Notes under the pieces: generated by a model
Seen by the model: only the letters and a program-made list of their open reading frames with translations
Told to the model about the DNA's origin: nothing
The model's database searches: none
Origin: Candidatus Saccharimonadota bacterium
GTDB lineage: Archaea > Nanobdellota > Nanobdellia > Pacearchaeales > GW2011-AR1
Assembly (NCBI GenBank): GCA_026002795.1
Contig: BPGA01000001.1
Location: 210,001 to 242,000 of the forward strand
Length of the DNA: 32,000 bases
Direction of reading: 5' to 3'
Shown here: in pieces, positions 1-32,000 of the stretch
Layout: each line of letters begins with the position of its first letter
Numbering within the stretch: the first letter of the stretch is position 1
Made by a program: the position numbers and the translations under genes

Positions 1-1
1 A

Positions 2-415
2 ATGTCTGTAAAAGATTTCAAAAATTTCTATAAAACATTTACTTCTGTATTTCCAAATGTTGTTGTATTTGCAAATATAAAACCAGATGAAGATACTCCT
101 GTAAGATTTGAAACTTCTGAATTAATTTTTGTTGGTTCTAAAAATAAAATAAATATTAGTGAAGAATTAATTAATGAAAACTATAATAAATTACCGGAAA
201 TTTCCAAGCAACAGCTAAATCTAATAAGATTATCTTCAGGTTCTGAAATTTATCATTTATTTGTTTTTAAAAGTGAACAAATGAAAGGCTATGCAGATGA
301 TGCAAAAATAATTACTGATGATAATTTACTTTTGGAATTTTCAACAGCGAAACGAGTTTTAAATCAAGGTCCTAAGGAGGTGATAAATGATATTGAAAGG
401 TTTGTTTCAGAATAA
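2..415 (+). CDS. C-terminal part of a spermidine synthase-like (polyamine aminopropyltransferase-like) protein; 5' end lies outside the window
   Basis: The ORF is open to the window edge. The segments FYKTFTSVFPNVVVFAN ... IFVGSK ... IITDDNLLLEFS resemble the C-terminal region of spermidine-synthase-like and fused spermidine-synthase family proteins. The call rests on motif recollection only. Confidence 0.4.
   Translation: MSVKDFKNFYKTFTSVFPNVVVFANIKPDEDTPVRFETSELIFVGSKNKINISEELINENYNKLPEISKQQLNLIRLSSGSEIYHLFVFKSEQMKGYADDAKIITDDNLLLEFSTAKRVLNQGPKEVINDIERFVSE
376..383 (+). promoter_or_regulatory. Shine-Dalgarno-like ribosome-binding site for the giant gene, located inside the 3' end of the upstream CDS
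   Basis: GGAGGTGA lies 3 nt upstream of ATG 387. Most other genes in the window lack any such motif and instead have TATA-like boxes about 20-30 nt upstream of the ATG, which is the leaderless style. Confidence 0.55.
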
Positions 416-3400
416 AAAAGGTTTAATTCAAAAAAGTATGACTTTAATTTTCATAGCTTTTGCTTTATTTGCTTTAATATTTTTGGTATATAATTCAAAG
501 TATGCTTCAGCTGCAAAATCAGATCAATTCTTTATAGGCAATTTTACATGTGAAAGTTTTGAAGATGCTCTTTTATGGAGTGCTGTAGGACAAAAAAGTG
601 CACCAACAAATAGTTATTTTGGATGGGTACCGGCAGTAGGATGTAATTCAAGCATTAATACAGTAGGTCCTAAAGCATGTGATATACATAAAATACAAAG
701 TTTTGTAAGATATTCAAATATTGGAACAGCGAATAGTTTAACTACAGGACAAGTATATGCTCAAATCGCAAACACAACACAATCAAATGAAACAAACCCT
801 TCATCAGCAAACTTTACTTTAGCAAGATATTTTGCAAGATTAAATGAAACGGTAGTTGCGGGAGATGTTTTAGGTCCAAGATATGAATGTGGAATTGCTT
901 CAGACACTACTTCAATAAATAGAACATGTCAAGTTAATGGAAGTGGATATGATAACAGCACTTTTAATTATTCTGTTCGTTTATTTGCAGATGGAGCTGC
1001 TAATGGAAAAACAAGAGCTTTAATTGATGTTTTCAATATAAAATACGACTGGTGTTGGACGCCAATAATTTATGATGCAGTTGTGACTCCTGACATTGCA
1101 GATAATGAAACAACTTTCACATTTACCATTAATGTTACAAATCCTGGAGCAACAACAAATGTTTCTTTGTTTACAGCACCTCTAGGATCAAATGAGTGGG
1201 TACAGGAAGGGGCTACTCAAACTTGTATAGATTGTGCACAAAAAAAGCTGACATTTAATGTGAATTTTGGAAACCGTATTGGAAAAAGAATTTTTAAGTT
1301 TAATGCAACAGACGGCACTTACGGCACTGAAGCTGGAAATCCAGCACATTTAGGAACAGCAACAAACGAATGCCTTGACACAGATAATGATTGCCAGTTT
1401 GAAGTAACTCAAGCAGCGGCAGCACAGGGAACTCCAAATATCATAAATGAAACAGTAAATGGTGTTCAGTCAGGAGCTGTTGAAGGCTGGGGAACAAACT
1501 GGACTTTTTCTGTAAATGTAAGTAACCCTCCTGATGGAGCAGGAGATATTAATGTAACTCTTTTTGTTAATACTGGGTCTGGCTTTATACAAAAAGCATC
1601 TGCAAATTGTACAGCGCCTTGCTCCAGCTCAACAAAATTTACTTTCTTTGTGGATGATTTTCAATGTTCTGATATTTCTTCTGCTCAATACAGATTTACT
1701 GCAACCAATCTTAACGGAACTACAACTGTAACCCACCCATTTACAATCGAAAGAGATGATGTAATTATTGAGCATATTCAAGGAAACAATAGCATTGCAA
1801 ATAGAAGTGGAAACCAGATAGATTTGCTTATTGTTAGGGTTTTTGACTCTGATAAAGCTCCTTCAGGAGCATATATTGGAAGTGGAACAAATGTTACTTT
1901 TAACGTAAAATTTGATGATGTAAACTTTGATGCTGGAACAAACAGAACAACAAATTCATCTGGATATGCTAATTATTCTTTTGACCCAACATGTTCTCCA
2001 ACAAAATACCAAGTAGGAAACAGAGAATGGAAAGCTTCAACGTCAGGAGATTCATGTTATAAAGATGTAACCTCAAGTATTCTTAACTTATCAATTGCAG
2101 GAGATATTATTCTTACATTTAATGAACCTGATGGTTCAAGCAACTTTACTCAGGAAGATGAAATAACTTTCCTTGGAGCAACAACAGATGATTGCGGAGA
2201 TGCTTTAGTTACAACAGTAAAGTATTATGCAAACTCTTCTGAAGATAGCTTTGCATGTACTTCAACAACACAAATAGGTGCAAATGCATTCCAGTGTGTT
2301 TATACAACTTCTCTTTCAGACACAAGAGGTTATTATAATACAACAATGCTAGCAAATAGAACTCTACATTATGATAATCAAACAAGTAATGTTGGAAATC
2401 CTGGATTATTCTATTTATTCCCTAGAAAAAAGCTTACAAATCCAACTGCAAATCCAACTGCAGAAGGTTGGGGTAAACCAAACTGGAATTTCTCTGTTTT
2501 AGCAAGTTCTGGTGATATTGACAATGTTCTTCAGGTTAACTTATTTATGGCACAATCAGTAAACCCAACAACACAATGTACTTCACCTACATGTCAGAAT
2601 CAAACACCAATAATTTGTGATGCTGTTGCTGGTTGTAGTAATCAGCTTGTAACTTATTATAGAAACTTTACAGCATCTGATCAAGGAACATGGTTCTTCC
2701 AATTTAAGTTTAATGATACTGAACTAACTTCAACATCAGGAACTGAGTTTTCAGTTGTTGTTGAAAAAGATGATACAAATATAAGCTATGGTGGTCAGGG
2801 AAATGCAACAACTGTAATTAAAGATACACAACCACAGAATCTTTCAGTTCGTGTTTTTGATTTAGATAAAAACAGCTATAATGTAACATTGCCAAGCGCA
2901 AATGTAACATTTAAGCTTCTTGATCCTGGTTATGCTGGTGGTGAAAAAATTATTGGATATGCTCTTACAAATGAAACAGGCCATGCAACATTCTTGTTTA
3001 ATGTTACAGAGTGTAATTTCCAGCAAGGAACTCAGAAATGGATTGGTGAAATTCTTTCAACAGAGCCAAATTACAAACCAAGTAAGTCAGAGAACTTTAC
3101 AATAACAATAAATCTTCCTGGATGTGAAGCAACTGTTTCAGTTGAAAATGTTATAACACCTACTGAAACATTCCAAAACATTAACTTCACAATAAATTCA
3201 ACAATTGCTGCATTTATATCAACTGCAAATGATGTTAATGTTACATTAAATGTTCCTTCTGGATGGATTGTAGGACCAAGTGCAACACAAAGCCTTGGAA
3301 GTGTTGTACCAGGAACTCCAAAAACAGTTTCATGGACAGTTAATGCAACAAGTTATGGAAGGTTTAATGTCTCTGTATTTGCAAACTCAAGTGATGCTGG

Positions 3401-6400
3401 AAATGACACCCTTGACTCTTCAAACTTCCAGGTTTATAAGGAAGAGCTAAAAGGAACAGCATTAAGCCCAACACTGCCTTCTATTGTTCAAGCTGGAGGA
3501 AATATTACAGCATCATGGCAGTGTAGTGTTGGAGATTATAGAGTTGCAACACTAAACATAAATGCAAATACAAGTTCAAGTCCAACAACAATAAGGGTTT
3601 TGACTTATAATGGAACAGATTTTGTAGATGTTCTTCACTCTAAGTCTGTTGACACAAATAACACAATTAAAACAATAAAAGTTCCTCTTTTAAGCAAGCA
3701 AATTGATAGCAATGAGACAGGATTCTGTAATGTAAAAATATTTAATCTAGGAAGCAACAGTATAAATATAACAGACATTTCATTGGAAGCTTATTACAAT
3801 GAAACTGTTTCTGTAAGAGATGTCCAAGCAAGTGTTAATGGTGTAAACACAACTGGAATTGAAAGTTCTGAAACATTGTTTAATGTTTCTGCAATTCTTG
3901 CTAACTCAATAAATCAGAGCTTCTTGGCTAATGTAACTCTTAACATAACAAACTCTTCAGGAGTTGTTTTCACATCAACAAACAATAACATTAATATTCC
4001 AGCATTAGGAAGCATACAAACAAACTTCATTAACATTAACACTTCAAACTGGAGTGTTGGAAATTATAGTATTGAAGTTTATGCAGTTGGAAACTTCACA
4101 AAAGCTAATAACAAAACAGAAATTCTAATCTTTAACAATGTTGAGATTTATGCAGATAGTACAAAATACATATGCAACAGTACAACTGAAACATTTAATG
4201 TAACAATATTCCATCCTTTCACAGATACAATACAATACAACATTTCCTTAGAAATGCCTTCTGGTTGGTCTTATTCAGGAGCACAAACTGTAAACATTTC
4301 AACAATTGGAAATCATTCATTCATATTTAACATAACATCAAGCAATGCTGCTGCTGAAAATGCAACAATAAACGCAACAATAAACTACAGCTATCCTGGA
4401 ATTAATAAGCTGAAAAAAACAAGCTTTAATATCGAGGAAGGTAACAATATACCAATACTAGAAATAATAAGAGAGAGTCCGAGAGTTGTGTCAAGTAATA
4501 CAGAGTTTGTTTCAAGATTAATTGTCTACAATAAAGGATGTGCTTTAGCAAATTCAATTAGTTTAACAGAAAAGGTTTCTTCTGGTTGGACAGCTTATAC
4601 TCCTTCCATTGATGGAGTTTTGGGTGGAATTGCTGACATTCCTAAAGGAGAAATAAGATATACTGAAAATGACTTAGGAACAATTAGAGCAAAAGAGTAC
4701 AAAGTTTTGTCTTACTTCATATTTTCTCCATCAGGGCTTAATGAAATCGGAAAATTAAGATATAATCTAACATGGGGCTCAAGAAATAATTATGAGCCTA
4801 CAGAATTCACAATAAATACTTCAAAATACACTAAAGAATCTCATCTTTCCTATAATATAAGAGCAGTAGGAAGCTTTAAAGATAGGTCTGCAGAAAAAGA
4901 TGAAAATCAACTTTATGAATTTAATGTGACGAATATTGGTGATTTCAACATTACAAATGCAACTTGGAATGTTAGCTTAAGCATTCCTAATGAATGTTCT
5001 CCTTCAAACTATACAGGTATTTTCAACTCCACGACAAGAAAAATAACATGGCCTCTTGGAACACTAAATGTTTCTAATACAAAGAGTTTCTTCCTTAATT
5101 TGAATTGTACTGTTGAAAATAGATTTGTTTTAGTTGCCGAAGGTACTAATGACACAAGAACACAAACAAGCTTTAGCAATAACACTGGAATTGGTTGTAG
5201 TTTCAGTTCTGGAAATGAGTGCTCTTCAGTTTCAAGCTTTACATTTAGTAAGCCAAGCAATGCAAGATATGAAAAACTTTCTAGTGTGAATGCAACAATA
5301 TTCTACAACTTTACAGACTTTAAGATGACAGTTGGTGAAGGAGCAATAAACTTTAGTGATGATTTCAATAAGTTTAGAATTTTATGGCAGAACTATTCTA
5401 TAACAACTCCTGATGGAACTTCTGGAACAGTTGTTGCTAACTATACTCTTGATTCTAGTGAACAAGATTCTTTTGTAAACTCAGCAAGAAATATTGGTGT
5501 AAGAGCTTATGTTGATGCAACTTCTTCTGCAAAGGGAAATGTAACATTACAAAAAATTGATTACACCTGGGATCACGGAAAGCTTTTCAATGAGAGTCAG
5601 AATTTGTTTATAGATATTCATCCTTTCATATTTGATCTGCCAACGCCTGTGTTACAAACACCTTTAAACAATTCTCTTCAAGCAGCTGTACCTGTTGGTT
5701 TATCATGGGAAGCTATAAGCGCGCCACAAGGAATAAATATAACTTATTATGTATTTGGTGATAGCACAAATGCTTCTACATTACTTGATGTAATAACAGA
5801 AAACCTTTATTTATGGCGTGATTTAGGAGCAACACAAGGAACATTTTATTGGAAAGTTATTGCAAGTGATGGAACACAAAATAAAAGCTCTGAGATAAGA
5901 CAGTTTACTCTTGATTTATGTCAGCCAAACACTAATTTCGCTTTTGCTTTAAATTATCCAATGAGTTATAATCTAACAACAGATACAATTACTGTTTGGG
6001 GTAGTAATGGCACTGGATTTACTGCAATGGGTAACAATGAAAGTAATCCTATAACTTTCAAGAACATATTTGAATTTGGACAGGCAGTAAGAGGTGTTTG
6101 TGCTGTTACTAATCCTTCTTCTGGATCATATGTTATTTTAAGTAGATTAGAATTAGGCAATGTAACAGATCCGTTAAATACGACTTTTGTAAAAACAACT
6201 GGAGAGTCATTAAGCTTTAATAAGCAACTTCAATTAAACTTCAATGCCACCCTCATTTCTGGTCAGTTAACACAAGGGGGCTCTCCATTTGGAGGATCAA
6301 CTCTTTCATTTTCTGGCTTAGATGCTGTTAATCAAGAAGAAGGAGAGTTTTACTTAAAACCAGGATCTAAGTTAAGATTATATGATACAGGTGTTTTACA

Positions 6401-9400
6401 TACAATAACAGCAAATAATTCAAATCCATTTAGGCTTTATTGGAATGGTGATGTAATTGCAAAAGCAAGCACTTTACAAAACTGGTACACTATAAGATTC
6501 TTAGGATCAAACAACACAATAGACAACTTAATTTTAACAAATATGGGAGAAGGATTCTTCCCAGCAGCGACGCAGATAGGTGTTTTAACAAATATAAGAC
6601 CAAGTGGAATTCAAAAAGGTGGGTTAATGCTTGAAGGTAATGCAAATTCTACAATAACTAGCTTAGAAGTTCAGGAAGCTACAAATGATATACTTGTTCA
6701 AAATTATACAGGTACAACAAACTTAATTAATGCAAATTTGAATTTCAGTAATATAAACTGGACAACAGGTACATTCTCTGGAAAAATTAACAGAAAATAC
6801 GATTATGAGCCAACAGTAACAGATAGTGCTGGAATACCTATTTCAAATACAAGTATGGTTTTATTAGATACTAGAGGAGAAATTATATTTGACTTGTTTA
6901 CAGATTCTTTAGGAAAAATACCAAAGCAAACAATAACAAGAGCTATTTATGATTATAACTTTAAGACAGGAGATGATAGAGGTCCACATACTCTAAAAAT
7001 AAAGAAATACGGAAAAACTTTCCAGTCTTTAGCAAAGCAATTCTCTGCAGCAACAATTGAAACATTACAGTTAACAAATAATCCATTCATAAATAGAACA
7101 GAGGCTCAGGCAAAAAATCAAACAGGAATAAAATTCAATCCTCCAATAAGAGTACCATATGGAGCTGAAATATATCAAAACTTTAATACAACAGGAAAAC
7201 TTAATAACTCTCCTATAACACAATCAGAATTCTTTGCAGTATTTGGATTTGATGGTGTTAATGAAAATAGAAAACTTACTCTTGTTACAGGTAGTCCTAG
7301 TGCAAATGGAGAGTTTAGTGTAAATTATGCAACAGGAGAATTAATTTTCTTCAATGATCAAACCGGCCACAATGTAACTCCTGTTTATAGTTATGGAGGA
7401 AATATTACAATTTCTACAGGAACTGCTTCACAAAATTGTATTAGCATGAGCAATCTTTATGATTACATGCAAGCAAACCTTTCAGATGTTATTACAACAG
7501 TTGATGGAATTACATATACAATGTTTGTAAACCTTATAATAGGAAATAACACTGTGGGAGGGTGTATTGTTGATCCTAAGGCATCTATAGTGTTTGAAGA
7601 TGGCTATACTTACAGCTTTAGTCCTATAGGTGGTTATATTGATTTAGCAGGAATAACTGCAGGAGGCGGAACTTCGGGAAGTGGAATTAATCCATTAAGT
7701 ATAGTAGATTCTGTTGGTTCACAGTATAATCCTGGAGATGTAGTTGATGTATTTTCAACAACTTACGAATCCTCAACAGGAAATTTAATTGATGCAACTG
7801 TAAATGTAACAATATTTTATCCAAATAATAGTATTTTAGTAAGTGGTATATCAAATAAAATATCTACTGGATTTTATAAGTTTAATACAACTCTTCCAGA
7901 TAATTCTCCTTTAGGAACTTATGGAATTTTAATAAGAGCTAATGACTCTTCTGGTAATGTTGTTAATGATGTTCTTTCATTTAAAGTTGAACAAAAACAA
8001 ATTTCTTCTGGATTTGCTCTTAATATGTTTAACACAATAGGAAGTACTTATGGTTTTGGTGATGTAGTAAAGTTATTCACGACAACAGTAAATTCTTCTG
8101 GCAACCTAGTAAACTCAACAGTTAATGTTGCTGTATTCTATCCTAACAATACTTTGTTAAATTCTGGGCAGTCTTCTTTAGTCTCTACAGGAAGATTTGA
8201 ATACAGCTTTATTGCTCCAACAGTTGAAGGAACTTATAGAATAAATGTAGATGCAAATTATTCTGGAAACGAAGCGCACGATACAGAATCATTTATAATT
8301 TCAGCTACAAGTTCTGGCGGTAGTGTATCAACTCCTCAGATTTATGTAGAGGCACCTTCTGTAGTGAATGTTAATACGAACTTTAGTATAGTCTCTCTTA
8401 TAAACAGTGAAAGTGGAATTCCTGTAAATTGTGATTCTGGAGCAAATTTGACAATAAAAGATAGCTTAAATGGTGTTAATGTTTTAAATGAAACCCCAAT
8501 GACAAACTTTGCTCTTGGTCTTTACAATTACACCTATTTAGCATCAACACCTTCAAGTTATTTAGCAATAGTTGATTGTATAATCTCGAATGTAGAGTAT
8601 AAAGGAATAAAAGCATTTTCGACACAAGGAGTTCCTCTTCCAAAAAAAGCTGTTGTTGAAATGTCTGATTTTGATGAGGTTTTAGCTGGAAAGAATTTCA
8701 GAGCAAAAATCTGGATATTTGATCAAAATGGAGTTCCTATAAATGCAGATTCTACACCAACAATAACTCTTTATGATCCTCTAAGAAATATTATTGTTCA
8801 GAATGTATCTATGACACAAATAAGTACTGGAATTTATGAGTACAACTTTACAACTTCTTCTGGTCTAACTGGTGGAGTATGGGAAGCTATTGCAAATGTT
8901 GTTGTTAATGGTATAAACTATCAACCTTCTGACTTTTGGGAATTAGAATCAAGTCCAGCTCAAGTTAAGATTAATAGTATTGTAGATAATACAATACCCA
9001 CAATAACAGCAGATGTAACAATAACAAATGAGGGTTCTGGAGCTCAAGAGTATCAGTATGAGTATTGTATAGTTTCTGAACAAACTAATCAGTGTGGTGG
9101 AGATGATGATATTGATTACGCGTCTGGAGCAAAACTATTAAATCCAGGAGAAAGTTTCAATACTTTGTTAACTTTAGACGGTGTAACCTCTCCTGGAGAT
9201 TATTATTTCAAAATTGTTGTTTATTTTGGAACAGAAAAAAGTGGGGCTTCTCAATTATTTACAGCTGTAGAAGAAGGCGCACCAACACCAGCACCTGCAC
9301 CTAGCGCTCCTTCTGGAGGTGGTGGGGGAGCTGCTCCAATAACACCTCCTGAAATTGTGAAAGAAGAGAAACCAACGGGTAAATTGTACTTATTTAATTT

Positions 9401-9983
9401 AAATATAGATATAATAAGTTTAAGGGCTTTAACATTGCTCCAAAACTCTATTGAAACTAATAAAGAGTTTTTAACATCAAAACAAATATTTATAGACTTT
9501 TCATCGCTAAACCCAACAAGAGATGAACTTATTCTAGAGACCAAAACAAACATAACTGACTTTTCATCAATTAAAGGAGAAAAAGACGTTGTGTTAGAAC
9601 ACTCTATAGAAGATCCAAATGGAAAAGTTTATGTATCTAGCTTTGAAACAAGAAAAATAAACAATTCAGAGATAGTAATAAAGGAAATTAAAATTCCTGC
9701 AAGATTGTTGAGTGTTGGCAATTATCTTGTTGTTGCTAAGTTAACATACAATAATGAAACCTTTATTGGTAGAGATGTATTTGCTATTGTAAGCAAAGAA
9801 CCAGAAGCAAAAATTGAGAGTATAAGCATATGGATTTTAATTATTGTTTTAATTTTATCGATAATATTAGTTATTACAATAATAAGATTGATTATTAAAA
9901 AACAAGCATATAAAAGAAAAATTGAACAGAGATTGCAGGAAAAAGAAAGTTTAAAAAAAGTAGAAAGGTATATTAAAGAATAA
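387..9983 (+). CDS. Giant (3198 aa) secreted, C-terminally membrane-anchored, probably heavily N-glycosylated multi-domain surface protein (adhesin / S-layer-like)
   Basis: Uninterrupted 9.6-kb ORF. The Shine-Dalgarno sequence GGAGGTGA at 376-383 lies just upstream of the ATG at 387. An N-terminal hydrophobic signal (MTLIFIAFALFALIFLVY..ASA) is present. N-X-S/T sequons are very dense, and there are many Cys residues. Repeated Ig-like modules are visible. A Pro/Thr/Ala/Gly linker (APTPAPAPSAPSGGGGGAAPITPP, nt ~9270-9353) precedes a single C-terminal TM helix (ISIWILIIVLILSIILVITII, nt ~9825-9899) and a short basic tail. Confidence 0.85.
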   Translation: MILKGLFQNKKGLIQKSMTLIFIAFALFALIFLVYNSKYASAAKSDQFFIGNFTCESFEDALLWSAVGQKSAPTNSYFGWVPAVGCNSSINTVGPKACDIHKIQSFVRYSNIGTANSLTTGQVYAQIANTTQSNETNPSSANFTLARYFARLNETVVAGDVLGPRYECGIASDTTSINRTCQVNGSGYDNSTFNYSVRLFADGAANGKTRALIDVFNIKYDWCWTPIIYDAVVTPDIADNETTFTFTINVTNPGATTNVSLFTAPLGSNEWVQEGATQTCIDCAQKKLTFNVNFGNRIGKRIFKFNATDGTYGTEAGNPAHLGTATNECLDTDNDCQFEVTQAAAAQGTPNIINETVNGVQSGAVEGWGTNWTFSVNVSNPPDGAGDINVTLFVNTGSGFIQKASANCTAPCSSSTKFTFFVDDFQCSDISSAQYRFTATNLNGTTTVTHPFTIERDDVIIEHIQGNNSIANRSGNQIDLLIVRVFDSDKAPSGAYIGSGTNVTFNVKFDDVNFDAGTNRTTNSSGYANYSFDPTCSPTKYQVGNREWKASTSGDSCYKDVTSSILNLSIAGDIILTFNEPDGSSNFTQEDEITFLGATTDDCGDALVTTVKYYANSSEDSFACTSTTQIGANAFQCVYTTSLSDTRGYYNTTMLANRTLHYDNQTSNVGNPGLFYLFPRKKLTNPTANPTAEGWGKPNWNFSVLASSGDIDNVLQVNLFMAQSVNPTTQCTSPTCQNQTPIICDAVAGCSNQLVTYYRNFTASDQGTWFFQFKFNDTELTSTSGTEFSVVVEKDDTNISYGGQGNATTVIKDTQPQNLSVRVFDLDKNSYNVTLPSANVTFKLLDPGYAGGEKIIGYALTNETGHATFLFNVTECNFQQGTQKWIGEILSTEPNYKPSKSENFTITINLPGCEATVSVENVITPTETFQNINFTINSTIAAFISTANDVNVTLNVPSGWIVGPSATQSLGSVVPGTPKTVSWTVNATSYGRFNVSVFANSSDAGNDTLDSSNFQVYKEELKGTALSPTLPSIVQAGGNITASWQCSVGDYRVATLNINANTSSSPTTIRVLTYNGTDFVDVLHSKSVDTNNTIKTIKVPLLSKQIDSNETGFCNVKIFNLGSNSINITDISLEAYYNETVSVRDVQASVNGVNTTGIESSETLFNVSAILANSINQSFLANVTLNITNSSGVVFTSTNNNINIPALGSIQTNFININTSNWSVGNYSIEVYAVGNFTKANNKTEILIFNNVEIYADSTKYICNSTTETFNVTIFHPFTDTIQYNISLEMPSGWSYSGAQTVNISTIGNHSFIFNITSSNAAAENATINATINYSYPGINKLKKTSFNIEEGNNIPILEIIRESPRVVSSNTEFVSRLIVYNKGCALANSISLTEKVSSGWTAYTPSIDGVLGGIADIPKGEIRYTENDLGTIRAKEYKVLSYFIFSPSGLNEIGKLRYNLTWGSRNNYEPTEFTINTSKYTKESHLSYNIRAVGSFKDRSAEKDENQLYEFNVTNIGDFNITNATWNVSLSIPNECSPSNYTGIFNSTTRKITWPLGTLNVSNTKSFFLNLNCTVENRFVLVAEGTNDTRTQTSFSNNTGIGCSFSSGNECSSVSSFTFSKPSNARYEKLSSVNATIFYNFTDFKMTVGEGAINFSDDFNKFRILWQNYSITTPDGTSGTVVANYTLDSSEQDSFVNSARNIGVRAYVDATSSAKGNVTLQKIDYTWDHGKLFNESQNLFIDIHPFIFDLPTPVLQTPLNNSLQAAVPVGLSWEAISAPQGINITYYVFGDSTNASTLLDVITENLYLWRDLGATQGTFYWKVIASDGTQNKSSEIRQFTLDLCQPNTNFAFALNYPMSYNLTTDTITVWGSNGTGFTAMGNNESNPITFKNIFEFGQAVRGVCAVTNPSSGSYVILSRLELGNVTDPLNTTFVKTTGESLSFNKQLQLNFNATLISGQLTQGGSPFGGSTLSFSGLDAVNQEEGEFYLKPGSKLRLYDTGVLHTITANNSNPFRLYWNGDVIAKASTLQNWYTIRFLGSNNTIDNLILTNMGEGFFPAATQIGVLTNIRPSGIQKGGLMLEGNANSTITSLEVQEATNDILVQNYTGTTNLINANLNFSNINWTTGTFSGKINRKYDYEPTVTDSAGIPISNTSMVLLDTRGEIIFDLFTDSLGKIPKQTITRAIYDYNFKTGDDRGPHTLKIKKYGKTFQSLAKQFSAATIETLQLTNNPFINRTEAQAKNQTGIKFNPPIRVPYGAEIYQNFNTTGKLNNSPITQSEFFAVFGFDGVNENRKLTLVTGSPSANGEFSVNYATGELIFFNDQTGHNVTPVYSYGGNITISTGTASQNCISMSNLYDYMQANLSDVITTVDGITYTMFVNLIIGNNTVGGCIVDPKASIVFEDGYTYSFSPIGGYIDLAGITAGGGTSGSGINPLSIVDSVGSQYNPGDVVDVFSTTYESSTGNLIDATVNVTIFYPNNSILVSGISNKISTGFYKFNTTLPDNSPLGTYGILIRANDSSGNVVNDVLSFKVEQKQISSGFALNMFNTIGSTYGFGDVVKLFTTTVNSSGNLVNSTVNVAVFYPNNTLLNSGQSSLVSTGRFEYSFIAPTVEGTYRINVDANYSGNEAHDTESFIISATSSGGSVSTPQIYVEAPSVVNVNTNFSIVSLINSESGIPVNCDSGANLTIKDSLNGVNVLNETPMTNFALGLYNYTYLASTPSSYLAIVDCIISNVEYKGIKAFSTQGVPLPKKAVVEMSDFDEVLAGKNFRAKIWIFDQNGVPINADSTPTITLYDPLRNIIVQNVSMTQISTGIYEYNFTTSSGLTGGVWEAIANVVVNGINYQPSDFWELESSPAQVKINSIVDNTIPTITADVTITNEGSGAQEYQYEYCIVSEQTNQCGGDDDIDYASGAKLLNPGESFNTLLTLDGVTSPGDYYFKIVVYFGTEKSGASQLFTAVEEGAPTPAPAPSAPSGGGGGAAPITPPEIVKEEKPTGKLYLFNLNIDIISLRALTLLQNSIETNKEFLTSKQIFIDFSSLNPTRDELILETKTNITDFSSIKGEKDVVLEHSIEDPNGKVYVSSFETRKINNSEIVIKEIKIPARLLSVGNYLVVAKLTYNNETFIGRDVFAIVSKEPEAKIESISIWILIIVLILSIILVITIIRLIIKKQAYKRKIEQRLQEKESLKKVERYIKE

Positions 9984-10022
9984 AAAATAAAAATTTATAT
10001 TTAAAGTTTGTTATTATTTAAA

Positions 10023-10460
10023 ATGGTGCTTGACTCTTACACTACATCAATTATAATAAATCTTTTTTCGTTGTTTTTTTGTCTAGTTGCAATTTTTTTA
10101 TTATTTGAAATAAAAAAAAGGGTTGTTGGTGATTTTGCAAGAGGGTTTACTTTCTTAATTTTTTCAATTATAATTGTTTTTATTTTTATTTTGTTTTCTC
10201 TAATAAATAAGACAAAACAAACAGAATTAAACTTATTAAATGATTTTTTATTTTTTATTTTTACTTTTTTTGTTTCTATGTTTACTATAAGTATGTATAA
10301 TGTTTTGGGAAGAATAATAAAAGAAAGAAAAAAGATCCGTGAATTTGATAAAAAAGAAAAAGTTAGTAAGAAAAAAAATAAATTAGTGGAGTCTAGAAAG
10401 CCAAAGATAAGTTTAATTGGTGGTGAGGAGTATATAGACCTAACAAATATTAAAGAATAA
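10023..10460 (+). CDS. Small integral membrane protein (3-4 predicted TM helices) with a Lys-rich C-terminal tail; function unknown
   Basis: The ORF track starts at a TTG (10008), and the first ATG is at 10023. Hydrophobic stretches include IIINLFSLFFCLVAIFLLF, FTFLIFSIIIVFIFILFSLI and FLFFIFTFFVSMFTISMY, followed by KERKKIREFDKKEKVSKKKNK. Confidence 0.55.
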   Translation: MVLDSYTTSIIINLFSLFFCLVAIFLLFEIKKRVVGDFARGFTFLIFSIIIVFIFILFSLINKTKQTELNLLNDFLFFIFTFFVSMFTISMYNVLGRIIKERKKIREFDKKEKVSKKKNKLVESRKPKISLIGGEEYIDLTNIKE

Positions 10461-10468
10461 ATTTAGTT

Positions 10469-12187
10469 TTATTGGTTTTTTTTCAAATTTCTTATGCGTC
10501 TTACAATAAGCAAAACAACAATAAGCACAGAAACAACTCCTAAAAGAAGGACAAATCCTCCTGTACCGAAACCTTCAAAAATTGCAAAACCTGTTGGTGC
10601 TCCGAGTGTAATTGGCTCTTGAACAAATACCGAATAAATTTGTGAGTTCAATGAGGCTTGTAAAGTTAAGTTTCCTTCAATTGTTTCGTTAATTTGCATA
10701 TTTGTCCTAAATTCTTTTTCAGAATTTGCATCTATTGTTTTGTTTTCTGTAATGTTTGAAACCTGCTGGTTATTTTGGTCTAATATTAAGAATTTTATTT
10801 CTACATTTTGATCTTGACCAGCGAGTTCTTTTAAAGAGTACAAAACCCTAATCCTATCACTTCTTGTTCTTTGAACATCTATTATATCAATGTCAAGTTT
10901 TTTGTTTACAACATTTACTGTTAACTCTTTAGTTGAAGAAGTTTCGCCACAATTTACATTTATTGAAATTTTTCTTTCACCATCTGTCAAATTTTGTGGT
11001 AAAGAAAGAACTAGTGTTAAACTAGAAGATTCTCCTGGATTTAGGTTTTTTTCTTCTGGTGAAATGTTAAACCATGAAGAAAATTCTTCTTGAATAGAAA
11101 GTTTACAAGAACTTAATGCAACATTGCCTGTATTTTGTATGTTTAAAGCTAAATTTTGGCTTGATCCTGGGTTTAAAGTTAAAGTAGGTAAATCAGCAAC
11201 AGAAAGCTGAATTATTGTTGGTTGTTCTTGCACTTGTTGTTGTTCTGTTGTTTGTTGTTGAATTTCGTTTGTGATTTCATTTGGTGTCTGTGTTGTCTCG
11301 TTTGTTGTCTCATTTATTGTTTCTGTCGTTTCGTTTGTTGTTTGTTGGCTTTCTGAAGTTTGGTTTGTTGTTTGTTGTTGTGTTTGCACACTAAAAGATG
11401 AGCTTGTATAATTAAAACCAGAGGTTCCGTTTGCATAAAGATTAATAATGTAACTCCCATCTGAAGAAAGGTCAAATGTTGAGTTTGCGCAGTTAGAAAG
11501 TGTTGTGTTTTGTATCACAAAATTGTTTGAAGAATCAATAACATTGTACCAGCAGGTTAAATTCACTCCTTGAACATTGTAAGTTATAGGAATTCCTGTA
11601 GTTGTTGTTTTTTCTCCTTTTGGTTCAATTATTGTCAGTAAAGTCTGGCTTTGTTGTTGCTGTTGCTGAATTGCTTTGTAGTTTATTGAAACACTTGAAA
11701 CAAATGGTGTTAATATTTGAGATGTGTTTGTTTCGTTTGAGGTTAGGTTGTAACCAGAAAAAGAGATTTTATATTGGAAGTACCTAGAATTTAAATTTAA
11801 AGGAGAAAGATTTATTGTTTTGTTATTTCCTACATCTTGAAAGGAAACGTCTGAGCAATTTTGTAAGGAACATGCTTTAACACTAAAAACTAAAGAAGTA
11901 TTTTCAGGAATTTCTCCTTGCCAGCTTAAATTTAACCAAGAAGAGTTTTCGCCAGCATCGAAAATTCTTGAGATATAAATTCCATTTAAACTTCCTGAAG
12001 AAGAATTTAAAACTAAAGCGCTTCCATTGTAAAAAGTATTAGAGTAATTTCCTTGATCAAAATCAGCTTGGCTTGATTCTTGAAAAATTGCAAATCCTGT
12101 AAATTGTAAATTAAAAAAATAAAGAATAGCTAAAGCTAAAAAAACTAAAGCAAAGACAGAAATATAAATTTTAACCTCTTTTCTCAT
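10469..12187 (-). CDS. 572-aa surface protein with an N-terminal signal anchor, Thr/Gln/Asn/Glu-rich mucin-like linker, Ig/CARDB-like modules and a C-terminal TM anchor with a basic tail
   Basis: The N-terminus is KIYISVFALVFLALAILYFF. The C-terminus is PTGFAIFEGFGTGGFVLLLGVVSVLIVVLLIVRRIRNLKK. Many sequons are present. The segment LTLNPGSSQNLALNIQNTGNVALSSC resembles CARDB-type beta-sandwich domains. Confidence 0.8.
   Translation of the reverse strand: MRKEVKIYISVFALVFLALAILYFFNLQFTGFAIFQESSQADFDQGNYSNTFYNGSALVLNSSSGSLNGIYISRIFDAGENSSWLNLSWQGEIPENTSLVFSVKACSLQNCSDVSFQDVGNNKTINLSPLNLNSRYFQYKISFSGYNLTSNETNTSQILTPFVSSVSINYKAIQQQQQQSQTLLTIIEPKGEKTTTTGIPITYNVQGVNLTCWYNVIDSSNNFVIQNTTLSNCANSTFDLSSDGSYIINLYANGTSGFNYTSSSFSVQTQQQTTNQTSESQQTTNETTETINETTNETTQTPNEITNEIQQQTTEQQQVQEQPTIIQLSVADLPTLTLNPGSSQNLALNIQNTGNVALSSCKLSIQEEFSSWFNISPEEKNLNPGESSSLTLVLSLPQNLTDGERKISINVNCGETSSTKELTVNVVNKKLDIDIIDVQRTRSDRIRVLYSLKELAGQDQNVEIKFLILDQNNQQVSNITENKTIDANSEKEFRTNMQINETIEGNLTLQASLNSQIYSVFVQEPITLGAPTGFAIFEGFGTGGFVLLLGVVSVLIVVLLIVRRIRNLKKNQ
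11218..11390 (-). repeat. Low-complexity coding repeat (T/Q/N/E-rich linker: QTTNQTSESQQTTNETTETINETTNETTQTPNEITNEIQQQTTEQQQVQEQ)
   Basis: On the + strand this is visible as degenerate (gtt/tgt/ttg)n tracts. It lies within the 572-aa CDS. A second short poly-Q run (QQQQQQSQ) lies at about 11640-11680. Confidence 0.8.
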
Positions 12188-12223
12188 TATTTTTAGATAA
12201 TTTTTATATTTAAAAATATTTGT

Positions 12224-12640
12224 TTACTCTCCAATTATTTTAATTAAAATTTTTTTGTTTCTTTGACCATCAAATTCTCCATAAAATATTGATTCCCACG
12301 GACCAAAATCTGGTTTTCCGTTGCTTATTGCTATCACAACTTCTCTTCCCATAATTGTTCTCCATAAGTGAGCATATGCATTGTCTTCACCTGTAAGATT
12401 ATGCTCGTAAATTTTTTCATTAGTTGGAGCTAATTTTTCTAACCATCTCCTAAAATCATTTAGAAGACCTTGTTCGTTGTCATTTATAAAAACGCTTGAA
12501 GTTATATGCATACTATTAACAAGAGCAATTCCTTCTTTAATTTTAGATTCATAGATAGCTTCTTTTACTTGTTTTGTAATATTTACAAAGTCTATTCTTT
12601 TTTTTGTGTTTATTGTTAAGTATTTTGTGTAAACTTTCAT
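12224..12640 (-). CDS. YjbQ/UPF0047 family protein (secondary thiamine-phosphate synthase-like)
   Basis: 138 aa. The segments [36 protein letters not shown] ... [12 protein letters not shown] ... [19 protein letters not shown] match the typical UPF0047 layout and conserved His/Asp blocks. Confidence 0.75.
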
Positions 12641-12736
12641 TTTAACTTATAATTTATGGTAAATAAATATTAATAAATTTTGGTAGTTAATTATTTTAAG
12701 AGAAAGTTATATAAAATATAGCTTTATTATTTTTTT

Positions 12737-12979
12737 ATGGGATGGAAAACTTTTCTTATAATGTATTTTAAAGCAGGAAATGAAAAAGCTTCTGAGATTG
12801 TAAAGAAAGTAGAATCACTTGGATTTGAATGTACTATAGGTCCAGTAGATTTTGTTTATGACTGGCGCAATAAAGTTCCAACAAAAGAAGATATATTGGA
12901 GTTAGCCGATAAATTAGTGAAAGTTTTAGATGGAACAGGAGTTATGTTTAATATTGATACACATGAAACACCTGATTAA
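12737..12979 (+). CDS. Hypothetical small protein (80 aa)
   Basis: ATG-initiated ORF with the BRE/TATA-like GAAAGTTATATAAAA at about 12703-12717, roughly 20-34 nt upstream. I do not recognise a family. Confidence 0.5.
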   Translation: MGWKTFLIMYFKAGNEKASEIVKKVESLGFECTIGPVDFVYDWRNKVPTKEDILELADKLVKVLDGTGVMFNIDTHETPD

Positions 12980-13042
12980 TAATTTTGTTTTTATTGATCT
13001 TTGTTAGATCTCAAAAATCTTTTTCAATTTTTTATATAAATT

Positions 13043-13279
13043 TTAAAAATATCTTCTTAACAAAAACCAAATTAATAAGAAAGATATTGCTATTAAAAGC
13101 CAAATCCAAAACATTTTTTTGTTGCTAAAAAATCCGAAAGGAATTGGTCCAATAAAGCCACCAATTGCAAAGTTTGTTTTTGAGTTTCCTTTTGATAAGC
13201 TAATTAAGCTTCCAATAACTAAAAGAGATATTCCTAAAAAAATAAAGATTATTCCTATAGCAATAATTTTTTCTGACAT
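13043..13279 (-). CDS. Small two-TM membrane protein, DUF131/TIGR00304-like
   Basis: The sequence IIAIGIIFIFLGISLLVIGSL ... AIGGFIGPIPFGFFS ... WIWLLIAISFLLIWFLL has two TM helices flanking a G-x-IGPIP-x-G motif typical of the archaeal DUF131 family. I place the start at ATG 13279 rather than the TTG at 13294 used by the ORF track. Confidence 0.55.
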   Translation of the reverse strand: MSEKIIAIGIIFIFLGISLLVIGSLISLSKGNSKTNFAIGGFIGPIPFGFFSNKKMFWIWLLIAISFLLIWFLLRRYF

Positions 13280-13284
13280 TTTTT

Positions 13285-13296
13285 GGTTGGCCAACC
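13285..13296. repeat. Perfect 12-bp palindrome GGTTGGCCAACC immediately upstream of the DUF131-like gene start
   Basis: The palindrome was read directly from the sequence. It sits 5 nt upstream of ATG 13279 on the minus strand and forms the edge of a locally GC-rich patch (13285-13345) in an otherwise AT-rich intergenic context. Confidence 0.7.
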
Positions 13297-13355
13297 CTGC
13301 CGTGAATCAGAGTTGGCCTGCCATCTCTACAATTGGAGATGACTATGAAAATTTA

Positions 13356-13428
13356 AGCGCGGACCAGGATTCGAACCTGGGAATACTCGGGCTGCAGCCG
13401 AGCGCGTTAACCACTTCGCCATCCGCGC
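13356..13428 (-). tRNA. tRNA-Cys (anticodon GCA)
   Basis: The reverse complement is GCGCGGATGGCGAAGTGGTTAACGCGCTCGGCTGCAGCCCGAGTATTCCCAGGTTCGAATCCTGGTCCGCGCT. It folds as a cloverleaf with acceptor GCGCGGA/TCCGCGC, anticodon stem CTCGG/CCGAG, loop CTGCAGC, T-arm CCAGG-TTCGAAT-CCTGG and discriminator U73. No CCA is encoded. Confidence 0.9.
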
Positions 13429-13431
13429 AAG

Positions 13432-13506
13432 TGCCCCCGACAGGATTTGAACCTGCGACCTACTGCTTAGAAGGCAGTCGCTCTATCCAGGCTGAGCTAC
13501 AGGGGC
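13432..13506 (-). tRNA. tRNA-Arg (anticodon TCT)
   Basis: The reverse complement is GCCCCTGTAGCTCAGCCTGGATAGAGCGACTGCCTTCTAAGCAGTAGGTCGCAGGTTCAAATCCTGTCGGGGGCA. The anticodon stem is ACTGC/GCAGT with loop CTTCTAA. Only 3 nt (CTT) separate its 3' end from tRNA-Cys. Confidence 0.9.
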
Positions 13507-13565
13507 TTTCATTTATAAAGAAATAAGAATTTCTATTTAAAATCTTTCTATTTTTTTAGATAAGA

Positions 13566-14468
13566 TTAAATTTCTATAAGATCAAAATCTTTAGGAAGAA
13601 AAGTGTTTTTAAAAATTCTCTTTGATTCTCTTAAAATTTTTTCTGGATTTTTTGAAAATCGCTGACTTATGTGAACTAAAAAAAGTTTTTTTGATTTCGA
13701 TTTTTTGGCTATTTCTGCAGCTTCAATAGATGTTAAATGCTTGTATTCTTTTGCTTTATTCCTAAAATCTGACGAAAAAGTTGATTCGCAAATTAAAACA
13801 TCTGAATTTTTAACATAGTTAATAATTTTTTTATTAAAAGAAGTGTCCATTATGAACGAAACCTTTTTTTCGTCTTCTATATAGGTAAGTTTTTCTAGTT
13901 TGTATTTTTTTCCATCATAAAGAAGATCTTTTCCTTCTTTTAATTTTTTAAGGTGTGGGCCTTCTGGTATCTTGTATTTTTTTAGTTTTTCTTTATCTAT
14001 CTTAATTTTCTTTTTTTTAACGAAAGAGTAAGCATTACAAGGTACTGTATGAAATAGTTGATTAGCTTCAATGAAAAAATCTTCATTCTCAAAAAATTTT
14101 CCTTCAACTTCTTTAATTTCTAAAGAAATCTCATTTCTAAAACCAAATAATTTTAAAAGAATTTCAAGAGCTTTTTTTGTTTTCTTAGGACAATAAATAA
14201 AAAGTTTTTTGTTGTAGTTGCTCATCGCCAATGTTTTTAACAATCCGGGAATTCCTAAAACATGATCTGCATGCCAGTGACTTATCAAGATTTTAGTGAT
14301 TTTACACGGATTCAAATTAGCTTTTCTTAGTTGTCTTTGAGTTCCCTCTCCACAATCAACAAGAATATTTTCTCCTTTGTAACTTATTAAAAATGATGGA
14401 TGATTTCTGGTAGCAGTTGGTATAGAATCACTTGTTCCTAAAAAAAGAATTTTAATTTTTTCTGGCAT
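13566..14468 (-). CDS. rnz: Ribonuclease Z (tRNA 3' endonuclease, metallo-beta-lactamase fold)
   Basis: 300 aa. It has the N-terminal FLGTSDSIPTATRNHPSFLI, VDCGEGTQRQL and the HxHxDH motif (SHWHADHVLGIPGLL). The length and layout are typical of short-form RNase Z. Confidence 0.85.
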   Translation of the reverse strand: MPEKIKILFLGTSDSIPTATRNHPSFLISYKGENILVDCGEGTQRQLRKANLNPCKITKILISHWHADHVLGIPGLLKTLAMSNYNKKLFIYCPKKTKKALEILLKLFGFRNEISLEIKEVEGKFFENEDFFIEANQLFHTVPCNAYSFVKKKKIKIDKEKLKKYKIPEGPHLKKLKEGKDLLYDGKKYKLEKLTYIEDEKKVSFIMDTSFNKKIINYVKNSDVLICESTFSSDFRNKAKEYKHLTSIEAAEIAKKSKSKKLFLVHISQRFSKNPEKILRESKRIFKNTFLPKDFDLIEI

Positions 14469-14565
14469 AACCTAATTAGTTAGTTTCAGTTTTTATTTCT
14501 TTAGTTTTAATAAAATTATTAATGAATGTTAATTGAATTATTAATTTTAATAGATTTTAATTTGT

Positions 14566-14817
14566 TCACTCTTTTTTTAGTGATGTTGTAGCTGGTGAAA
14601 TGTAAATGATTGTATCTCCTCTTAAAAAAGTTAATCCAAGGTTTCTTTTTATTTCGCCGTTTTCTATTTCTTTTATATTGTCAAGAACTAAATTAATGTG
14701 AATATCAAAAGCTAACAAAGTTCCAACAAATTGTTTGTCTCCTTTTAAGTGAACTAGAACTTCTTTTCCTCTAGAATTGTTTAAAAGGTCTAACGGTCTG
14801 TCTATATTGTTGTTCAT
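14566..14817 (-). CDS. Sm-like (LSm/SmAP) RNA-binding protein
   Basis: 83 aa. The Sm1 motif (VLVHLKGDKQFVGTLLAFDIHINLVLDN) and Sm2 motif (FLRGDTIIYISP) are recognisable. Confidence 0.85.
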   Translation of the reverse strand: MNNNIDRPLDLLNNSRGKEVLVHLKGDKQFVGTLLAFDIHINLVLDNIKEIENGEIKRNLGLTFLRGDTIIYISPATTSLKKE

Positions 14818-14949
14818 TTTTTAATTCCAAATTATGGAATATCTTAAATAGGAATTGATAGATTATTTATAAATGTTTCTCTATTTTCTGTTGGTTGAAT
14901 TAGAATCATTTGGAAAAATATTTAAATTGTGTTTGTTGTTTCATAGAAA

Positions 14950-15321
14950 ATGAAAAAAGGAAGAAAAGTTACTGGTGGGAAATATAGAAAATCAAGGAAA
15001 AAGAAACTTTACGAATTGCCTGGACAACAAATTCTAGTGAGGTTGGGTGAAGAAAAAAGAAAAACAGTCAGGGTTACAGGAGGAAATAAAAAAACTTTTT
15101 TGGTGAAATCTAATGTTGTGAATGTTAGGGTAAACGGAAAAACAAAAAAAGTTAAGATAGAAAATGTTTTAGAAACTCCTTCTAACAGGTTTTTAGCTAG
15201 ACAAAACGTAATAACAAAAGGAGCAATCTTAAAAACAGAAATAGGAAAAGTTAAAGTAACAAACAGGCCAAGCCAAGAAGGAATGATTAATGGGGTGTTA
15301 ATAGAAGAAAGTAATTCATAA
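14950..15321 (+). CDS. rps8e: 30S ribosomal protein S8e (eS8)
   Basis: GRKVTGGKYRKSRKKKLYELPGQ ... VRVTGGNKK ... ITKGAILKTEIGKVKVTNRPSQEGMINGVLI matches the archaeal S8e pattern. Confidence 0.9.
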   Translation: MKKGRKVTGGKYRKSRKKKLYELPGQQILVRLGEEKRKTVRVTGGNKKTFLVKSNVVNVRVNGKTKKVKIENVLETPSNRFLARQNVITKGAILKTEIGKVKVTNRPSQEGMINGVLIEESNS

Positions 15322-15479
15322 AATTAAAGGACTTTGAAAAAATTTTATTAAGAAAAAGTGAACTTTAAAGTTGATGTCTGAAGTTTTAAATAAAGGGTTA
15401 ATTACCTTTCTAATGACTTTTCCAATATCTCTTGAATCTTTTTTAATAAGAAATTATTAAAATCTAAGATGCGGATCTG

Positions 15480-15529
15480 GAAAGATTTATAAAATAGAAA
15501 GATTTATAAATTATATATTTATTTATAAA
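15480..15529 (+). promoter_or_regulatory. Three tandem BRE/TATA-like boxes upstream of tfb
   Basis: GAAAGATTTATAAA occurs at 15480-15493 and again, identical, at 15497-15510. ATTTATAAA follows at 15521-15529. The tfb ATG is at 15559, so the third box sits about 30-38 nt upstream of it. Confidence 0.4.
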
Positions 15530-15558
15530 TTTTACGGTAAAACTAATTTAACTAAAAA

Positions 15559-16482
15559 ATGGTTTATGTTAAGAGATGTCCTGAGTGTGGTAGTGTAAAC
15601 TTAACTTATGATTCTCATCTTGGTGAGATTATTTGTAATGATTGTGGTCTTGTAGTTGAGGAGAAGATGGTTGATACAGGAGTAGATCTATCTGGAAAGT
15701 TTGATAAATCAGAAAAAAAAGGACGTGCTGGAGCTCCAACAAGTATTCAAAAATTTGATAGGGGATTAACAACAAATGTCGGTGAAATAGCCGATATCTA
15801 TAAATTAGATCCAAAACAATCAAGAACTTTTATAAAACTAAAGAGATGGCAAGAGAGGGTTTCTACAAGTATCGAAAGAAATTTAAGACTTGCAATGGCT
15901 GAATTAAGAAAAATTTCTTCTTACTTAAACCTTCCAAATGTAGTAAGAGATGAAGCTGCAAGAATTTATAATTATGTTTTGCAGAGGGGTTTTGTAAGAG
16001 GTAGAAGTATGGAATCTGTTGTTGCTGCTTGTTTATATGCTGCATGCAGAAGTTACAATATACCTAGAACTCTTGATGAAATGGCAACTGCTTCTGATGT
16101 GGAAAGAAAAGAGATTGGAAGAACCTACAGGTTTATAATAAGAAAACTCGGAATTAAGATAACACAAAGCTCGCCAAAAGATTACATCTCAAGATTTGCT
16201 TCTGTCTTAAAACTTTCTCCAAAAACACAAAATGATGCTTTGAAGATTTTAAAAAGAGCAGATGAAGTTGAACTTACTTCTGGAAGAGGTCCAGCAGGTA
16301 TTGCAGCAGCTGCTCTTTATGTTGCGGCATTAATGAATGATGAAAAGAAAACCCAAAGAGAGGTTGCAGATATTGCTGGTATAACAGAAGTTACAATAAG
16401 AAATAGATACAAAGAACTTATAGAAAAACTCGGACTTGAAGAAAAAATTAAAGCAAAAGAAAAAGAAATCGATAAATCTTAA
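15559..16482 (+). CDS. tfb: Transcription initiation factor IIB (TFB)
   Basis: The N-terminal zinc ribbon is CPECGS...CNDCG. Two cyclin-like repeats are visible (RSMESVVAACLYAACR... and GRGPAGIAAAALYVAAL...). The C-terminus reads QREVADIAGITEVTIRNRYKEL. Confidence 0.93.
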   Translation: MVYVKRCPECGSVNLTYDSHLGEIICNDCGLVVEEKMVDTGVDLSGKFDKSEKKGRAGAPTSIQKFDRGLTTNVGEIADIYKLDPKQSRTFIKLKRWQERVSTSIERNLRLAMAELRKISSYLNLPNVVRDEAARIYNYVLQRGFVRGRSMESVVAACLYAACRSYNIPRTLDEMATASDVERKEIGRTYRFIIRKLGIKITQSSPKDYISRFASVLKLSPKTQNDALKILKRADEVELTSGRGPAGIAAAALYVAALMNDEKKTQREVADIAGITEVTIRNRYKELIEKLGLEEKIKAKEKEIDKS

Positions 16483-16535
16483 ATTTTTATATTTTTTAAT
16501 GAGTTTTTTGTGTTTTTAGTTTTTTAATTTATTTA

Positions 16536-16619
16536 TGCGGAGACTAGGATTCGAACCTAGGCAGGCACTAAGCCACTGCGTCCTAAGCGCAGCCCGTTTG
16601 ACCACTCCGGCATCTCCGC
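16536..16619 (-). tRNA. tRNA-Leu (anticodon TAG), class II with long variable arm
   Basis: The reverse complement is GCGGAGATGCCGGAGTGGTCAAACGGGCTGCGCTTAGGACGCAGTGGCTTAGTGCCTGCCTAGGTTCGAATCCTAGTCTCCGCA. The anticodon stem is CTGCG/CGCAG with loop CTTAGGA, and the discriminator is A73. Confidence 0.9.
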
Positions 16620-16663
16620 GTTAAAAAACTTTAAAAAACAAGTAACAAATAATATAAAAAATT

Positions 16664-19600
16664 TTAGCTGCAAATATCGCTGAAAAGTGAATTTATTTTA
16701 TTTCTATTTGATTGGCTTAAAACACTCTCAACATAGTACTTAGTTGCTTCTGTACACCCCCAACCATTATAACTTCTTAATGCAGCTTTCCATCCAGTGT
16801 ATTTTGTGTTAGTGCATGTAAATACTCTACCATCTTTATTTTGATTGTAGCTGTTAATCAAGATGTCAATAGCATAATTTACGTTTTCATTAAAGTCAAG
16901 CACATTTACATTTTGATGAGCTTTTCTATTTATTTGCATAATTCCGAAACTTTCCTCACCATTTAAATTTTTTATAACTTTTTCCTCGTTGTTGTTACAG
17001 TAAAGAGGGTTGTTATTTTCTTGAAAGCCTGAAATCCCTGTTGAAGTAAACTCACCACAGTGGAAGATATTGCTTTCTATATTAGCGACCATTAGTGTAA
17101 GACATTCAAAATTTTTAACACCTGTATCTTGTAAAACTTTTTCATCTGAAATTCCTTTTTGTGTTTTAGCTTCTTGCGCTAATTTTACTATTTCATAACC
17201 CAAAACTTTTTGACATTCCTCTCTTGTCGAGCATCTAAGTTGTGGTGTTTGGCTTGTTTGCTGTTCTTGATTTGGTGTACCTGGTTTTTGTGTTGTCTCT
17301 TGTTCTGTTGATGGAACATATACCTCAATTGGTTTTTCTCTTATTCCAAGTGTAAAGATTAACTTTATTCCTTCAAAAGAATTTTTTCCGTCTAACAAAC
17401 TTTTTTCTGATGAGAAGTTATGTATAGAAAACCAAACATTGTAATTAGATTTGTTTAAGGTAGATGCAGACCATTGCCATTCGCTTCCGTTGTACCTAAA
17501 ATAAAAAGGAAATCTATAATCTCTTGGAATTCCTGGTATAAGAGATTTTAAATCTTCAATACTTATTGCATTTGTTTCTTGGTTTATTTCTAATATACCA
17601 TCAGGATTATATCTTACATTATCTGTAGAAAGCTTAGCATCTTTTTTAATTAATCCAAAACTAACTCTGTTTAGAATTCCACCTTCATCATTAGTATTTG
17701 TTCTTTGAATTAACAATGAAAGGCCAGTATTGTAAGTTGATTGTGAAAGTTTTTTTATGAACTCTTTATCTTTGTTTGAAAGTTCTGGAATTAAGACTCT
17801 TTTTGTAATGTCTTCTCCTGTTGTTTTTCCTGCAAATTCTGCTAGTTTTGAATCATACCAATTTTTTCCGTCATTACAATCTTTAACACACCAATACCAA
17901 GAATTTGTCTCTTCTGAAAAAGCATAATTGATTCCTCCTGGCTCAAACTTAAGAATAGGATACTTATCTCCTAAATTGATTTTTTTAGTGGTTAATCCAG
18001 ATATTGCTTCTGTAGTTTCTGTAGTTGATGGTCTTTCTAATTTTCCTAATTGTTTTTCTCTTTCTTGTTGTTCTCTTATTTGCTGTTCTCTTTCTTGTTG
18101 TTCTCTTATTTTTTTGTAAGCATCTAATGCAATTTCAGAAAATGAATTTCCTCTTAACAATATCAACAAGCCTTTTTCATAACTAAAGAAAACTTTGTTT
18201 ATGTTGTTGTTTATTAAAGAAATTCTTTCTTGAGGAATTTTATCAGAAATTTCTCTAAGAAGATTTCTAAAATCTTTTTCGCTTAAATAGCCTTGCTCTT
18301 TTTTCAAAATTTCTAAAGAATTTTTATTTGTCTCTTCTAAAGTTTTTTGCTCGAGATTAACTGATTTTATAGCATTTTTTACACTTTCTGAATCAAGCCA
18401 GCATTTAATTTTTGGATCAGAACAATATCCGACTTCTTTCCATCTCGCATTTTCTGTACCTACAAATGGATCAGATCCTTTTCCAGGATTATCTGTTGCA
18501 CAAATTCTAATAATTCCTCTATTGTAAATAGCTGGATCAATTGATTCTGAAACTCCTTCTTGAACATTTGGATTTAAAGTTGGATTTATTAAAGGAAAGA
18601 CATTAGGTGTTCCTGAAACACACTCTCTTTCTGTTTTAATGTTAGTTTTTGAAGCTTGAGAAGAAATATATGCTTCTGTTATGTAATTTATGCCAAAATC
18701 AGAAGTAACTTGTTTAAATCCACATTCTTCTTTTCCATTAATAATAATACACATCTCATTATAGCCAGAAGGCGCTGTAAAGTCTACTGTCCTTGTTATG
18801 TAATCTCCTGCTTTTAATGAACCTCTCGCAATTGTTCTTATTGGATTGTCTTGATAAAAAGAGCCTGGTTTTCCTCTAAGATAAACTTCATAAAATGCAG
18901 GAAAATCTTTTCCAGCATAAATATGATAGAATACTTTATATTGTGAAACTGGAGGATTTGTTGCTGTGGTGAAAGGAATTTCTTCAAATCTTCCATAAAA
19001 TTGTGGTGGTGAATCAGGAGCTGTTAACAAATCAATAAACTTTCCATCTCCTGGATAACTAAATGAAAATGCTTTTTTACAAATAGCACTTCCTACCTCT
19101 TGTGTAGAACGTGATTTGAAAGCTTTAAACGAATCCTCTGCATAATACTGTGTGAAAAATGTTACTGAATCTGAAACTTTTTGGAAAGCATCTTGCACAG
19201 AAAGATACTCTCCTCCGCCTTTTGAAGATCCACTTAAAGCAGAACCTATTGCTTGAGGAACAATATAATTTATTAAAGGAGTTGCTTGTCTCCAGCCAAA
19301 TTCACATAAATAAATAGAATATATTTCATCACATATTCCAACTGTTTTCCCTTTTTCAAGACTTTCTTCTAAACAACTTTTATAAGAATCAAGAACAGTA
19401 TTAAAAGAATCAAGTCCTGCATGAACTCCTGTAAGGCAAATTGGAATCTTAACTTCTGGGAAATTTGGAAGGCAAAGGAAAATGCTTCCAAAAATTCCTG
19501 ATTGAACAACATTTTCTACAGGATATTTTCCTCCTAAATCACATCTTGAACTTGGACATACAAAAGGATCGCAAACATTGAAAAGCAAATTACACTCTTT

Positions 19601-22600
19601 TGGAGACATAATGTCTTGACATTGAATTCCTGGTACAGATGTTGCTGGTGCTCCAACACTAACAATTTGACCGAAAACTCTAACCCTATCGACCCCCGGT
19701 TTGTATTGTTTTGAAACTTCTGCAATAGCTTGAATTGCTTGTGTTGTTTTTCTTGCTGCTTCGTCTGAACTTAATCCTGGAAACTGGTTGTATGGCTGGC
19801 CTGTTGCAAGATTTATTAATTGACAAATATCGTCTCCACCAGTGTTTTCCTCAAGACCATTGCTTCCTACATTGCATAGCCAAAAACTTGAAACTCTACC
19901 AGATTCGTCATAAGCTCTTATATTTGAAGCTATTGGTAGAGTTGATTTAATTGAAGCATACCAACCATTAACTAGATCAAAAGGAACAATTGCGGGCAAT
20001 CCTTTGTAAGGATCTCTTTCATAATACCTAACTTTAGGATTAAGATACTGGTTTTTATATTGAGAAGGATCTATTGCACTAACAACAAATCTTTCTTTTA
20101 TTCTGTTTTTTACAACGTTATCTTCAATTTTTTTGCCTGATAAAGAATAAACTTCTGAAACAATGTATTTTCCAGAAGAAATTTCTTCTAAACCCAAAAC
20201 ATATTGATTACCAAGATAAGAAACAATCATAGATGGTGTTCCTGCAGGAATATCTCCAATTGCTTGTGTTGTTTTTCCTTTGTTGTAAAATACTTCAATA
20301 GAGTTTTCAGAAGGGACAATTGTTGTTTGAAGTCCTTTCAATTCTTGAGGAAGCTTTTCTGACAATCTTGTCACCTCTAAATAATTTTTTGACTCTAACC
20401 AAACATCTGATAGTGTAGCTTCAATTTGTTTTTTTGCTCTTTCTCTAATTTCCGGATTTTCAGAGTTTAATAGCCTTGAATTAAGTTGTAATTCTTTCGC
20501 TTGTGAAATTGAAATGGTGTTTGGATTTATTGAAGAGACAATTTCTGAAATTGGGATATCTTTATTTTCTATGTTTATTGTTCCTTGTTGGAAATTTTGC
20601 TCAAGATTTTTTTGTAATTCATTTTTAAAATCATTATCTATATAGTCTTCTTTAAAGGCAGTAGTATTTATTATGTCCTCTCCTAAAAACCCGTCTTTTA
20701 TTTTATGAAGAGATTGTATTTTCTTTATTTCTTCGTTTTGAGTAGAAATTGCTTTAGAGTATTCTTCAACTTCTTTTTCTATTGTATCAGAATTCTCCAA
20801 AAGGCAACTGTCAACATTTCTATATTTTCCTAAACTAACTTCTCTTTCACAAATTTCAAACCATCCACCGCTGTCTCTCATGACTTTTTGTCTAGCAACT
20901 CCTTCACCACCTAGATTAGAAATAAAGTTTTTAAAAGTCAAAACACTGCCTGTAGCAAGACAAGCTGTTTTTCCAATTCTAACAACATCCTCAAGTTTAG
21001 AATTAATATTTTGTAGTTTGTTTATTGTATTATTTAAGCTCTCAATCTTTTCTTTAGTTTTTTCTGGGGTTAATTTTATGGCTCTTTTTTCAATTCCTAT
21101 TTTAAATGAAAATGTTGCGTTTGTTTGTGCATAATCTATTTTTGGATTTATTGAAACTTTTGCAAATTTCTTTAAATTTATTTTTTGAAGAGTGAATATG
21201 TAATTACTATCAAAAGAATCTGGAGTATTGATTACTAAAGTTTTTGTATCATCTATAAATTCCTTAATTTCTCCTTTTATTGATTTTTTAAGGTTTAATC
21301 TTACTTTAGCTGAATTTTCGTCAAGATCAAGAAGCTGAATTGTTTCTTCTGTTTCTGGATTTATTGATTTAATTTCGTTTTTTCTTAAACTTAATGTTCC
21401 AAGAACCTCTCCTGTTGTTTTATTTCTAACTAAAATTTCTGCTCCAAACTCATTAAATGTTGGGGTTATAATCCTATCTAATGAAATTCTATGGATTTTT
21501 CCGTTTATAATAACCTCTGCAACTTCTTTATCAGTATTTGCAAGGAGAGAATTATCATCACAAATTTTAGGTTTTATTGAGTTTGGAAAGGTTTCTTTAA
21601 GCCTTTCACACTCTTCAAGAGCTGTTCTTTTTTGGCCTAAAGAATTTAAAAATTCTATTTTAGCTGATAATGTTTTCTCTCCTAAAGTTGCCTCTCTAGA
21701 AGCATCATTAATATCTTTTTCATTTGAAAAGCTGTTTATAATTTCATCATAATCTTTTAAAGCATTTTTATAGCTATCTTCAAATTTTTTATCATTTAAA
21801 TAAAGATCTAAATTCTCATCCTGGGGTCCTGAAAAACCAATAAATTTTATTTTTTTTCCTCCATTTTCAACAAACTTCTCAGTAATTTCTTGAGTAGACA
21901 AAGGTTCAAAAGACTGGTCCTCTATTATGTGCCTTAAAAAATTTTCAGTTCTACTTAATCCAAACTTTAATACAGATGAAACAAGCGAACCTAAATTTTT
22001 TATTTCTCCAGGAGTATATCTTCCAAAAAATGAATTAAATGAGTCTAAATCCTGATCTGAAAGTTTTTCTGTTGATGATCTAAGAGCTGCTACAATAACC
22101 ATTAAATCTTCTTTATTTTCATTTTGATTCACATAAACAAGATAAACTGATCTACCATCATTTAATGAATAAAGTTTATCTCCTAAACTATAACTTTTAC
22201 TCTCGCCATCAATTTCAAGTTCTATTTTTGGATTTATTGACAAAATGAATGTTTTTGCTCCATCATCTTCTCTACAAGAAATTTTTACTTTTTGAACAAT
22301 CCCTTTTTTATCTAAATCTAAAATCCTACACCTGTTATCTAAAAAAGAAGCTCCTTCTTTTAATTCAAAAGAATTTCCATCTACATTTAACAAAGCTCTT
22401 TCGTCAGGGGATGTTATATCTTCTAGTTTTAAAGAAAGAGTGCCTAAACAATAATTAAAACCAGGAAGATAAATTTGATGAGATTCTTTATTTTTTTCTA
22501 AATCAAGATTTACTTTTGCTATTATTCTTTTTTCTCCAGATTTTCCAATTTTATATGCTTCTCTGTCTGAATAAACAGAAATTGTTGCGCTCTTATCGTC

Positions 22601-23284
22601 TATACTTTCAGCCCTTAGGTATCCTCTTCCATCCCAAAAAGAATATTTTACAAAATTTTGATCCCATTCTGATTGAGACATTTCAGGAAGATAAAAAACA
22701 GCTCTACCAACCCCAAAGGCATTTTCTATATCATAAGTTATTCTTGCTGTCAAATTTCCCTCAACAAAATCAGGCATTTTTGATTCGTTTGGTTGTCTTT
22801 TTAGAACAATAATAGCATATCCTAAATTGTTGAATACTGGAGAGTCTATTCTTTTTTCTGGTTTTGCAAGAGCTGCTCTAGCTGGTTGATAACCAACTCC
22901 TACAACTTCTGGAGGAACTCTTCCAGAAAGTGATATGTGTTTTATAGATTCTATTTCAATTAATGGATTTAATTGTGTTGCAACAATTGGACAAAAAACA
23001 GGAACATTTTGCTCTTCCAAAAGATCGCTTCTTACAACAGCAGGAATACAACCAGAGGGAGAAACCTGCAATAAGAAGTCCTGGCCAGCGCCACACATTT
23101 CTTTGTTAAATAATGGAAAATCTACTTTACCGAATTCTGATCTTATTGTTGGATTTTGAGTATAAGCGCTAAAGCTTCTTGCATATTGTGCTGAAAGAGT
23201 AGCTGTAAAAATTATTATAGAAAGTATGGAGACAATTAAAATAAATATTTTTTCTATAACTTTTTTCTTATTTTTGATTTTCAT
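16664..23284 (-). CDS. Giant (2206 aa) secreted protein with a C-terminal lytic transglycosylase / lysozyme-like (SLT-type) domain
   Basis: Uninterrupted 6.6-kb ORF with an N-terminal signal (IFILIVSILSIIIFTATLSAQ). The middle is long, K/E-rich and in part coiled-coil-like. A Cys-rich hydrophobic module lies at nt ~19195-19640. A Q/T/P linker precedes the last ~190 aa. That final region contains ANIES ... FGIMQI ... LDFNENVNYAIDIL ... RSYNGWG, matching the four conserved blocks of SLT domains. Confidence 0.85.
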   Translation of the reverse strand: MKIKNKKKVIEKIFILIVSILSIIIFTATLSAQYARSFSAYTQNPTIRSEFGKVDFPLFNKEMCGAGQDFLLQVSPSGCIPAVVRSDLLEEQNVPVFCPIVATQLNPLIEIESIKHISLSGRVPPEVVGVGYQPARAALAKPEKRIDSPVFNNLGYAIIVLKRQPNESKMPDFVEGNLTARITYDIENAFGVGRAVFYLPEMSQSEWDQNFVKYSFWDGRGYLRAESIDDKSATISVYSDREAYKIGKSGEKRIIAKVNLDLEKNKESHQIYLPGFNYCLGTLSLKLEDITSPDERALLNVDGNSFELKEGASFLDNRCRILDLDKKGIVQKVKISCREDDGAKTFILSINPKIELEIDGESKSYSLGDKLYSLNDGRSVYLVYVNQNENKEDLMVIVAALRSSTEKLSDQDLDSFNSFFGRYTPGEIKNLGSLVSSVLKFGLSRTENFLRHIIEDQSFEPLSTQEITEKFVENGGKKIKFIGFSGPQDENLDLYLNDKKFEDSYKNALKDYDEIINSFSNEKDINDASREATLGEKTLSAKIEFLNSLGQKRTALEECERLKETFPNSIKPKICDDNSLLANTDKEVAEVIINGKIHRISLDRIITPTFNEFGAEILVRNKTTGEVLGTLSLRKNEIKSINPETEETIQLLDLDENSAKVRLNLKKSIKGEIKEFIDDTKTLVINTPDSFDSNYIFTLQKINLKKFAKVSINPKIDYAQTNATFSFKIGIEKRAIKLTPEKTKEKIESLNNTINKLQNINSKLEDVVRIGKTACLATGSVLTFKNFISNLGGEGVARQKVMRDSGGWFEICEREVSLGKYRNVDSCLLENSDTIEKEVEEYSKAISTQNEEIKKIQSLHKIKDGFLGEDIINTTAFKEDYIDNDFKNELQKNLEQNFQQGTINIENKDIPISEIVSSINPNTISISQAKELQLNSRLLNSENPEIRERAKKQIEATLSDVWLESKNYLEVTRLSEKLPQELKGLQTTIVPSENSIEVFYNKGKTTQAIGDIPAGTPSMIVSYLGNQYVLGLEEISSGKYIVSEVYSLSGKKIEDNVVKNRIKERFVVSAIDPSQYKNQYLNPKVRYYERDPYKGLPAIVPFDLVNGWYASIKSTLPIASNIRAYDESGRVSSFWLCNVGSNGLEENTGGDDICQLINLATGQPYNQFPGLSSDEAARKTTQAIQAIAEVSKQYKPGVDRVRVFGQIVSVGAPATSVPGIQCQDIMSPKECNLLFNVCDPFVCPSSRCDLGGKYPVENVVQSGIFGSIFLCLPNFPEVKIPICLTGVHAGLDSFNTVLDSYKSCLEESLEKGKTVGICDEIYSIYLCEFGWRQATPLINYIVPQAIGSALSGSSKGGGEYLSVQDAFQKVSDSVTFFTQYYAEDSFKAFKSRSTQEVGSAICKKAFSFSYPGDGKFIDLLTAPDSPPQFYGRFEEIPFTTATNPPVSQYKVFYHIYAGKDFPAFYEVYLRGKPGSFYQDNPIRTIARGSLKAGDYITRTVDFTAPSGYNEMCIIINGKEECGFKQVTSDFGINYITEAYISSQASKTNIKTERECVSGTPNVFPLINPTLNPNVQEGVSESIDPAIYNRGIIRICATDNPGKGSDPFVGTENARWKEVGYCSDPKIKCWLDSESVKNAIKSVNLEQKTLEETNKNSLEILKKEQGYLSEKDFRNLLREISDKIPQERISLINNNINKVFFSYEKGLLILLRGNSFSEIALDAYKKIREQQEREQQIREQQEREKQLGKLERPSTTETTEAISGLTTKKINLGDKYPILKFEPGGINYAFSEETNSWYWCVKDCNDGKNWYDSKLAEFAGKTTGEDITKRVLIPELSNKDKEFIKKLSQSTYNTGLSLLIQRTNTNDEGGILNRVSFGLIKKDAKLSTDNVRYNPDGILEINQETNAISIEDLKSLIPGIPRDYRFPFYFRYNGSEWQWSASTLNKSNYNVWFSIHNFSSEKSLLDGKNSFEGIKLIFTLGIREKPIEVYVPSTEQETTQKPGTPNQEQQTSQTPQLRCSTREECQKVLGYEIVKLAQEAKTQKGISDEKVLQDTGVKNFECLTLMVANIESNIFHCGEFTSTGISGFQENNNPLYCNNNEEKVIKNLNGEESFGIMQINRKAHQNVNVLDFNENVNYAIDILINSYNQNKDGRVFTCTNTKYTGWKAALRSYNGWGCTEATKYYVESVLSQSNRNKINSLFSDICS
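18056..18110 (-). repeat. Perfect 25-nt direct repeat with 30-nt period (imperfect 15-nt sub-period x4) encoding REQQEREQQIREQQEREKQ
   Basis: The + strand sequence ttctctttcttgttgttctcttatt occurs at 18056-18080 and again at 18086-18110, with the spacer tgctg between the copies. The repeat is in frame inside the 2206-aa CDS. Confidence 0.9.
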
Positions 23285-23297
23285 TTTATGTAAATAC

Positions 23298-25145
23298 TCA
23301 TTTAAAATTTATATCTAGGTTTGTTGTATCTAATAAATCATAATTTTCTTGTAACTGTTCAAGTGATTCTGGTTCTTGGAATGATTTAACATTAATTTCA
23401 ATGCTTTTTGAATTTATTAAATCGCTTTCTAAAATATATTGTTGTGTTTTTCCTCCTCCTGAAATAACATTTGTGATTAGTTGTTCAGGTATTTGAATAT
23501 CAAAACACCTCTCTTCTTTAGCTCCAAAAACCCCAAAAATTCCTGATCTTGGAACTTCTATACATTGTTGAGATATTGTATTGCCAAATTTTAAAGAAGA
23601 GTTTTTGTAAATAATAACTTGAATTTCGTAAGATCCCTCGCTAAGATCTATGTTTTTTTGTTCTGGATAAAACAATGATAAAGAGTTTTGATCTGAAATA
23701 AAGTTAATAACTGCATTTCCTGAATATCTTCTTCCATCTAAAAGAAGCTCTATATTTTTATTGTAAAGTTTTTCCATAATTATATCTACTTTTCCAGGCA
23801 GATTTGTTGAGAGAAGATATCTTGCTGTACTGTAGCCTGGTGCTTGAGCAACAACATAACCATTAATGCATTGCGGGAAGTTTTCTTTTAAATTTCCGTT
23901 ATCGGATGTTTCTCCAATAAAGCATCTATTTGATAGACATTCATATGATATGTTTGACTTAACTGGTATTCCTTCTTCATTAATTACTCTAACTTCGACT
24001 TCTGTGTTTTTGAATTGACAAACTTCTGGAACTGGTTGTTGGAATGCTGTAATATTTTTTTCTTCTCTTGGTTTATTATTTTCTATTATTACTGCAAATG
24101 GGAACTGAAAAATCTCTTGATCTTTTTGAACTTGAACCAAAACAGGATATTTTATGTTATAGACAAAATGATATGGAACATAACAAAAACCTAGAATCCC
24201 TAATCCTGGCTGATTTCCGATTGGTGTTGAAACCATTAAATTACCTTGAGTCGGATAAACTTCTAAATTATGCGGCCAATTTTTTGAAGTTAAAAAACTA
24301 ACTTTCTCTGAAATTCCAAAATCAACTGTAAAGTATTTTTCTTGTTTATTGTTAATAGAAATTATGTTATGCTCTAAAGAGTTTTGTATATTGTCAAAAA
24401 CCTCATCTGCATTCCAAATTAAAGGACTACAACTAAGCTCAAAACCATCTACAGGAGCGTAATTTGTTAAAACATCGATTGTATAATTTTCAAGAATTTT
24501 ATTTTCTTTTAGTTGATTATAAACTTTTAAAGAAGAATCATAAAGTTGGCCTAATTTGGAATTTATGGAGGTTTTGTGATTATTTATTATTACAGACGAA
24601 TTTTCTTTTTCAATGTTGAGATTTGTATTTAGATTTAATTCAACTTTATCATCTTTAATGTTAACTTTAACACTTGAGGGCTCATCTAAAGAAATTTCAA
24701 ATCCTTGATCATTATAAGTATTAAAATTACAATTTTTTATTGAGTCTTTAATGTAGTTGGAAATTTGTTCTTCAATTTGTTTTTTTGTTGGAACCTGTTC
24801 TCTATCAAAATTATTTCCTGACACATAATACCAATAAGGTATTGGATTTCCTAAAAAGTTTAGTTGTGATGAAAATGGCATATAATCAGATCCGGGTTCA
24901 AATTCTGGTAAGTAAATATAACCTCCTTGAGTTTCTGCAATGTTTATTGCTGTTGAAAGGTCTGTTTCTAAGCAAGTTAAAAAAGAAGAATAAACTGGTT
25001 GAAACTCAACAGGAACCTCTTGAATTGATATTTTTCCTCTTAAAAATACAAAAAGAACAATTGCAGCTAAAATCAACAAAGAGATTATAATGAATATTGT
25101 AATTTGGCCTTTTTTTGACACCTCTTTTTTGTTAAAAAACCTCAT
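23298..25145 (-). CDS. 615-aa secreted protein with a class III (archaeal type IV pilin-like) signal peptide; function unknown
   Basis: The N-terminus MRFFNKKEVSKKGQITIFIIISLLILAAIVLFVFL has a basic region, then K-G-Q-I-T-I, then a hydrophobic helix, which is the prepilin-peptidase-type pattern. The stop codon lies 13 nt upstream of the 2206-aa gene start, on the same strand. A CarboxypepD_reg-like stretch (VEVRVINEEGIPVKSNISYEC) is present. Confidence 0.75.
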   Translation of the reverse strand: MRFFNKKEVSKKGQITIFIIISLLILAAIVLFVFLRGKISIQEVPVEFQPVYSSFLTCLETDLSTAINIAETQGGYIYLPEFEPGSDYMPFSSQLNFLGNPIPYWYYVSGNNFDREQVPTKKQIEEQISNYIKDSIKNCNFNTYNDQGFEISLDEPSSVKVNIKDDKVELNLNTNLNIEKENSSVIINNHKTSINSKLGQLYDSSLKVYNQLKENKILENYTIDVLTNYAPVDGFELSCSPLIWNADEVFDNIQNSLEHNIISINNKQEKYFTVDFGISEKVSFLTSKNWPHNLEVYPTQGNLMVSTPIGNQPGLGILGFCYVPYHFVYNIKYPVLVQVQKDQEIFQFPFAVIIENNKPREEKNITAFQQPVPEVCQFKNTEVEVRVINEEGIPVKSNISYECLSNRCFIGETSDNGNLKENFPQCINGYVVAQAPGYSTARYLLSTNLPGKVDIIMEKLYNKNIELLLDGRRYSGNAVINFISDQNSLSLFYPEQKNIDLSEGSYEIQVIIYKNSSLKFGNTISQQCIEVPRSGIFGVFGAKEERCFDIQIPEQLITNVISGGGKTQQYILESDLINSKSIEINVKSFQEPESLEQLQENYDLLDTTNLDINFK

Positions 25146-25163
25146 TTAAAGAAAACAGCAACA

Positions 25164-25176
25164 ATATATATAAATT
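25164..25176 (-). promoter_or_regulatory. TATA-like box for the 615-aa/2206-aa transcription unit
   Basis: The minus strand reads AAATTTATATATA about 19-31 nt upstream of the ATG at 25145, consistent with a leaderless or near-leaderless archaeal transcript. No comparable box exists in the 13-nt gap before the 2206-aa gene. Confidence 0.4.
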
Positions 25177-25188
25177 TTATTAGAAAAT

Positions 25189-25389
25189 TTAATAATAAGA
25201 ATATCGAGTTGCTTTTAAAAAACTTATACCACCAACGATTATTAAGATTCCTCCAATAAAGATAATCCATGATTTTATAGTTTCTTTTAGTTGTGGAAGT
25301 TTGATAAAGTTTAAGGGATAGTTTAAAAAGTAAACTCCAAACAATAAGAATATTATAAATAAAATAGTTCTTGAAGAATTGCTCATCAT
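25189..25389 (-). CDS. Small two-TM membrane protein (66 aa), hypothetical
   Basis: The sequence contains ILFIIFLLFGVYFLNY and WIIFIGGILIIVGGISFL. It is on the same strand as, and directly upstream of, the 615-aa gene. It could also be a chance ORF. Confidence 0.45.
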   Translation of the reverse strand: MMSNSSRTILFIIFLLFGVYFLNYPLNFIKLPQLKETIKSWIIFIGGILIIVGGISFLKATRYSYY

Positions 25390-25455
25390 AAAAAAATTAA
25401 ACTTGGCATATATTTAAATATTTTTATTTATATTTTAGTAAAGTTTTTAAAATAG

Positions 25456-25527
25456 GCCCTGTAGTCCAATGGCTAAGACGCATCCTTGACGTGGATGAGA
25501 TCGCAGTTCGATTCTGCGCAGGGCCAT
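25456..25527 (+). tRNA. tRNA-Val (anticodon GAC)
   Basis: The sequence is GGCCCTGTAGTCCAATGGCTAAGACGCATCCTTGACGTGGATGAGATCGCAGTTCGATTCTGCGCAGGGCCA. The acceptor stem is GGCCCTG/CAGGGCC, the anticodon stem CATCC/GGATG with loop TTGACGT, and the T-arm CGCAG-TTCGATT-CTGCG. Confidence 0.9.
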
Positions 25528-25564
25528 CAACAAACTTTAAAAACTAGATTCAGCATTTTTTAAG

Positions 25565-25882
25565 ATGAAAATTCCAAAACAAGTTTCAAGATATTGTCCT
25601 TATTGCAATAAAAAAACAATTCATAAGATAAAAATAATTTCAACTGGATTTAGAAGAGGAGCTTTAACAAGAGGAAGCATAACAAGAGCAAGAAAAAGAG
25701 GTAAAGGAAGAGGAATTGGAAATAAAGGAAAATGGGGAAGTAAACCTGCTGTAAGTAAATTCAAAAGAAAAACAAAGACAAACAAAAAACCAAACATAAT
25801 GTATACTTGTGATGTGTGTGGAAAATCACACTATAGAAAAGGAAAAAGAAATAAAAGAACCGGAAAAGTACTACAAACATAA
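25565..25882 (+). CDS. rpl44e: 50S ribosomal protein L44e (eL42)
   Basis: The protein starts MKIPKQVSRYCPYCNKKTIHKI and later has CDVCGKSHYRKGKR, giving a C4 zinc ribbon. It is very basic and about 105 aa. A TATA-like CTTTAAAAA lies about 22-30 nt upstream. Confidence 0.85.
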   Translation: MKIPKQVSRYCPYCNKKTIHKIKIISTGFRRGALTRGSITRARKRGKGRGIGNKGKWGSKPAVSKFKRKTKTNKKPNIMYTCDVCGKSHYRKGKRNKRTGKVLQT

Positions 25883-25884
25883 AA

Positions 25885-26421
25885 ATGGCAGAAGCAAAAA
25901 GAAAAAGAAAGTTCATTGATGTTGAAATTCCAATAATAAAAAAAATAACACAGCTTTATGGATATGACTTAGAGGATTTAGAAAATAGGGTAATATCTTA
26001 CGACTTAACAAGAATTTTAAAAGGAAAAGGAGCTATTTTAAAACTTAAAGTTAAAATTGAGAATGGAAAAGCAACATCTTACCCAATAGAATTACAAATT
26101 TTGTTATCTTATATAAGAAGAATTATAAGAAAGGGAACTAATTATGTAGAAGACTCTTTTTCAGCAGAGTGTAAAGATTTTGTTTTAAGAATTAAACCTT
26201 TTTTAATAACAAGAAGAAAAGTTTCAAGGGCTATTAGAAAAGCTTTAAGAAATAAAGCAAGAGAATCAATTACAAATTACATTAAAGATAAAAAATCTGA
26301 AGAAATATTTAAGAAAGTTTTGAATGGAGAATTGCAGAAAACATTAATTCCTATTTTAAAGAAAATATACCCTTTATCTGTTTGTGAAATAAGAATTCTT
26401 AAAATCGAAAAAGAAAAATAA
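25885..26421 (+). CDS. rps3ae: 30S ribosomal protein S3Ae (eS1)
   Basis: 178 aa. The segments KRKFIDVEIPI ... YDLTRILKGKGAILKLKV ... LLSYIRRIIRKGTNYVED ... ILKKIYPLSVCEIRILKIE match the conserved S3Ae C-terminal KKIYPL..VEIRK block and the overall layout. Confidence 0.8.
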   Translation: MAEAKRKRKFIDVEIPIIKKITQLYGYDLEDLENRVISYDLTRILKGKGAILKLKVKIENGKATSYPIELQILLSYIRRIIRKGTNYVEDSFSAECKDFVLRIKPFLITRRKVSRAIRKALRNKARESITNYIKDKKSEEIFKKVLNGELQKTLIPILKKIYPLSVCEIRILKIEKEK

Positions 26422-26523
26422 AGAATTTGTTAGTTTTAAAAATCCTTTTAAATAAAATTTTACATAATTTTTTATAGTTTAGTTTATAGATTAAAGATTA
26501 TCTTGGGTTTATTAAAAAAACGA

Positions 26524-26595
<72 letters not shown>

Positions 26596-26615
26596 CTTTT
26601 GAGGATAAATTGTAA

Positions 26616-26696
26616 GCCTCCGTCGCACAATGGTAGTGCACCGGTCTTGAGAACCGGGCCCTTACGGGCATCCAGGTTCGATTCCTGGCGGAGGCG
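26616..26696 (+). tRNA. tRNA-Ser (anticodon TGA), class II with variable arm
   Basis: The sequence is GCCTCCGTCGCACAATGGTAGTGCACCGGTCTTGAGAACCGGGCCCTTACGGGCATCCAGGTTCGATTCCTGGCGGAGGCG. The anticodon stem is CCGGT/ACCGG with loop CTTGAGA, the variable arm is GCCC-TTAC-GGGC, and the discriminator is G73. Confidence 0.85.
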
Positions 26697-26834
26697 TTTT
26701 AAATTATACCGAAATTTCTTAAGTTATAGTCAGGTTAACTAATTAACTAAGTAATAGAAATTTAATAGATAATCTCAATTAAATAAGTAATAAAATTAAC
26801 TTGGATAATTTTTAGAAATTTTGAGTTTTCTTAA

Positions 26835-27113
26835 CTAATCTAAACCAAAAAGTTTTTTCCACCAAGGCTTTTTTTTAGGTTCTTCTGTTATTATTTCATG
26901 AGTTATTTTTGGTTTTTCTTCTAAAATAGGTGCTTCTTGTGAAAGTTCTTTATTTACTTGTTCTATTGCTTTATTCACAGAAATCCTAGAATAACCTTGA
27001 TTAATTAGGGCCCATTTCAATGACTCTAAAGTATAACCCTTCTTTAAATTTTTTTTAAGATACTCGACAATTTTTCTTATATATTCTGATTCATACTGGT
27101 TTTTTGTTCTCAT
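26835..27113 (-). CDS. Hypothetical small protein (92 aa)
   Basis: ATG-initiated ORF. It has a helical N-terminal domain (YIRKIVEYLKKNLKKGYTLESLKWALINQGYSRISVNKAIEQV) and a basic, Trp-containing tail (KKKPWWKKLFGLD). I do not recognise a family. Confidence 0.5.
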   Translation of the reverse strand: MRTKNQYESEYIRKIVEYLKKNLKKGYTLESLKWALINQGYSRISVNKAIEQVNKELSQEAPILEEKPKITHEIITEEPKKKPWWKKLFGLD

Positions 27114-27180
27114 TTTAAATTAAAGTATTTGTGTGTTTAAAAACGTTGTTGTTTAATATTATTAAAGTTCTTGTAAAGAA

Positions 27181-28665
27181 CTATCTAATGTGGATTACAG
27201 GATAAATTTTTTTATAATATTTAATTGCTTCATTAAGTCTTGATTTTGTTTCTGCATAAATTGTTAAAATCTTATCGCCTTTCTTTACTTTTTCATTTAA
27301 ATGGTAATGAATAAAAACTCCAGCAAATTTATCTATTGGACAACCTGCAACTCTTGCCAGGTCGTTTATTTTTTTATTTTCTATCCTAAAGATTGTACCT
27401 GATTTTTTTGCGACAAAAGAGTGATTTATTTTAGATGGTTTTAGATTTATAACTCTTCCTCCTTGAGCTTCTATAATTTCTTTAAATTTTTTAAAAGCTT
27501 TTCCTGAATAAAGAATTTGTCTTGCTAAATTTTCTCCCCGGCCTTTTTTCGATTTTCCTGCAAGCTCTAAAATTTGACCAGCTAAAAAAATTGCTTTATC
27601 TTCCAAATCTTTAGGACCTTTTTTTTCTGGATTTAAAACATTTATTACATCAATAAGTTCAAGAACAGGCCCAACACCATTTCCAATTGGCTGATTTCCT
27701 AAAGTTAAAACACACTTTAACTTTTTTTTAAAATATTTTCCTAGAACTTCAAATTTTCTTTTTAAAGCAAGTGCTTTTTGTTTGTTTACTTTTGCGCCTT
27801 CACCATATGGAATATCTATAAGAATTATTTTACTTCCTGCAGCGATTTTTTTTGATAAAATAGAAGCTAAAAGCTGTGGTTCTGGATCTATTTTTAACAT
27901 TTTTTCTATTCTAATTATTTTTTCGTCAGCGGGAACTAAACCTAAAGAACCGCCCCAAACCATACACCCGTTTGTTTTTTTTATTATTTTTTTAATATCT
28001 TTAATTGAAAACTCAACTTTTGCTATTGTTTCAATTACATCAGCAGTACCTGCTGCACTTGTTATTGCTCTAGAAGAATTTTTTGGTATGGTAAGTCCTG
28101 CTGCTGCACATATTGAAACAACAATTGGTGTTGTCCTATTTCCTGGTATTCCACCAATAGAATGTTTATCAACAACAATCTTCTTATTTATTTTTAATGT
28201 TGAGCCTGTTTTAACTATTGAATTTATCAAATAAGTTATTTCATTTAAAGACATTCCATTTTTATAAACAGCAGTTATAAAAAGGGCTATCTCTGCTTCT
28301 GAAAGTGAATTATTAACAATATCTTCCATTATTTCATCAAGTTCTTTCTGTGTAAGTGCTTTATTATTTAATTTCTTTTTTATAAAATTAAGAGCATATG
28401 GGCTATTAGAAAGATTTACTTCAACTTTTTCATTATTTTTAAAATTTAAATAACTCTTTAACTCGTGAGAAATTCCTATCTCGTTTTTTTTGACTAAAGT
28501 TTCTGTTATATCCACAACGCTTGAAACTTCTTTAGATTTTTTATGTTTTGATTTTATTGTTATTCTATCTAAAGGATGTACTCCTATTTTTGAGGCTGTT
28601 TTAGAATTAATCATAGCGACTGGAATTCCTGCAGACCATTTTAAAAATTTAATTCTTAGTTCCAT
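27181..28665 (-). CDS. deoA: AMP phosphorylase / thymidine phosphorylase family protein (archaeal long form with N-terminal extension)
   Basis: 494 aa. The segments HSIGGIPGNRTTPIVVSICAAAGLTIPKNSSRAITSAAGTADVIE ... MVWGGSLGLVPADEKI ... IPYGEGAKV show the glycosyl-transferase family 3 fold. The additional ~80-aa N-terminal domain is characteristic of archaeal AMP phosphorylases. Confidence 0.8.
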   Translation of the reverse strand: MELRIKFLKWSAGIPVAMINSKTASKIGVHPLDRITIKSKHKKSKEVSSVVDITETLVKKNEIGISHELKSYLNFKNNEKVEVNLSNSPYALNFIKKKLNNKALTQKELDEIMEDIVNNSLSEAEIALFITAVYKNGMSLNEITYLINSIVKTGSTLKINKKIVVDKHSIGGIPGNRTTPIVVSICAAAGLTIPKNSSRAITSAAGTADVIETIAKVEFSIKDIKKIIKKTNGCMVWGGSLGLVPADEKIIRIEKMLKIDPEPQLLASILSKKIAAGSKIILIDIPYGEGAKVNKQKALALKRKFEVLGKYFKKKLKCVLTLGNQPIGNGVGPVLELIDVINVLNPEKKGPKDLEDKAIFLAGQILELAGKSKKGRGENLARQILYSGKAFKKFKEIIEAQGGRVINLKPSKINHSFVAKKSGTIFRIENKKINDLARVAGCPIDKFAGVFIHYHLNEKVKKGDKILTIYAETKSRLNEAIKYYKKIYPVIHIR

Positions 28666-28676
28666 TTTTTAAACAT

Positions 28677-29720
28677 TTATTTCCCTTGAGAGTCAGTAAA
28701 AATAGACAAGGTTCCAGGTTTTCCTTTATATGCTTCTAACAAAACAATTAAGTATGATATCACTAAAGGACCAATGATAAATCCTAAAATTCCGAAAACA
28801 AAAACACCCCCAATCATTGATATAAGTAAAATTAAAGGACTTAATTTTGTTTTTTTAGATACTATAATTGGTCTTAAAATATTATCAATTGTTGAGGATA
28901 TAATTCCAAAAACAAAAACGCCCCAGCCAGAAATAGGATTTCCTGCTACAAATAAGAAAATTACAACAGGAATCCAAACTATTGCTGTTCCTATAATTGG
29001 AAGAACACCTAAAATAATTGCTATAATTGTTAAGAAAAAGGCATTATTTACTTTAAAAATAAAAAAGCCAATTCCAGCAATTAAACCTTGAATTATACCA
29101 ACAATAATTTGGCCATATAAGATAGAGGAAGTTACTTCTTGTGTATATTTAAAAAGTCTCTCTTTTATTTCTTTTTGAAATGGAAGAATTTCTTTAACAT
29201 ACAGAATTATTTGATCTTTGTCTCTTAAAACATAGAACAACGTGAAAAAAACAACAAAAATTTGTAAGCCAATAACAGGAAAATCTAATATAAGTTTAGT
29301 TAGAGATTTACTAAAAGAACTAATTGTTGATGAAACAAAATTGTTTAAAACAGGACCTATGTTATTAGAAAGCTCTTTCATCGTTTCTGTTTTTGGTAAA
29401 ATTGTTTGTAAAATTTCAACAAAATCTATTTGATTGATTGATTGAAAAGCTAAATAAGATTGTCGAAGAAGAGTTGGTAAAAAAAACCAAATAGGCAGAA
29501 TAATTACTACTAACAAAATAAGCACTATCAAAAAAGCGGCAATGTTTCTTGATTTTATTCTTAAATAAATAAAATCATAAACCGGGTTAAAAATAAAGGC
29601 CAAAACAAGAGCAAAAATTATTGAAAATAAAATAGGTTTTAAAATAAAAAAAGAGAGGACTATGAGAAAGAAAAAGAGAAGTACAGAAATTATATTTTTT
29701 AGTAATGGTTCATTTAACAT
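28677..29720 (-). CDS. AI-2E family transporter (PerM/UPF0118) membrane protein
   Basis: 347 aa with about 8 TM helices. The characteristic C-terminal half reads GQIIVGIIQGLIAGIGFFIF ... ILGVLPIIGTAIVWIPV ... ISSTIDNILRPIIVSKKTKLSPLILLISMIGGVFVFGILGFIIGPL. Confidence 0.8.
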   Translation of the reverse strand: MLNEPLLKNIISVLLFFFLIVLSFFILKPILFSIIFALVLAFIFNPVYDFIYLRIKSRNIAAFLIVLILLVVIILPIWFFLPTLLRQSYLAFQSINQIDFVEILQTILPKTETMKELSNNIGPVLNNFVSSTISSFSKSLTKLILDFPVIGLQIFVVFFTLFYVLRDKDQIILYVKEILPFQKEIKERLFKYTQEVTSSILYGQIIVGIIQGLIAGIGFFIFKVNNAFFLTIIAIILGVLPIIGTAIVWIPVVIFLFVAGNPISGWGVFVFGIISSTIDNILRPIIVSKKTKLSPLILLISMIGGVFVFGILGFIIGPLVISYLIVLLEAYKGKPGTLSIFTDSQGK

Positions 29721-29800
29721 ATTAAAAAAAACTTATTCAAATTTATAAAGTTTTGTAGGTATTTAGAAAAATTTTTATAATGAGAAAATGAAGTACTATC

Positions 29801-30496
29801 ATGAATTTTATCAAAAAAATTTTTGATGGAAAAATTGATAACTTTGTTCATTTACAATTTCAAAGATTTGGAAAAGGAGAATTTAAAGATAGAGCTTTAA
29901 TAAATGCGAAACAAAAAAATGGTATTTTTAAAATAAATGTTAGTTATGAATTTGCGAATGATTTGGTAAGAATTGTAGCAGAAAAATTAAAAGATAAAAA
30001 AACTAGGGTTAAAGGAGCAATAATATCCACAAAAGAAATAGAAGATATTCCTTTTAAAGAAAAAAAACAATTTCAAGGAGTTAAAAGATATATTATTGAT
30101 TGTGATATGTCTGGAAATGAAATTCTAAAGATAATGGAAAAGTTTCCAAAAGCTTTTTTTGCTTTAAGTTTTGATGCTGATAAAACTTCTTTAAAGATTA
30201 AGCCAAAAGCTCCATTATCTGGAAAACCTGGAAAAGAAGATGATCAAGAAAAAAAAGTTGATTTTTGTAACATCACAACAAATGATAAAACTATAGGAGA
30301 AAGTTTTGTCTTTGAAAAGCCAAATTTCAATGAAGCTGAAATTTCTCATGTCTTTTTAATTTCAGAACTTATTTATCCTAAAAACGAAAGTGATTTTGCA
30401 AAAATTAGAGAAATTGCAAAAAGAAAAGGAAAGATAATAAGAACAGCAAAAATTGACGGAAAAGTATATAACAAGAGTATAGATTTTGAAGCTTAA
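29801..30496 (+). CDS. Hypothetical soluble protein (231 aa) directly upstream of the L3-L4 ribosomal cluster
   Basis: Clean ATG ORF with the same codon style as its neighbours. I do not recognise a family. Confidence 0.6.
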   Translation: MNFIKKIFDGKIDNFVHLQFQRFGKGEFKDRALINAKQKNGIFKINVSYEFANDLVRIVAEKLKDKKTRVKGAIISTKEIEDIPFKEKKQFQGVKRYIIDCDMSGNEILKIMEKFPKAFFALSFDADKTSLKIKPKAPLSGKPGKEDDQEKKVDFCNITTNDKTIGESFVFEKPNFNEAEISHVFLISELIYPKNESDFAKIREIAKRKGKIIRTAKIDGKVYNKSIDFEA

Positions 30497-30595
30497 TCTT
30501 TTTAAAAAAGATTTAAAAACTTACTTTTTCTTGATATTTTGTCCAGGGCTTTTAAAAAATGGTCTTCAGAATACTGCTTAAAAATATAGTTAGAA

Positions 30596-31561
30596 ATGCC
30601 TACGAAAAGATCACCACGGAAAGGAAGTTTGCAATTTTGGCCCAGAAAAAGGGCATCGAGAATTCTGCCTAGAGTTAATTGGAATGCTATTTCATCTGAT
30701 TCTGTAAAAAATCTTAAAGGTTTTATAGCTTACAAAGCCGGAATGTTTTCAGCTATTGTTAAAGATATGACAGAAAATTCTATGACTAAAGGTAAAAAAA
30801 TTTCTTTTTCTGTAAGTGTTCTTGAATGTCCTCCGATGAAGATTTTTTCAGTTAGATTTTATAAAAATGGAAAGGTTGTTAAAGAGTTTATCTTACAAAA
30901 ACCAGAAAAAGAGTTAAAAAGGAAATTAAAGATTCCTAAAAAAGCAAATTACGATACAAATTTTTTAAATAATTTAGATTTAAAGGATTTTGATGATGTA
31001 CGTGTTTTATGTTACTCTATTGTTAAAAAAACAAATATAAAAAAGACGCCTGATCTAAAAGAAATAGCTCTTTCTGGAAATTTAGAAAAAAAGATAGAGT
31101 TTATAAAAAGTAAACTAGATAAAGAAATTAGTGTTTTTGATGTGTTTGAAAAAGGACAGCTCGTTGATTTAAGAGGCTTAACAAAAGGAAAAGGATTTTC
31201 AGGAGCTGTAAAAAGGTTTGGAATTTCTTTAAAACAACATAAAACAGAAAAAGGAGTTAGAAGACCTGGATCTTTAGGGCCTTGGCATCCTGCTAGAGTT
31301 AGTTTTAGGGTTGCTATGGCTGGTCAGCTAGGATTTTTTACAAGAGTAATTTATAATAGTAAGATAATAGATATTGGTTCTAGTAAAGAAATACCCGAGA
31401 AACTAAAAAACATAAAGAATTTTGGAGAAATTAAGAATGATTACATAATTGTTAAAGGTTCTGTTCAAGGACCTGCAAAAAGGCAGATACTCATAACACA
31501 TCCTTTAAGACCATCAAAGAAGCAATTAAAAAAAAGATATGAACTTTTAGAGATAGAATGA
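30596..31561 (+). CDS. rpl3: 50S ribosomal protein L3 (uL3)
   Basis: The N-terminus PRKGSLQFWPRKRA, the block FIAYKAGMF, and GKGFSGAVKRFGISLKQHKTEKGVRRPGSLGPWHPARV ... MAGQLGF show the archaeal L3 signature blocks. Confidence 0.92.
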   Translation: MPTKRSPRKGSLQFWPRKRASRILPRVNWNAISSDSVKNLKGFIAYKAGMFSAIVKDMTENSMTKGKKISFSVSVLECPPMKIFSVRFYKNGKVVKEFILQKPEKELKRKLKIPKKANYDTNFLNNLDLKDFDDVRVLCYSIVKKTNIKKTPDLKEIALSGNLEKKIEFIKSKLDKEISVFDVFEKGQLVDLRGLTKGKGFSGAVKRFGISLKQHKTEKGVRRPGSLGPWHPARVSFRVAMAGQLGFFTRVIYNSKIIDIGSSKEIPEKLKNIKNFGEIKNDYIIVKGSVQGPAKRQILITHPLRPSKKQLKKRYELLEIE

Positions 31562-32000
31562 CTTCAGTAATTAGCATAGAAGGTAAAAAAATAAAAGAAA
31601 TTAAAACGCCCGAATTTTTTAAAGAGAAGATTAGAGAGGATATTGTTTCAAAAGTATTAGAAATAAAAAAAACATTTCAACCACACTCGCCAAGCCCTGT
31701 CGCAGGAAAACAACATTCTGCTTCTGGAAACATAAGGCATGCTAGAAGAAAATGGAAAACTTCTTATGGAAGAGGAATTTCAAGAGTTCCTAGAAAAATT
31801 CTTGTAAGAAGGGGAAGCAGATTTATTTGGGTTGGTGCAGAAGTTGCATCAACAAGAGGTGGAAGAAGAGCTCACCCGCCAAAAGTTGTTTCTATGATAA
31901 ATACAAAAAAAATAAACAAAAAAGAAGCATTAATTGCTTTAAAAAGTGCTTTAAGTGCTAGTTCAAATAAAGAGTACATATGTAAAAAATATAAAAAAAT
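31558..32000 (+). CDS. rpl4: 50S ribosomal protein L4 (uL4), 5' part; runs off the window end
   Basis: This gene is not in the ORF track because no stop codon falls in the window. ATG 31558 overlaps the L3 stop in an ATGA arrangement. My translation is MTSVISIEGKKIKEIKTPEFF...SPVAGKQHSASGNIRHARRKWKTSYGRGISRVPRKIL...STRGGRRAHPPKV, which contains the conserved archaeal L4 GRGISRVPR and GGRRAHPPK blocks. The frame stays open to nt 32000. Confidence 0.85.
   Translation, partial: MTSVISIEGKKIKEIKTPEFFKEKIREDIVSKVLEIKKTFQPHSPSPVAGKQHSASGNIRHARRKWKTSYGRGISRVPRKILVRRGSRFIWVGAEVASTRGGRRAHPPKVVSMINTKKINKKEALIALKSALSASSNKEYICKKYKK

Follow-up and report, generated by a model that had tools for sequence, protein, structure and literature searches.

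A conserved gene pair in a Candidatus Pacearchaeota genome encodes a class III-signal protein and a giant secreted protein with a lysozyme-like head

The window analysed here, a 32,000-nt stretch of a Candidatus Pacearchaeota genome, contains two confirmed minus-strand open reading frames encoding a protein of 615 aa (the partner) and, downstream of it, one of 2206 aa (the giant). The two products are identical to KatS3mg001_249 and KatS3mg001_248, respectively, of a Candidatus Pacearchaeota metagenome-assembled genome. The presence in the window of a TFB/TFIIB gene (15559-16482) and, close by, of genes for archaeal ribosomal proteins S8e, S3Ae, L44e and L3 identifies the source organism as an archaeon. 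The features of the locus, in window positions, are:

23298..25145, minus strand: 615-aa partner protein, with class III signal, conserved alpha/beta N-terminal body and tandem beta-sandwich domains
25107..25145, minus strand: class III (prepilin-type) signal leader of the partner, aa 1-13, predicted cleavage at G13/Q14
25038..25106, minus strand: hydrophobic N-terminal helix of the mature partner, aa 14-36 (AF2 helix 12-36)
23285..23297, minus strand: 13-nt spacer between the two genes, commonly replaced in relatives by a 4-nt ATGA overlap
16664..23284, minus strand: 2206-aa secreted giant (KatS3mg001_248), from its ORF and database identity
23189..23284, minus strand: Sec signal peptide of the giant, aa 1-32, predicted cleavage at S-A/Q33
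18125..23188, minus strand: conserved core of the giant, aa 33-1720, with about 40-50% identity between relatives and 32 Cys, the majority invariant or almost so
18365..19987, minus strand: best-conserved, Cys-rich part of the core, aa 1100-1640, with the motif CDPxVCPSSRCDLGG
17270..17962, minus strand: optional 'mid' module, aa 1775-2005, in which a Trp-rich motif is duplicated, with E/Q/T/P-rich linkers on either side
16667..17233, minus strand: divergent GH23 (goose-lysozyme/SLT-like) domain, aa 2018-2206, from profiles, AF2, Foldseek and motifs
17075..17077, minus strand: Glu2070 codon, encoding the invariant Glu (E60 in alignment A1) of the E-S motif
25167..25174, minus strand: TATA-like box (TTTATATA), -29..-22 from the ATG of the 615-aa gene
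25189..25389, minus strand: 66-aa small protein with two hydrophobic helices (2-TM), a conserved upstream neighbour of the pair
25411..25418, minus strand: TATA-like box (TTTAAATA), -29..-22 from the ATG of the 66-aa ORF

The original prediction placed the two genes on one strand, 13 nt apart, which is exact, and proposed that they are co-transcribed. In all 79 related loci with downstream sequence the giant gene lies next to and downstream of the partner gene on the same strand; the gap is below 400 nt in 75 of these, and 32 of the 75 have a 4-nt overlap, so that co-transcription is very likely. The pairing extends to Woesearchaeota, where a 634-aa partner (about 29% identity) overlaps by 4 nt a 2505-aa giant with a Pfam SLT domain. 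The flanking pairs L44e-S3Ae and TFB-S8e are conserved in relatives, the identities of the partner (51%) and of the core (43%) are near that of S3Ae (60%), and no relatives were found in viral contigs; together these observations indicate that the unit is inherited vertically.

The partner starts with K-K-G/Q-I-T-I-F followed by 22 hydrophobic residues. The archaeal class III, pilin-like signal predicted for it proves to be a property of the whole family, in which G/Q-[VI]-T-[IV]-F-I-I-I is invariant: the FlaFind pattern is matched by 88 of 120 homologues, and the non-fitting N-termini (60 inspected) deviate at position -2 only, with G-Q kept and a leader of variable length. The hydrophobic helix that follows may anchor the protein in the membrane or correspond to the alpha1 helix of pilins. 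An AF2 model of moderate confidence (pLDDT 73.6, pTM 0.49) covers the protein, whose beta-sandwich domains (CnaB / carboxypeptidase-regulatory-like) stand in tandem from about aa 378 to 615. Homologues are numerous: more than 1675 share 50-57% identity, clustering at 50% identity (E<=1e-3) gives 3032 clusters, and 467 GTDB species representatives have a copy of the gene.

The giant carries the predicted classical signal peptide, of Sec type, with a cleavage site conserved in its family (...SA/xY[AT]R); the signal coincides with the single hydrophobic 19-mer region (aa 7-35), and the protein has no other hydrophobic segment. Forty Cys, most of them invariant, are distributed over the giant, and the long stretch described earlier as unrecognisable and Cys-rich is indeed without a known domain by Pfam, NCBIfam or PHROGs, tiled scans of the core included. 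Within it, aa 1221-1635 are about 33% identical to a Woesearchaeota giant. The 'mid' module is present in the giants of 51 of 154 relatives.

The SLT/lysozyme-like domain originally assigned to the C-terminus does not emerge from a direct Pfam comparison, in which the SLT match is not significant (E=0.24, 11.4 bits versus a cut-off of 21.3), but profile, fold, motifs and transitive homology all identify it as a lysozyme-like GH23 domain. Across 46 homologous head domains the E and YNG are invariant and the S and GxMQIN nearly so; the profile of this family matches only goose-type lysozymes in the PDB (E=0.026), and 7 of the 46 members have a Pfam SLT match at E<=0.01. The AF2 model of the head is of high confidence (pLDDT 96.4, pTM 0.92), and its top 30 Foldseek matches are GH23 lysozymes, two fungal muramidases and lytic transglycosylases (probability up to 0.99), the best being goose-type lysozymes, MltE and Slt70, at a modest structural similarity (TM 0.40-0.46, E about 1e-2). 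The head HMM matches tails at 1e-15 to 1e-18 across regions that Pfam SLT also matches, with 29-52 bits (cut-off 21.3), and hhalign aligns the head with canonical SLT tails at 90% probability (E=1.5e-6). Thus, the best structural and profile matches are GH23 enzymes (goose-type lysozyme 153L, 3GXK; MltE, Slt70, MltF), whose motifs E-S, G-x-M-Q and Y-N-G are conserved in the head; it differs from them in its low identity (11-16%), in eight Cys of its own and in its fusion to an archaeal giant. By analogy with GH23 enzymes, Glu2070 is the candidate catalytic acid, in a domain whose sequence fits lysozyme-type hydrolysis and lytic-transglycosylase formation of 1,6-anhydro ends equally.

Behind the conserved core, the tails of relatives are exchangeable cassettes (GH23, GH73, Amidase_2, VanY/M15, NlpC/P60 and PT-HINT), and they cannot be aligned even between giants with 79-84% identical core ends. 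A scan of 50 tails found SLT in 12, VanY/M15 in two, and Amidase_2, glucosaminidase, NlpC/P60 and SLT_2 in one each. Of 154 giants, 92 have a GH23-type domain; since about 40% lack it, and many tails have no assigned domain, the function of the conserved core extends beyond carrying a hydrolase. The enzymes that replace one another at the tail position cut murein-specific bonds, which indicates bacterial murein as the target, and the swapping of SLT, glucosaminidase, Amidase_2, VanY/M15 and NlpC/P60 makes action on the wall of another organism, as first suggested, the best reading.

The statement that no characterised system has this architecture is literally true, but publications already describe murein-lytic giants from Pacearchaeota and Woesearchaeota and propose bacterial hosts as their target (PMC8204110, PMC9723730, PMC10936187, PMC11537232), among them fam00969 (Castelle 2021), with earlier reports by Rinke 2013 and Castelle 2015, and Vigneron 2022. 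These giants come from the same lineages, reach about 3000 aa, are extracellular and carry a GH23/SLT domain, and the same bacterial-wall hypothesis was put forward for them (PMC8204110); homologues of the window giant are named 'transglycosylase SLT domain-containing protein' in databases. According to PMC11537232, a bacterial host has been demonstrated for no Pacearchaeote. The published giants were called from Pfam or CAZy matches, and the trait was seen as patchy, whereas the window head escapes Pfam and the conserved feature here is a 1720-aa core with a coupled class III-signal partner, the hydrolase being exchangeable. The literature searched on these giants mentions neither the partner gene nor the cassette behaviour.

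The initial observation is confirmed, and its interpretation partly supported. The explanation that we favour, with slightly better than even confidence, is that the pair, co-transcribed and often translationally coupled, encodes a cell-surface complex that Pacearchaeota and Woesearchaeota inherit vertically and that displays a peptidoglycan-cutting enzyme towards bacterial cells, whose walls are most likely what the giant attacks. The partner would be exported, cut at G13/Q14 by a prepilin-type peptidase and held in the membrane by its 22-residue hydrophobic helix, and its N-terminal body and beta-sandwich stalk would hold the giant. The giant, exported via Sec, cleaved after A32 and having no anchor of its own, would fold into a core that, given 40 Cys, is probably disulfide-rich, bearing exchangeable enzyme heads on flexible E/Q/T/P-rich linkers. 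In the source genome the divergent GH23 head, with Glu2070 as acid, would cleave the murein glycan strands of a neighbouring bacterium, and the wall may thereby be opened for contact or muropeptides released as food.

The original prediction instead saw in the partner a minor or tip pilin of a type-IV-pilus-like fibre that carries the giant and its lytic head to the host wall. This fits the family-wide signal, a mature N-terminal helix resembling pilin alpha1, Foldseek matches to Gram-positive ancillary/tip pilins with similar beta-sandwich stalks, and one locus (L004) with a second class III-signal ORF directly after the giant gene. Assembly by pilus machinery is nevertheless unlikely: known archaeal pilins are several times smaller than 615 aa; the partner helix (aa 12-36) leads into a low-confidence, proline-containing linker instead of continuing into the globular domain; pilus assembly ATPase, platform and peptidase genes are absent from the window and from beside the unit in loci L001 and L082; and the window has no other class III-signal ORF. 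Class III signals are also borne by non-pilin archaeal surface proteins, such as the Sulfolobus sugar-binding proteins. The partner shares [KR]-G/Q plus about 20 hydrophobic residues with type IV pilins, archaellins and the Sulfolobus bindosome, but differs in its length, its multi-domain body and the lack of assembly genes nearby, and non-pilin use of the signal, as in the bindosome, is at least as good an analogy as the pilin.

Just as improbable, and compatible with the surface complex that we favour, is a two-component S-layer-like scaffold in the manner of SlaB/SlaA of Sulfolobales, in which the partner stalk and the giant as 'canopy' form an outer coat, decorated with the hydrolase heads as accessories. 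The unit occurs almost universally, apparently in single copy, and is set amid housekeeping genes; as in slaA/slaB, adjacent genes encode an anchored beta-sandwich stalk and a large anchorless secreted protein; and SlaB (8qox_B) is Foldseek match 4 of the partner (E about 1e-5). That likeness, however, is of a generic beta-sandwich only (TM 0.13), there is no sequence homology, the giant is Cys-rich with enzyme heads, and SlaB is anchored by a C-terminal transmembrane helix as opposed to an N-terminal class III helix. Conservation near the ribosomal-protein level and 40 mostly invariant Cys are atypical of S-layer proteins, and heads swapped between close relatives suit an interaction device better than a lattice.

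Peptidoglycan scavenging by Pacearchaeota has been proposed (PMC11537232), and the anchorless giant could be a freely released polymorphic lysin that kills competing organisms or feeds on the amino sugars and peptides of dead bacterial walls, with the partner as an export or maturation helper only. We consider this quite unlikely: for an enzyme that diffuses away, a conserved 1720-aa core with a strictly coupled, anchored partner is costly in a genome assembled mainly as one 535-kb contig, and no immunity-like gene or orphan cassette was found downstream of the giant gene, which is followed directly by tRNA-Leu and then TFB. Bacterial polymorphic toxin systems (Rhs, CdiA and MAF types), reportedly described by Zhang, Aravind and colleagues in 2012, likewise have a large, conserved body that is secreted and whose C-terminal domains are exchanged among close relatives, and one relative of the giant has a PT-HINT (pretoxin-HINT) tail. 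The giant departs from them in having no YD, FHA or other known repeats, in heads that are wall hydrolases in place of nucleases or deaminases, in a locus with neither immunity gene nor orphan cassettes, and in a producer, an archaeon, that lacks the target polymer.

No DPANN archaeon is known to make murein or pseudomurein, and the alternative heads VanY (D-Ala-D-Ala) and Amidase_2 (MurNAc-L-Ala) cut bonds that pseudomurein lacks. With wall-synthesis genes absent from the window and such enzymes 'normally absent in Archaea' (PMC8204110), the head can hardly serve to remodel a murein-like or pseudomurein polymer of the archaeon's own wall, a reading for which its glycan-cleaving fold, and nothing further, speaks.

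The only TATA-like box had been placed before the 615-aa gene. This holds for the strict consensus TTTAWATA, whose sole minus-strand match within 16.4-25.2 kb is at 25167-25174, but the consensus occurs at chance level in the whole window (18 found versus 17 expected), and a second box lies at 25411-25418 with identical spacing to its ATG. Judging from its sequence and position, the box at 25167..25174 is likely the promoter of the partner-giant unit, and the mRNA is likely leaderless or short-leadered. The 66-aa ORF behind the second box, overlooked in the original prediction, encodes a protein with no Pfam match; having its own TATA-like box, it is regarded as a neighbour, not as a shown member of the transcription unit. 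Relatives usually have this gene as well: in 55 related loci a homologue precedes the pair on the same strand.

The two ORFs of the unit lie exactly where the original prediction placed them, with the gene for the 615-aa partner at 23298-25145 and that for the 2206-aa giant at 16664-23284, both on the minus strand, and the claimed 13-nt gap between them is present. Their products are identical to KatS3mg001_249 (partner) and KatS3mg001_248 (giant) of a Candidatus Pacearchaeota MAG (535-kb contig). By content the window (G+C ~30%) is archaeal: it contains a gene for TFB/TFIIB (15559-16482) together with genes for S8e, S3Ae, L44e, L3 and L4, ribosomal proteins of archaeal type. The unit is placed between S8e-TFB (14950-16482, plus strand) and L44e-S3Ae (25565-26421, plus strand). 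The smaller features around it are as follows:

25455-25526, plus strand: tRNA-Val, one flank of the region
25411-25418, minus strand: TTTAWATA box, strict consensus, at -29 to -22 from the ATG of the small ORF
25189-25389, minus strand: 66-aa ORF with two hydrophobic helices, 43 nt upstream of the 615-aa gene
25167-25174, minus strand: TTTAWATA box, strict consensus, at -29 to -22 from the ATG of the 615-aa gene
16536-16619, minus strand: tRNA-Leu, the other flank of the region

Homologues of the 66-aa ORF occupy the same position in 55 related loci. The TATA-like box claimed ahead of the first gene is present, and a second one (25411-25418) precedes the 66-aa ORF; on the minus strand inside the two long genes there is no strict TTTAWATA box. 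Because TTTAWATA is no more frequent in the window than chance predicts, the boxes are only suggestive of a single, probably leaderless transcript for the 615-aa gene and the giant, the small gene being transcribed from a start of its own. A scan for sigma-70 promoters and terminators, bacterial signals that are inapplicable to an archaeon, gave counts at or below chance.

The partner family comprises more than 1675 full-length matches at 50-57% identity, and 3032 clusters (50% clustering) reach the partner with E<=1e-3; among GTDB species representatives, 467 genomes, which bear the labels Pacearchaeota, Woesearchaeota or Nanoarchaeota, encode it. The giant family has more than 756 matches, with a conserved core over query residues 1-1720. 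The predicted conservation of the pair as neighbours is borne out: every one of the 79 loci with downstream sequence has the giant behind the partner in the same orientation, the intergenic gap is below 400 nt in 75 of them, and 32 of these 75 have a 4-nt overlap (ATGA). The arrangement extends to a Woesearchaeota locus (L082), where the gene of a 634-aa partner, ~29% identical to the window protein, has a 4-nt overlap with that of a 2505-aa giant, in which the Cys-rich core is recognisable at 33% identity over 449 aligned positions (E=8e-72). The unit is as widespread in Pacearchaeota and Woesearchaeota as a housekeeping gene.

Of 81 loci, 61-65 keep the L44e-S3Ae flank and 38-43 the TFB-S8e flank. 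Within the same genomes TFB is 87% identical to its counterpart in the window, S3Ae 60%, the partner 51% and the core 43%. Together with the lack of relatives in IMG/VR, these conserved flanks and identities argue that the unit is a vertically inherited core trait, neither an island nor a provirus. A viral or proviral origin was rejected, with IMG/VR devoid of relatives and the unit lying within a conserved housekeeping neighbourhood, as was a bacterial origin, raised by the labels of two contigs, both of which carry TFB and archaeal ribosomal proteins. The contigs in question, JAHYJW010000006.1 (L021, labelled Patescibacteria) and DATKUW010000047.1 (L005, labelled Bacillota), bear the unit with TFB, S8e, S3Ae and L44e, and belong to archaea, their MAGs being mislabelled or mis-binned. 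In L082 a 62-aa MarR-like winged-helix gene (9832-10020) runs into the 5' end of the gene for the 634-aa partner, the giant following at 11902-19419; in P0345 the MarR-like winged helix is apparently fused to the partner.

The SLT or lysozyme-like C terminus of the giant fares differently by method. Direct comparison with Pfam comes close to refuting it: the C-terminal 189 aa alone score 11.4 bits against SLT (PF01464; cut-off 21.3, E=0.24), below the gathering score, and 13.5 bits against SLT_3 (E=0.1), and a single-sequence PDB search with the C terminus returns nothing significant. Tests by profile, fold, motif and intermediate sequence support it. The domain is common to 63 of 119 family members; in a 46-domain alignment, E60 (Glu2070) and Y162-N163-G164 are invariant, and S61 and G104-x-M-Q-I-N vary little or not at all among the 46 sequences. 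The motifs are those of family-1 SLT/GEWL, namely E-S with the candidate catalytic Glu, G-L-M-Q and A-Y-N-x-G. The family profile finds only goose-type lysozymes in PDB (E=0.026-0.33), and 7 of the 46 orthologous domains reach Pfam SLT at E<=0.01. The domain HMM matches the tails of four related giants (L012, L015, L063 and L057) at 1e-15 to 1e-18, over regions that overlap Pfam SLT matches above cut-off (29-52 bits), and when hhalign compares the domain with canonical SLT tails from within this giant family, the probability is 90% (E=1.5e-6). In the AF2 model (pLDDT 96.4, pTM 0.92), the first 30 Foldseek PDB matches are g-type lysozymes, two fungal muramidases, MltE, MltF, LtgA, Slt70, phiKZ gp144 and SltB2, with probability up to 0.99, TM 0.40-0.46 and E ~1e-2; the modest TM and E values mark a divergent member of the lysozyme-like fold. 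We conclude that the domain is a divergent GH23 member, predicted to cleave the MurNAc-GlcNAc bond; sequence cannot distinguish muramidase from lytic transglycosylase action.

The classical signal peptide claimed for the giant is of the Sec type, with a conserved [VI]SA/xY[AT]R site (slash) across giants. As the window giant has only one hydrophobic 19-mer (aa 7-35), the mature protein is predicted to be soluble, secreted and without an anchor. Most of its 40 Cys are invariant or near-invariant across the family; eight Cys lie within aa 2011-2206, a segment whose expression would call for oxidative folding. The whole 2206-aa giant has no match in Pfam, NCBIfam or PHROGs, six tiles of it have none in Pfam, and a PDB profile search with the giant family (A3) yields nothing meaningful. 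Because the GH23 domain is absent from ~40% of giants, bearing an enzyme cannot be the whole role of the 1720-aa core. Several relatives (P0034, P0048, P0051, P0055, P0069, P0082 and P0108) have a 90-120-aa insertion near query residue 645, an insertion hot-spot within the core. One giant (L075) contains two GH23-type domains, one inserted at this hot-spot (aa 639-797) and the other C-terminal at aa 2196-2373.

The tails beyond the core vary widely. Among 154 distinct giants, 82 possess the query-type GH23 domain, 51 the mid module (aa 1775-2005) and 18 extra sequence beyond the GH23 domain; with canonical SLT included, GH23-type domains occur in 92 of the 154 and in 29 of 51 complete species representatives. 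Pfam recognizes SLT in 12 of 50 complete tails and VanY/Peptidase_M15_4 in 2, the other families being Amidase_2, glucosaminidase (GH73), NlpC/P60, SLT_2, PT-HINT, DUF1615 and CAP. Tails can be completely unalignable between giants with similar core ends, at 84% identity (L028/L052), 80% (L003/L005) and 79% (L036/L043). The position of the head also varies: the 2505-aa Woesearchaeota giant has Pfam SLT at aa 392-446, in its N-terminal fifth rather than at its C terminus. Close relatives thus share the body of the giant but not the C-terminal domains behind it, as in polymorphic toxin systems, from which the unit departs in having no immunity gene or orphan cassette downstream, where tRNA-Leu (16536-16619) and then TFB follow the giant; the pretoxin domain PT-HINT is found in 1 of 50 relatives and is absent from the window giant.

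Taken together, the heads address the glycan bonds of bacterial murein as well as its amide and peptide bonds. The substrate of VanY is D-Ala-D-Ala and that of Amidase_2 is MurNAc-L-Ala, neither of which is known from pseudomurein; this favours bacterial walls as the target of the heads. The mid module (window 17270-17962, minus strand) contains a duplicated Trp-rich motif (..W.W......W), and its occurrence does not depend on that of the GH23 head. Pfam does not recognise it, and a homologue search with it matched nothing, itself included, and is hence uninformative. A recurrent alternative head ending in HPVYFYKNP (the last ~170 aa of the L003 tail; P0015, P0016, P0023 and P0032) has a Cys...GDW...H-A-V-I-F pattern, in which it resembles cysteine peptidases of the NlpC/P60 or CHAP type. 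It may account for the one weak match to NlpC/P60 in Pfam (E=4.4e-4), which the pooled Pfam results do not assign to a tail.

The N terminus of the partner, MRFFNKKEVSKKG/QITIFIIISLLILAAIVLFVFL, consists of a short charged leader, a KKG/QITIFIIISLLILAAIVLFVFL site and a hydrophobic stretch. The class III (type IV pilin-like) signal attributed to it is upheld by the FlaFind pattern, which fits 88 of 120 homologues; among the N termini inspected, those outside the pattern deviate only at position -2, and leader length varies, yet G-Q-[VI]-T-[IV]-F-I-I-I is kept, with G-Q in every one. Woesearchaeota relatives at 28-33% identity retain M-K-[KQ]-G-Q, and no other ORF in the window has a class III signal. 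The AF2 model from a 70-sequence alignment (pLDDT 73.6, pTM 0.49) places in order a helix (12-36), a low-confidence linker (aa 35-42, pLDDT<50), a conserved alpha/beta body and beta-sandwiches from ~aa 378. The whole protein has no match in Pfam, NCBIfam or PHROGs, and a PDB profile search with its family (A2) gives nothing meaningful. Foldseek against PDB and BFVD detects only a generic tandem beta-sandwich (TM<=0.19) that implies no specific function, the matches including B. anthracis TIE, Gram-positive ancillary pilins, SlaB, the teneurin carboxypeptidase-like domain and phage fibre proteins. In locus L004 an additional 272-aa ORF (18693-19511) immediately follows the giant, with an RGQVTIFIIIA class III signal as in the partner family and no Pfam match.

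The most economical reading of the partner is a membrane-anchored stalk holding the anchorless giant. The explanation that we consider probable, if only just, is that an anchored stalk and a secreted giant present swappable murein hydrolases to bacterial cells: the partner, fixed in the membrane, would retain the giant, which would offer its exchangeable heads to the bacteria. A bolder proposal, which we regard as tentative and less likely than not, joins the giant and its class-III-signal stalk with the small membrane protein into a 'wall-breaching organelle' that would define the lineages Pacearchaeota and Woesearchaeota. In it the Cys-rich core would be a new cell-contact or conduit machine, and the heads would set which bacteria are parasitised; one of the largest archaeal radiations still uncultured would then have bacterial and not archaeal hosts.

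The original prediction of a surface-displayed penetration or attachment apparatus is partly supported, and the observation underlying it is confirmed. That the unit is a pilus-tip device is nonetheless unlikely. The partner matches type IV pilins in its [KR]-[GA] motif followed by ~20 hydrophobic residues, and the FlaFind fit counts in favour, but a class III signal alone is insufficient to show pilus assembly, and neither pilin architecture nor pilin gene clustering is matched: pilins are small, with a long alpha1 packed on a single globular domain, whereas the partner is a 615-aa multi-domain protein with a broken helix and tandem beta-sandwiches. No prepilin peptidase (PibD/FlaK/EppA) is encoded in the 32-kb window of the 535-kb contig, pilus assembly ATPase and platform genes are absent from the window and from beside the unit in L001 and L082, and the flanks are ribosomal-protein, TFB and tRNA genes. 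An S-layer-like scaffold with the heads as accessories is about as improbable. The partner gives a local beta-sandwich match to SlaB of the SlaA/SlaB S-layer (8qox_B, E ~1e-5) at TM 0.13, and the giant profile has no PDB match. A freely released lysin, serving killing or foraging, seems improbable too. Remodelling of the archaeon's own wall can be set aside as extremely improbable, the bonds addressed by VanY and Amidase_2 not being known from pseudomurein.

We know of no host of Pacearchaeota or Woesearchaeota, and of no member in culture. A widespread unit with murein-specific heads is thus a concrete handle on whom these archaea live on and how the wall is breached, and it supplies an assayable domain, a surface marker for labelling or pull-downs, and cassette types to correlate with co-occurring bacteria. 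Bacterial walls as the target of the giants are not a new idea: giant 'murein-like lytic transglycosylase' proteins and the bacterial-host hypothesis for these lineages have been published (PMC8204110, PMC9723730, PMC10936187, PMC11537232), PMC8204110 citing Rinke 2013 and Castelle 2015. The window giant agrees with the description in PMC8204110 of Pacearchaeota/Woesearchaeota proteins of ~2000-3000 aa, secreted and bearing SLT/GH23, and is a candidate member of fam00969. In the papers searched we found neither a class-III-signal partner coupled to the giant, nor an exchange of cassettes, nor the conserved core of unassigned role, and in those four neither the small upstream gene nor the escape of many heads from Pfam. 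As the GH23 head here is invisible to Pfam, Pfam and CAZy surveys undercount the trait, and limits of detection explain part of the 'patchy' distribution reported for it. The descriptive additions hold for the whole family, of a published kind so far uncharacterised experimentally.

Elsewhere in the window, a second giant of 3198 aa (387-9983, plus strand) has MG2 (alpha-2-macroglobulin) and NPCBM_assoc domains and an N-terminal signal-anchor, and is followed by a 150-aa membrane ORF (10008-10460, plus strand) and a 572-aa ORF with a hydrophobic N terminus (10469-12187, minus strand). Homology of the 3198-aa giant to the 2206-aa giant, or of the 572-aa to the 615-aa protein, was rejected since BLAST shows no similarity; the 150-aa ORF likewise has no BLAST similarity to the 2206-aa or 615-aa protein. 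A 135-aa ORF with a TTG start (13119-13526, plus strand) overlaps the tRNA-Cys and tRNA-Arg genes (13356-13506, minus strand), which are 2 nt apart, and is almost certainly not a gene. At 27181-28665 on the minus strand, a 494-aa protein with Glycos_trans_3N, Glycos_transf_3 and PYNP_C domains resembles AMP phosphorylase, and would fit the nucleotide-salvage metabolism reported for Pacearchaeota in PMC8204110.

Follow-up and report, generated by a model that had tools for sequence, protein, structure and literature searches.

The locus analysed here raises the question of what a giant archaeal protein carries at its C-terminal end and on what that domain would act. Analysis of the window (the whole stretch of 32,000 nucleotides that was studied) revealed a giant open reading frame whose product is 100% identical to the NCBI entry 'hypothetical protein KatS3mg001_248 [Candidatus Pacearchaeota archaeon]', an entry derived from a MAG of this group of tiny symbiotic archaea.

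Architecture of the giant protein

The giant open reading frame and its parts are as follows.

16664..23284, minus strand: giant open reading frame, 2,206 aa, product predicted extracellular and Cys-rich (40 Cys)
23192..23248, minus strand: sole strongly hydrophobic segment, IFILIVSILSIIIFTATLS, aa 13-31 (Kyte-Doolittle scan)
18125..23284, minus strand: core scaffold, aa ~1-1720, common to all 120 best homologues
17330..17962, minus strand: optional 'middle module', aa ~1775-1985, found in many relatives just ahead of C-terminal cassettes of any type
17240..17314, minus strand: Q/T/P-rich low-complexity linker, PSTEQETTQKPGTPNQEQQTSQTPQ
16667..17239, minus strand: GH23/SLT-like (lysozyme-like) C-terminal domain, aa 2016-2206, Cys-rich long-insertion subtype

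A total of 756 homologues of the giant protein were found, mostly 1,900-2,900 aa in length; those with a taxon name belong to Pacearchaeota or Nanoarchaeota. These homologues were retrieved only with the full-length protein as query, and a word-indexed search for homologues that used just the domain gave no match. The best 120 of the 756 homologues were used for the domain counts. The core scaffold (aa ~1-1720) had no match in Pfam or NCBIfam, and a search of the PDB with the profile of the middle module (A4) returned nothing. The hydrophobic segment at aa 13-31 presumably serves as an N-terminal signal peptide or membrane anchor. The Q/T/P-rich linker that the preliminary description saw as tethering the C-terminal domain is indeed present.

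Homology of the C-terminal domain to lytic transglycosylases

The single domain sequence scored 11.1 bits (E 0.3) against Pfam SLT (PF01464), below the gathering score of 21.3, and 13.3 bits (E=0.12) against SLT_3, for which the cut-off is 27. The PHROG transglycosylase profile matched it at E=0.12, phmmer against the PDB returned noise only (Rpo10, GH98), and nothing relevant was found in NCBIfam. Since the single sequence fails the curated thresholds, the domain is recognisable only via a family profile. A Pfam match to AEP-TOTE (E 0.047) was rejected as chance because it is present in only one of 45 family members.

The same domain occurs in 63 of the 120 best full-length homologues (blastp 1e-23 to 1e-52; hmmsearch), and this recurrence places the resemblance beyond chance. 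Two profiles were built, one from 45 homologous long-insertion domains (A1) and one from short-spacing relatives (A2). Comparison of A1 with A2 by hhalign gave a probability of 99.9% and an E-value of 2.5e-37, with domain residue Glu57 paired with the invariant Glu of A2. Nine of ten A2-like relatives exceed the Pfam SLT gathering score, with 34-58 bits, and the A2 profile matched the PDB entries of MltC (5.7e-11), EtgA (1.4e-7), Slt70 (4e-7), MltE (7e-6) and g-type lysozymes (7.5e-5); in the profile alignment 'iqESs' of A2 falls on 'QIESS' of MltC. For the A1 profile the best PDB matches are goose-type lysozymes (E 0.04), and 12 of its 45 members match PF01464, the best at 1.7e-4. A profile search, proposed earlier as a check on the domain, thus favours the assignment, strongly so for the transitive chain of family profiles, although the single sequence stays below threshold (11.1 against 21.3 bits). 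Overall, it is well supported that the last 191 residues form a genuine lysozyme-like (lytic transglycosylase) domain that has diverged strongly; the chain from A1 through A2 to MltC, the fold matches and an invariant Glu bear out the original assignment of the last ~190 aa.

Motifs and candidate catalytic residue

The features of the domain that carry this assignment are as follows.

17072-17086, minus strand: ANIES motif
17075..17077, minus strand: codon GAA of Glu2070 (domain residue Glu57, in ANIES), putative catalytic acid, invariant and located at a predicted helix end
16976..17047, minus strand: subfamily-specific insertion, TSTGISGFQENNNPLYCNNNEEKV, domain residues 67-90, containing invariant Cys83 (NPLYC)
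16928..16945, minus strand: G-I-M-Q-I-N, the equivalent of the G-L-M-Q motif of family-1 lytic transglycosylases

Among the 45 aligned domains, Glu57 (aa 2070), G101, N121, W152, R157, Y159, N160 and G161 are invariant. M103, Q104, I105 and N106 are at least 90% conserved, and G125 and L129 are conserved together with N121. The Glu of ANIES, whose conservation in homologues was one of the points on which the preliminary description could have failed, is thus found in 45 of 45 sequences. It lies at the C-terminal end of a helix (residues 46-58) in the AF2 model, and pairs with the catalytic Glu of A2 and of MltC. Motifs II (G-L-M-Q), III and IV (A-Y-N-x-G) follow in canonical order, and all four transglycosylase motifs are kept across the 45 sequences at an overall identity of 30-50%. 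The four blocks quoted earlier, NVNYAIDILINSY and ALRSYNGWG included, are present in that order in the C-terminal ~191 aa of the giant open reading frame. The register of motif IV is less than settled: the Pfam SLT alignments of four relatives stop exactly on '..YNG', whereas a weak alignment with goose egg-white lysozyme (GEWL) sets AYNAG opposite 'KYTGW'.

The second and third acidic residues of goose-type lysozyme (GEWL Asp86 and Asp97) are absent from the window protein in the profile-GEWL alignment. We take Glu73, Asp86 and Asp97 of GEWL to be the acidic residues of that enzyme. MQVD(97) stands opposite MQIN, where Asn is at least 90% conserved, and GD(86) stands opposite 'NL'; most family members have 'GD' before G-x-M-Q at the place where the window protein has 'NL'.

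Insertion and cysteines

The spacing from Glu to G-I-M-Q is 44 aa in the window protein and about 31-48 aa (median ~35) across the subfamily, compared with 13-18 in the short-spacing relatives and 15 in MltC. The earlier estimate of ~45 aa, longer than in bacterial SLT domains, was therefore close. The insertion lengthens the stretch from motif I to motif II by about 24-28 residues, and the gap of A2 in the hhalign alignment falls opposite domain residues 67-90. In the predicted model it belongs to a lobe rich in beta structure that separates the catalytic helix from G-I-M-Q-I-N, with DSSP strands and bridges at residues 65-106.

The domain contains eight cysteines in total. Two conserved ones (C63 and C83) lie between Glu and G-I-M-Q, not the three reported in the preliminary description, as the third one cited (FEC) precedes the Glu. 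A survey of cysteines in the domain homologues revealed that C144 and C164 are lost jointly in four sequences, and that loss of C5 is offset by a new Cys elsewhere. Totals per domain are mostly even (8, 6 or 10), and C5, C11 and C48 show correlated shifts without a unique pairing. The paired gain and loss and the even totals suggest, from the sequences, that the cysteines of the domain form disulfide bonds as had been supposed, C144-C164 being the only pairing backed, by its co-loss.

Predicted fold

The AlphaFold (AF2) model of the domain has a pLDDT of 97.0 and a pTM of 0.93. Among the top 40 Foldseek matches in the PDB almost all are GH23-type enzymes and lytic transglycosylases; the named ones include g-type lysozymes (prob 0.96-0.98), the Ralstonia GH23 chitinase, MltE, MltF and Slt70. 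In the viral library, phage lytic transglycosylases or LT_GEWL domains account for nearly all of the named matches at the head of the list (prob 1.0 for the best-ranked). Structurally closest among the viral proteins are transglycosylases of virions that form part of very long polypeptides, such as PRD1 P7, internal core proteins and tape measures. Over the two libraries the E-values are weak (0.004-0.1) and the TM-scores 0.38-0.48. A lysozyme-like predicted fold, as anticipated, is consistent with these matches despite the modest TM-scores. The weak E-values together with TM-scores below 0.5 indicate that the fold is substantially remodelled.

Variety of cassettes on a shared scaffold

Across the 120 best homologues, the shared scaffold is combined with at least eight different C-terminal cassettes. 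Of these, the long-insertion GH23 subtype rich in Cys is the cassette of the 63 proteins mentioned above; the others include short-spacing and canonical SLT, VanY, Amidase_2, DUF2272 and DUF1615. VanY follows directly after the GH23-like domain in P0024 and P0038, Amidase_2 occurs in P0072 and canonical SLT in seven proteins. VanY and Amidase_2 are peptidoglycan stem-peptide enzymes. PT-HINT is found in two of the 120 relatives (P0035 and P0048) and is absent from the window protein; in relatives that have it, the effector might be freed by self-cleavage.

The second commonest cassette (23 of 120) is a Cys/His cassette of the P0023 type. Its AF2 model has a pLDDT of 92.9. Pfam gave weak NlpC/P60 matches in 3 of 20 members (best 0.041), a profile search of the PDB gave nothing, and Foldseek gave nothing significant, with faint CHAP/papain-like matches at E 0.17-0.9.

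The ~1,700-aa scaffold, with its adaptor module, could be a polymorphic 'wall-attack' platform with interchangeable cassettes. It would then be the equivalent, in archaea, of the polymorphic toxins of bacteria, and its target would be bacterial peptidoglycan. We offer this reading tentatively and give it somewhat less than an even chance.

Distribution and genomic context

A genome scan placed 34 of 35 loci in Woesearchaeota, Pacearchaeota or Nanoarchaeota, and also recovered SCGC AAA011-D5, a single-cell genome of 2013 (L024). The giant gene is flanked by housekeeping genes (TFB, ribosomal S8e, S3Ae), and its composition resembles that of the rest of the window. A partner gene lies 13 nt from it.

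23298..25145, minus strand: upstream partner gene, 615 aa, whose product has 10 Cys and a TM segment at its N-terminus

This partner, which has no Pfam match, recurs immediately upstream of the giant gene in two further genomes (49-57% identity), where the order partner-giant-TFB-S8e-LSM-MBL is conserved. No candidate for a cognate immunity gene was seen beside the giant gene, the downstream gene being TFB. The neighbours of two distant relatives of the domain (P0238 and P0207) are almost without annotation.

Proposed function and alternatives

We consider it probable that the C-terminal cassette is an exported, scaffold-borne GH23/SLT domain of a giant surface protein of Pacearchaeota (DPANN), most likely cleaving bacterial peptidoglycan. 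The giant protein would be exported and held at the cell, or released from it, by the single N-terminal hydrophobic segment. The ~1,700-aa scaffold, the optional ~210-aa module and the Q/T/P linker would then present the disulfide-stabilised domain at the distal end, where it would cut the beta-1,4 MurNAc-GlcNAc bond of bacterial peptidoglycan with Glu2070 as general acid. Peptidoglycan is the favoured substrate because the scaffold of relatives bears VanY, Amidase_2 and canonical SLT. A lytic-transglycosylase-type (single-carboxylate) mechanism is preferred to hydrolysis, as the position of goose Asp97 is occupied by Asn and Asp86 is not kept; one Glu suffices for lytic transglycosylases. Judging from the model, the Cys-containing insertion of ~24-28 residues may widen the beta-lobe, which would be one wall of the substrate groove. 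The role may be to breach or digest bacterial walls, whether of a host, of prey or of necromass, and so to allow attachment or nutrient scavenging.

A GH23 enzyme can be a chitinase, and the domain could be a GH23-type glycosidase acting not on peptidoglycan but on another beta-1,4-linked GlcNAc polymer (chitin, chito-oligosaccharides, or a glycan on the surface of the archaeon or of a host). Entries 3w6b and 3w6d, the GH23 chitinase of Ralstonia, belong to the best structural matches and to the PDB matches that score highest by query TM-score (0.42-0.46; 0.46 for 3w6b), and the enlarged beta-lobe could shift substrate specificity. The sequence-profile matches, however, are the peptidoglycan enzymes MltC, Slt70, MltE, EtgA and g-type lysozymes, and relatives carry VanY or Amidase_2 on the scaffold, VanY even right behind the GH23-like domain; we regard another glycan as an unlikely substrate. 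The invariance of the catalytic Glu-Ser in 45 of 45 sequences, the retention of all four motifs at such low identity and the sufficiency of a single Glu in lytic transglycosylases argue against a non-catalytic adhesin, in which the lysozyme-like fold would be kept only for binding glycan strands of the host wall and catalysis would be lost. Such an adhesin, which we hold to be quite unlikely, would fit the missing second carboxylates of g-type lysozymes, the strong divergence of the domain and the 'attachment to bacterial cell walls' proposed by Castelle et al. (PMC8204110).

The presence of EtgA-type specialised transglycosylases among the A2 profile matches could point to remodelling of the archaeon's own envelope (cell division or insertion of a surface apparatus), in the manner of the bacterial 'space-maker' transglycosylases EtgA and VirB1. 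The beta-1,3 links of pseudomurein, however, are not cleaved by GH23 enzymes, and a tether of 2,000 aa whose hydrolase cassettes can be swapped better suits an outward-directed tool. Archaea of the Pacearchaeota group are, moreover, not known to make murein (PMC8204110), and a role in the archaeon's own envelope is very unlikely. The resemblance to virion transglycosylases that are part of very long polypeptides (PRD1 P7, tape measures) would also suit a recently acquired gene of a phage or mobile element, encoding a virion-associated lysin or tape-measure-like protein, in an archaeal contig. The location between TFB, ribosomal S8e and S3Ae, with a gene order that recurs in two further genomes, the confinement of the subtype to one archaeal lineage and the composition, which is like that of the remaining window, make a recent acquisition most improbable. 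The SLT domain may have been transferred from bacteria or phage in ancient times.

Significance

DPANN archaea are generally regarded as dependent on other cells, on which they live, and to our knowledge no host is known for Pacearchaeota. A giant surface protein bearing an enzyme that cuts murein would be one of the few genomic hints that some Pacearchaeota target bacteria. A protein listed as 'hypothetical' now has a catalytic assignment, predicted from sequence, and a named putative catalytic residue. Precomputed annotation flags PF01464 in 7 of the 120 best homologues, against a GH23-like cassette detected by profile in 70 of 120; a GH23-like subtype missed by Pfam is present in about half of the family. 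Pacearchaeota genomes said to 'lack' a murein transglycosylase (e.g. PMC11537232) may for this reason be false negatives. If the polymorphic platform proposed above is real, published surveys would considerably underestimate how far Pacearchaeota and Woesearchaeota can degrade peptidoglycan, since most cassettes are Pfam-invisible. An exchange of the C-terminal module among several types of wall hydrolase, as hypothesised here, would suggest adaptation of host range.

The novelty implied by the preliminary description has to be withdrawn, as a giant murein-transglycosylase protein of Pacearchaeota is an already-described kind. Giant extracellular murein-transglycosylase proteins of these archaea were reported as fam00969 by Castelle 2021 (PMC8204110), and 'large GH23' proteins of Pacearchaeota and Woesearchaeota by Vigneron 2022 (PMC9723730). 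Such giant proteins were first noticed by Rinke 2013 and Castelle 2015, as cited in PMC8204110, and an equal interpretation of the class is given in PMC10936187, PMC8204110 and PMC9723730. New in the present work are the Cys-rich subtype, which Pfam does not see, and the exchange of C-terminal cassettes on a common scaffold. The accepted picture is unchanged by our results and is sharpened by them.

Comparison with known systems

The conserved scaffold with at least eight variable C-terminal cassettes, and PT-HINT in P0035 and P0048, recall bacterial polymorphic toxin systems, which combine a conserved N-terminal delivery region with a variable C-terminal effector, a releasing peptidase such as PT-HINT and a cognate immunity gene. 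Unlike those, the window protein has neither HINT nor a visible immunity gene, the latter not being expected for it, and most cassettes are wall hydrolases or unassigned in function, not intracellular toxins. A very long scaffold combined with a peptidoglycan hydrolase that breaches the wall of another cell is also seen in the giant genes of predatory Omnitrophota (bioRxiv 10.1101/2023.11.21.568195). Virion proteins of phages that carry a transglycosylase domain at one end (PRD1 P7, tape-measure lysins) share the design of long scaffold plus wall hydrolase. The scaffolds are unrelated and the organism studied here is an archaeon, so this likeness is functional and not one of family membership.

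Goose-type lysozymes (153L, 3GXK, 4G9S) are close to the domain in size (~185 aa), are disulfide-containing extracellular enzymes, as the domain is predicted to be, and are its best PDB matches by profile and Foldseek. They differ in that Asp97 is replaced by a nearly invariant Asn (MQIN) and, in the window protein, Asp86 by Leu, and the TM-score is only ~0.4. With family-1 lytic transglycosylases (Slt70, MltC, MltE, EtgA) the domain shares E-S at a helix end, G-[LI]-M-Q, the hydrophobic 'N-x-x-x-G/A-x-x-L' helix, (A/S)-Y-N-G, which Pfam places on an identical profile position, and a single conserved carboxylate. It departs from them in the 24-28 extra residues (motif I-II spacing of 44 against 15 in MltC), in eight conserved Cys, in an N-terminal helical segment (1-45) without a counterpart in the alignments, and in its carrier, an archaeal giant protein. 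Published accounts of the DPANN giant proteins are based on members with a domain visible to Pfam/CAZy, whereas the subtype in the window protein falls below the Pfam threshold. By its features the window protein is nevertheless likened to these murein-transglycosylase proteins (fam00969), with which it shares the lineage, a length of 2,000-3,000 aa, a predicted extracellular location, a terminal transglycosylase-type domain and a proposed role against the bacterial wall.

Sequence and homology of the GH23-like domain

The interval 16667-17235 was found to be the 3' end of a single ORF of 2,206 amino acids on the minus strand (16664..23284), 100% identical to the NCBI entry 'MAG: hypothetical protein KatS3mg001_248 [Candidatus Pacearchaeota archaeon]', which lies on a contig of 535 kb; this identity places the source among DPANN archaea. 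The C-terminal domain (aa 2016-2206) contains eight Cys. The parts of this giant protein are as follows.

aa ~1-1720: conserved core of the giant-family scaffold
aa ~1775-1985, 17330-17962 (-): optional middle module, ~210 aa (alignment A4)
17240-17314: Q/T/P linker
17075-17077 (-): codon GAA for the Glu of ANIES (Glu57 in domain numbering)
16928-16945 (-): GIMQIN

The strings quoted in the preliminary description (ANIES, GIMQIN, NVNYAIDILINSY and ALRSYNGWG) all occur where it had placed them, and the linker it named is present. Its spacing of about 45 amino acids between the E-S and G-[LI]-M-Q-I blocks was counted as 44 residues from the Glu to the Gly of G-x-M-Q, and its three spacer Cys are in fact two, C63 and C83. 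The insertion was correctly called unusually long: spacing is about 31-48 (median ~35) in domains of the same subtype (alignment A1), against 13-18 in short-spacing relatives, including the giant-family members P0055 and P0067, and 15 in MltC.

Searches with the domain sequence alone gave 11.1 bits (E 0.3) against Pfam SLT, under the gathering score of 21.3, and non-significant matches to SLT_3 and PHROG 'transglycosylase' (E 0.12 each). With the same sequence, phmmer against PDB and an NCBIfam search found nothing meaningful, and a word-indexed search found no homologue. The full-length query revealed 756 homologues, mostly of 1,900-2,900 aa and from Pacearchaeota or Nanoarchaeota where named; the same C-terminal domain occurs in 63 of the best 120 at 30-50% identity. 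A total of 45 of these 63 domains were aligned as A1. Invariant in all 45 are F46, Glu57, C63, C83, G101, N121, W152, R157, Y159, N160, G161 and Y171, which bears out the conservation expected for the Glu of ANIES.

Goose-type lysozymes were the best PDB matches of the A1 profile (E 0.04-0.4), and 12 of the 45 members touched PF01464 (best 1.7e-4). When A1 was run with HMMER exhaustively against 1.84 billion representatives, 505 proteins were identified at E<=1e-3, 82 of them at <=1e-30. The weaker matches include canonical short-spacing proteins ('QESSC...GLMQIN'); nine of the ten short-spacing proteins tested passed the Pfam SLT gathering score (34-58 bits). Comparison of A1 with an alignment of 18 short-spacing relatives (A2) by hhalign gave a probability of 99.9% (E 2.5e-37), with Glu57 on the invariant Glu of A2 and A2 gapped opposite A1 residues 67-90. 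The A2 profile in turn matched MltC (5.7e-11), EtgA (1.4e-7), Slt70 (4e-7) and MltE (7e-6) among solved structures, as well as g-type and c-type lysozymes, and its 'iqESs' aligns on 'QIESS' of MltC. The chain of profiles from A1 through A2 to solved lytic transglycosylases gives good support both for homology with the SLT/GH23 superfamily and for the catalytic Glu being equivalent; the SLT/lysozyme-like identity first proposed is thus supported by the family profiles, although the domain sequence by itself stays below the Pfam cut-off.

Predicted structure and chemistry

AlphaFold2 modelling on A1 gave a pLDDT of 97.0 and a pTM of 0.93. Helices were predicted at 8-30, 34-41 and 46-58, the last ending at Glu57, followed by a beta-rich segment (60-110) and helices from 118 onward. 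In a Foldseek search of PDB, g-type lysozymes ranked highest (prob 0.96-0.98, E 0.013-0.08); next came the GH23 chitinase of Ralstonia, fungal muramidases, MltE, MltF and Slt70. Nearly all named top matches among viral models were lytic transglycosylase or LT_GEWL domains, such as PRD1 P7, phage internal core proteins and tape measures (best-ranked match prob 1.0; E 0.004-0.02). The GH23-type top matches are consistent with a lysozyme-like fold class, but their TM-scores are only 0.38-0.48, which points to a strongly remodelled domain. We infer that Glu57 is placed in a cleft.

Lytic transglycosylases have a single conserved carboxylate as their hallmark. When the profile is aligned with GEWL, the nearly invariant Asn of MQIN falls opposite goose lysozyme Asp97; the Asp86 position is 'GD' in most relatives and 'NL' in the window protein. 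From these alignments, lytic transglycosylase chemistry rather than hydrolysis is favoured for the domain.

Insertion and predicted disulfides

DSSP strands and bridges occupy 65-106 of the model and, given this and its position after the catalytic helix, the insertion is predicted to enlarge the beta-lobe. A further group, including P0199, an 1,820-aa protein of Candidatus Aenigmarchaeota annotated as an alpha/beta hydrolase, has spacers of 30-47 residues; those of the 'E-S-x-F-R-H-C-C' type carry 4-5 Cys. At least one Cys-rich variant comes from another DPANN phylum, so scaffolds other than that of Pacearchaeota also bear the expanded beta-lobe. The long Cys insertion characterises DPANN SLT domains as a lineage and is not peculiar to this gene. 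The Cys-rich variants of P0199 and its relatives P0204-P0256 sit inside other large proteins.

Analysis of A1 revealed that C144 and C164 are absent together in four sequences, and that loss of C5 goes with a new Cys near position 80 (eight sequences) or 59 (three). An optional second insert after G-x-M-Q-I-N, 'GHCG...(S/P)S(N/D)...C(K/R)', adds two Cys at once in eight A1 domains (e.g. P0048, P0074, P0116) and occurs in several A2-type domains, which suggests an additional disulfide-bonded loop variably present within the family. Cys totals per domain are mostly even (8, 6 or 10). One hydrophobic segment is present, at the N terminus (aa 13-31), and the whole protein has 40 Cys. The paired Cys changes, even totals, hydrophobic segment and Cys content support a probably exported, disulfide-bonded protein, in agreement with the disulfide-stabilised extracellular domain first suggested; support for a specific disulfide is limited to C144-C164. 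Overall, the preliminary observation holds and its interpretation is supported with minor corrections.

Genomic context and distribution

The window is AT-rich, with G+C of ~30% throughout. S3Ae, L3, an AMP-phosphorylase-like gene and an AI-2E transporter lie around the giant ORF, along with the following genes.

14950-15321: ribosomal S8e, archaeal housekeeping gene near the giant ORF
15559-16482: TFB, archaeal housekeeping gene near the giant ORF
23298-25145 (-): 615-aa upstream partner, 13 nt from the giant gene, with an N-terminal TM segment and 10 Cys
27181-28665 (-): AMP/thymidine-phosphorylase-like gene (Glycos_trans_3N, Glycos_transf_3, PYNP_C)

The phosphorylase-like gene agrees with the nucleotide-salvage metabolism reported for Pacearchaeota. 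The 32-kb window also holds a second giant ORF (387-9983 (+), 3,198 aa), with MG2 (alpha-2-macroglobulin-type) and NPCBM-associated domains, which likewise encodes a putative surface protein of very large size.

The membrane-anchored 615-aa partner had no match in Pfam. Two other Pacearchaeota/Woesearchaeota genomes (L037, L038) carry a homologue of it (49-57% identity) immediately upstream of their giant gene, and the two genes probably form a conserved operon. In two other genomes both genes have the same housekeeping surroundings (TFB, S8e, LSM, MBL-fold); this conserved neighbourhood marks the giant gene as a stable chromosomal gene rather than a recent mobile acquisition. Of 35 loci with the subtype, 34 are in Woesearchaeota, Pacearchaeota and Nanoarchaeota genomes. 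The one genome record from outside DPANN, at 42% identity, is labelled a 'Bacillota bacterium' MAG (L015, DATKUW010000047.1) and very probably represents a DPANN contig binned in error, not a bacterial homologue.

Scaffold and cassettes

The middle module (A4) has invariant Trp and Gly positions, precedes C-terminal cassettes of any type and may serve as an adaptor or in substrate binding; its profile found no detectable relative in PDB. The cassettes on the scaffold are diverse.

Cassettes in the best 120 of 756 homologues
Long-insertion GH23-like subtype (A1): 63/120
Uncharacterised, invariant Cys and His (P0023-type): 23/120
Canonical SLT: 5/120
P0058-type: 5/120
P0083-type: 3/120
Short-spacing SLT (A2-type): 2/120
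M15-like by eye (P0025-type): 2/120
DUF1615: 2/120 (count overlaps P0058-type)
Amidase_2: 1/120
DUF2272: 1/120

Extra sequence follows the A1-type domain in 11 of the best 120. In P0024 and P0038 (the SCGC AAA011-D5 contig, L024) VanY (PF02557, D-Ala-D-Ala carboxypeptidase-type) comes directly after the GH23-like domain, forming a putative two-enzyme peptidoglycan-degrading tip. The sharing of the scaffold by VanY and Amidase_2, both stem-peptide enzymes, argues for peptidoglycan as the likely substrate. PT-HINT (PF07591, Pretoxin-HINT) occurs in the C-terminal region of P0035 (aa 2186-2318) and P0048; in P0048 it comes after the GH23-like domain, reminiscent of self-cleaving polymorphic toxins.

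The P0023-type cassette (A3; P0023, P0015, P0016, P0059 and others) has 175 aa, invariant Cys29 and His121, and a model pLDDT of 92.9. Searches with Foldseek and against PDB and Pfam gave it no significant match, with faint NlpC/P60 and CHAP-like hints only, and it may represent a novel fold variant of a cysteine peptidase or amidase. A possible but tentative reading sees in the scaffold a polymorphic platform that carries wall-attack cassettes.

Relation to known proteins

The protein class and its interpretation are already established. Large extracellular murein-transglycosylase proteins were described as specific to Pacearchaeota and Woesearchaeota and proposed to bind and degrade bacterial walls (Castelle et al. 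2021, PMC8204110, which cites earlier sightings by Rinke 2013 and Castelle 2015). A Woesearchaeota 'large lytic murein transglycosylase (GH23)' was given a predatory reading (Vigneron et al. 2022, PMC9723730), and later surveys repeat the giant murein-transglycosylase reading (PMC10936187, PMC11537232). The formerly 'hypothetical' window protein is shown here to be a divergent member of this class. This study further adds a census of cassettes and defines the commonest one, a Pfam-invisible, Cys-rich, long-insertion subtype. Since a precomputed PF01464 hit is present in 7/120 homologues against a GH23-like cassette in 70/120, absence calls for murein transglycosylase, e.g. in chimney Pacearchaeota (PMC11537232), may be false negatives. 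Among bacteria, the giant cell-wall-degrading genes of Omnitrophota are a functional parallel (bioRxiv 10.1101/2023.11.21.568195).
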